64,000 nt of DNA from contig JBBPEB010000032.1 in the NCBI GenBank assembly GCA_039096225.1, positions 1,054,001 to 1,118,000 of the forward strand, given 5' to 3'. The position numbers and the translations under genes are program-made. Positions within the stretch are counted from its first letter, which is position 1; each line of letters opens with the position of its first letter. This DNA comes from Blastocystis sp. Blastoise. Lineage: Eukaryota; Protista; Bigyra: Opalinata. Below the pieces are notes generated by a model. It made no database searches. It was not told the origin of the DNA and saw only the letters and a list, made by a program, of their open reading frames with translations. Below, one piece after another: positions 1-64,000 of this stretch.

Positions 1-1990
1 TTTATGTATATAATCACATATTTCTGTATCCATATAATTAGTAATATGTATAATATCATATATAAAGTTGATAATAGAACGATATTGCTTTGTTATTGTA
101 GTATCTGCAGAATTATCACGATATATATATATATATATCATATAAATGTGTTCCTTGTACTAACATATATATTATGGAAACATCCTATATATTATTATTA
201 TTATTTATAATATAATAATCTTTATTAAATAATAATAAGAATTAATAAAATAATAATAATAATATGTATATACATTAATGAGTATATCTGGATAGTTCTT
301 ATATAATAATATATAGATCATAAATGGGTTTTGAGAGGTAGATAATATCTTATAGAGATTCGGAGTAGATGTAACTACTGTATGATAATATTCAAAATAT
401 AACCTATATATATATAGTACAATATATATTCTATTTAGTATAGTATATAAATATTATAATATAATATTCTGTTATATAATAATAATAGGATAAATATTAA
501 TAATATATATATATATATATATACTTAATAGCTTGAAAGTTGATTTTATGAAACATCCAAAAGCATAGGATAATGATTAATAAATATAATTATATAAGAA
601 CCATTTTCTTTATCTTTCATAAATGTAAAGAAAAAACAATACATTATTTTCTATATAAATAATAATCATATAGTATATATTAGTATATATAAATATAATA
701 ATAATATATATATATATATATACAAATAATGGTATAGTTGTAGAATCTCTTTATTCTCACAGCATAAGTTAATATATAAGGATAATACTGTATCATAATC
801 TTCAATAGATATATATTGAGTAATAAAATGAGAAAATAATATATTATTTATATATATATATCTAATGATAAATATAATACAGTAGAAGCACAAAATAATG
901 TACGTGTCTATATATATATATAATTAATATTAATCTAATTATTATTTAAAAAATAAAGAAAAATAATATAAGAATAATAAGAATAATAATATATAAATAT
1001 ACAAGTAATTGAACAGATTTAACAATGAAGAAACTAGATAGTTTCCCTATATTCGGATTTTTATAAATATCAATAATATAATGCTTTCCAGGGATGGGAG
1101 GATTTGGTTTCTCATAAGGTAATAATGGATTAAATAAACATAAGCAATAAACATTAGGTATATAGGCAAAGAGGAAAGGAAATAAAGTAAATAATCGAGA
1201 AGATAAAGAGAATAGAGAGGCAAAGAGACTGGGTCTATAGAAGAAGTATTATTAGAATAATATGTATATTAATATATATAACAATAATAAGTATAAAAAT
1301 GATAAAAATAAATATAATAAAAGAAGAATAGTAATAAATATATATATGTTGATCTTCAGTAGCTGTAAAACAATCAAAATATATATATATACAAATATAG
1401 TAATATTGATAGAATGATTCAATCTATATATAATAATAATAATAATAATAATAAATAGACATACCATTTTTATTTGAAAGAATAGTACCATCAATCGGAT
1501 TTGTAAATGGTAAAGAAAAATTCATATTCTATATATAATATATTAAAATTAGCATAAAATAATATAGAATTAAAATAAATTAAAATTAAATAAATATTTA
1601 ATATAGGAAAATAAAAAAAAAGAAAAATGTTAATGCAAACGAAAAAAAATATATATGATATTTATATACTGTTGATAACATGTTGAGTTGTTGTTTGACA
1701 GTGATTTGAGTAAGAACCACCAAAAAGAACCTAAAAAAATTAAAAAAAAAGAAATGGAAAAAAATACCTTACCAAATAGATAGATAACAACAATTCTTTT
1801 TGACAAACACTTCTAATAGTGACTGAGGAGACTGTTTGAACGCAGACGGGAAGCCAGAATGAAGAACCTAAAAGAATCAGATAAAAAAATAGGAAATATT
1901 CAATAAATAAATTATGATATAATATATACCTGTATAGAAAACACCTAAGATATGCATAGCAGTAACTAGATCTGCTTGTATGCAACAAAT
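1..1990 (-). CDS. Multi-exon orphan gene; 3' part runs off the window; exon boundaries approximate
   Basis: Repeated minus-strand GTAT...TATAG introns. The exon at ~1003-1234 is open (PSLFASLFSLSSRLFTLFPFLFAYIPNVYCLCLFNPLLPYEKPNPPIPGKHYIIDIYKNPNIGKLSSFFIVKSVQLL). No family recognised. Confidence 0.55.
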
Positions 1991-2499
1991 TAAAAATAAA
2001 GATAAATTCATATTTAAAGTCAATTTTTTAGTCAAATAATAAAAATTTTCATAAAAATTCATTTTTAATTTTTTTTTTAATTTTTTATGACTCAATACTA
2101 AAGTAACAAGTTTTAACAATTATATATTACACTATTGACACAACATTATTGTATCCCACTACTTTCAGGTTTTAAAAAAATACTCATTTTTGTTGACTCT
2201 CTGATCTATTTATATTCTGTTCTAAAAGCTATTGATTATAACTTGAAACGTTTTTATAATACATAATTAACTCTCAAAACAACTCTTTAAAAGACTTTTC
2301 TTTGATTCTGAGGAAAAGTAGTTTTTTTATAAGTTTTGACATACTCTTTGTATGCGGAACTTTAAGTCATGATAGAATAAAATGAAAAAAGTCTTTTAAA
2401 ACTCTTATGTCGTCTGATATATAATAAAATATAAATAGACTCACTTTTAAACAATAAAAATATTCCCGTAAATATTTTAAAAATTCAAAACTCTGGTCT

Positions 2500-2954
2500 G
2501 ATTGCCCATGGAACAAATAGGCTCGGTTCAATTTTTCAATGTAAAAAAAATATAAATTTTTGACTTTTTGACTGAATTTTGGTTTTGTCCCATAGAGGTC
2601 AGCTTATTCACTTTTAATCATATATGTGACTATGAGAGGGTCTTCACTTTAAACACAACTATAAAATACTTTAAAATATTGACCCCATTATTTGTCGGAA
2701 TTGCGACTTTAAAATAAATAAAAACGTTTTGGATATTGGGTGACCCTCTGCAAATAAAAATTAATGTCAATTCTTTATTAAAATATGTCTAATAGGGTAT
2801 TTGAGTCTAAATCAAAAGTCGACTTAAAAATTTTGTGAAAATTTTCATTTTTTTGCCTAAGTCTTTTTTTTCTTGAGTTTTCATTGGCTGAATCAATTTT
2901 GAACGAAAATCAACCAATCAAAAACCTTCAAAAACTCAAAAGTGCCTACCAGTG
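2500..2954. mobile_element. CACTA-type right terminus with subterminal region
   Basis: Ends in GTGCCTACCAGTG (reverse complement CACTGGTAGGCAC). The subterminal sequence, including a CCAAT/ATTGG pair, resembles 34660-35100. Confidence 0.5.
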
Positions 2955-3349
2955 ATATATAGTTTTCATTGCATTCAAAATTGGTTGTTGTTGTTCCAGT
3001 GACCTAATTTTACTTACCATAACATAACTATAAACACATAGTTATTATATTATAAATAGGCAGTGCTATTTGAACTATGTTGACTTTTTAGTATTCGGTT
3101 TCTAATCGAAGAAAGGAGAAACCACTAAGGGGATAAAAAATTTTAAAAAGATTTATATAGTATTTTTATGCAAATTTTGTTTTAGGGGCTGGACTTTTAA
3201 AATTTTTATCTAGAAGATTTTCACATAAATCTTTTTATTTTTTATTTTTTTTTTATAATCATTGTTCTTGACTTATAATGGTATTTTTTATTATCTATAA
3301 ATATTTATTTCGTCATATAGTCATCATTTCTATGTAAAAGAAATAGGAG

Positions 3350-3900
3350 ATGAGCACATTTTCTTTTCTTGAATTAAGGTATGTTCTTATTTTTGTATTT
3401 ATATTCTCTCTATAGTTAGGAATTTGTCTTTAGTTCTATACTAACCAGGAATAACTCGTTTTGAAAGGTATGCTTTTTATATTTCTTTATAATAGTTATA
3501 GTTGGCTTCTTTTAACTTGTGGTCTTTGAAGTTGAAGTGTTGTTTGATGTGTGTATGCAAGGTATGTCATTTATTATTATTATATTTTTACCATTTCTAT
3601 TTTAAACTTTTTATAGTCATCCAGAATGATCATATAATTGAAGATTAAGTTGTGCTTGATGTGTGCTTGTAAAAGGTATTTTATTTATTATTATTATATT
3701 TTTATCATTTCTATGATTTCCTCTTTATAGGTTGTCGAAATTATTATAAAACTGAAGGCGAATTTCGACTTAATATTTCTATAAAAAGGTATGTTATTTA
3801 TTATTATTATATTATCAATATTCTTATAATTATATTTTTATAGTCTTTTAAAATGGTCAAAAAACGACTCTCTTGGGATGGTTGCTAAATATGTATTTGA
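3350..3900 (+). other. Spliced unit without an evident ORF, built from tandemly duplicated exon-intron modules
   Basis: Five or six AAG|GTAT...TATAG introns with near-duplicate intron starts (ggtatgtcatttattattattatatt, ggtattttatttattattattatatt, ggtatgttatttattattattatatt) around ~50-60 nt exons. No continuous frame found. Confidence 0.45.
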
Positions 3901-4399
3901 AATTTTATGTTAGTTTATTAATTATTTATCTTTTATTTTTTTGTGTTTTGCTTTTTTATGTTTTTTATTGTTATTATATTTATACTACATTTAAGATGAA
4001 CATGAGTTGTGTTGAGATTATAAACGATCTTAATTAACTGTAAATGACTTCTAAAATAACTTATTAGACCTTGTTTTAGTCATTTATACTAATATTTTGT
4101 TAAATCAGATCAAATATTTGATTATATAGACCATATATATATAAGTTTAAACATACATAGTGATGTGGTTAGAACTAAAATCTACAAACAAAATTAGCTC
4201 TTAAAAAAAAATGATAACCTCTGTACAGGTACTTTGCTACGCAAACTGTTGTGCCTTTAGCCCCAGAATATTGTATGTAAAGCAAAGCTAATATTTGTTT
4301 TAGACCATAATATACTTATTTTAGAAGCAAATTTTTGCAGGTATTATATCGACTTTTCTCTGAGGCTAAAACATGCCTACTAGTGATAGGTATTGAAAT

Positions 4400-4754
4400 A
4401 GTATGTGCTGTTATCGAATATCAATAGATGTCTAGATTACTCCATTATAAACTTAAGTATTTCTTTTCTTCTTACTTTCCTCTTCTTTTTCTCTTTTTTT
4501 ATTGTTTTTTATATTAATGCTTGAAAAATTATCCAATCGTTTTGTTTATTTTGAATATATTTCATTGGCTGATATCAAATAAATCAGCATTTTTATTGGA
4601 TCATTAATAAAGAATATTTATATATTCCCATGAATTTATCAACTATATTAATGTTTTTCACCACATTTATAACAAAGGTGAAAAAAATTGATTCAGGCTG
4701 ATGACAAAACTTCATGAATGGGGTATTTTAGAGCAAAAACCTGCCTAACAGTTG
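4400..4754 (-). mobile_element. CACTA-family terminal segment, inverted homolog of 27024-27395
   Basis: Reverse complement is colinear with 27024-27395 (e.g. ATCCAATCGTTTTG / CAAAACGATTGGAT, CATTGGCT / AGCCAATG). Ends in degenerate TGCCTAACAGTTG. Confidence 0.6.
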
Positions 4755-4989
4755 TACTTTTTCAAAATTTTGTGAATTTTGCTGTGACTATCACAAAAAC
4801 ACACTTTAAATCAAACTTAAATATTTGAATATTAAAAATATTTTTACGCTGTCAAAAAATTACAAAAATATCATATTCTTTGTGACAAGGACGGCGCCAC
4901 AAAGAAAAAGGGCTTTTTGGAAGCAACCCTACGATATTTCCTTTCAGAGTCTTCCAACACTGGTGGACACTTCTGACATTTTTAAGCAT

Positions 4990-5086
4990 CACTATTAGGC
5001 ACTTTTGACCTTTTAGAATAAATGATTGGCAGAATTCACATTTTTATCCAATCATTTTTCTTAAAACGTCAAAATGCCTAATAGTG
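4990..5086. mobile_element. CACTA MITE (97 bp)
   Basis: TIRs CACTATTAGGCA...TGCCTAATAGTG with 3-bp TSD CAT at 4987-4989 and 5087-5089. Confidence 0.85.
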
Positions 5087-5760
5087 CATATGATTGACAA
5101 ATTAATTTTATGAATCATTTTCTTTAAAACGTTAAAACATATAATAGTATGCAGTCAAAATTAAATAAATAATTTATTATCATGACAACTAGAGCCAAAC
5201 AGGTAAAATGCTATAATTGGCAAATGTAAAAGTATATCTACTGGTTCTTTTATAATAATTATTTGATATTGAAATATTGAGAAACAACAATTTGGGAATT
5301 CATTTATTCATTATAATTTATTATCTCAACAAAATTTGTTTCTTTTATTATAATCTTTTAATGTTATATATGCAGTTACTTTATTAAATAATTATTTACT
5401 GATTAATTAATAAATAAAATTTATTAAAATAAAAAGTGAATATTTGAAAATCTTGCATCATATGCGTTGAGTATAAATCAGTAAAAACTTGGCATTTATT
5501 ATGCATCATGACACTGTAATTATCCCTGCTACCAAAATCATAAAGCCTATTGTCAGCATTTTAAGAAAAATTACAAAGAAAATTCTATTAAATTTCATAC
5601 TTCTTTTTCTATAAAAACATGTTTTCTCGTTGAAAACAGTATGTTAAATTCAATTCCTTCTCTTTGTTTAATAATAACAAGCGTTACTCTCTTAAAATAT
5701 ACATATTTCTTTCAATAAATCAATTCAAAATATTTAATCAAATAGAATATATATTATAAT

Positions 5761-7435
5761 ATGTATGATTATATATTAATTTTGATTTTACTTTTATTTT
5801 GTGAAATAATAACTTTTCAAGTCACTTTAGATCGTTCGCTAGATAGTGGTAAATCTTATTATATATTTATTAGGAAAATTTAGGAAATATTAGCAAAATA
5901 AATATTAGAAAAGAAGAACCAAATAATTCAAGTATGATAAAAAACTATTAGTTACTTCTAATAAAATAGATATTCATTTCCAATCAGTGAAGCTTGAAAA
6001 AAAAATAGCCTTAGTCATTCAAACAAATAATATTACTACAAATACGCTTGATATTACAACATTTTATAATGGAACATCTCTTTTTGATCAAATATTTATC
6101 ATTCAAAGAGATAAAAACAATAATTTTAAGTCTATTAATTATAAAAATACAATTTGTAATGATTTTTCATTTCCTTATTGTATTTTTCAAAATTATGATG
6201 ATTTAGATCATTATGCTTTCATGTTATCTATTTATTATGAAGAAGATTATGTATTTTATATTGATGAAAATGAAATTAATAATCAAATACAAAATCAAAT
6301 GACTACAGATTGGTTAGATGAAACAATATATTTATTAGAAAGCAATCAAATCGATTTATTTTCTTGTCTAATATCAGAATCTTATAATAATAATGATAAT
6401 AAATATTTATCAGGATGTTTAGTAATTAAACAAAAATGGATTCGTAAATTATTAACATATACAACAATAAATGTAAAATCTCCTTCTGTAATGAATACTA
6501 TTTATTCTTATTTAAAAGATCAGAAACAAAATATTAAAATAAATAATTTCTTAAGAAAATCTTATTATAACAGGAAATTACCTAAATCTGATATACAATC
6601 ATTTACTTGTAATTATACAGATATATCAATACCAGATAGTATTTCTGTAATAATTCCTATGTTTAAACGAAATACAGCTGAAAGAATGTTAGAAAGTTTT
6701 TCAATTCAAACACATCCTCCAAGTTATGTAATAGTTCAGCAAAGTCTTCATTATATGGAGATACCAGATTCCATTTTTATTAATTCCTTATTTCCTGTAT
6801 ATTATATATGGTCTCCAAATTGGAATATGAAATATCATGCTAGACTTTATACTTCTTCAATTTTCGATACAAAATATGTTATGGCTATTGACGATGATTT
6901 TTTTATTAACTCGAATAAAGTATTTAAAAATGTGATATCAATGTTAAATATAGATAATAATTTTATATTTGTAAAGATTGGCACATATTTTATGGAAGAC
7001 TTAAACTATAAGCCATTAAAATTAATAGAAAATAAAGATGGATCATGTGATCATGGTGGTAATATATTGTTTTATTCTACAGAAAGATCAAAAATATTTC
7101 TTAGATACAAGGTGATTACTTATTCAAATGGTGAAGATGTTGGTTTTGGAACAACAAATAATATTGAGTGTAAAACTAAAAGTTTCGCTATAGATATGCC
7201 AACAGTTGATACACATAAAGATAAGTTTAAATCAAAATATTGGATTAATGATAAAATATCAGAATTTAGAACATATAAAAATATTCGACTAACAAGTCTG
7301 AATACTCTTAACAAAAACAATTTTTTGAGATATGATAGAATTTATAATTATTATGTATCCATAGGATTTGTTCCATATAATTATAAAATCCGTAATATTA
7401 CAATGAATGTTATTCATGATGGCAAATATGATTAG
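5761..7435 (+). CDS. GT-A fold (GT2-like) glycosyltransferase, type II membrane protein
   Basis: ATG at 5761 with hydrophobic N-terminus (MYDYILILILLLFCE). Two ~35-38 nt introns join in frame to the 482-aa ORF. Motifs ISVIIPMFKR, MAIDDDF (DxD) and NGEDV. Ends TAG. Confidence 0.75.
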
Positions 7436-8487
7436 CATTTATATATATATATATATATAGTTTGTCAATTCATATATTCTTGTTAAATAATTTGTGATGT
7501 CTTTATATTAATTTTGAAGTTTTATCATTGTTTTTCAATTTTTTTTTTGTATAACGTGAGAATTCTTTAAAAAGTTATTTATTAGTAGTATTATTTTTGA
7601 TTCAAAATAAAGTGTATTTTATGCCTTTTTTAATATTTTTATCCGAATGTCATTAAACTAAAGACAGTTTCATTAAAACATAAAATTATTTTTTGATACA
7701 TTTCAACATAATTTTTTATTTATAAAATGAATCAACATCTTCCCTGAGACATATTTCTTTGCTGCACTGCAATTATCTTTTTAAAACGTGACATTTTTAA
7801 TATTCTTTAACACTTTAAAATAGTTTTTAATATTCATCGATATTAAGTTTCATTTAAAGTGTCTTTTTATGACAGTTATTGAAAATGTTATTAAGGTAGT
7901 GAAAACAAAAATTTTTGTTTTATTGTTTTTGGATATATTATATAAATTAGTCTTAATGTGAATCATTGATTTGTATTGTGTATATATATTAAATAATCCA
8001 AAACTTTGTAAACTCATTTAAAACTATATAATACATTCATTCTAATCTCAAACGACACTCAATAAAGTCATCACTTTCAAAAGAGTGTCACAAAAATATC
8101 ATAATTTTGTTACTTCAGAAAAAAAATGACAATTAAAAACATTGAATAATAGTATTTGATTTCCAAATTGTTCCGATTTTGTAATAAATCTAAAAAATAA
8201 AATAAAATCTAAATTAACTATTGAATCCTTTTTTATATAGAATTAATTATCCTATTGATTATAAAAATACATTTTAATCAAAAATATTTTAGAAAACGAA
8301 TTTTTATTATTCATCTTTTTACATATTATTTACAAATATTATTTTGTCTAAATTTAAAGTAGCAAGTTAACAGTCGAAATTCGTTTCTTCTTTTATTTAT
8401 ATGATCTATATTATTATTAACTACAATACTTAATGTATCATTATTTTTTATTATCTAAATAATATGTTAATACCAAAAATAAAATAT

Positions 8488-9882
8488 TTATAGATTTACT
8501 TTCAGATTTGATGTACTAATATCACAGAGACCTGCTCGAGTTTTTGATGTAAAATATTTTCCATTATATCTCATATTTTGATCTGTTTGTATTTTCTTAT
8601 ATTTTTCACTTCCAAATATATGTATTACAAATGCTAATATATATTGTATATATTTAATAAACGTAAACAAACATACTACTTGGCGTAATATCAATTGTAT
8701 CAACATATTTATATCTAAAATTTGCATTATCTATAACATATCCATCAATATAAAATCTTCCTATTACTATATCATCAAATAAATGATTAGTAAGTGTATA
8801 TTTTGTAGCAATAAATACATCCTATAGTATATTATTTATATAATATTTTCATCATTTTAAATATAATAAATATACAATTGCAATTGGATTTGCATAATAT
8901 GATATTTTATAAGTTTCATTTAATATATTATTATATTCATAATTATTAGTGAATGTTTTATTAAAGAAGAAACTGTCTTGAATATTAGACCTTGTACTCA
9001 CTAGAACTACTTCAGATTTTATTTCTTTCCTATATATAGATTCTAGCACTTTTAGCATTATATTTTCTATATTTAAATTTAATAGTATATCTCCATTTAA
9101 ATATCCATAAAACCATGATTCATATTTTGTTTCTAATGTATTAATAATTGATTTTAATATTGGAACATTATATTTATTTGTTGTATCTATATATAATCAG
9201 TTTTTATAATAAAAATACTTACAATTCAAGCTATATGAAATATTTCGTTTTATACACTCATCAATAGCTAGTTGACTATCTGTAAAAACAACAAATCTTA
9301 TATTAGTATATTTATGGAATATAACTAAACTATCTAAAAAGTAGTTTTGAATAAAATTTCTCGAATTTTGTTCCTATTTAAAAATTTATTACTAAATTAC
9401 TTATTAATAACTAAATACATCATACTGTAATAACTAATGTTGTTCCAAGAACTGCTGTATATCTATTTTTGTAAGTATTACTGGAATCATAATAAAGATT
9501 GATATTATGTTGTTCTTCAATACTTAATAATGAATTACATATTGGTGAATCAAGGTTGACATTACATTTAATCAATTTATCTAGTATATGTATATAGGTA
9601 ACTAAATTACTAGCATACTTAAATCATTAATATATATTTTCTTTGTTGAATAATAATCTTCTTCTGTAAATTTTTGTCTATTTTCTGTGTTAATATCTAT
9701 AGAATCGTAAATAAATTTTCTCTTTGTTAACAAATTCTTTAATTGTATTTGCTATATATTATTAAATATTCTATTTATCTTAACTTATTGTATACCTCTT
9801 TTTCACCAAAATTAAATAATTCTATTGTTACTAGATTTACTAACGATAATATAAATGCAACTACTACTAACAATACAAACAT
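8488..9882 (-). CDS. Putative glycosyltransferase (YGYLNGDILL type), multi-exon
   Basis: Signal anchor MFVLLVVVAFILSLV. Spliced exons give RFVVFTDS, TNKYNVPILKS, FYGYLNGDILL, DVFI and DIVIGRFYIDGY, typical of a nucleotide-diphospho-sugar transferase fold. Confidence 0.65.
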
Positions 9883-10183
9883 TTTTAAAGAAAATTTATT
9901 TGAATTCTCATTATATTAATAATTGTTCTATTAATAATAGAAAACAGCATAAGAAAATTCTTATTAATAAAAATAATGTACAATAATAATTTGAAGCTTG
10001 AATCTAATAAAACTTATGAAGTTCTTTTGAAGTGTGTTTTTATTTTAATACTTATTATTAAAACAAAAATTTAAACTATTGTATAATAATCAAATTACTA
10101 CACGATGATACTTTACCATATTATAAGTTATAATGTATTGAATATATATATTTATTTGTTTATTATACACGTAGTTATACAAT

Positions 10184-11060
10184 TAGAGATGGGCAGATGA
10201 AAGTCCATCTGGATGGACCTCCTGGAGGTCCATCCTTTTTTTGATGGAGGTCCATCATGGACCTGTCTTTTTTTGCATTTTTTCACGGGACAAAAAAAAA
10301 GTCATTTTTTGGTGTGGTTTCAATCTTCAGTACAAGCTATTGTTGAGTCAAGATACCATGGGGTAATCAATGTATATGCTATAACTATACCAACTTTGAA
10401 AAACAAAGCAATATTGAACGAGTATAAAATATAATTACAATTAGTAAAATGGAAATTAGAATTTGGTTCTTTTATTCAACTCTAGACACTATAGTCTATA
10501 TAAATATATATCAATTACAACTTTGTAATAAAGTTGAATCAAACATATATTTGTTTGCATTATTTTATCAATAAGAATATCTAGTCATGTACATCCCTTT
10601 ATGTATATTCTTATTTATATAAAATATCTGTATTTTATAAATTATCGATGCATCTCTATTCATGTCAACTTTTCTGAATATCATCATATCATTTTTTTGT
10701 ATATAATAGACAGTTTATAACTCTTAATGATAGATTTTAAACGAAACTTACAAAAAATTACGAAAATGATGAATAAATATAATTATATAAATTTCTTATT
10801 AATACTGAATAGAACGTAGAATTCATTTATAAAGTGGCATACTCTACAATTAAATAAGATAAATCGCTTTTAAAGTGAATTGCATCTAATTGTCATATAT
10901 ATTTACAATCTCTCCTATTCGAAGTGCGAACATAAGTATATAGAATACAATATATATATATATTTAAAAAATAAGTGTTTTGATACTATTATACAAGAAA
11001 AGTCACTTTTAAAAGAATATTTTGGTACAAGTGAAACTCGATGGACTTCGCCCATCTCTA
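10184..11060. mobile_element. Non-autonomous hAT-like element (~877 bp)
   Basis: TIRs TAGAGATGGGC...GCCCATCTCTA. Subterminal GATGGA/TCCATC repeats include a perfect hairpin GATGGACCTCC-T-GGAGGTCCATC. No TSD retained. Confidence 0.7.
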
Positions 11061-11516
11061 AAAAATAATAAAAAGCATTTAAAAATATTACAGAAATGAA
11101 TAAAAAGTATATAAATGAAATCAATGTTTGTATATTCTTAAAAAAACAATTTTTTCTGTTTAATAAAGATGGTCATTTTTTTGATAAATAATATATATTT
11201 ACAAATTATTATGAAAAGAATTAAAGTAACTGAAATAATATAGCATACCTATTTCAATACTATAAAAACAAATTAATAGAAAAACATACCCATAATTGAC
11301 CACATCTTTATATGTATATTTATTGTTTCATAGATAATTGTTAGTATTTCACTATTATATTTTTATATTCATTTATTTTCATGTTTTTGTAATTAATAAA
11401 AAAATATTGACTTCTATTTGTACAAAGAAAGAGTTTCATTAAATTACCTTATCTATATATACTAATATGAATTATTAAAGTTTAATATAATACAACACTA
11501 ATAAACAAATATTCTT

Positions 11517-13140
11517 ATGCTTGATTATACTTATGCCTATATTTTATTAATTTTAGTAGTATATTGTTGTGTTTGACAAATTTTATTTTAATAGCATATA
11601 TATTAGATATATATTACAAATTTATATGTATTCAAAAACAAAGTCTCTCCTAATTTTTTTTTTCATGAATATAATATATCCGTATATATGTAAATTACAT
11701 AAATTATATTGATTGTTATACTATATAGACAATAAAAAACAACAAAGTACTGAATACTGCTGAGCATGCCTATATTTATATTTTTTTATTATTTATAGTA
11801 ATTTAACAATCAAAGAGAATTATGAAATTACATATCCATCACAATTTGTAGCAAATAATGATAATTTTTTTTCAGATTATTGGAATCAATTATCAAAACA
11901 AAATGATTCATATATCTTATTTGTTTCAAAACAAATATTTCATATTTATTATGAAACAAACATTGACTATTCATTTATATTCAGATTTTCGAAAACAAAT
12001 AAATTATCAACTGTAATAAATAATATCAATGACTTTCCAGATGCTACTTATTATTGGCCTTTTAATTATGTAAAGCCAAAAAAGCAATCAAATATTTTAT
12101 ATGGTACATATTATATACAAAATAAAATTGTTGATTATCAAAATTCATTTAATTGTTCAAATGCACAATATCTTATTTTTGGAACAGAATATACAGGTAT
12201 AGGAGCTAATATTCATGTGATGGGTGCTCTTTTAGCACAAGCTATTAATTTAAATAGAGTTTTTGTAACAATAGATAATAATAGATTATTCTGGATAGAA
12301 AAACCATTATGTAAAGAAAACTCATTTCTTTGTTATTTTGAAAGAATGAGTCCATGTCAATCACATATTAAGAATCATCTACATAAGTTTCGTTCATTGG
12401 AATATGTAATATCTAATCCTAGAGTCAAAAATCTTAATAAATTTAATGATACAAAATATATTTATTCACATTCACAATCAGTTACTGCTTATAATTCAAG
12501 ATACACTGTACCATACTTTGTAAAAAAATTTTGTAATGAATTAACATTATCTCCTAAAGAATGCTTAGTTTATTGGAGAATACAATCTGTTACTTTTATT
12601 ACAAGATATAATAAGAGATTTAATAATTATTTAAATAATCGTTTGAAAAATGATTGTCCTAATTGTTTAAATCATTATGATGTTGATATACATATGAGAA
12701 GTGGCGATAAAGGCAAAGAAATGATAATTCCTACATCTCTAGCATATACATATCCATTAATTATTATACAAAAAATATTAAATAAAACAAATCTTAATGT
12801 TTATATAAATGGTGATAGTGAAGAAGATATTAGAAATGCGGAGAAATCATCAAATAATAACTTCATATATATTAAAGATCAACCAAGAAAGAATGAAATA
12901 ATCGATAAACTGATTAAACAACCACATATGACTATTTATTCATTTCAAAATTTAAAAGAATCTTTGAAATCAAGTATCCATGTAGGTACATTTGAAAGTA
13001 ATTGGAATCGACTAATATTTGAACTTAAATTAACAATTGGATATGGAAGAGAAAGTCTATTCTTTGAAACAGGTCATGGAAATTGTATAAGTTATATTGA
13101 TTGTCATAAAACAAAAACTATTTTTAATCCTATTTGGTAA
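11517..13140 (+). CDS. Alpha-1,6-fucosyltransferase-like protein (GT23, FUT8/NodZ family)
   Basis: Long exon 11799-13140 is open. Motifs GIGANIHVMGALLAQA, IHMRSGDK (HxRxxDK) and VGTFESNWNRLIFEL. Small upstream exons include a GC-AG intron. Start approximate. Confidence 0.8.
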
Positions 13141-13760
13141 TATATAATTTTTATAATATTATTATATAGTAAAAGGTGAAGTATTAAAATTAATTGTTTT
13201 TTATTAATTTTAGTATTAATAATATATGAGTGAGCACTTCTATTTTTATGAGAATAATCATTAATAACAAAAATCACTATTTTGTTTGTTTACTGAAGAT
13301 AATTATTAGTATAAAAATAGCAGCATATAAAAAATTATATATTTATTAATTGACAAAATATGAATGGTACAAAACATATGAATTTTTTAAATTTATTGTT
13401 TTTAAAACAAAGAATAGTATAATCATATATAGTTCTATTAATGAACATTATGATACAAATAAATATATTTTTTTATATTTATATATTTTTATTTTTGACA
13501 ACATATCATATAAAAATCATATTAATATAAAAATTTCCTTTAAAATAAAGTATTACTATAATTTGAATCAAATAGCATCAATTTTATAAACCAAAACATA
13601 ATCCCAAAATTATTCTATGAATAATTAATAAAACTTAGAGATTATACTTTCTAAAACCATATAATTATATAAAGTTTTGAATATTATTGAAACATTGAAT
13701 ATTAAAAATTCTTAAACGTTTATTATTTATATGGTTATATAAACTTTATAGAGTCATAAT

Positions 13761-13944
13761 CAGTGCCTTCACAACATTTTGTGACATTTTAGATGAATCT
13801 TTGTGACAATCCCTTTAAGTCCATTTATATCAGACTCAATATGGTTTTGCATTAAAAAAATTTTATTACAAAGAATTAACGAAAGGGTCACAATTTTTTT
13901 GTGACAATTATGACACTACAAAAAAGGACTTTTGGAAGGCATTG
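13761..13944. mobile_element. hAT-like MITE, GTGACA-rich family
   Basis: TIRs CAGTGCCTTC...GAAGGCATTG with internal TGTGACA repeats. Same family as 20389-20569. No TSD retained. Confidence 0.7.
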
Positions 13945-14217
13945 TTTATGCCAATATTTATTTTATACTTTTAAACTTATATAAAGTATTTCATATAATT
14001 TGAAATTAATTACTTGAAAATATTAATCAACATTCAAATAGCATATATAGGTTATGTATGACTTTTATTTAAATTAAATTATATTTTATGTTTCTAATAA
14101 ATTTTTGAATATTTATAAAATATTCAATTACTACCGATAAAATGATATAGCTATAATGAATTATTAAACCAAAATACTTATTTAGAAAAAGCAACATATA
14201 TATAGTATTTAAAAAAA

Positions 14218-16050
14218 CTAAAAAATATAATTTTCATCAGGAAGATAATGATCGAAATCTATTCCATTTAAATAATCAATTGCTTCTTGAAATGAAGATT
14301 TCATATATTCTCTGGTTTGATATACATTTCCAAGTATTGTTGATTGCTTACATTCTCCTCCATATGTAGATAACAGTGTATCTCTCAAACATTTTTGATA
14401 TTTATCATTCGATGTATTAATACTATATTGACTATTTGGATGTATCATATATAATCGAAACAATGTACTTAGTATGTGTCCAAATTTTTCATAAAAATAA
14501 GGTGTATTTCCTTCAATACAAACACTATAAGGTTTTGCAAAAAGCAATGTTATTTCACCTTGACCATGAGAAATAAGTATAATATCATTATCATAAACTG
14601 CTTTTACTTGATATTCAAATGATTGTTCATCAAAATATGAAATAGTATAAGATAGACTCTATATATAGGAAAAAATTAAATTGAATTTAAAAAGAAATAT
14701 TATAAAAGTGTAAAATATTAGCAATCAAATTATTTTTATGTTTTAAAAAATAATTAGTATTAATCAATGAATAAAAAAAAATATATATATATATATACAG
14801 ATTTGAAATTATTCTTCAAAATATATTCTATTTCATCAATATTATCAAATTTTCTTCTTCCTAATCTATTAATTACTAATGCATTATATTTTTCTTTTTT
14901 ATGTCGCTCATAAGCAAATTGAAATTTATGATAAACAGATGCTCTCATATAGTCTGACGTAATAATTTCTGTAAATATACCCCCCAACGAAATATTTTCA
15001 TTTCTATCAAGAATTACCTATATAAGAATTAATATCTATTATATATATATTTTTAAATTAAATTAAATGTCTTAAAGAAATATTATAATTTAATGATAAA
15101 ATTAATTTTATTATAAAATGATTTATTTAAATATGATATATGAAAATGACTAAACTATCATACAACTTGATCAAAGCATAATAATGGATCCTTTTCGATG
15201 TTTACATTAAATATATTTGAAAAATTCTTTCCATAAATAACACTATAATTATAATAAGATCCATATTGTTGAACTGCTTCCATGACTCCACGATTAAAAT
15301 CTACTTCATCAACTAGATTTGGGAATAAAATATATTCTATCTAAATATATAATTTTTATATCCTTATTAAAAATAAAACAATTTACAGGTCCTTGAACAA
15401 AATTTGGATCTGTTACAATATTCATTACAGCATGTAGATTCTCTGCAACATGTCCAATATGTCTTGGCGATTTAGTAATAGATATTGATACATATTTATT
15501 ATGAATAACAGGATGCAAATTACTTGGAAATGGAGTTGATATTTCTTCAAATTTTACACCAAATCGATAGTATTCAGCTAATAAATATGTATTTTAATAT
15601 TATTATTGTATTTACTTTTTCTTTCAATAATTTCGGTTATTCTTCGATAATTAGGGTTATCAGAAGGATAATAATAAAGAATTTTGTTATTACTTGTATT
15701 AAAACAAATATTTGACATATATGCATATCGAAGACCTTGATGATATTTTATCATATATATTTGATAATAAGAATAACTCTTATTTCCTCTATATACATAT
15801 TCATATAATAAATATTAAAACATTTACTTTGACATATCATTAATAACTGTATCATTTATTTTTCTATGATTATTTTATTATTATTTATTATATTAATAAT
15901 TTTACAGTGGCTTTTCTTTAATTAGCCTCTTAGCTCGTTCAATCGATTTCTCATAGCTATAATAAAAATAATAGTTTCGGTAAGCATAAAGATGTACTAA
16001 TCATAAGATTTCCAAAATTGGGTTGTATTTTCTTTACTATATATTATTTT
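14218..16050 (-). CDS. Glycosyltransferase family 61 (DUF563; EOGT/POMGNT2-like), multi-exon
   Basis: Exons encode HIGHVAENL, LVINRLGRRKFDNIDEI and FDEQSFEYQVKAVYDNDIILISHGQGEITLLFAKPYSVCIE, matching the GT61 HGAG region. Start approximate. Confidence 0.75.
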
Positions 16051-16502
16051 TGTGATATTTGGTTTAATATTCTTATCTAGAATCAATTGTTTGGAATTTG
16101 ATTTATTTTTTGGATATATTAGAATATGTGGATGCAATAATGACAAATCATTCTTATTAAATATATATATCCTACTTAATTAAGAAAATATAAAATTTTT
16201 TATTTACAACAAAATCAAGCAAATTGAGCTTATTAAAATAGTATTTGATTTATTGCTTATTATCATCTTTTCTTTAAAAAATTCTATTTATTAATAGAAA
16301 ATAGTTATTTAGTATATTAACAAGAAGCTAAATTTAAAAAAATGATATAATTTTATATTTATATAAGAATTATTAAATTTATAAAAGAATACAAAATTTG
16401 TGATGAAACATGATATTCGAAATATGCATATTTATAAAAATATTAATAGATTTGCTATAAAAAATGCATCATAATACTTTATTATTTGAATGTATTATTC
16501 TG

Positions 16503-16825
16503 CAGAGACTATCAGAATGTACCTCTTTAAATGGGAAATGGGGAATCAAAACACAAAAAAATCCGTTTTAATAGAATTACACTGTAAAATTTATTTAAAA
16601 ATTATAAAAAAATAAAATAACAACAAAGTAATAATTCTCTAAAAAACATTAGAATTTTTTCAAAGATTGTTTTTTTTGAGTTTATCTCAACATCCTAATC
16701 ATAACCATTATATTTCCATGTGGAAAAAATTAATAGTTAAAAAGAAAATAGAAATAATCATTGAAGCTCAAAAATTACCTCTCAGAGCGGACTTTGCGCT
16801 TCAAATGCACCTTTGCTTCCTCTTA
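16503..16825 (-). mobile_element. Older degenerate inverted copy of the 17505-17836 MITE
   Basis: Colinear reverse-complement similarity over ~320 bp, with decayed termini (CAGAGACTATCAG versus CAGGGGCCATCAG). Confidence 0.75.
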
Positions 16826-16847
16826 GCCACCAGCCTAAAAGTGAATG

Positions 16848-16945
16848 CACTATTAGGTATTTTATCGTTTTAAGAAAATTAATTGCATAGAATAGTTTAT
16901 TTTGTTAATCACATGCTATAAAAAGGTCAAAAATGTCTAACAGTA
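16848..16945 (-). mobile_element. Degenerate copy of the CACTA MITE at 4990-5086
   Basis: CACTATTAGGTATTTTATCGTTTTAAGAAAA...AAAAGGTCAAAAATGTCTAACAGTA aligns with the reverse complement of 4990-5086. Confidence 0.7.
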
Positions 16946-17504
16946 GCATTGTGAAGTCATTGATCTCCAAAATAATATTAAACAATTATTACAAAAAATG
17001 TATCGTTGAACACATGTAAAAAGACTAATATACCAAAAAATAGATAAATTTCATTTATTTTTTTTGAATAACAAATAATACTTTCCACGTCAAAAAATAA
17101 TATTTAAAAAAATTGGTAATTCAAAACTATTTGCTTCTTTTCTAATTTATATTAATATATAAAATGTGAATTAATAGTATTTTATAATGTTTTTTATTAT
17201 TTTGAAACATCAAATCATCAAGAATCATCAAATGAGAAAAAAGAATCAAGATTCGTTGCGTATTGCAATATTTCCTTTATTTTGATTAATTTCATTATGA
17301 ATAAAAATCAATAAACATTAATTAAAAAAAATTATCTAGATAAAAGTACACATATTTAAAACATAAATGATTTTATATATATATAAACTTAAAAATAATA
17401 ATTATTTAAAAGTAATTGGAAAAAAGTAAAAAAAATGATAGCTTTACAAAAAGAAAATGATAATTATCTCATATAATAAATGATATTAAAGAAAATATTT
17501 TGGG

Positions 17505-17836
17505 CAGGGGCCACCAAAAGTGCGCTTGAAGCGCAAAGTGCGCTTTGAGAGGTCGTTTTTGCGCTTCAACGATTATTTCGATTTTCTCTTTGACTATTGA
17601 CTTTTTTTACTTGGAAATATTATAGTTGTGATTAGGATGTCGAGATAAACTCAAAAATACCATCTTTGAAAAAATTCCAATGTTTTTTGAGACAATTATA
17701 CTTGCTTTTTTGTTTTTTTAGTGATTTTTTTTGTAATTTTTTAATAAATTTTACAGTGTAATTTGTTGAAAACTGGCTCTTTTTGCGCTTTGCTTCCCCA
17801 TTTTCCGCTTTAAGAGGTACTGCCTGATGGCCCCTG
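17505..17836. mobile_element. hAT MITE (332 bp), young
   Basis: TIRs CAGGGGCCACCA...TGATGGCCCCTG with a perfect 8-bp TSD ATTTTGGG at 17497-17504 and 17837-17844. Confidence 0.9.
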
Positions 17837-17904
17837 ATTTTGGGGTGATTTTCAATCAAATTTGTTGTCAATTATTTTTATAAATATAAAACAAATATCG
17901 TCAT

Positions 17905-18136
17905 CCAATAAAAAAATGAGATTTAAAAAAAAATTTTTTTTGGAATATTTAAAAATATGTATATATTATATTTTTGTTTTCATATTTTGTTTTCAATTTT
18001 CTTTTATAAATGTAAAAAAAATATGTAGTTAGCCAATAGAAAAATTGAGATTTAAAACAAATATATATATATATATATATTTGAATCTTTAAAAATATGT
18101 ATATATTATATTTTTGTGTCAAATTTTGTTGACAAT
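17905..18136 (+). repeat. Two-copy tandem duplication (~128 bp unit) beginning with CCAAT
   Basis: CCAATA..GAGATTTAAAA...TTTAAAAATATGTATATATTATATTTTTGT occurs at 17905 and 18033. Confidence 0.7.
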
Positions 18137-18431
18137 ATATAAAAATTTAAAAAAAATACTTATTTTTTTGTCGATATTTTTTATAATGTAAAAAATGTTA
18201 ACATTATTTCAAAAGTGCCTTATTTTATAAAATTCTTTAAATTATATTACTTAAAGTATGAATTATAATAGAGTATATGAGCATAAATGAATAAAATAAA
18301 ATTAAAAAAAAAAACAAAAGATTGAAGTGATTTCAGTAATAATTGATATAACTGAATGCTTTGCTAATATATATTCACTTTTAAAATGATATATATTATT
18401 TTTATTTGATATACATTTGAAAAACCATTTC

Positions 18432-19350
18432 TTAAGAAACATTTGGCCAATTGAAAACATCATCAGTGAATTCGTTTATATATTCATATATATCATTTTC
18501 ATCATGAATACAATTTGTATATAAAGAATACTTTTTTGGACACTATAAATTGAATAATATATATATATATATATAAATTTACAGTAGGCTATTAAAGGTT
18601 TTTATCAATTGCTAAATTCGATTTGAAATAATCAGATTTATATCTTAATTAAAAATAGTTTATTTGCATTAAAAAGCCAAAAATAATAATTATATTATAT
18701 TAGAATACCTGTAAATATTCTCTCCAATTATTAGGTATACGTAAATATTTACCTAACATTTTCGTATATGAAAATGGTGGATAAAAACGTTCAATAGCTG
18801 GTACTTCTTTTCTTTATCATAATCGAATAGATCAGCATAAGTACCTACTACATTATCTTTTTCTAATCTACAACATAACTTTGATATTCCTTCATATATA
18901 TGAAAAATATAATTTGTATCATTGATTATTTTATTATTAATATTGCCTATATATATATAAATTATATATTATTTTATTATTTAATAGAATAGAATTACTT
19001 CTTAATTCACGTAATAATGAACATGGAGGTACTAAATTATAACTATATTATATAAATATAATAGAATTTATTAAAAAGATAAAAATACTTTTGTTTTAAA
19101 TAAGTTTCATTTTTATTTATAATATCATCAATATGATTATCATTTAGCATTTCTATCATTGATCTACTATCTTTCTTTTGAAGAACATCAAATAAAACTA
19201 TAAAAATATTTAATATAATATAATATAAATAATTACAGTAATCACTATCATAATCCTGTGGAAATATTTCCACCAAAAACAAGAGCAGATAAAAAGTCTT
19301 TTTTGGAAAAGATAGATTATGTTCAGCAGTCTTTAGAACCAATCTGAAAC
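18432..19350 (-). CDS. LicD/fukutin-FKRP family nucleotidyltransferase-like gene, probably 5'-truncated
   Basis: Exons give EIFPQDYDSD (cf. PWDDDxD) and IERFYPPFSYTKMLGKYLRIPNNWREYLQ (LicD C-terminal P..G..IPNN..YL). Stop TAA at 18432-18434. The upstream GTLLG motif is not seen. Confidence 0.6.
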
Positions 19351-19405
19351 CAGTATCTTTAGAAGAGAAAAAATATTTAAATGAAAAAGTGTTTCATTGT
19401 GTTTT

Positions 19406-21701
19406 CTATCTCATACACGCTTTTTTGGTCAACTCATACATGGTTTTTTTTGGGGTTAAAAAAAAGAAAAAGTCTTATACTACAAGATATATATTTATAT
19501 AATATTTATAAAAATGATTTTTATGCTTAAGACATGCTTGACATTATTAATAAGTTAAAAACAAATTTTAATATTGAGAACAGTTAATGAACAACACTTA
19601 GATTTGTCACTTAATTCTTATATATCAAAAAATTGATGATATCATAGTAGAACACATACAAGTGAGGCTACGAAAAATACAATTTTAAAACAAGTTATCA
19701 ACTTAAGGTAGAAAATTAGCTGTAATCATTTTGGAAATTAATTACATTTAAGGTATAAAAACCATTTGTTTATATAGAGATACCTTGATTGAGATATAAT
19801 ACATAAAAATATATAAAAAAAAATATTAATATCCAGTTCGTATTTAATAATAAAAATTTAGAAATAAAAAATTATAATCGTTCATAACTGCTTAATTATT
19901 TTTATTTTTTTTTTGAAAATATAAATTATTTCCATCTGTTACAGAGTTTACAACATATGTGAGATATTTTTAAAAGTTTTGAGTGTAAATATCATGATAT
20001 ATAAAATTTTATATAAAAAAATATATATCTATAAAAATAGTTACAGGAAATATCAAGCTATCGACTAGTTAGGTATGAAAATGATAGACTATCATCCTAT
20101 ATTGTCATAGCAGTAATAATTAAACAAATCTGGACATATAAAAAAAAGTAAAACGAAAATAAAATATAGATATATATTTTAGAGTTTTTTTTTATTTTTA
20201 ATTTTTTAAAATTAAATTTTTTATGCTGTTTCCAAAAACATATATAAATATACACCATTTTCCATTAGCATATATCTAAGTGTACATTATTAACATTTTT
20301 TAAATATTTATAAATTATTAGATAAAGATATAATCTGATTATTTATTTTAAAAAATTAAAAAAAATATTTTTTTTTCACAGTTTCACACAGTGTCTTCCC
20401 TGTCACTGGACAAAATTGCCACGTGGCAATTGTCACAAAATTTTCTGACAAAATATTTATTTTTGACAGTGTAATTTTATATTTTTATGACTAAGTCAAT
20501 TTAAGTCTGGCTGAAAGTGACAGTCAGCTATTGTCATGGCAATTGTCACAAAAGTCAGGGAAGACATTGGTTTCACATAATAATATATATATTCTTTATT
20601 TTTTAGAGTTTCTTTCTTTTTATTATAATAATAAACTTCTTGTTAAAGTTATATGTATCTATATAATATATTATTATTTTTAAAAGATGATATTATTTAC
20701 ATTATTAATATACATATTTATTAATACTTGTTCTTAGTTGCTATATATAAAAAGTTAATATATGATATAATAATTATTATTTTTAATTAAAAAAACCAAA
20801 CAAGTATGAACAAGTATTATATATTAATAAAAAGAATCATCTTTTGCTCATTTTTTGTTTTAAAATATAAAATAATAAAGATTTGTTTACTCAATAAACA
20901 AAATTTTTTATTAATATAATACAACATATATATATGTATATTACTCTTGAACTCTATATAAGGCATAAAACATCATTGTTTTGACGATAAATACAGTATT
21001 TAATGAATAAATACTATTTTATATATATTAATGTCATTATTGAGTATTGATTTATAAGAGTTGTTTATTTATATCAATAATTATATATATAAGTGATATT
21101 TTTGTATATATATTGTTCAATAAAAAACAATTTGTTTTTTCAGCGAAAAGATATATATTATAGTCTTTACAAACATTGATAAACATATATATTATAAATT
21201 CATATATTCACAATATCTGAAACATATATTTTGTATTATTTTAAAAATAAATAAAAAATATTACTTTACTCTCACCATTTCTCATAACAGTTAAATATCA
21301 AATTATTTTAAAACAATATTTAGATACGTTACCTCATGATCATCCAGACAAGTGGCATTTGAAATATTTTAATGTTTAAAGAACAAGAATTAACACAATT
21401 CTAAAAAATATTTTTGCTTAATAAATGAATCTAAGGTACCTATATAATACTCAATCGATTTCACAGTCATTGCAATACTTAATCATAAGTTCATATAATA
21501 ATGTTGGATTCCATTTTGTTACAAAAAACTATTTAGAAAGACACTTTTTTATTTGAATTCACTACAAAATGGTCATTAAAATAATTTTATAGCTGTTTAA
21601 ATGCACTTGAATGCTTCGTCTTTAAAATAATCAACAAAATATAAAAAACAAACAACAAAAAAACCGTGTATGAGTTGACCAAAAAAACGTGTATGAGATA
21701 G
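19406..21701. mobile_element. Non-autonomous TIR DNA element (~2.3 kb)
   Basis: ~45-bp TIRs CTATCTCATACACGCTTTTTTGGTCAACTCATACATGG / CCGTGTATGAGTTGACCAAAAAAACGTGTATGAGATAG. Flanked by TTTT on both sides (or a TA TSD one base inside). Confidence 0.8.
20389..20569. mobile_element. hAT MITE (181 bp) nested in the 19406-21701 element
   Basis: TIRs CAGTGTCTTCCCTG...CAGGGAAGACATTG with a perfect 8-bp TSD GTTTCACA. Confidence 0.9.
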
Positions 21702-23240
21702 TTTTTAACACTTTTTATTATTATAGTTTGAAAGCTATATAAAGCATACCTTTATAAATAGCAAAACAATACTTGTCAATAAATATAATCATTATATGTT
21801 TTTTAAATATTTTTTTAATTGCTTTATTAATAGTATTTACAGTTTTTATCTGTGTTCGCTATATACTACTCGAGATAGATATTCTACGATAAAAGGTTTT
21901 AACTACACCTTGAGCTTCCAGAAGTGCTTTAAAAATTGGTTTCTTAGGAATTTGTGTCATTACAGACTTTTTGTGGATAACCCTGCTTTTTGTAATCTTT
22001 TTAAGCACCATATTACGACGAGTAATACATTTATTTTATTATTATATATTATTATTAGATATAAATATGATTATTTAAAAAATGATGTTTTTTTATTGTT
22101 ATAAGAAGAATTGTTATATGTGTATTTGAAAGACGTATTTTATTTTGGTGAGCATCATTTGCTACAAAATTTATGACACTTTTATATATTTTTGAAAGAA
22201 TAAATAAAAATATTTATTTCAATGTTGATTGTGACTTTAAATTGCTTTTGTGAAAGTTACTTTATGCAAAATAAAATGTAGAAAATTCTGTATATGTGTA
22301 TTTATATGTTGTGATTATTATATTATTAATATATACCGCAATCGAAATATTGGATATGTTAAATAATAAAATTATTTTTTTACAGATTATCATAATAAAA
22401 AATTATTCAATAGAGATATAAAAATAATATTTAAATATAAATTTTATATTATTAGTCAAAATTCATATCTCTTTTAAAATAATGATATTCTTCAATTATA
22501 TATATATTTATATATTTATAATAATTTTTATTATATCTATATGATATATTTATATCAAAGATTTTGGCGTAGATTATGATACATAATACTCAACTTTCTT
22601 ATTCGCTAAAAAAATAATTGGATTAAGAAGCTGAGCATTACAAAATATAATTTATGACATTAAATTATATATTTAAAAATTATTGTATGGTAGAGGTTAA
22701 GATATTTTGGGTAAAGTTTTCAAATTTTTAATATTATAACCTAATTATACCTTACTATTGATAAAACTTTTAAAAAAGTTATTCTAAAAGTGTTAATTAT
22801 TTACACAAGTTTTGTCATGATAATATTAAAAAAATTATTCATGGTAAATATAATAAAAGTTAAAAAGAAAATATATTTATTTACGGAAAATTGATTCAAA
22901 ACATGTATAATGATATATGTATATATAAAATATGTTGATTATGAAAAACAGAAGTGTTATGTAATAGTTTACATACTAGAAATGCTACAACTAACAAAAG
23001 GAAATTATAATTTTTATCAATATTAAACTCTTTGTTATATATAATTTAATTATAATGCACAGTAGAGTTTTCTTTTCTTTTGAGTTGTGTATTTTATTCA
23101 TATATCTTATTCAGTTGAGAGTATTTGTAAGCATATATAATATATATTCTAATAAATAGTTTTATGATACAAGAAATTTTTCTTTGGCAGATCCACAAAA
23201 GAAAAGCATCTATTATATAAATAATTACAATGAAGTCCAA

Positions 23241-25926
23241 ATGAATCAAAAAAACATTAATTATTTCTCTAATTTACAACAGAAATATTTTTATAGTTTT
23301 TGTTGTTATTTTATGTATTTTTTTCTATTAAATTTAAATATATATCCTATATAGAAGGAATAATCAATATGGTTTTGATAATAAAACTTTGGCCTTTCAT
23401 AGCAAATTATTGTCTACTGATCTTAATAACAACAATTTATTAAATAATATTAATCATGCCTTGAATCGTGACAAAATGTATAATGCTTCTGTTCATGAAA
23501 CCATTTCTGAAAACCAAAAACTTTCAAAAAAATTGAATAATGTAGAAATATCATTAGAAAAAGAACAAACAAAATCAAATTATCAAAACACTGATGATGA
23601 AAATAACTTAGAATCATCTATCGAGTTTCTTCCAGAAGGATTTAAATATCCAGTTCCTCTACCAAGTAAATCATTACAAGAATTATTGAAACGAAAAGCT
23701 GTTAATAATCAAATTATCATTTCTTTCTTTGATCATTCTTATATAAATCATTTCATAAATTTCTATTATGGAAGTATTATTCCATTAAATATCACCAATT
23801 TCTTGCCATTTGTTCTAGATCAGAAAAGTTATGATGTATATATATTATATATATATTTATTTATAAAAATATCAAAAACATATTTAGGAACTATTAACAT
23901 TAGGAGTTGAATCTTCTATATTAAGTACTGGATCAATAAGTATAACTGATGAAACTGCTTTTTTTGGTAATAAAGCATTTGCTCAAAAAGTGAATATGAA
24001 AACGCTTTCGATAATTCATTGTCTTTATTATGGATATAAAGTATTATTCACTGATGTTGATATTGTATTCTTTAAAAATCCATTATTCTATATGACAGAT
24101 TATTATGATATGACTGTACAAATGGAGTACTATACACCATTTAAAGAAATTAATAGTGGATTTATGTATATATTATATTTTTATCAGAAATATATATTTT
24201 TAGTAATAATAGTCATTATTTACTTTATAATAACTTAATTTTGGAATAACTATTTATACAATCAACTATAGGTATCTTCGACCAACATTCAATACACTTC
24301 AATGTTTATATTTATCATGGGATTTATATTGTGGTAATATAATAAGACAACAACTTGTTCTTAATGAAGCCATATTTAGATTATATCCTGAACATCTTTC
24401 TGTTCGTGAATTAGATTTCAGTAGATTTCCTACAGGAAGAGATTTTTTTGATACTGAACATATCAATTTCTTATATCAACTTCCATGTAAATATATATAT
24501 TTTTTGTAACATTATATTCTTAAAATAAATAAATATAGACATAATATCTATATAATAATTTATGCTTATTTTTATAAGGTAAACATTGTGTAATATTTCA
24601 TAATAATTGGATTAAGGGATCTTCTGGAAAAGCATATCGAATGAAAGAAATAGGATATTATTATAAAAATATAGGTAATTATTATCAGAATCCTTCAAAT
24701 AAATATATCACATATACATTAAATAAGAATAAAGGATCAAGAGGTATTTACAAAATAATATATATATAGTTAAATTATCAATAATATAAAATATAGAATA
24801 TCAAATAGATGCTTTAAAAAGAATGCTATATCTTGCAAAGAGTTTAGGAAGAATATTAATTCTTCCTGAATTCACTTGCTTTGAAACAAGAAATATAGTA
24901 GTTAGAGCTACTAAAACAAGAGAACAACAACTATCTATTCATGATCATATTGTAACTGACTTGAGTATAGATAATATTAATGAAAAAAAACAAGGTATAA
25001 TAGTTTTTTATAATTATTTTTATCAATCATTTATAGCTCAAGTTTATTTTTCAAAATATAATTATACTTCACCATTTCTGAATACATCATCCTATTATGA
25101 TTCCAAAATTATTGTATATAACTAATATATAATATCTTTTTGACTATTCATTTTTAATAATTATTTCATGTTTCTTTATATAATATAAAAAAATATAAAT
25201 AGAAGCCAACAAATTCTTTGATATTTAAAACAATGAATAAAAAAGAATTACAAAAAAAGTATTTAAATATCAATTATATGTAATATTTCTTTTTATTTAT
25301 CAAGCAAATATAATGATTATCGTGATCCTCGCCTTACTATACCACAAATCATTCAATTCCAAGCAGTACTTATTCCAGAAGATTCATCAATGGATGATAC
25401 AACATCACTCAACTCTCTTTTTTCATGTGGTTTAAATTATTTTGTTTGTATAAATAATTTTGATAAGCTATTTAAAGGATTATACAGAGAATATATATCT
25501 TTTAGATTATTAGATTATATAACTATTATTCTTATAGAAATATATATTTTTTTAACTTATTACTCTTTTCGCAATAATCCTTTAGTATTAGAATCTGTTA
25601 GAACACAAATTAAGAATAGTAAAGTCATTACAAATGTTAACATCAGAAAGTCAAATGATACATATATCATATCCTTTAAATTATTTAATATGAATTCATT
25701 TATATCTTTATATACCTTTTTTACCTTAACTTCAGTTTACTATATTTCTTTAGATAAAAATATGTCACCTACTCCAATCATTAATTATATCAAAAATAAT
25801 TATGAAAATGAAACTGTTGTTTCTATTGATGAGCCTATATTTTCAATAGATGATCCCATATTTGAAAGTATTTTTAAAAAGGAAATTAAACTTGATGATT
25901 CAGGAAGACAACTAAAATGCTATTAA
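23241..25926 (+). CDS. Nucleotide-diphospho-sugar transferase (GT77-like), multi-exon
   Basis: Motifs KTLSIIHCLYYGYKVLFTDVDIVFFKNP (DxD), EINSGFMYLRPT and FHNNWIKGSSGKAYRMKE, plus C-terminal LAKSLGRILILPEFTC. Start approximate. Confidence 0.8.
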
Positions 25927-26534
25927 TTCTTTTTCATGTATTATGGATTTCTAAAAATAAGTATATATAATAAAAAAGTGCAATTATTTTTATTATGATA
26001 TTTTATTGTTTTAGATGTCTTTAGTTTTTTTCTTATTTGTGCCATAATAAGTTTTTTATCATTATATTTTTTATATATGTGATATTATAGAAAACTAGAG
26101 AAAACTTACATATTGTTGTATTTTTTTATTCGAACATAAAAATATAGTTTTTGTATGAAAATACTTTATTTGTATTAATACATGATAATATATTATTAAT
26201 AATATATTATACTTAGAACTATAATATAATTTCTAGTTATATTTGAAATAATCATAGTAGACATTATATGATAATTCAATTTAAATTTTGTTAAAAATAA
26301 AAACTTTATATAATTAATATTTAAATATATATCATAGTTGACAGAAAGTTCTATTATTATCTTTTTACAAATAACAACATGGGCATTTGAAAAATTATGA
26401 TTTGTTACATAATACCATTTTAATTTTGGAAAAGACATCAAAAGACAAAAGTCATTAAAAATAAAATGTATATTCAAAATTATATATATTAACATTTTTT
26501 TACATTTCACATCATGTCAGTATTAAGAATACTA

Positions 26535-26660
26535 TTTTTTTGCTGATATTAGCATTAAATTAATACGAATTTTATAGTGACGTCAGGATTAAATTTATGA
26601 ATTTTATATTGACGTCAGCATTAAAATCATACGAATTTTATAGTGACGTCAGCAAAAAAA
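26535..26660. repeat. Short tandem array (~32-33 bp units) with TGACGTCA palindromes, bounded by inverted ends
   Basis: TGACGTCAG at ~26578, ~26610 and ~26644. Ends TTTTTTTGCTGA and TCAGCAAAAAAA. Confidence 0.6.
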
Positions 26661-26821
26661 TTATGAAATATGTTTTGTGACATAATCATTAAATTATTGA
26701 GATTTTGATAAAGTCAATAGAAAATAACTTTCTCTCATTATATTAATATATATATTTAATTTATTTGAAACTATCATTAAATATTTAAAAGAAACGTTTT
26801 TCATAAAGCTATATATATTAG

Positions 26822-26900
26822 CAGTGCCTTCCCAACTTTTTATGACACTTGCGGCAACTTTTTTGTGACACTTTTTTTCAGCCAAGCTTAATTAGACTGA
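26822..26900 (+). mobile_element. Single end of the CAGTGCCTTC hAT MITE family
   Basis: CAGTGCCTTCCCAAC followed by TGACAC repeats, as at 13761. Confidence 0.5.
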
Positions 26901-28399
26901 AATAGGATTATTATAACAATCAACTAAAGACTTCAATAATTTGAAATACTATAAATGATGATGTTAGAATACTTCATAATATATAGTTCTTATATGATAA
27001 TAAATATAAATTATGACTATAATCACTATTAGGTATTTTTCCCCTGCAAAAACTCTCGTGCATGAGATTTTGTCGTCAGATTAAATAAGAATTTTTCAGC
27101 TTAGTTATAAACACGGGGAATAACCTTAATATATATGATAAATTGACGGGAATATATAAAAATTCTTTATTAATGAACCAATAAAAATGTTTTTTTAATT
27201 GATATTAGCCAATGGAACATATTTAAAATCAACAAAACGATTGGATAATTATTTAAGTATTAACATACAAAGAAAAAACAAAGAAAACAAGCAAAAAAAG
27301 AAGAGAAAAAAGAAAAGCAAAAAATAAAAGAAGAGAAAAATTATTTAGCTTTGTTACCATGCTATCTAGACACCTATAAACATTCGATAGCAGTACAGAA
27401 TAATTCAGCACCTATATATAAAGAAATGGTAAGAATGTAAAATATAAAAGGTAATATAAGTATATACTATTGAGAAGAATCATTGCAATGAACCACGGTT
27501 GAGCTATTTGATCTTCCTACAATTGCTAGAATATAATTAGATAAAATGAGTAAAAACATACCTTTCCAATATTAGTGTTTTTGATATTTTGATTTGATAA
27601 TAATATAATAAACCTATAGAATAAGTAATAGAATAAATATATATATACCTTATCCATAATCGTATTCATTTGCTTATTATTTGAATGATATAAAGAAACC
27701 TATATTCTATTATATTTATAAAATAATAAAAATACATTTTATAGAACCTTTATTATATATTTTTGAAATATGAATAAAAAAAATATTTATGTAAAGATTG
27801 AAAAATATAAAACAAAATAAACAGGGGTGGGGGTAAAGAGAATAATTTTATTTATTTATAAGAATTTCATAAAAATTTGATTTAAATCCAGGAGATAGAT
27901 GAAAACGTCCGTTTTTCTCTTTTTTTATACTAAAAAGTCTTTGTTAAACAAAAGTCTATTAATAAAGTATTAAATGAGTTGTATACGTTTATTTATTGTT
28001 TGTAATGACGTTTAAAGACTACTGGCAAAACAATTTAAAGATTTTCAGAGAATGAAGTCATAATTACTCTTATGTATGAATTCTATGGATATAATAATAT
28101 GACATAATTGATAAGAACAGAGTAAATTATAAAATAAGAGAATTTATATGTCTTTATGTTTGTCTAATTAGTACATTCTTTAAAAAAAAATTGTTTTTAT
28201 TTTTCTATGATTATTATAATAGAAATATGTTTCTATGAATAATTTAAACAAAATAATAAATACAATTTAAATTGTTATACGAGAAATATATCAAAAATAA
28301 TAGATAATAATAAAACACTGTATCTTTATAAGAAAAGTAAATAATAACATAAAATTATCATGCAGTTTAATATAAATCAGTTTTGAATCATAAATATAT

Positions 28400-34600
<6,201 letters not shown>

Positions 34601-35214
34601 CAGTATTAAAAGTAAATAAAAGACCCACTTTCAAATTTGCTTTTTTTTTTGAAATGAAAAAAATTACCGTGTATTACAAAATTTGACTGTCTGAATTTTT
34701 GTTTTTGACTTTTTTTATAAACATCATAAAACAAGTTTTTTCATTTATATTATAAGTTTAAATAGTCTACTGAATACCTCTTGACAACCTTTTATTGAAA
34801 ATAAGTCAACATTTCCAAACCACTAATGTTAAGAAAACAAACCTAAAAAGCAGCTCTGTTTGTCAAATAAAGACTATTTTGACTAAATATAAAGTCAAAA
34901 ACCTCATATTAACTCTATATGAGAAGAATAAAGAAAAATAGAAAAAAAATATCGACTTAGAATTATTTTTTCTTGTTTTTTAGAAAAATTCCTTCTCTAA
35001 ACCACTTTTTTAGAAGGTCAAATTTTTAAAGAAAAATTATTGGACTATTTTAAAAATTAACCAACCAAAACTCTTAAATAGGCCACCCTGCCTCATAGTG
35101 ATTATTATATTATATATTATTATTTTTGCATTTATTGAATTTTTTTTGATTACAAACATAAATAAAACTCTTTATCATAACATACAAAAAAAATATATTA
35201 AGCAATTGACTTTT

Positions 35215-35227
35215 CACCGGTAGGCAT
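35215..35227 (+). mobile_element. Candidate CACTA-family left TIR
   Basis: CACCGGTAGGCAT resembles the family consensus CACT(A/G)(G/T)TAGGCA. It may be the left end of the element holding the 55.7 kb transposase; no partner end was found. Confidence 0.35.
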
Positions 35228-37897
35228 AATCGTGGTAAAAATATTCCAAGCTATGAGAAACTTTACCTGATTACGTTTTAAGAATAATTCAGCAATAACA
35301 TAGATAGACCCCTATCTGAAATATTCTGATTTTGTTTCAGAAAAATTGAAATAAAGAGTTACTTTTTGTATGTTTTGGGTTATTCATTATATTGTTTAAT
35401 ACTTTCTTTTTTTATTATATTAATATGTCTATTGTTACAATTGTTGCCTTTTTATTATTATTATTTTACTGAATTATACAAAAACAAACAAAACAACAAA
35501 ATAAAAATGAATTGTGACTAATTCATTAACAAAATGAGTTTATAGATATACAATATTAATATTTATAACTTTATTATGTTCATTCAATATTATTTTAATC
35601 ATTTAAAACCTATATAAAAAATCATAAACTATAATCATTCAAAGTAATTATAAAAGAATAATAAATAAATAAAATATATACTTCTTCTGTAGTTTTTGTA
35701 TAGTGATTAATAATATATTACTATAAAAAAAGATAATAAAATAAGAATAACTATTTACATACAATTCATAAAATGGAAGAAAACTTTTATGAAATCTATT
35801 TTACTATAAAAATGAGTTGAATATAATTATATAGATACCTATTATTGCATAGATTGAACCAAATGACTATAAAAGATATAGAAAAATTATTATAGAAAAG
35901 AATGAAAATGTATTTATAATATACATACTTTATTATGAATAAAAATATATTAAACAAAAATTAAAACTAGAAAATCATCTCGTATGTTCTTATTGAACTG
36001 GATAATTATGCTTTTATACTTATTATATCTATATATAATAAAAAAATATTTAAAATAGCATGAAAATAAATAATAATAGAATACTGTTGTCTCAGTAAAC
36101 TATATAAATCATCATTTCTAGTATTATAAAGATATTCTATACTATAATAAACTAAACAAAAATGTAATTAAATTAAATATATAAAGATTCAATTATTAAA
36201 AAATTAGAAAAACAAAGAAAAGAATAGAATATTCTTTAAAATAAGCGAATCAAAAAGCTTCTTAGTGTTTATTAATTGTATTTTTAACTTCGTCATAACA
36301 AATTTTGAGGTTTTCAATGGTTGTTTTATTATTTCTTAAGATATAATTTGTAGCTTTTAATTGGTCCACCTTAGGACTCCACATATATTCCTATATAATT
36401 GTGTTTTGAAAGTTAAAAAGAAATATAAGGTTAGAATATATAAGAATCTAATTAGAGGCATTGTTAGAAATACCCAAAAAAACCATAATTATTTTAACCT
36501 GCCCAAAAAAAAATCGAATTGTTAGAAATACCCAAAATCTTTCAAAATTTTTGTTAAAATACCCAAAATTTTTACAAAATTGGTAGAAATACCCAACTGT
36601 TTATTTTAGACTCTAAACGATTGGTGGTTTGAAAACACAAATTCTTATAAACCAATTAAAATTCTTTTTATTTCTTTTGTCATTATTAGAAAAAATATAC
36701 TCAAGAATATATTTATATTTTCTTTATTAAAGCTTACATAAAAATTTTGTAGTAATTAAAACATAAGAAATATTTTAATAGATTATTATAATAATTTAGA
36801 AAAGTAGTTATTTAATTTAAGATAAGCATTTTTATTTACAAATTAAATATAATTATCTCAAATTTTTGGATTAAGGATAGTATAAATACTGCAGACACTT
36901 ATATCGACTGATTAGTGTCATTTATAGTGTAATAATATATTGTATTGCTCTCGAATAAAGCTTTTAAAAACTACAACGTAAGTTCTCATGATTTTTCATT
37001 AATTAATCACTATAAAAATGAAATTTGTTGTCCAGAATCACAAGAATATACTTTATTTTAATTTTGACATATTTAGACGATTAAAGCTTTAATTACTGCA
37101 TATTTAACAACAAAGATATCTGTAAATCAATATTAAATTCATGTTAATTATTTTTATGTTATAATTTGGTAACTGATTCAGTTCAGCCACAACCAGAAGT
37201 TGAAATATGTTTTGGTTTGATTAAGGTGAACTATCATAAGTTTAAAGATAGTAAATAAATAACAAAATTTGAGACTGTAAAAACATATGGAGTCAAAATT
37301 ATGTATGTAAAAAGTTTCAACTAGAAAATGTAGTTTTACTATATATGTAAAAGCTAGGGTATCGAATAAAAAAACAAAAAACCCCAAAAAAGAAGACTTG
37401 CTTACAGATGTTACATTTCAAATTACCCGTTTATGTTCCATTTCCAAGGTGATGATGTTTCTGGATGGGTAGTCAAAAGATATTGTTGTCACGACTCTTC
37501 TGAGCAAACTTAAATAAATAAATTATATTCTTATATTAACATATTTATAGAAATGCAATCGTTTGTATATATTATATATCAAATGAAACAAAAAGCAAAA
37601 AATAGATTATAAGTTGTTAAAAAATGTTAAAAATAAATTAAATGATTTAAAAGATAATACTAAACAATATATAGTGCTAAAAGAAAGAATAAAAGAAAAC
37701 AAATTAGACATATCATATGAACTATTAATATTTTTAATCAAGAATATATATATATGTATTACATGATTCTACATAAATATATTAATATATTAGATTTTCT
37801 ATTTTATACACAATATTTAATATATATAAATTTATATATATATGTATACATGTATACTATTCAATACATATGTATATCTATTCTATATACATATACA

Positions 37898-37932
<35 letters not shown>

Positions 37933-38153
37933 ATATATATATATATAGCATTCTATACATATGCTTATTTATATCTATATATAGAATTCTAATATATCCG
38001 ATTAAGTATATATATATATTCAATATATATATAATATATATTTTTCTATATATGTTATTCTTCATACTAATAAAAGTAACATATATACACAATTCTATTT
38101 ATTCTTTTATATATCAATATATATATAATTCTATATATCAAATATTGTGTATA

Positions 38154-40030
38154 GCGTTTTAAAAAATGAGAATTCAACTTCAATTGAATGAAAAAAACGA
38201 TTCTTAGAATAATAGGAATAGGAAAATTATAATAAGAAGTGGTAGTAATATACGTAAATGAAGAATGATAATAGAAGTTGATAAAAAAGTAGCATCACAA
38301 GTAAAATGAGAAAGAGAAAAAGTAGAAGTAGAAGGACAAGGAGATATAGAAGGACAAGGACAAGGACAAGGACAAGGACAAGGACAAGAATAAGACGATG
38401 GAGAAGGACAATGATAAGGCGAAGAAGAAGAATAAGAATAAGACGAGTGAGAAGGACAAGAAGAAGAAGAAGAAGAATAAGATGAGGGAGAAGGACAAGG
38501 ACAAGGACAAGAAGAAGGACAAGGACAAGGGCAAGGACAAGGACAAGGACAAGAAGAAGGACAAGGACAAGGACAAGAAGAAGGACAAGGACAAGGGCAA
38601 GGACAAGGACAAGAAGAAGTAGAAGGAGAAGGAGCAGGACAAGATAAAGGACAAGAAGAAGAAGAAGAAAAAAAAAAAAAAAAAAAAAAACATCAGTAGA
38701 AGATAAGAATAAGTAGAATGAGAATGATTAGAAGTAGAAGTATAAGGATAATATAGAAAAAGAAGACGAAGAAGGGATAATATGTGGGTATAGAAGAAGA
38801 AATATGAGAAAAATAGTGGAAAAAGAAGAGACTCAAAAGAGAATAGAAGGAGAGGAGCGAAATATGAATAAAAAGGAGAATAGGAAAGAGAAAGATAAGA
38901 AGGAGAAGAAGAAGGATAAGGATAAGAAAATAAGAATGACAAAGAGAATGAGGAGAGGAAATAGAAAAACGAGAAAAAATGAAGGAAAAAAGAAAGAGAA
39001 GAAGAAGAAGGAAAAGTGAAATTATAAAGCGAAGAAGAAACAGAAAGAGAAAGAAAATGATAAGAAGAATGAGAAGAAGAAGAATAGGAATGACAAGAAG
39101 AACAAGAAGTACAAATAGAAGAAGGACAAGAAGAAAGATAATAGAAGAAGGACAAGAAGGAACAAGAGAAGAAGGAGAAAAAGGAGAAGGAAGAAAAAGA
39201 GAAGGAAAAGAAGAAGGAAAAGAAGAAGAAGGAGAAGGAAAAATAGAAGAAGGACTAGAATGATGAGAAGTATAAGTAAAAACTAAAAGTAAAAAATAAA
39301 TATAAGAAGAATGAGAGAAGAATATGAAAAGGAGATAGAGAAGTAGACGTATAAGTTGAAGTAAAAGGAAAGAAAAAGAAATAAAAGTATAGTAGTAGAA
39401 ACAAAAGTAGAGATAGTGTAGAAGGAGAAGGAAAAGGAAAAGGAAAAGGAAAATCAATAGAAGAAGAATGAAAAGAAAAATTAGAAAAGGAGAAACATAA
39501 AAAGAAGAAGGAAGAGAAAGAGAATATAGAAAAGAAAGAGACAAAATAGAAGAAACAAAACGAAAGAAGTAGGAGAAGAAGAAATAATATTAATAATAAA
39601 AAAATGAATGAGAATAAGAAATAGAAGAATGGCAATAATGCTAATGGGAATGAAAACAAGAATAAGAAGAAAGGGAAATAGAAGAACAAGGAGAAACATA
39701 AGTGCAAGTAAAATAAGAAGAAAAAGTAGTAGTAGTGATAGAAGTGGATGTATAGCATAAGAAGTAGTAGAAGTAAAAGTATGAATAGGAGTAGAAGTAC
39801 AAGTAGAAGTATAAGTGGAAAAATAAGTAGTTGTATTAGTAGTAGTATTAGCAGTAGTGTAGAAGTTAAAATTGAAAAAAAAGAATAGAGTAAGTAATAG
39901 TCGTAGAAATATGAGTAGAAGTACAAGTAGAAATATAAGAATAAAGGAAAAAATGAAAGAAGCTGAAGGAAAAGAAGGAAATGTATAAGAAGAAGAAGAA
40001 GAAATAATAATGAGGAGAAATAGCAACAAA

Positions 40031-40083
<53 letters not shown>

Positions 40084-43000
40084 GAAGAAGAAGAAGAAGA
40101 AGAAGAAGAATTAGGAAAATGAGATGAATAAAGAAATGTAATAAGGAGTAAAATCTTGAGAAATAGAATGAGAAGTAAAAGAATAATAAGAAGTAGAAAA
40201 CTTTAACAAGTATAAATAGAAGAAGAAGAAAAAAAACAATGAGAAATATAATAAAAAGATTGAGAATAAAAGAAAAAAGAAAGAATTGAAAGATAATAGG
40301 AATAAGAATAAGAAAGATAATTAGAAGTACAAGGAGGAGTATAAGGAAAATGAAAAAAAGAAGTACAAGCAGAAGGAGAAGGTAATGTTGAAAAAGAATA
40401 GGAATGACGATAATAAGAAAGATAAAGAGAAATAGAAGGAAAAGGATAATGTGAATTAAAATAAGAATCACAAAAAGAAAAAGCAGAAGGAAAACGAGAA
40501 AAATTTGATTTACAGTGAGGAGAAAAAGAATTGTAAAAAAGAAGAAATATAATAAGAAGAATGAGAACAAGAACAGGAATGAAAATAAGAAAAAGAAGGA
40601 TACTTCAAATAAAAAGAATAACAAGAAAGACATAATATAGACTAAAAAATGATATAGAAGAAAGAGAAGATAGGAAATAAGGAGAAGAAGAAGATAAAGT
40701 AGAAGAAGAATTAGAGCAAGAACAGAATTACAGAAAGAAAAGTAGAATGAAAATAAGAAAGAGAATAGGAATATAAATAAGACGTAGAAGAAGAAATAGA
40801 ATCAAAATGAGACGAATTTAGAATAAAACAGAATATGTAAAGTAGATAAATACGGAGAATGAGAAATGAGAAGTGTATAAATAGAATAAAAATAACTAGG
40901 CGAACAAGTAGAAGAAAAGCAAAAAAAGAAGAATCTGGAGAAGAATCAGAATAAGAATAAGAATATGACTGCGAAAGTAATAGTAGAAGTATAAATAGAC
41001 TTATACTTAGAAGGAGAAGGAGAAGTAGAAGAAGAAGCATAATATGTATAAGTATAAATAGAAGAAGTATAGTATAAAGAAAATAAGAGAATAAAAAGGA
41101 GAATAAATGATATAAGTATAGTATAAATAGAAGAAGCAGAAAGAGAATATGAATAAGAATCGATAAAATGTAAGTATAAGTATAAATAGAAGAAAAAATA
41201 AAAGTAGAACAAGAATAGGAATAAGAATTAGAATTGAAAGAATATAATATGAAAAATAATAATAAGAAGTTGTATTAGTAAAAGTAGATGTAAAATGATG
41301 AATATAAGTTGATAAACTAGAAGTAGAAGAATAAGTTGATAAACAAGAAGTCTAACTATGGTAGAACTAGAAGAAAAAGTAAAAGAAAAAGTAGAAGAAA
41401 AAAAGGAGAAGCTCAAATTGAAGAATAAGAGTTAATAGTAGTACAAGTACAGTAAAAGGAGAATTGAAAGTAGAAGGAGAAATAGCAAGTAGTGGTAGTA
41501 GAAGCAGAAGTGTAAGAACAAGAAGAAGGAAAACTAGGAAGTACAACTAGAACTAGAAGTAGAAGAAAAAGTAGAAATGGACGTATATGTATAAATATAA
41601 GTAAGAGTAGATGTTCAAGTAGAATGAGAAGTATAAGAATAAGAGTAAATAGTAGTAGATATATAAGTATAATAGAAGTAGAAAAATACGAGTAAATAGT
41701 AGTAGAAGTAGAATGAAAATAATAATGATAATAAATAGTAGAAATAGTAGTAGTAGTAGAAATAGAATTAGAAGAATAAGAGTAAGTAGTAGTAGTAGTA
41801 GAAGTACAAGTAAAAGTAACAGTAAAATTATAATTACAAGTAGAAGAATAAAAACACGAAGGAAAAGAAGTTGAAGGACACGAAGTACAAGTAAAAGAAC
41901 TAGAATTGAAATAAGAAAGGAATGAAAATAATAATGATACAAAAAAGTGAAAAGAAGAAGAAGAAGAAGTAGCATGAGATGAATAAAGAAAACGAAAAGG
42001 AAGTAGAATAATAAGAAAAAGAATGAGAAGTGAAATAAGAAGAAGAATAAGAAAAGGAGATAGAATTAATATAAATAGAAGGAGAATAAGAAGTAGAAGT
42101 AGAAGTAGAAGTAGCAAGATAAGGAGAAGTATAATAAAGAGAATGAGAATGAGAATGAGAATGAAAAGAAAAAGTAAAATATGAAAGATAATAAGAATAA
42201 GAATAAGAATAAGAATAAGAATAAGAAGAAAAAGTAGAAATACAAGGAAGAGAGAGGAAAATGAAGATAAGAAGTAGAAGCAGAAGGAGATAATGAGATT
42301 GAAGAAAAAATATGTTGGAGAACAATAATAAGCCTGATAATGAAAAATAGAATGAAAAGGAGAATTCGAAGTAAATTAATAGGTATATGAAGAATAACAA
42401 GAAGCAGAATGAAAATAAGAAAAATTAGAATTAGAATAGAAGAATGGAAATTGTAAAAAGAAGAAATAGAATGAGAAGAGTGAAAACAAGGAGACGAATG
42501 AAAACAAGAAGAATTAAAACAAGAAGAATTAAAACAAGAAGAATTAAAACAAGGAGAAGGACGATACAAATAAGAAGAAGAAAAAGAGAATAGAGAGAAG
42601 AAATGATATAGAAGAAGGAAAAGATAGGGAACAAGAAGAAGAAGAAGAAAACCAGAATAAATAGAAGGAAAAGTAGAAGGAAAAAAGAAAGATAATAAGA
42701 ATTAAAAGGAAATGCAGAAGGAAAATGAGATTAATTTGGAGAAAAAAAAACATGTAAAAGTAGAAGAATATGGAGAATAAAAAAAGGGAAGCATACGAGT
42801 AGAATAAAGAGAACTAGACAAGCAAGGAGAAGAAAGTAAAATAAGAAGAATTTAGATAAGGATAAGAATAAGAATAAGGATAAGAATAAGAACATGACAA
42901 ATAAAGTAGTAGTAGAAGCATAAGAGATGTATAAATAGACTTAGACTTAGAAGTGGAAATAGAAGGAGAAGGAGAAGGAGAAGGAGAAGGAGAAGGAGAA

Positions 43001-45107
43001 GGAGAAGGAGAAGGAGAATAAAAATGATAACAATAAGTATAAGTAGAACCATATGTATAAGGGCAACAACAAAAGATACGAATATAGGAGAAGGAGAAGA
43101 GAAATGAAAATTTGAAGTAGAATGAGAATGAAAATGAAAATAAAAAGTCGTTGAAAAATCAGAATACTAACGAGGAGAAGATAAAGAGGTGTAAAGATAA
43201 TATAATAAAAACAAGAAATAGAATATAAATAAAAATAAGAATAGCAAGAATAGAAAGAATAGCAATAATAAGAAGAATAAACAGAATAAAAAGGAGAAGA
43301 AGAAGAAGATGGAGAATAATAATAAGTGCAAGGAGAAAGAGAAAGAGTGAATAATGAAAATAAGAATAGTTGAATAAAACTAAGATGAAGAATTATAACA
43401 AAAACAGGAAGAAGAAGGAAAATGATAAGAAGAAGAATTAGAAGATGAATAAAAAAACAAAGAATAGAATAAGGAGTATGTTAAGCAGAAGTAAAAGTAA
43501 AATAAGAATAAGATGGAGGAATAGAATCATAATACTAATAACAATTAGAAGAAGAAATATGATAAAGAAACTAGGCTAATTAGAAGAAAAAGAATAGTAC
43601 TATTGAAAATAAGAATAAGAGTAACAAAGAAATATGTACAAAGAAAAATGAGTAAAAAGTATACTAGAAGTAGAATATAGAGAGAAAGACTATGATAATA
43701 TAATGTATAGAAGAAGAAGAAGAAGAAGAAGAAGAAGGAGAATAAGAAGAAAAATGACATGAAGTAGAAGTAGAAGGAGAATAATAGTTAAAAGGATAAT
43801 GTGAATAAGAATATGAAATGAATAATAATAAGAAGAAGAAGTAGACATAGAAGTAGATTGTGAAAGATAACGAGAATGAAAAAAGAAAGTAGAAGGTAAA
43901 TAAGAAGAAGTAGGTGAATAAGTAGTAGACAGAAATAGAAAGTGAATTAATAAGGAGAACGAAATTAAAAAGAAACTACGAATAACACCAGGAATAAGAA
44001 GTAGAAGTAGAATTAGATGAAAACTAGGAAGAAAAAATCAAAATAGAATGAGAATAAGTATATGGAGTAGAAAGCGAAATTCAACGATAAATAGAATGAG
44101 AATAAGTAGAAGAAGAAGAATAATTGGAGAACAAGAACAAGAAGGAAAATAGGAAGAAGAAGAAGAAGAAGAAGAAGAAGAAGAAGAAGAATTGAAAGAG
44201 AAACAGAAGATAAAATGGTTATTTACAATGAGAAAAGAATGGGAAGTAGAACAAAAACTTGAATAAGACGAAGAAGGCAACGGAGAAGGAAAAAGTAGCA
44301 TATGAAGGAAAGGGAGAAGTAGGACGTGGATAGTAATAAAAATAAGAAAGAAAAAATAAAATATTAGGAGACGTGGAACAAGAAGGAGAAAGTGAGATAT
44401 AAGGAGAAACTGAATAACAGAAAAAATAAGAGACTAAATAAGAAAAAAATAGGAAGTAAGACTAATATAAGACTAAGAATAAATTGAAGAAGGACAAGAA
44501 GGACAAGAAGGACAAGAAAAAGAAGAAATAGCAATAGCAATGAGAATAAGAAGTAAATCTATAATGAGAATGAGAAGCAGAAAGGAAGTATAAGTAAAAT
44601 AAGATGTATAGATGAAAGAAAAATAATAAAGATAGAAGATAGAAGATAGAAGATAGAAGATAGAAGATAGAAGATAGAAGATAGAAGATAGAAGAATGAA
44701 AGAATAGAAGAATGAAAGAATAGAAGATAGAAGATAGAAGATAGAAGATAGAAGAATGAAAGAATAAGTATAAGGATAAGAAGAAGAATTATTAAGGGAT
44801 AAGAAGAAGAAGAATAAAAAGGACAACAAAATAATAGTAGAATTCGTGAAGAAGTAATACTAAAGAAAATGAATAAGGAAGAACTAATATCCATATGAAA
44901 AAGAAGAAAAAAAAATGGAGTAAGAAGTTAATTAGAATGAAGAATGAAGAAGAAATAGCATATTAAGAGAAGAACGTGCTAGAGAGAAGCGAATAAAGTT
45001 CAATAAGCAAGATAATTATAATATTTAAAAGAATAGTAAACTGAATAAAAGAAGAGAATAGCAACTGATAACTTCAATCATAAATTAATACTATCTGACC
45101 AAACTCT
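38154..45107. repeat. ~7 kb purine-rich (+ strand) low-complexity tract with no sustained frame
   Basis: Strongly C-depleted on +. Arrays of GAA, GGACAA, GAATAA, GAAGTA, GGAGAA, AAT, a 7-mer AGAAGAT (~44630-44755) and a 15-mer (~42500-42555). All + frames are broken by stops. Confidence 0.85.
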
Positions 45108-45850
45108 CTATAGAAAATTAATAAAAAGTACAATAAGTCTAAAGAATATATAATATTAATAAAGTAATAATATAATAATAACTATTAAGACAAGAATATC
45201 AAATATATATTAATAGTCAGTTAAAATAAATTAGTTATACTATTAAAAGATATATACCTTAATAAAAACTTGAATCATTGCAATTTGTTTTGGTTATGCT
45301 TGGATTTGTTAAGATTCACTAAATAATTATATAAAATAAATAAAATAAATAGATTAAAGTATATATATATTAGAGAAACAACTAAATAGAAAAGTAAAGT
45401 AATTCAATTGTAAAAAATATATTTTTAAGTTAGAACAACATAACAACGCTATGATAATAATAGAGATGTACTAATAGCATAGAAATAAAATAGATATAAC
45501 AGAGAATAAACAAGATGAGAAAATGTAAAATAATTATATACCTTAGATTCATCTTTATTGTTCACCAAGACCTTTTCAGTTGATTTGAAACTAGATAAAG
45601 CTTGTTTTGAATATGTAAACAATAAGCAACCAATTGATCAACTGATTACTATATAAAATTAAATATTTGATGACAGCAGATGATACAAAATATAGATTTA
45701 TAACTAAAAAACATACATAGATTCATTTTATATGTCTATAATGACAATATATGAAATAAATCAATATTTGAATGTCACGAGAAATCATTCTGAGGATGGA
45801 AAAAGCGATAAATCAGCCTAAATAGCTAAACCAACCTCTTTGATAAAAAC
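45108..45850 (-). ncRNA. Spliced leader exons leading into the pyrimidine strand of the 7 kb tract (putative lncRNA)
   Basis: Minus-strand introns 45541-45319 and 45257-45108 (AAG|GTATA...TAG). No ORF. Weak similarity to 50520-50800. Confidence 0.35.
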
Positions 45851-46039
45851 TGTTTTGGGATTTAGTGAACGAGTTTTAAAAATAATTTCTAGAGATTCAA
45901 ATAATGGAATAAAAAGTCTTTTTTGATATGGTCCCTATTCTTAAAGTTTTTTAGAATTACTTCAATCCGTGAAAGTCTTATTCAGCATCAGCTTAAATGA
46001 ACTGCTGAAAGAAGTATATTTTTTAAATATTAGTATATG

Positions 46040-46892
46040 GATTATTTGTTTATTTAGAAGGTTATTTTACACTTTATATTTATATTATATTTTTATATGC
46101 ATATTATTATAGATTAGGAATGAAATGAGCACAGATAATGGACCAATTGGTGACTCATTCTTTTAGGTATGTGTTTATTTTGTGATATTATGTATATAGG
46201 TTTGGAAACATAATCTAGGGAGCCTGATGACGTTGACTATTCAATATTGGAAGAAAACGAAATGATGGGCATTTCCTTGTTGAGAATATTCTTGGTATCC
46301 GTTCTAGTTGTATGTTATTTCATATTTTATTTTTATATTTAATTATTATTTAGGAGATTATTAAAAAGAAAAAAGTAATTGGTCTCCATCTACTAAGAAA
46401 ATTGGTGTTTAGGTCCTTCTTTTGATTTTTATTATTTTATTTTTTATCAGAAGTATATATTTATGTTATTAATACTATATTGTATCTAATTATATAGAAA
46501 TGGCGAGTGATTATTGTTATGGAATTTTTGTAACTTTTCGATTTCAGCACAATAATTATCGAGTCCTTAAAAGTATATAAATATATTAAATAATTATTTC
46601 TATTCTATAGATTTATGGAGTAAATTAATATAATCATATATACAAAAAAAAATACTAGAAGAATATGGTTAAAAAGTATATATTTTTTTATTTTTATTAT
46701 TATTAAAATTATATAAATTTGTTTAATTAAATTTATATATTATAGTTATTTATTTTTGTTATAACTGATGTTCTAACATTGATATATGGTTCAAATATCT
46801 ATATATATATATATTATTTATAAATTCTTAATATTTTATTAATTTATTATATTATTTTTCTATATAGGACTATTAATTATCATTCTTTTATT

Positions 46893-46923
<31 letters not shown>

Positions 46924-47451
46924 TATTTATTTTCGATATATTTTATTCTTATTCATATATATAGTATTATTAAGCTATGTACTCATTAGCTTCTCTACAT
47001 CAATACTACTATGTGACTAGGTATATTATATATATATTTAATTATTAGCATATTATTTTCTATTACTTCTTAATATATATATATTTATATATTAACTAGT
47101 ATTTTTTATATAGAGAATGGGACGTTTCCCTTATGTTATAAACTTCATGGTCATCAATTTTTATATCTAAGGTATATCGTTTTTATATATAAGTAATTGT
47201 TTTATTGTAGTATATTGTTTCAAATTATTTCTATATATTATTCTATTTTCCGTACAATAATTATTTATGTTTTTTATATAATTTATATTATGTACCTATA
47301 ATTACTAATAATATCCTATTGTTTATATTTCTGTTATTCATGTCTCTATAGTTTTATTAGTTATATAAAAACATAACTAGTAAAACTGTAATTACATGTA
47401 TATATTATATAGGTGTTATATAAATATACGAATGTTGCTTTAGTTGAAGAA

Positions 47452-47548
<97 letters not shown>

Positions 47549-48635
47549 GTTATAGACTTTTATTGTATTCTTTTTATATTATTATTTTATACATTTTTCT
47601 CTCTATATAACATATACACAGATATATTTACCTAATATATACTCTTTAGAAAATTGATATATGTTTTATTTTGGAAGTTGATAATATATACTAAAATCAG
47701 TTCATATCAATTGTTTATTCTTAAACTGTATATATATATATATTATCTATCAAAGTCAAAGTTATATATAAATAGAATAATGAAGAATTATCTATATATA
47801 GATGGTCTTTAGTTCTATTACTACATTATTTTTATGTATTTAAGATATATATAAATATATTATATATATACTTTTATATATACTTATTATATAAATATAA
47901 ACTTATAGACTTATATATAGTAATATATCAGTTATCCTTTTATTTTTCTCATGAGTTTTTAAGTATATAGTCTTTTTATCTTATTATATATATAATACAT
48001 TTTTTATAAATTGACACAAAAGGTAATATTATTTGTATATATAATTTTATCTCAACTATTCTTCTATTTAATTCTTTTATATCACTTTATCTTTCTATAA
48101 CTATATTATGTATTATCATTTTATAATATAATTTGTTTATAGTTAATTATATATATATATATATATGTAGTAACAGTAATAACTCTTCTTTTGGTCTCTT
48201 TTGTTCAATTATACTAGTATATACACTATGATAATATATATGTATTCTATTTATCTCATTTTATATATAGTTTTCTATTTATTTTGTTATATTTATAATA
48301 CACTTATTGTTATGTATACTATATTTTCTTTTTGTTTATACTATTATACTTATATCATTTTTATTATATATAGGATTAAGGATATATATATAATTGATTA
48401 TGAATGATTTAGTTTTTGTATTATATTAAGCCTTATTTTCTTGTATATATATATAAATATAGGTATCCTTTACTTTATGTTCCAGTTTTCTTTTCTATTA
48501 TATACATTGATATTCACTATTGTGTATTAATATTATTATATATAGTGTGTGAAGGTATTAAATACATTCTGGTTAAGAGTATATATTTTCATTGTTTTAA
48601 TATATATACATAATATGTTCTTATGTTACATCAAA

Positions 48636-48683
<48 letters not shown>

Positions 48684-49237
48684 TTTCTTTTTTTCATTAT
48701 TACATTTATGTATATATTCATATATATATATAAACTTGTTATTCCCTTAATTAATTCATGTCATATTATTCATTCATTTTTTTATATATGTATATCTTAT
48801 ATTTATTATGTATATTATTATTTATGTATATAGATATTAATCGACTTATAGAAATTATTATAAATAATGTTAATACGATTTTTTTGTATATATTTTATTA
48901 ATATTTATAATAGTTTAATATGTAATATTTTACTATTATAATATTATATTGTGTTTATTTAATTTATTTATATATATTTTATTCATTTATTTTATTCTCT
49001 AGCTATTTATAGAGTATATCTTCAATTTATTTCCTACTATATATATGCAATTCTTATTTATAGTATATATTATATAATACTTCTTTTTTTATATATTTTT
49101 TTATTAGTATTCTGTTCTCTACTTTATTCTTTAATACATTATATTCTGTTATATATTGATATATTTTTTTTATTCTAAATGTTTTCATTATATAGGTTAT
49201 TATTAATAGGTATAATAGATATAAGAGGTATACTGGA

Positions 49238-49277
<40 letters not shown>

Positions 49278-49350
49278 CTACACTTTTTTTATAGTCTCTT
49301 TTCTGCAAACATATATATATATATATATATAATTATATTCGCATAATTAA
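46040..49350 (+). pseudogene. Intron-rich unit without an open frame (pseudogene or lncRNA)
   Basis: Many well-formed GTAT...TATAG introns around 30-110 nt exons. The best spliced frames I tried contain TAA/TAG/TGA (e.g. NLWSKLI*SYIQKKILEEYG*K). Confidence 0.45.
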
Positions 49351-49354
49351 TATT

Positions 49355-49423
49355 CCTTAGACTGAATATGGTCAGTATCAATCATTAATAGATTGTTATC
49401 AGGTTCAATTCCTGATCTAAGGT
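49355..49423 (+). ncRNA. Non-canonical tRNA-like cloverleaf 1 (mascRNA-like)
   Basis: Acceptor CCTTAGA/TCTAAGG. D arm CTGA-ATATGG-TCAG follows with no 8/9 linker. Stem CAATC-ATTAATA-GATTG. 3-nt variable region. T arm TCAGG-TTCAATT-CCTGA (perfect B box). T8 run ~12 nt downstream. Confidence 0.75.
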
Positions 49424-50261
49424 TATATACTATATTTTTTTTATATAAATTTTTATATTTTTCTCTATAGATATTCTCATTCATTATAGCCAGTATGAAA
49501 GGGTATATTGAGTTTCATGTAATTGAATAAACTCTATACATCGTTAGTCGCTCTTCTATATTGTTTTTAAATACCTTTACTTAAAACCAAACACATTCAC
49601 AATTACATTCACCTATAATTTTCTATTCAATAATTTATTTTGTTAATCATTCTTCTAATCAATTCTACACACAAATAAAAAATAAATATTCATCAATAAC
49701 ATCTTGAAGTCTATAAACAATCAATGCATTCTTTGCTTATATTCTTAAAAATCATTTCAACTGTTTATATTAATATAATTGACACTAATGATCATTTGTA
49801 ACATTTATAAACTACTTTCAAAACTTTTAAAGAACCTTGACAAATCTACATTACCTAGAAAACTATTATAATTAACTTTAGTTTATATAGGTCATAATTA
49901 AATTCAAATTACTAATAGAAAATTAAAATAACGACATTCTAACTCAACATATCACCAAGAAAAATCAATTGTGTTTGTAACTTCTCTAAAATTGAATTAA
50001 TTAGTGAAATATGTATTTAAATATATGTTGAATTCAAATTCAAACACACACAAACTCACCTTTTCTGACAGTTCTACACATTTAGGCAATCTAGTGACTA
50101 TCATATAATCGACTAATTCTTCTTGCCTTCATCAAGTCAAGTGATTTTCTCATGACTTGAATCATCAATTTTGTTTTATGTAACACTCTATAAATAATTA
50201 ATCAATTAACTATTTTTATTTACATAAATACATACTTCATCAACAACGACGAGACATCAGG

Positions 50262-51117
50262 AGTAAGAATAACAGTTTAAAGTATTTAAATAAAATAATA
50301 AATAATAAAAAGCAGAAATATTAAGATTTCAATAAAATTTAATAAGTTAATTTATAGTGAAGTTTCAATAATCATATAAAAAATATGATTAATTTCGTTT
50401 TTGTATGTTTTAAGTATATATTTATCTATATATAGGACCTAGGAGTATAGTAGAGTACCTTGCGGTCTCCATTGGCAGATTGATCTAAGGTGGTATGTTC
50501 TCTTTCTCTATTATAAGCTTATATAGGTGATGTAAAATGGTTAAGTTAGATGATCAGCTATTGTCTTATGGTTATAAATGGGATGATGTGACGTCACCAT
50601 ATAAAACTGTTTCTTTAGGCTTTCTCAGTGAGTCACAATGGATTGATTGTGTTTATTGTATCGGTTTTAAAGCTTCCAGAAAATAAAGTTGGTAATTGTC
50701 TCAACAAATTGGTCTTAAGTCACAAAGTAGCACAAATATCTAGGCTTAATAAACAACTTTCATAACTCAAATGTCATCGTTGTTATAGATTTGCTTGTAT
50801 TAATACTCAGATTGTAGATGTATATATTTTCTCTATTTATTTTCTTTATAATTATAATTATATTATTATATATACGTTCATATCTATTATTATAATGTTT
50901 TTAAATATAGTTCTTGCTTTTCTGGTCAATAACTGCTTGGTTTCTTTTTTGTATAGTATATATATATTATTAACTTCTTATATTTTGGTTATATTATATA
51001 AATTTCTTAATTATTGAATATTATTTTTATATATAATTATTATTTACTTTCTTCTATATATTTATTGACTTATAGTTTAAATTATTTCATTTTCTTTTTA
51101 TTTTTCTCTTTTTTATT

Positions 51118-51197
<80 letters not shown>

Positions 51198-53540
51198 CAA
51201 AACTTTTATATATTTGTTTTTATTCATTCTTATTTTCTCCTCTTGTCCTTAATTGGCCTTGTTCTCCTCTTCTCTCTTCCATTCATCTACTCTCTAGTTT
51301 TTACTCATTTTTATTCTTATACTCTTATGTTACATAAAACAGTTATTGTTTTTCTTAATATTACTTTATAGTATGTTTTATTTCATGTTCTTCTATTCTA
51401 TATTCTAGTTTTTCCTTCACTTTCTTCTTTCCTCCATTAATTATTACTGGTTCTTCTTCTCCTATCATTACCTACTCTCTTCATTTCAATCTCTTTATCA
51501 TGATTGTCTTCTTTTTCATTTCCTTCAACTCTTCCTTTTCCTACTCTTCTTCTTTATTTCCTTCTATATTATTACTTCTTTTTCTCATCTTCTTCCAATT
51601 ATACTTTCCTTATTCTTTATTCCTTTTAATTCTCATCTACACATTGTTTCTATTTTCCTTCTTCTTCTATATATCCTTATTTTTTGTCTCCTTGTTCATT
51701 CCTTTCTCGTTCTTTTTCATCTATTTATCCTTCTTCTATTTATTTTAATTCTGAATCACCTTCTCTCTATCTCTTTCTGTTTCTTCTTCTTTTATTTAAT
51801 CTTATTTTTCTTCTGGTCCTTCTTGTCTTCTTTTTCTTCTCCTTCTCTTTCTGTATATCCTTCTTCTATATATTCTTTATCTTCTATCTTCTTCATCTGT
51901 ATTTTCTCTTTTATGTATCCTTATTCTTATTCTACATTTTCTCCATATCATTCTCCTCCTATATCTTCTATACCTCCTTTATCTCCTTATTCTTCGTCTA
52001 TGTCTTCTATTCTTCTTCATCTTTTTTCTTCTTCTATATATATATTCTACTTATTCTTCTCTATCCTTGTCTATATATCTTTCTTCTATATTTTCTGCAT
52101 CTACTTCTTCTTCTATATCTTCTATTTATCATTATTTTCCAACATATTTTTCTATTGTACTTCTTCTTTTCTCTTCCTTCTCCTTCTTTTCTATATCTTC
52201 TGTTTATCTTATTCTTCGTCTATATATAATTATTCTCTTTATTCTTCTTCTTTATATATATATTCTTCTTTTTCGATATATTCTTTTTTTTTTTCGTTCT
52301 TTTCCTTGTTCTCCTTCTCAATCTCCTTCTCTTCATTGATATCCTTCTTCTTCTTCTATTCATCTTTTTCTCCTTCTTCTTCTTCTTCTTCTTCTTCTTC
52401 TTCTTCTTCTTCTTCTTCTTCTTCTCCTTCTTCTCCTTCTCCTTCTCCTTCTCCTTCTCCTTCTTCTACTTCTCCTTCTCCTTCTTCTTCTCCTTCTTCT
52501 TCTATTCATCATCATCTTCTTCTTCTTCTATTCATCTTTCTTCTTCTTCTTCATTTAATCCTTCTTCTTCTTCATTTAATCATTCTTCTCCTCCTCTGTC
52601 TTCTTCTTCTATTTATCCTTCTTCTCTTTCTATTCTCCTATATATCCTTTATCTCCTGTTTTTCCTTCTCAATCTCCTTCTCTATATCTCTTTCTTTTTC
52701 TTCTATTTATCCTTTTTCCACTTTTTCTATATCTTTTGCTTCTTATCTTTCTATATCTTCTCTATATCATTCCTCTCCTTCTTCTTCAGCATCTTCTTTT
52801 TAAATCTTATAATTATTTTCTCTTTTCTGTTTTTCTCATTTTATTCCATTTCATCTATTTTTCTATATCTCATTATTTTCAATATTTATTATACAGAATA
52901 TTATTTATATTTAATGTTTTTCACTTTCATACTCTTTTTCTAATATTATATTTTATCATTCTCCTACATCTTCACTTGTTCTTCTTATGTGTATTCTCCT
53001 CATATTTTTATTTCTTTTCTAATAGATTTTCCTTTATAGTTCTTCTAACTCTTCTCTACCTTCTTTCTTCTTTTTCTCTTCTACATGATTTTCTATTCTT
53101 CATCTTTCTTTTTTCTTTTTTATCTTCTTATCTTATTATCTATATGTGCTTCCTCTTCCCCTAATTCTTCTTTATACATATAAATTCTTTTCGCTCTTTA
53201 TCCTTCTAATCAATTCCTTATTCTCATTTAATTAATATTATTCTTCTTCTTAATTTATTTTCCCTTATTCTCCTTATTCTTGTCTTCAATTTTTTTCTAT
53301 ATTCAATTCTTATTTTTCATTATCTTTTATATCTATATATATATATATATATATACATACTTCTCTTCATATTTTAATTATTTCTATCTGTTATACTTAT
53401 TAATATAATATTTATTTTTATTAATAAAAAGATTTTCCCATTTTTATTTCTTATTTATATTTCTTATTTCATTAATTTATATATATATATATATATATTA
53501 ATATATATATATATTGGATATTATGTATTTTAATATTATT
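50262..53540 (+). ncRNA. Spliced unit with no evident ORF and a 2.1 kb pyrimidine-rich terminal exon (putative lncRNA)
   Basis: Plus-strand introns (e.g. GTATGT at 50493 to TATAG at 50526) and an acceptor TATAG at 51196, then a (TCT)/(TCC)-rich tract 51197-~53330. The ORFs there arise from A-depletion. Confidence 0.4.
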
Positions 53541-53557
53541 ATCATTATTATTATTAC

Positions 53558-53626
53558 TCTTATGCTCTATAAGGTGAGAGGCTATCATAATTAGATAGCA
53601 ATCAGGTTCAACTCCTGACATAAGTC
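53558..53626 (+). ncRNA. Non-canonical tRNA-like cloverleaf 2 (mascRNA-like)
   Basis: Acceptor (T)CTTATG/CATAAG(T). D arm CTCT-ATAAGGTG-AGAG with no linker. Stem GCTATC-ATAATTA-GATAGC. 2-nt variable region. T arm TCAGG-TTCAACT-CCTGA. Confidence 0.75.
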
Positions 53627-54971
53627 ATTCCTTATATATATATATATTGATATTTTATTTAATAAACATTTTAATTATATGTTCTTTTTACACTTATGAA
53701 TGCATTTATTAAATTATTTATAGCTCTTCATCCTTCAAAACTTCATAGTTTCTGAAATGAGTTGTAATCTGTTTTATTCTCAACAGTGTAGCTTATTCGA
53801 AATATGTTAGAATTGAGTTAAATGCAGTTTTAAAACTTAGATTCATTTTTTATTTTCAAAATATACTCAAATACAGAGTTTATTTAGCAATCATTAATAC
53901 TTTAACAACTGTAGTTTATTATTTTAAACTGAATTCTGGTCAGTATGCTCAACATAAGCAACCAAACACAATACATACGCATTCATGATTTTTAAACAAC
54001 ATTTTCCATTTCGACATTTACTTGATCCAGAATAAAACTATCTTTCCTTTTGATATAGTATAGAGAAACTAATACCATATACCAAACAAAACTTGTTAAC
54101 ATGAATCTCGTCATCTATTAAATATTTTTCTTAATCAATTCACAGTTCATACTCTTAAAACAGTTATTTGAGATTAATATTTATATATTTGTCTTTAAAC
54201 AATATTTTCATGACACTGTAATAGTATATATGAAAATACAAAGAATCAAGAAATCTGTTAATTATCAAAAAATAAGTTCTATTTTCTTAAAACATCTTTA
54301 TAAGATTTATAAACTCATATAATATAAATATATAGATCTTATATAAAGTATTCATTGAATTAACTAATTTGTCAGTAAATTAAAAGTATGTTATATAAGG
54401 TAATTCTATGTTATCTTTTTTAATCAGGTTTATCTTATAGTTGTTCATCGCTTATACGTCTGCTAATCTTATTTTTTAAAACAATTACAGACAATTATGT
54501 TATGTTCCTTGTCTATTAAGTTATTTTATTGAATTAATAGTATAAATACAGGGTATATAACAAAACAAATGTGTATATTAGTTAAAATAAGACATAAATA
54601 TAAATAAAGAAAAATAGATAAAATTGCCAATAAGCAAATTCAAGGAATAATATAGTACAACAAATGAATTTCTAATAGAAACTTAAAAATCGATTGATTG
54701 GATCAAATAGTCAAATCGTAACGTCATAATATGAATTATTCTTTTATTTTTTTGTTAATTTAAATTCTAGAAATACATCTAATAAACACGGTTATTATAT
54801 AAATTAATACGATTGGACAATGAAATCAAAATGTTAACAGATACTTTTGGGTATTTCTACCAAATCATACAAAAAATTGGGTATGTATACAAATCAATAG
54901 GGAAATCTGGGTATTTCTAACATTTTTCCATCTAATTAATATTGACAAATACATATAAACATATATATATA

Positions 54972-55642
54972 CAAAAATATCGTTTTTTTTTCTGTTTTTC
55001 TTTTGATATTATTTCTTCTCCATTCTTTAATTCAAATCCAAAGAATGAATTAAACATACATTTATTGACTTTATCAGCAAATGCTGATCTTACTTCTTTT
55101 ATTATTAGATAATCATCAACTTTTTCTGTAGAATAGAATAAAATAAAATATTTCTTTATTATATTTATTATTAAAATATATAACCAATTGTCAACATCCA
55201 GTCTATTTGAGTCAGGAAAGTGTTTAAACATGTATCTTGCTTGTAAACGTATTTTTTCATCAAGTATATATGGAATATATAACAATAATTTCTATAATAT
55301 ATTGACAATTAAATATTAATAAATATACTTTAATTTTCTTTGATGTTATTTTTATAGAACTGATATTAATTCCTTCTTTTAGTGCTAGTCTTCTTAGGAC
55401 AACCTCTAAATCATTTGTTAAATAACTTTTATTAAACGACTCTATATAATATTATAATAATGTAAAATAATATATAGTACCTTTTATGCCTGGAAATCTG
55501 ATAGAATAGTAAAATTCTTTCACGGCATGCATAATCATCATTTTAAACTTCCTAACTTTTTGTATTTCTGCCTTACTCAGTGTTATAGTGTTACTTTATA
55601 AAAAATATTAAACTAAAATAGATTCTTAATAACATACACCAT
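54972..55642 (-). CDS. Small multi-exon gene divergent from the CACTA transposase (possible accessory ORF), interrupted by the Mutator-like insertion
   Basis: Open exons (ILDEKIRLQARYMFKHFPDSNRLDVDN; EKVDDYLIIKEVRSAFADKVNKCMFNSFFGFELKNGEE). A donor near 54972 opens an intron that meets the TSD. A candidate continuation exon lies at ~36390-36260, but I could not confirm the phase. Confidence 0.45.
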
Positions 55643-55694
55643 ATTCTAAAAAGAAAAAAAAAGCAAAAACAATTTAGAATTTTATTTACTTTGA

Positions 55695-56953
55695 ATGGCA
55701 ACAAGAGGATTTGGTTCACAAGGCTATAAAGCCAAACGAAAAAGTAATTTAATTATTATTATAACTATATATCTAGATATTTCAGTTGCAGATCTGAATG
55801 ATGGATCTCATCATCATATGTTTAATGAAGAATCTAATGATTATAGTAGTATAGAAACTAATGACTTTAATGAAGAACCAAATAAAACCATAAAAGAGTC
55901 ACTGATAGAAAACATAATTGTATTTATATAACTCATTATTACTAGAAGTATTATGATTAATTATATATTATATGTATAGTATTCAAAAAATTGTATAAAA
56001 GAAACAGAAAATAGAAGAGTAGAAGAAGAAATATATTCTTGTTGGCGTTCCTTAACAATAAGTAAAGCTAAGATTAGAAATATATACAAATTAGTTAACT
56101 CTATTCAGAAACTAGCAGCACCTCAAAGTATTCCTATTCCAATTCCTAATCATGGTCAGGATATGATAAGAAAATATTGTACCACTCACAGTGAAACACC
56201 TATACATAAAAATATATATATATGTAATAAATGTAATGAGTTACTTGGATTCAATAGTGGAAGAAATTTGATACCTTTAAACGAAATAAAATGTCAAAAT
56301 GAAGAATGTAATATGAATATTGGTATGCTTATATATATATATATATATATTATACATATATATATATTATACATATTACACATATTATACATATTATACA
56401 TATTATACATATTATATGGCTATAATATATCTATTGTATACCTATTATATATCTATTATGTATCTATAATATATTTATTATATATCTAATATATGTCTAT
56501 TATATGGCTATAATATATCTATTGTATACCTATTATATATTTATTATATATCTATTATATATCTATTATATATCTAATATATGTCTATTATATGGCTATA
56601 ATATATCTATTGTATATCTATTATATATTTATTATGTACCTATAATATATCTATTGCATATCTAATATATGTCTATTATATGGCTATAATATATCCATTG
56701 CATATCTAATATATGTCTATTATATGGCTATTATATATCTATTATATATCTAATATATGTCTATTATATGGCTATAATATATCTATTGTATATCTAATAT
56801 ATGTCTATTATATGGCTATAATATATCTATTGTATATCTATTATATATTTATTATATATTTATTATATATCTATTATACATCTATTATATATCTATTATA
56901 CATCTATTATGTACCTATAATATATCTATTATACATCTATTATGTATTTATTG

Positions 56954-57048
<95 letters not shown>

Positions 57049-59592
57049 AACAAAGGTAACTATCTTACCAATAATTCCAAGGATTCGATTCTTGTTATCT
57101 TCAAAAAGACTAATACATGATATATCATATTATACTAAAGAGGAAATAATTAGTATTCTTCAGAATGAAAGTGTTTCTTTGAATCAAATTCCTTTATTCA
57201 TGACAGGTATAAATTTCAAGAAATCTATAAATGATATTATTAATAAAGGTGACATTTTTCTTGTTTTCAGTATGACCTGTGATGGAATATCACCCTTTTC
57301 AGATCCTGTCTCAGATGAGAATCTATCTTCATTTCCTATTCTTATAAAGTTGCTGAACTATAAAGAAATAAGAGAAGCAGATCATCGTAAGTTTTGGACG
57401 TATAGTGTCACAAAGGAATCATTCTCATCTTCAATATTTGATATATTAGTAGAAGAATTTAAAATCCTATATAAAGGGATAGAGATGGATGTTTGTATAA
57501 ATGATAGAATAGAAAAGAAAACAGTAATTGGATTATTATTACATACATATGGAGACTGTGCTGCCATTACGAAAGTTGCAAACTTTACAGGATCCTCATC
57601 CCTTTATCCATGTAGATGTTGTGAGTTAAGATGGTGCAGAAAGCAAAAACATTTTCATCAAGGCATAAAATGTACATATAAAGAAGTCAAGAAATATGTA
57701 CATACAAATAACACGAAAAAATCAGTAACAAGTATAAACTATCCATCAGCCGTATTATTAAATAATAAATCTACTCCCTATTCTATACTACCACAAATGA
57801 AGGATTATCATACATCAAATGATACTATTATTGAAAGACTACCCAGGAAGGATTCTTTTAAAGATTCGCTTAAATTAGTAGAGTATCCATTAAGAACAAA
57901 AATATCAATTCAGAAAAATAGAAATTCATGTAGTGATTGTGTATCTTTCAAAGGTATGAAGAAAATTCCAGGTATTCTAGAAAAACTTCCATATTTCGAT
58001 CCATCAACTTGCTATTGCATCGATACGATGCACTTGTTCAATAATGTTTCTACGCTAATTATTAATTTGCTGTTTGGTTTTAATACTAAACAATATGCTA
58101 ATAAATTATCCAGGAAATATTTCAGTAACGGAGAGAAGTATATTAAACATTTTTCATTAAATCCTACAAATATGTCCATTATTGAGTCTCGTATATCATC
58201 TATTAATACGTTATATAATAAAAATGAATATGAGTTCAGATATATATTAGATGAAAAGAAATATTATAATATGTCATCACATACAAGAATCTTCTTCGTA
58301 TCATGTATACTACCACTAATAACCCTAGACTTTAGTAATGTTGATTCACCAATAATATTATTAATAGATCCTCTAGCTACAATAATATATCAGGCATTTT
58401 CATATAATGGTAATACTCCCAGCGCTTTATTGAACATATTTAAAGATCAATGTTCTCTATTCTGTTTTCTTTGTGAACTATTGTTACCAAGAGAAATTAT
58501 AAACTCTCAAATTCATCTTATGAAACACTTACCTGAAACAATTATAAATTCAGGATCTTTAATATACTCTTCCACCTATGAATCTGAACGTTTCTACTCA
58601 TTTCTTAAACGATCTACTTACGGAAGAAAAAGATTTAATGAATCATGTATTAGAGTAATAATAGAAAAGGAGGTTACCGATATTAACTTAACTGATAATT
58701 TAGAGGATATAAATGAAGATAATATAGTAAATGATATATTAATTGCTGAACATAATAATGATAATGAAAATGATTTTCTTTCTCGAGAGGACACATTTGA
58801 AGGTTTTACTAATATTCATATTAATCGAGGAGAAATAAATGTAGTAAAGGGTTTGCGTGCTTCTCCAAATATTGATTTATCTGAATCACAAATAAAGGAA
58901 ATAATTTATATTCTATTATCATCACCTAATGACTTTGTTAATATGGCACTTCTCCCTAATGTAGATATAAACAGTTATATAAATATTTCAAGTTGTCTTG
59001 AAGATCATTCAGTTTTTCAAACATTACTTCTAAACTTCAAAAAGATACCTATTGTTTTTTACTCAGAAGTATTAATTAATGAAACCAAAGTATTTTCTTC
59101 TTCAGGAGTTGATGAAGGTATTGAACGACAAGATAATTCATATATAATGTATAATACGTATGATAGTGGAGAAGAACAGCAAACTCATCTTATTAAAGCA
59201 CTAAACTATATTCAAATTGGTCCTTTTATATTGATCCAGAAACACGAGTATCCATTAGCTCGTATGTCACGAACTAGATTATATTATATTATAAATGATT
59301 CTAATAGACAAATTCCAAGAACATCTAAATACTCAACATCTTTCATTGATATTTCCAATATAATTCCAGAAAATTTAATTATAGTAGACATTCATAATAA
59401 TAAGATTATGGAGAGTGACGCTTCTTATGAAGAACCATCAGTATATAATATATATATATATATATATATAGAATATATATATATAATATATAGATAAGGA
59501 GTAAAAGAAGTATTATAAGAACTGAATTTGTTTCAGCAAACTCAGTCATTACTAGCACAGTATTTATGCCACGTTACTGTAGATCATTATAA
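55695..59592 (+). CDS. EnSpm/CACTA-superfamily DDE transposase (Transposase_21-like), 5 exons
   Basis: The N-terminal CxxH/CxxC exon joins in phase (G|GA) to the large exon 57048-59440. Motifs FSMTCDGISPF, LLHTYGDCAAITKVANFTG..LYPCRCC, IDTMHLF and HLMKHL..INSGSL..STYESERF. Last exon 59494-59592. Confidence 0.88.
56340..56960. repeat. Intronic minisatellite (9-, 11- and 13-bp AT-rich units)
   Basis: ACATATTAT repeats, then ATATCTATTAT / ATATGTCTATTAT / TATGGCTATAA units, inside transposase intron 56323-57047. Confidence 0.85.
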
Positions 59593-61078
59593 GATACTTG
59601 ATCGTTTATAGAGTGTTAAACACCATATTTGTATAAGAGCTTTTAGCTATATATATATATTCTTTTTTAATTGTTTTCTTTATATTTTTATGTATTAAAT
59701 TTTTGAATCTTATATCATCTATATTATGTAATATTTTAAATTAGATAATTATTGTTTTGAATAATACCATTTATTGAGGTAACAATAATATCAAAATTAC
59801 CAACTGATATAATATTTAAAATTAAATATATGAGATAACTTTAATCAATTAAAGAATTATAGTGTAGGGAAGAGCTGACAATTTTTATGTATCATATCAC
59901 AAGAGTCTGAAAAATTTGAAATTTCTTGAATCTTATTGGGATGATTGATATACATATAGAAGGATATTATAATATAAAAGAATGAGAATTAACCTTAAAT
60001 ACGATGATACATATGAAATAAATAGTAGCTGGAATAAGAGTATATAATAATCATAGAGTATATAATGATTCTTAAAGACTTGAAAAAGTCATATAGTAGA
60101 AGATTAAAAATATTTAAACAAAAACATTACATATAATCATCAACCTAGAAGTCATAAACATAAGTAATGACTTGATATTGCGATTGAAGAATAAGAACAG
60201 AGGATATAACAAGTACTCGACATGTAGTTGATTATATGTATGATGATATAGGCTAAAATAATATATTTTGTTCAATAACCATAATATTATTGATAAAACT
60301 AATGATAAAACAAAATAATATAAGAGGACACAATAATGAGAAGATCATAACGTAATTCAATAAAATATAAGATATGACAAAAATTGACGAAGGTATTACA
60401 GTTTATAAGAAATCATAGTAAGTAAATAGAATATATTAAATATGTAATAGTAATTTGAATAGTATGATATATCATATATATAAGGGTAATAATGAAGTTA
60501 AGCATGATAAAACGTTAATTCAACTCATTAATGAATTAATGTTAGTATATGAAGTTTGCTAAATGTACAAAGATGGATTCAACAATGATAATGAAAAGTT
60601 TAATAGAAATAATTTCAAATATATAGAAATTCTGTTAAATATACATCTATATATGATAGTTAAGATAATAAAGAATAATAATAATTTCTAATATCTTATT
60701 GATAACTGTATTCTTTATATATTATTATCATTATCCATTCAGCAATTATATCATTTATTAGTCATATATAACATCATTTTTATGATAACATAATCAAACA
60801 AAAATATGTTCTTTTTTGATAATCGATATTATATTTTAGTATCATAACATAGCATCGATTTCTGTTTAATAATTAAAACGGCATAATTACTATAGTATAA
60901 TACTATAGTTTTAAAAGCAAACTTAAAGAATCAGAAAAGAAGAAAAATGAAGAAAAAAAATAATAAGAATAAAGTATCTTCTAGATCTATATGATTATTA
61001 CTTTTTCACATTGATAATTCTAAACACCAAATTTGAATATTTGAACATTTGTTATTGTATTCATTAGTAGAAATGTTT

Positions 61079-61691
61079 CTACGCTACTATTGCCTTTGAA
61101 GTGAAAGATATACATGTAGAATCAGGACATCTTAATTGATTGTTCATACATCCATAAGTAATAGGACATGTTAATCTACAAATACCATCTGAACATAATT
61201 GATATGTAGATATAAAACAACTATATGTATTATTATTTGAATATAGAATATGAATAAAAATAGATAATGTAGTAGAATCATAATGAATATTAATTTGATT
61301 TGATTTTTCTTTAGAATAAATAGAATAATCATAATAATGATAAGGTGAATAAATAGATCTTCCTACTTGTTGTCCTGATGGTGATATAAATATAGAATTA
61401 CAATCCATATTGATATATACACAAATACCATTAGGACATCTTTTAGGAGATGTAGTAGGACAAGGAGGAATAGGAGGACAAAGAGAAATATCACGAAAAG
61501 ATCCATCAGGACATAATGTAATAGAAGAAAAAGAAAGAGGAGAAGGAGAAGGAAGAGATGAAAATAATGTTATATTTAATGTTTCACAATAAAGAGGAGA
61601 AGATACACATAAATCATTATAACAATGATAAGGAAGATTCTCAGGACAATTTGATAGTAATGGACAATCACCTTCATTTAATACACATGTA
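61079..61691 (-). CDS. Cysteine-rich repeat (CPDG/CPNG type) exon or gene fragment
   Basis: After acceptor TTTATAG: GTCVLNEGDCPLLSNCPENLPYHCYNDLCV...LCPDGSFRDISLCPPIPPCPTTSPKRCPNGICV...CSDGICRLTCP...RCPDSTC. Ends TAG. Confidence 0.6.
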
Positions 61692-61709
61692 CCTATAAAA
61701 TATTTTTTA

Positions 61710-64000
61710 TTATATAATTATTTTTATTATATTATCATTATCATTATCTTCTTGAACAACTAAAATCTCTTCAAAATAATTTGGTAATGATTCTAATAAA
61801 TGTATAAAATCTTTATGAATAGGATTATATACTTGTAATTGATTTATTAAAAAATCATCTAACCATCTTCTTTCATTCTCTTCAAATATACTATATATAT
61901 TATATACTATCTCATTCTCTATATTATATAATCTCTCTTTCTTATTCTTCTCTTCTATATATCGATTAAACATATCATTCAATTCTTCTATTGTAGATCC
62001 ATATAAAAATACTGGATAGATATCTTTACATATATATATCGAATATCCAATACCTATTGCTATTATTGGAATATATCGATTTATTAAATTATATAAATCT
62101 CTATATTCTTCTTCATAATTATATATATAATAATTATCACTAAATATAAAAAGAAAAGAAGGAATAGATCGAGACAATAATAACGATGAAGCAATATTTA
62201 TTGTATTATACATATTCATATTCATTTCTGATGGAGTCTCAAATATATAAAATAAACTAGAAAGAATAGAAGCAGACATCAATTCTTTAGATGATATTCC
62301 TGTTGCTATATATATACTCTCTTTATTATTTATCCATATATCTATATATTCAATATTACATTCAGATAAACTATATAAAATTGTAAATATTATTTGAATA
62401 GAAAATAATATATTACTTATATTAAAAGCAATTGGAGAATTATCTATTATTATAGATATACTATAATTTCTCTTATCTCCTCGATTATATTTCTTAAATA
62501 TCTTATATATATTATAAGGATCAATTAATGATTGTATATAATTCTTCATATAAATAGTTTCTCCAAAATATGAAGGAGACCATAAATTATTCTCATTAAT
62601 AGGAAATAAAAAAGAAGAAAATAAATAAGTAAATGAAAGAGGATGAATAGATTGAAGTAAAAAATTAAAATCAATACATGTATCTATATTAGGAAAATAA
62701 AATAATAATGAAGAAGATATAGAAGATATAGAAGATAAAGAAGATAAAGAAGATAAAGAAGATAATGATAATGATGATATTTTTGAATATAATAAATAAT
62801 GAATAGATTGATTTGAAGAAGGAAATATAGGATTCTTCATAAATGAAGATAATATAATATTCTTATTATTTAAAGAAGAATAAGAAATAGATGATATTAA
62901 AAAAGGAATATAAGAATAATTATGATTATCAATATTTATTTTCTTTCTATTTATATCTTCTATTGAATTCCAAAGAAAAGAAAGAAATGTATCTGATATT
63001 ATAGATATAGAATCAATAGTAGTATTATAATGAGTAATATGAGAAGGAAATAAAGAATTCAATGAGATTTCAAGTTCTTTCTCTTCTTGTATTGAAATAT
63101 CATCATTCTTTATATGAAATATATATATTTTTGATAAGATAGATCGAATCTGTTTATATATATTATCTTTAGGATATATACATAATTCAGATAAACAATC
63201 AGATATAAAAATACATGGAATATCTTCAGAAAGAAAATCTTCTATATTCGATTCTTTTATCTCTTTATGTATATATATAGATAAATAATGAAATGGAGAA
63301 CAAATAAATTTAGATATTTTTGAAAGATCTAAGAAGAATGATATATATTCAAATAATGAAGATAAAGGATTTATTTGAATTCTATAGAAATGATCTTCAG
63401 TATAACAAATATATAATATCATTTCAATATGAAGTGATTTAAAAAATAAATAGAGAATACATAATAATAAAGAACGATAAGATCTCATTTTATATGTTAT
63501 TGTAATTGATGAATCAATAAGTATACATATAGAAGAAATAAATATATTTTCTTTATTTTTATTATTTGATAGAAATATAAAGAAAGAAGAAAGCCATCGA
63601 GATATTAATGGACATAAGGATATTATATAATGAGAAAGTACTAAAGAAGAATCTTCATCAATTGTATGATTTTCTTTTTCTATTAATTTATAAGTTTTAA
63701 TTGAAGATAAAAGTAATATAGGAATATAAGAAAAATATGAAATAGAAGATCGTTTAAAGAACATTTGATAATATTCAGAAATAGAAAATGAAATATATTC
63801 TTTAGGAATATCTATTGAAATGTAATTTTCTATTTGATAAGTATAATTATTTAAACAAATATTTATATCATTTTTATTCTTATTATAAATATTTAAATCT
63901 CTTATTAAAATAATTTTATTATTATTTTGTTTATTATTATTATTATTTTGTTTATTATTATTATTATTTTGTTTATTATTATTATTATTTTGTTTATTAT
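61710..64000 (-). CDS. Large intronless ORF with a midasin C-terminal/VWA-like domain; 5' end beyond the window
   Basis: Frame is open from the window end (Asn-rich 21-bp repeat) to 61710. G..IYMKNYI..YKIFK, YSISIIIDNS (degenerate MIDAS), LFIFSD and IIAIGIG resemble VWA beta strands. Confidence 0.6.
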   Translation of the reverse strand, partial: NKQNNNNNKQNNNNNKQNNNNNKQNNNKIILIRDLNIYNKNKNDINICLNNYTYQIENYISIDIPKEYISFSISEYYQMFFKRSSISYFSYIPILLLSSIKTYKLIEKENHTIDEDSSLVLSHYIISLCPLISRWLSSFFIFLSNNKNKENIFISSICILIDSSITITYKMRSYRSLLLCILYLFFKSLHIEMILYICYTEDHFYRIQINPLSSLFEYISFFLDLSKISKFICSPFHYLSIYIHKEIKESNIEDFLSEDIPCIFISDCLSELCIYPKDNIYKQIRSILSKIYIFHIKNDDISIQEEKELEISLNSLFPSHITHYNTTIDSISIISDTFLSFLWNSIEDINRKKINIDNHNYSYIPFLISSISYSSLNNKNIILSSFMKNPIFPSSNQSIHYLLYSKISSLSLSSLSSLSSLSSISSISSSLLFYFPNIDTCIDFNFLLQSIHPLSFTYLFSSFLFPINENNLWSPSYFGETIYMKNYIQSLIDPYNIYKIFKKYNRGDKRNYSISIIIDNSPIAFNISNILFSIQIIFTILYSLSECNIEYIDIWINNKESIYIATGISSKELMSASILSSLFYIFETPSEMNMNMYNTINIASSLLLSRSIPSFLFIFSDNYYIYNYEEEYRDLYNLINRYIPIIAIGIGYSIYICKDIYPVFLYGSTIEELNDMFNRYIEEKNKKERLYNIENEIVYNIYSIFEENERRWLDDFLINQLQVYNPIHKDFIHLLESLPNYFEEILVVQEDNDNDNIIKIII

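Follow-up and report, generated by a model that had tools for sequence, protein, structure and literature searches.

Elements of the Mutator type (MULEs) duplicate a target site of 8-11 bp and carry TIRs ranging from 14 to 500 bp (PMC6446971), and deletion of the transposase is the commonest route by which they lose autonomy (PMC6446971, PMC3903597). Besides MuDR and its deletion derivatives, the systems to be compared with the element described here are the Pack-MULEs, non-autonomous and moved in trans, in which MULE ends surround exon/intron-like DNA other than a transposase, and the VANDAL/KIU MULEs, whose VANC anti-silencing cargo is protein-coding (PMC13317346). As for RNA, tRNA-type processing of long non-coding RNA is described as a peculiarity of MALAT1 and NEAT1, whose mascRNA and menRNA are small, non-decoding, covarying tRNA-like folds (PMC12941219).

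We analysed a 64-kb stretch of DNA from Blastocystis sp. Blastoise (the window, meaning the whole stretch), located on contig C21 of an assembly of 33.3 Mb in 34 contigs with ~21% GC. The accessible part of the study on long-read assemblies of tortoise Blastocystis isolates (PMC12129017) reports genomes of 26.0-33.3 Mb with 21-23% GC, gives bulk figures only on transposons and describes RNA-seq generated within the same study.

The 18.5-kb element at positions 36455-54929 of the window is one Mutator-type unit. It shares with MuDR and its deletion derivatives (PMC6446971, PMC3903597) a 9-bp target-site duplication (TSD), TIRs within the described range and, in the autonomous copies, DDE and SWIM, whereas its family measures 15-24 kb, non-coding cargo takes up about three quarters of this length in both the autonomous and the transposase-less form, and the derivative kept this cargo rather than shrinking. 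It resembles the Pack-MULEs (PMC13317346) in having MULE ends around exon/intron-like DNA and in being non-autonomous and moved in trans, but here no donor gene is traceable, the cargo is present also in the autonomous element, and it contains RNA folds under selection. The likeness to the VANDAL/KIU elements (PMC13317346) is that of a MULE with a cargo that may serve the element; unlike VANC, no cargo protein was found in the window element.

Paired ends and target sites

The element is flanked by the exact 9-bp TSD that the preliminary description had reported, ATCTAATTA, at 36446-36454 and 54930-54938. The left end (36455-36595, plus strand), which recurs at 17 paired loci, consists of a short imperfect TIR with four or five subterminal repeats, and the right end (54848-54929, minus strand) of two or three subterminal repeats and the TIR. 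The TIRs are present and G-initial, as had been claimed, but they are short and imperfect: only a core of 15 bp, lying 8 nt in from each G-initial end, is perfect, and the outer 7 nt are mismatched. The mirrored subterminal repeats were found again, with the GGTAG variant as the innermost repeat at both ends, and this variant tracks lineage. In fact, GGTAG occurs at both ends in 9/9 complete transposase-less copies and GTTAG at both ends in 7/7 autonomous copies, hence the innermost repeat switches in step at both ends between the subfamilies, which fits ends that travel together.

When the terminal 250 bp were searched in the genome, the left end matched at 21 places and the right end at 17, and every one of the 17 right ends has a left-end partner in the same orientation at a distance of 15.6-23.8 kb (13 contigs in all). 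An exact 9-bp direct repeat is present at the junctions in 15 of the 16 copies with both ends complete, corresponding to 14 different sites, because one copy (C22) duplicates the window's own site together with its flanks. The paired loci and the exact TSDs bear out the proposal that the element moved as a unit. Four of the 9-bp repeats sit in simple sequence and were given less weight. No empty site was found in the search of this one assembly.

A transposase-deletion derivative and its autonomous relatives

The 17 paired copies form a family of seven autonomous and ten transposase-less copies, the window copy being among the latter. The autonomous copies (C8, C13, C14, C19, C20, C23 and C31) measure 20.4 kb, or 23.1 kb in the case of C19 with its nested 2.8-kb insert, and are 99.8-99.9% identical. 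The identity of 99.8% suggests a recent spread. All seven encode one identical, intact MULE transposase, and the same protein is on record at NCBI for Blastocystis sp. Blastoise; the annotated protein of 853 aa maps to four exons within the first 4 kb of the autonomous copy and uses the standard genetic code. It matches the MULE profile PF10551 (E 2.7e-10, 41 bits with a cut-off of 27.6) and the SWIM profile PF04434 (E 4e-8, 33 bits), with a weak PF03108 match in the N-terminal domain, and its DDE and CxxH residues, as read from motif positions, are D484, D549, C570xxH573 and E647.

The window copy had been described as carrying no recognisable protein gene, which we have to correct. Decayed 5′ exons of a MULE transposase, belonging to the N-terminal domain, are present at 37175-37640 on the plus strand (tblastn, 47% identity, E 1e-25, with stops), and the element looked devoid of a protein gene because the transposase was deleted. 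Precisely, the window copy aligns with the autonomous element over the first 1.2 kb and then again from ~38.3-38.4 kb to the end, and downstream of the remnant ~2.4-3 kb, including the DDE core and SWIM, are absent. The window element is a transposase-deletion derivative of the 20.4-kb autonomous MULE family.

Several stop codons of the remnant are common to most copies of the transposase-less subfamily, and no transposase match was found inside any of its ten copies, which indicates that the transposase was lost before these copies spread and hence that they must have moved in trans. Their arms are 92-100% alike where free of inserts. The damaged form then multiplied to ten copies (nine independent sites) with all cargo modules in place, so that an element of 18.5 kb without its own transposase has still spread in one piece. 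Mobilisation in trans, as first proposed, thus agrees with the missing transposase core and with the presence in the same genome of a helper with the same ends, namely the seven intact copies. We consider it very probable that these seven copies supplied the transposase for the cut-and-paste movement of the window copy. The locus demonstrates repeated transposition of a transposase-less form with its full load, in a Mutator family in which elements of 15-24 kb, with a mostly non-coding load, transpose, and the seven near-identical autonomous copies and the ten transposase-less ones, with the same cargo, make a clean natural pair.

The tRNA-like cloverleafs

Two tRNA-like cloverleafs, each of 68 nt, are present on the plus strand of the window element. 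Cloverleaf 2 (49355-49422) has an invariant T arm and a non-canonical anticodon loop; cloverleaf 1 (53558-53625) is the only one of the two that ARAGORN calls, as tRNA-Ile(aat), and has no tRNA match in Rfam. Both fold (z -2.2 and -3.3). We evaluated covariation on a gap-free alignment of eight sequences of three types only, the third type coming from a flank, in which seven pairs are changed on both sides, in the acceptor, D and anticodon stems, and the T arm is invariant. In this alignment 92.6% of the cells are paired, as compared with 34-44% in slid controls, and none of 500 shuffles reached the covariation score. At orthologous positions in distant elements the mimics are 92-96% identical and their flanks 72-78% (binomial p 1e-4 to 4e-8), a contrast that is inflated by TA-repeat slippage, which lowers the identity of the flanks. 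A covariance model finds both mimics in 17/17 copies and gives at least 150 matches genome-wide. The cloverleafs are therefore kept in shape by compensatory changes, and the two tRNA mimics noticed initially are real.

A true tRNA has a U8-R9 linker and an anticodon loop with Y32-U33 and R37. In the mimics, the acceptor stem joins the D stem without a linker and the anticodon loop, with A32 and U37, varies from one mimic to another, hence they are not decoding tRNAs. The Rfam search gave no match to the tRNA or the mascRNA-menRNA family, the only match being a TA-repeat artefact. The likeness to mascRNA and menRNA (PMC12941219) consists in a small, non-decoding, covarying tRNA-like fold, most strongly conserved in the T-arm hairpin, with which a putative non-coding unit ends; in contrast to them, the mimics have neither an Rfam match nor an upstream triple helix, keep an anticodon-like arm and reside in protist transposons, and their cleavage is predicted. 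No description of tRNA-like modules inside MULEs appeared in the literature searched, within the limits of that search.

The mimics most likely serve either as signals for tRNA processing (RNase P/Z) or as small Pol III units. Our first choice among mechanisms, to which we give somewhat less than an even chance, is that transcription would run through the non-coding units of the element and RNase P and RNase Z would recognise each cloverleaf as a pre-tRNA. The transcript would then be cut where each TA- or pyrimidine-rich unit ends, as with mascRNA for MALAT1, and by stopping read-through this may help the element to persist. We prefer this reading because a covarying acceptor stem and a fixed T arm are what these enzymes read, and because both mimics directly follow a T-rich unit on its sense strand. 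We counted against it that no U-rich/A-rich triple-helix motif was seen by inspection upstream of either mimic, that the third unit (the 7-kb tract, on the minus strand) has no mimic at its end, and that the alignment holds eight sequences of three types.

The main rival to the RNase P/Z reading takes the mimics as stand-alone Pol III mini-genes or TFIIIC sites, which would act as chromatin barriers or give a small RNA, without a long transcript. The T loop is in fact a near-consensus B box, invariant in sequence as well as in pairing, and a run of at least four T occurs within 12 and 27 nt after the two mimics, although such runs are common at 42% T and the lack of the linker shortens the A-box region. 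Related mimics near the transposases of a MULE family ~31% identical are antisense to the transposase, which suggests that the orientation relative to the element mRNA is not fixed. However, for a role at the DNA level alone the acceptor and anticodon stems would have no need to covary, and we regard this alternative as unlikely. If the mimics are RNase P/Z sites, long non-coding RNA would undergo such processing in a protist too, as a device of transposons, a question that the RNA-seq of the assembly study (PMC12129017) makes directly testable.

The non-coding cargo

The cargo of ~15 kb is common to the window and the autonomous copies, which are collinear at 77% from ~38.3 kb. Both giant strand-skewed tracts of the preliminary description were recovered. 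The first (tract 1, ~38250-45050) is a non-coding, purine-rich tract of low complexity, with GAA-like tri- and hexamers and 75-91% A+G, which reads as pyrimidine-rich on the minus strand and is ~7 kb long in the window copy and ~4.3 kb in several sister copies. It is followed by a non-repetitive spacer (45050-46050), kept in all copies at 76-85% and without codon bias, possibly a divergent promoter/leader region, and by unit A (46050-49350, plus strand), in which short exon-like blocks lie between TA-rich GT-AG intron-like segments and no ORF is conserved. Beyond cloverleaf 2, a non-repetitive spacer (49430-50400), unlike the block after cloverleaf 1, precedes the leader of unit B (50400-51250, plus strand), which has two exon-like blocks and TA-rich segments, and where a 49-aa ORF is broken in the autonomous copy. 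The second tract (~51250-53300, plus strand), defined by its composition, is pyrimidine-rich (77-86% C+T), of low complexity and non-coding; after cloverleaf 1, the non-coding right arm (53630-54847) is 91-96% identical among the 17 copies. A tandem duplication of cassettes, considered on account of supposedly similar 700-bp blocks after each cloverleaf, was rejected, there being no similarity above shuffles.

The spacing of the modules is near-constant in the ten copies tabulated, apart from tract 1 (~4.3-7 kb) and nested inserts. Identity between the window and the autonomous copies is patchy, being 95-99% at 46.4-48.2 kb and 66-88% in the tracts and elsewhere, which points to exchange by recombination between the subfamilies. 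Introns and exon-like blocks were predicted from motif calls alone. The caller, which is crude, counts 11 introns per 2 kb at 46-48 kb; elsewhere the count reaches up to 8 per 2 kb on the plus strand, and 11 on the minus strand at 10-12 kb. Thus, where three or four intron-rich units had been described, only the one at 46-48 kb stands out.

The cargo does not encode protein, in agreement with the first impression of units without an ORF. Substitutions are spread evenly over the codon phases (e.g. 48/48/56 and 31/39/34). Of the 110 indels in tract 1, 37 have a length divisible by three, hence indels are blind to frame; the triplet phase in the tracts shifts every 45-150 nt, all three stop types are present in every frame, and ATG frames are not common to both subfamilies. 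The exons predicted for units A and B were joined to read the three frames, and the searches were run piece by piece: 135 stop-free pieces from two copies gave no Pfam match better than E 0.003, and a unit-A exon matched only element copies in the genome, the diverged ones carrying stops. The phase shifts and the frame-blind indels also exclude that the tracts encode a low-complexity protein, whether mucin-like or charged.

In the tests run, selection is seen in the two mimics and in no other part of the cargo. The best overall explanation, which we hold to be slightly more probable than all others together, is a deletion derivative mobilised in trans, with the mimics as RNase P/Z signals and the rest mostly filler. 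The tracts and exon-like blocks would probably be tolerated for the most part, as old captured DNA and microsatellite growth, and may be handed on and swapped between copies through recombination, a function for them being nonetheless possible.

A different explanation takes the whole cargo to be a functional cassette, whose three spliced non-coding RNAs would benefit the element, for instance as anti-silencing decoys. All modules occur in order in 17/17 copies and again in more distant elements, of which there are at least eight, one adjoining a transposase only 37-39% identical to that of the helper; moreover, the cargo was retained though the transposase was lost. However, tract 1 varies in length and is near background in identity between copies (65-72%), the exon-like blocks are conserved no better than the spacers, several predicted splice sites differ between the subfamilies, and recombination, to which the patchy identity points, can explain the sharing. 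We therefore doubt this explanation. Equally doubtful is a DNA transposon family with an RNA payload, whose spliced pyrimidine-rich non-coding transcripts, matured by the RNase P/Z of the host, would be needed for survival or spread and would have been retained without the transposase. As regards the mobile lncRNA/tRNA-mimic cassette initially suggested, the mimics are selected, but a stand-alone RNA cassette is the wrong label and is not supported, as the same cargo is carried by the autonomous parent of ~20 kb, and transcripts of the lncRNA type are so far only proposed.

An ordinary Pack-MULE, with decayed captured host genes and with the mimics as passenger SINE-like insertions, is quite improbable. 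Unit A has a host-like pattern of TA-rich introns, capture of gene pieces by MULEs is known (PMC13317346), and the mimic copies, at least 150, are scattered through the genome; but DNA and protein searches of the genome, judged on the best candidates, gave element copies only and no host parent of the cargo (though a donor that is old and diverged might escape them), neither a tail nor a flanking duplication was seen by eye at the mimics, and these outconserve their flanks at orthologous positions, which is unexpected of passengers. A decayed-gene origin of the units would fit our best explanation too, and only the passenger claim is disfavoured. Cargo proteins written in a variant genetic code and decoded by tRNAs of the element itself would agree with some protein-like exon translations and with the TAA/TAG-rich triplet register of the tracts, but the stops in every frame, the phase shifts, the frame-blind indels, the even substitutions, the variable A32/U37 anticodon loops and the standard code of the transposase exclude them for practical purposes. 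Two separate MITE ends or a misassembly are ruled out, the check having come out for one element: at 17 loci, spread over 13 contigs, the two ends occur as a pair and enclose the modules in one and the same order, with TSDs of their own.

Duplicate and variant copies of the element

The window insertion (on contig C21) is present in duplicate at C22:23461-46379, both flanks included (left 1.5 kb identical, right 97%), which represents either a segmental duplication or a second haplotype. The C22 copy carries a 4.4-kb insert within the spacer region upstream of unit B, a non-coding unit of the cargo whose leader has two exon-like blocks. In the C20 copy, 13 private substitutions are clustered in about 100 bp (element positions 13010-13113), the copies being near-identical otherwise; this cluster reflects either gene conversion or a polishing error. 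The arms of copies C16:1306508-1322117 and C4:1557645-1573314 are 100% identical to each other; the right TIR of the former is truncated, and the latter has no matching TSD.

Nested and neighbouring features

A 2.8-kb element with inverted ends of about 40 bp is nested at a TA-rich site within the C19 copy (element positions ~16500-19290), and no ORF of at least 110 aa was found in it. A third type of tRNA mimic lies outside the element, about 1.1 kb beyond the right end of the C23 copy (minus strand of L030:302-377, a sequence piece from C23, near 116.3 kb).

Further transposase matches in the genome and other features of the window

Besides the family described here, the genome search gave at least 25 other hits to MULE transposases, at 26-43% identity; they fall into several families, and some have intact frames. 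Two inverted-repeat pairs in the window, both 78% identical (258 nt, 4495-4752/27025-27282; 205 nt, 16611-16815/17515-17719), are probably the ends of other transposons. Long open frames at 5927-7432 (+, 502 aa), 11764-13137 (+, 458 aa) and 61713-63998 (-, 762+ aa) had no Pfam match. An 858-aa frame (56921-59494, +), preceded by an 11-bp tandem array (~56300-56900), weakly matched DUF4218 (E 4e-4), a domain typical of CACTA transposases.

Follow-up and report, generated by a model that had tools for sequence, protein, structure and literature searches.

Two tRNA mimics in the genome of Blastocystis sp. Blastoise, isolated from tortoise gut, belong to a multicopy family common to unrelated DNA transposons, namely Mutator-like elements, Helitrons and an element with long terminal inverted repeats (TIRs). 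They form two cloverleaves on the plus strand, at 49355-49423 (mimic A) and 53558-53626 (mimic B) of the 64,000-nt stretch that we analysed (GCA_039096225.1, JBBPEB010000032.1:1054001-1118000), hereafter called the window. Most likely these mimics are RNA signals derived from tRNA and carried by transposons. Our best guess for how it may act, to which we give a probability of roughly 45%, is the model put forward in the initial annotation of this DNA, in which RNase P and RNase Z would cleave the transcript that carries the mimic in cis.

Results

Two cloverleaves in a Mutator-like transposon

Both the sequence and the minimum free energy (MFE) folds bear out the two cloverleaves of about 69 nt, which are the MFE structures of their respective copies (z of -2.9 for A and -2.1 for B). 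In mimic A (Mutator type A, 92.9 bits) the acceptor stem pairs 49355-49361 with 49416-49422, the T arm with its loop TTCAATT occupies 49399-49415, the discriminator base is 49423 and the D-loop GG is present, the whole folding as a 7/4/8/5-bp four-way junction. Mimic B (Mutator type B, 90 bits) has a 6-bp acceptor (53559-53564 with 53619-53624) preceded by a T.T first pair, and a T arm at 53602-53618. The D stem originally drawn for mimic B, CTCT/AGAG, is indeed the MFE register, whereas the family alignment gives 3 bp plus T.T. The 17-mer of the T arm occurs twice in the window and in none of 100 shuffles, and a covariance-model search of the window found no third mimic. In an Rfam scan both copies fell below the tRNA and mascRNA thresholds, with no family reported either at the gathering cut-off or with E relaxed to 10; ARAGORN, run on the window, called mimic B only, as Ile-AAT.

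What the initial annotation overlooked is that the pair is transposon cargo. Both mimics lie in an 18.5-kb non-autonomous element (36455-54929, plus strand) flanked by a 9-bp target-site duplication (36446-36454 and 54930-54938), with the flanks of other copies diverging from the right-hand duplication onwards. Its TIRs are short and imperfect (36455-36475 on the plus strand, followed by subterminal GAAATACCC motifs, and 54909-54929 on the minus strand). The left end shows 94-100% identity to 8-9 other copies and 75% identity to seven transposase-bearing copies. The right end is found in 16 copies in the genome, seven of which have an intact MULE transposase 17.6-20.4 kb upstream, and each of these seven carries both mimics. 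The window copy is one of about ten that form a sister group to these, and no MULE domain was matched in it or in that group. Target duplication, TIRs and the MULE transposase of the autonomous kin together identify the carrier as a Mutator-like element.

A multicopy family in unrelated transposons

The mimics had been described as a pair; instead they belong to a multicopy family. A T-arm pattern matched 276 sites across the 33.3-Mb AT-rich genome and none in the reversed control, and all 30 loci extracted proved to be full mimics. A covariance-model search of the genome, suggested in the initial annotation, recovered many further structure-conserving homologs: a model made from 23 distinct variants found at least 150 copies, all scoring 84.7 bits or more. 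Copy number is accordingly given as at least 150 by model and up to about 276 by pattern. Sequence was read at 50 loci; the remaining copies, the flanks of canonical tRNAs and the full autonomous elements entered the analysis as coordinates. In young transposon subfamilies the mimic copies are identical.

Searches beyond this genome, which had weak power, found no mimic copy outside Blastocystis sp. Blastoise. An exact pattern covering the CAATC/GATTG subtypes only gave 0 matches in metagenome contigs, and the mimic is absent from the three nearest foreign Helitrons (RepHel identity 38-40%). The accessible portion of the genome paper (PMC12129017) gives 33.3 Mb and 23% GC for the Russian-tortoise strain Rus-B, and records that the Blastoise strain is in culture and that RNA-seq went into its annotation; that portion mentions no tRNA and names no transposon families.

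Other mimic carriers are identified as Helitrons by a hairpin plus CTAG, a T insertion site and a RepHel protein. The genome has 109 hairpin-CTAG ends; CTAG is followed by T at 14/14 of the 3' junctions read, and a 5' TC is found in part of the copies. Helitron Rep gave 51 matches, most of them in open frames of 1200-1680 aa, and the encoded protein joins Rep to a PIF1 helicase. These Helitrons, which are active, have mimics near both ends: type A lies 170-681 nt in from the 3' terminus, and type B, some 2 kb in from the 5' terminus, points toward that nearby end. A long-TIR carrier of 4.7 kb has perfect inverted arms of 231 bp, and its mimic (L047) lies about 1 kb before an arm and points toward it. 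Further mimic types ride in two elements of unclassified kind.

Helitron mimics are always antisense to RepHel. Mutator mimics A and B are both sense to the transposase, so that a function as an 'antisense blocker' would not be universal; mimic B points toward the element end, 1.3 kb away.

Exchange between the superfamilies involved more than the 70 nt of the mimic, because a degenerate repeat of about 244 bp is common to Mutator and Helitron elements. It follows Helitron mimics in 3-5 copies, and one unit (53941-54169, plus strand) lies after mimic B, where a profile built from Helitron units only detects it at an nhmmer E of 1.5e-17. A 70% BLAST similarity between the sequences that precede the Helitron A and Mutator A mimics was rejected as microsatellite, with no homology.

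Helitrons pass through a single-stranded DNA stage during transposition. Such a stage, together with the perfect four-way junction, would suit a structure that acts at the DNA level in transposition, either as a single-strand junction or as a protein-binding site. We rate this as highly improbable, given that the G-U wobbles fall on one strand, that the mimic bears the signature of a tRNA elbow and that it is also present in cut-and-paste Mutator and TIR elements.

Compensatory change points to selection on an RNA fold

In an unguided alignment of the 23 variants, 95% of stem cells are paired, against 37-43% in a slid-register control. Both-sided change was seen in 11/22 pairs, a value matched by 0/500 shuffles, which are blind to kinship; for this reason a comparison of seven distinct types was added. 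Among these types 17.1 of the 19 pairs outside the T arm are kept, compared with 10.0 in a neutral simulation of random substitution, and pairing is retained in 100 of the 134 double changes between them. Cells with G-U outnumber those with A-C by 13 to 3, which favours a fold of the plus-strand RNA. The compensatory change in three stems that was initially noted between two copies extends across 23 variants and seven types, and this covariation indicates that the fold is under selection.

The T arm and the D-loop GG are invariant in the family, and the lack of a linker at nt 8-9 is likewise family-wide. A variable region of 2-3 nt had been reported for the pair; two nucleotides are present, but in most variants, mimic A included, they base-pair with the two that follow the D stem. 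With the two short linkers paired, the anticodon-like stem reaches 8 bp and the four-way junction has no unpaired linkers. A linker-less, mascRNA-like architecture with an intact T arm, as first proposed, is therefore what the family has.

It is possible to imagine these RNAs as functional decoding tRNAs for a local genetic code, and ARAGORN does call type B (Ile-AAT or Val-AAC), with stop-rich purine tracts nearby. The mimics do share with canonical eukaryotic tRNAs (RF00005) the cloverleaf, the T loop consensus, an equivalent of G18-G19 and the absence of an encoded CCA. However, their anticodon-like loop varies between 5 and 7 nt, begins with A (position 32) in 22/23 variants and has a variable centre, in contrast to the canonical loop of 7 nt with Y32, U33, R37 and a constant anticodon. 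The U8-N9 linker, N26 and the variable loop of canonical tRNAs are missing, and the anticodon-like stem has 8 bp. Against RF00005 the mimics score under 29 bits, below the cut-off, whereas the ordinary tRNAs of the same genome score 60-75 bits. In addition, open frames of about 1600 aa exist in the standard code. The view that these were unlikely to be decoding tRNAs is upheld: on the evidence of its loop and missing linkers the mimic cannot be one, and we leave the idea next to no probability.

It is also quite unlikely that the mimics descend from a tRNA-derived SINE, or from a decayed tRNA gene, that DNA transposons captured on one or a few occasions and have since multiplied passively. Mimics resemble tRNA-derived SINEs and Pol III tRNA pseudogenes in a tRNA origin, which the boxes make plausible, and in their B box, partial A box, frequent T run and high copy number; this number tracks transposon amplification, as do the identical copies of young subfamilies. 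Yet passive decay is largely refuted by the covariation, since divergence in the three stems of the seven types is compensatory and not the decay of 'tRNA or SINE heads' that would have spoken against the initial annotation. Mimic A keeps 96-97% identity across six element copies, as opposed to 53-72% for the upstream flanks in the three more distant of them. Nor do the mimics have a body, tail or target duplication of their own: they travel as cargo of Helitron, Mutator-like and TIR elements, and at the 50 loci read each family of DNA transposons holds them at one set position. Plant tRNA-derived SINEs, moreover, lose the cloverleaf (PMC3858429).

Units upstream of the mimics

Mimic A is preceded by an intron-rich unit (46040-49354, plus strand) that we predict from its sequence to be spliced. 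The GT and AG of introns 46167-46199, 46453-46497 and 46573-46610 are kept in 5/5 homologues, the exons differ in length by -1, +1, -5 and -8 nt among homologues, and donor and acceptor sites are in excess on the plus strand. Conserved splice sites combined with non-triplet exon indels make the 5' part of unit A look spliced and non-coding; farther 3', several predicted splice sites are missing in some copies. The putative non-coding unit upstream of mimic B (50262-53557, plus strand) consists of a short intron-bearing leader and a pyrimidine tract at about 51200-53330. Its intron 50403-50435 is conserved, some copies have lost other predicted sites, and its minus strand has stops in every frame. 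Protein-coding or recoded upstream units were ruled out by the non-triplet indels between copies and by the occurrence of all three stop types. A chromodomain-like stretch near 46270 was rejected as unconserved.

Same-strand units rich in introns or pyrimidines end in a mimic in Mutator A and B, in Helitron B and in two further types (L045 and L047). Helitron type A has no intron before the mimic inside the element, and no mimic stands at the end of the minus-strand intron-rich unit of the Mutator-like element. The statement that mimics stand at the 3' ends of spliced non-coding units appears to hold for unit A, on the strength of its 5' part, and is not general, Helitron A lacking a spliced unit.

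A pyrimidine tract plus AG, resembling an acceptor, follows most variants at a distance of 45-140 nt and, behind Mutator A, is conserved near 49470. This arrangement would be expected if the mimic were an intron-encoded small RNA released, like a snoRNA, from a non-coding host transcript. Such an origin is very unlikely, as no donor was found upstream of Helitron A or in the type B pyrimidine tract, and acceptor-like motifs are common in this AT-rich genome.

Pol III signals around the mimics

The B box that had been noted, GGTTCAANTCC, is invariant in the 23 variants, and the main types have an A-box-like motif, T-R-C-N3-A-N3-GG, one mismatch off the consensus. A (TA)n tract (49311-49332, plus strand), possibly a Pol III TATA element, ends about 25 nt before mimic A; among the variants, TATATA occurs within -45 to -10 in most, at -21 to -36, against a background of 0.21. 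As for the T runs said to follow the mimics, mimic A has a T8 run, a possible Pol III terminator, 12 nt downstream (49435-49442, plus strand), and mimic B fits weakly, with T4 at +27 and T5 at +59. Four of the seven types have T5 no more than 13 nt downstream (Mutator A, Helitron B, L008 and L012), as does part of a fifth (Helitron A); the background probability of T5 within 20 nt is 0.11 (T5 background range 0.06-0.11).

These signals are consistent with a stand-alone Pol III gene that has its own B box, partial A box and upstream TATA and whose product RNase P and RNase Z would trim. Its role might be in trans, as a decoy for elbow-binding proteins or as guides resembling tRNA fragments, or it might be a TFIIIC/Pol III chromatin barrier that protects the transposon. 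Such a gene needs no upstream unit and would account for Helitron A. On the other hand, in five Helitron A variants and in L014 the nearest T4 is 65-144 nt off, so that none lies within 60 nt, and in Mutator B it is 21-49 nt away. Covariation of the acceptor stem would be superfluous for a pure barrier, the TATA and the T run may be relics of an ancestral tRNA gene, and why mimics should close spliced units is left unexplained. We regard a Pol III gene as a tentative but serious possibility, close behind cleavage in cis, with about equal sequence support for both; the two are compatible and not mutually exclusive.

Cleavage in cis as the preferred model

Recognition by RNase P or protein-only RNase P (PRORP) needs the D/T elbow and the acceptor, and the anticodon arm is dispensable (PMC3858429). 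Because the conserved acceptor stem, T loop and D-loop GG are the parts that these enzymes read, processing by tRNA-maturation enzymes is predicted to be likely under both the cis-cleavage and the Pol III model. The mimic would have retained only what those enzymes read: the acceptor stem, the T arm and the elbow with the D-loop GG.

According to the cis-cleavage model, a Pol II transcript would cross the mimic in the sense direction and be cut on both sides of it, 5' by RNase P (possibly a PRORP) and 3' by RNase Z. The non-coding spliced transcript of the transposon would thereby end without a poly(A) tail, an RNA of about 70 nt would be released, and the uncapped downstream RNA would be open to 5'-3' decay and termination. 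The transposon could benefit if antisense or read-through RNA were stopped in this way, whether from host read-through into the Helitron 3' end, from divergent transcription or from TIR-to-TIR transcripts. The Argonaute/Piwi genes of the host, with two Piwi loci in the genome, provide a setting in which stopping such RNA would pay. Our analysis demonstrates the fold, the selection for pairing, a loop unfit for decoding, the residence in transposons and the orientation, whereas transcription, cleavage, termination and benefit are all steps that we infer.

Cleavage in cis fits the spliced, frameshifted units upstream, the position of mimics near element ends, the fact that Helitron mimics run antisense, the lack of T runs in several subtypes and the Piwi loci. 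Helitron A, without an upstream spliced unit, obliges the model to invoke host read-through or a promoter of its own. Several observations count against it: the +1 base after the mimic is never G; by-eye inspection upstream of the variants found no A-rich tract of the MALAT1 type, the leaders being (TA)n and TTA repeats; no conserved case of leader-trailer pairing was seen among the variants; and the minus-strand unit is free of a mimic. Searches of the genome gave a weak exon match to PRORP (E 0.009) and no match to RNase P RNA or to RdRP, the controls of the latter two being silent too.

A bolder version of the cis-cleavage model seems doubtful to us. In it, the mimic would be a strand-specific Pol II terminator that recruits host RNase P and RNase Z, a cassette swapped among unrelated transposon superfamilies, and antisense or read-through RNA would be destroyed before it forms dsRNA for Argonaute silencing. 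This would be an anti-silencing device made of RNA only, and the mascRNA design would have arisen here independently.

Discussion

The mimic is built like mascRNA/menRNA and the t-elements of plant mitochondria and may also work like them, yet it is a member of neither. mascRNA is without eight tRNA linker residues and keeps two D-loop guanines (PMC11693755). With mascRNA and menRNA, of MALAT1 and NEAT1_2/MENbeta respectively, the mimics share four linker-less stems, a 7-bp acceptor, an intact T arm, the two D-loop guanines, a non-decoding arm and a place on the 3' side of apparently non-coding units. They differ in having no detectable homology and no Rfam model match at E up to 10, and they are AU-rich RNAs of 68-69 nt, whereas mascRNA is GC-rich and 58 nt long. 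Nor do they have the upstream A-rich tract of a triple helix or a conserved trailer pairing (PMC8457004 for MALAT1). In Blastocystis, moreover, the upstream units appear to be spliced, the mimics exist in hundreds of copies inside DNA transposons, and their processing is a prediction.

Plant mitochondrial t-elements are likewise tRNA-like structures within longer transcripts and are cut by RNase P (PRORP) and RNase Z to make RNA ends (PMC3858429). They punctuate organellar mRNAs, whereas the mimics are nuclear, transposon-borne, multicopy and of one conserved design. In the literature on Helitrons and other DNA transposons we found no description of such tRNA-like structures.

The ending of nuclear long RNAs by tRNA machinery is known from vertebrate MALAT1 and NEAT1, which are the only lncRNAs ended in this manner according to PMC12941219; t-elements are the organellar counterpart. 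A covarying, linker-less mimic in hundreds of stramenopile transposon copies would mean that the same minimal fold has been reached independently. The copies would offer a naturally mutated series from which the needs of RNase P and RNase Z could be read, and the finding points to DNA transposons that may control their own transcripts through host enzymes.

Copies and interior of the Mutator element

The two mimics of the window, tRNA-like cloverleaves unlikely to serve in decoding, are carried by a non-autonomous Mutator-like transposon. A further copy of this element lies on contig C22 of the same genome (23477-46364); over its leftmost 1846 bp it shows 100% identity with the window copy, which points to very recent transposition. 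Within the window copy lies a 7-kb purine-rich tract (38200-45050), whose plus frames are each interrupted by all three stop types. On the minus strand the element has an intron-like leader (~45200-45800); a search for a cloverleaf at the end of this intron-like unit found none.

Downstream of the mimics lie degenerate tandem units of ~244 bp (window 53941-54169; 4410-5125 and 8644-9620 of locus L036), non-coding in all frames, with a higher-order period of 488 bp.

Helitron and long-TIR loci

The window also harbors a plus-strand CACTA-like transposase gene with a weak DUF4218 match (55695-59497). L036 contains a relative (780-3670), with a Helitron inserted immediately behind it. A predicted spliced Helitron cargo unit in L036 starts in an open stretch with repeated xGSS/GSV motifs (6530-6200, minus strand) and runs opposite to the mimic-ended unit, an arrangement suggesting a divergent promoter.

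In locus L047, a 4.7-kb element (977-5615) has perfect inverted arms of 231 bp and an (ATT)n interior that bears many repeated splice-acceptor-like motifs and ends in a mimic.

Genomic context

Dense, mirrored tRNA sets occur on contigs C9 and C12, which probably represent an organelle genome assembled twice.

Regarding genes that may bear on silencing and on the proposed transcript cutting at mimics, two Argonaute-like Piwi-domain loci lie at C26:481274-482069 and C17:834697-835765. The RdRP search gave no match, its controls being silent too. A weak PRORP-domain exon at C15:235107-235274 (E 0.009, below cut-off) is a candidate protein-only RNase P.
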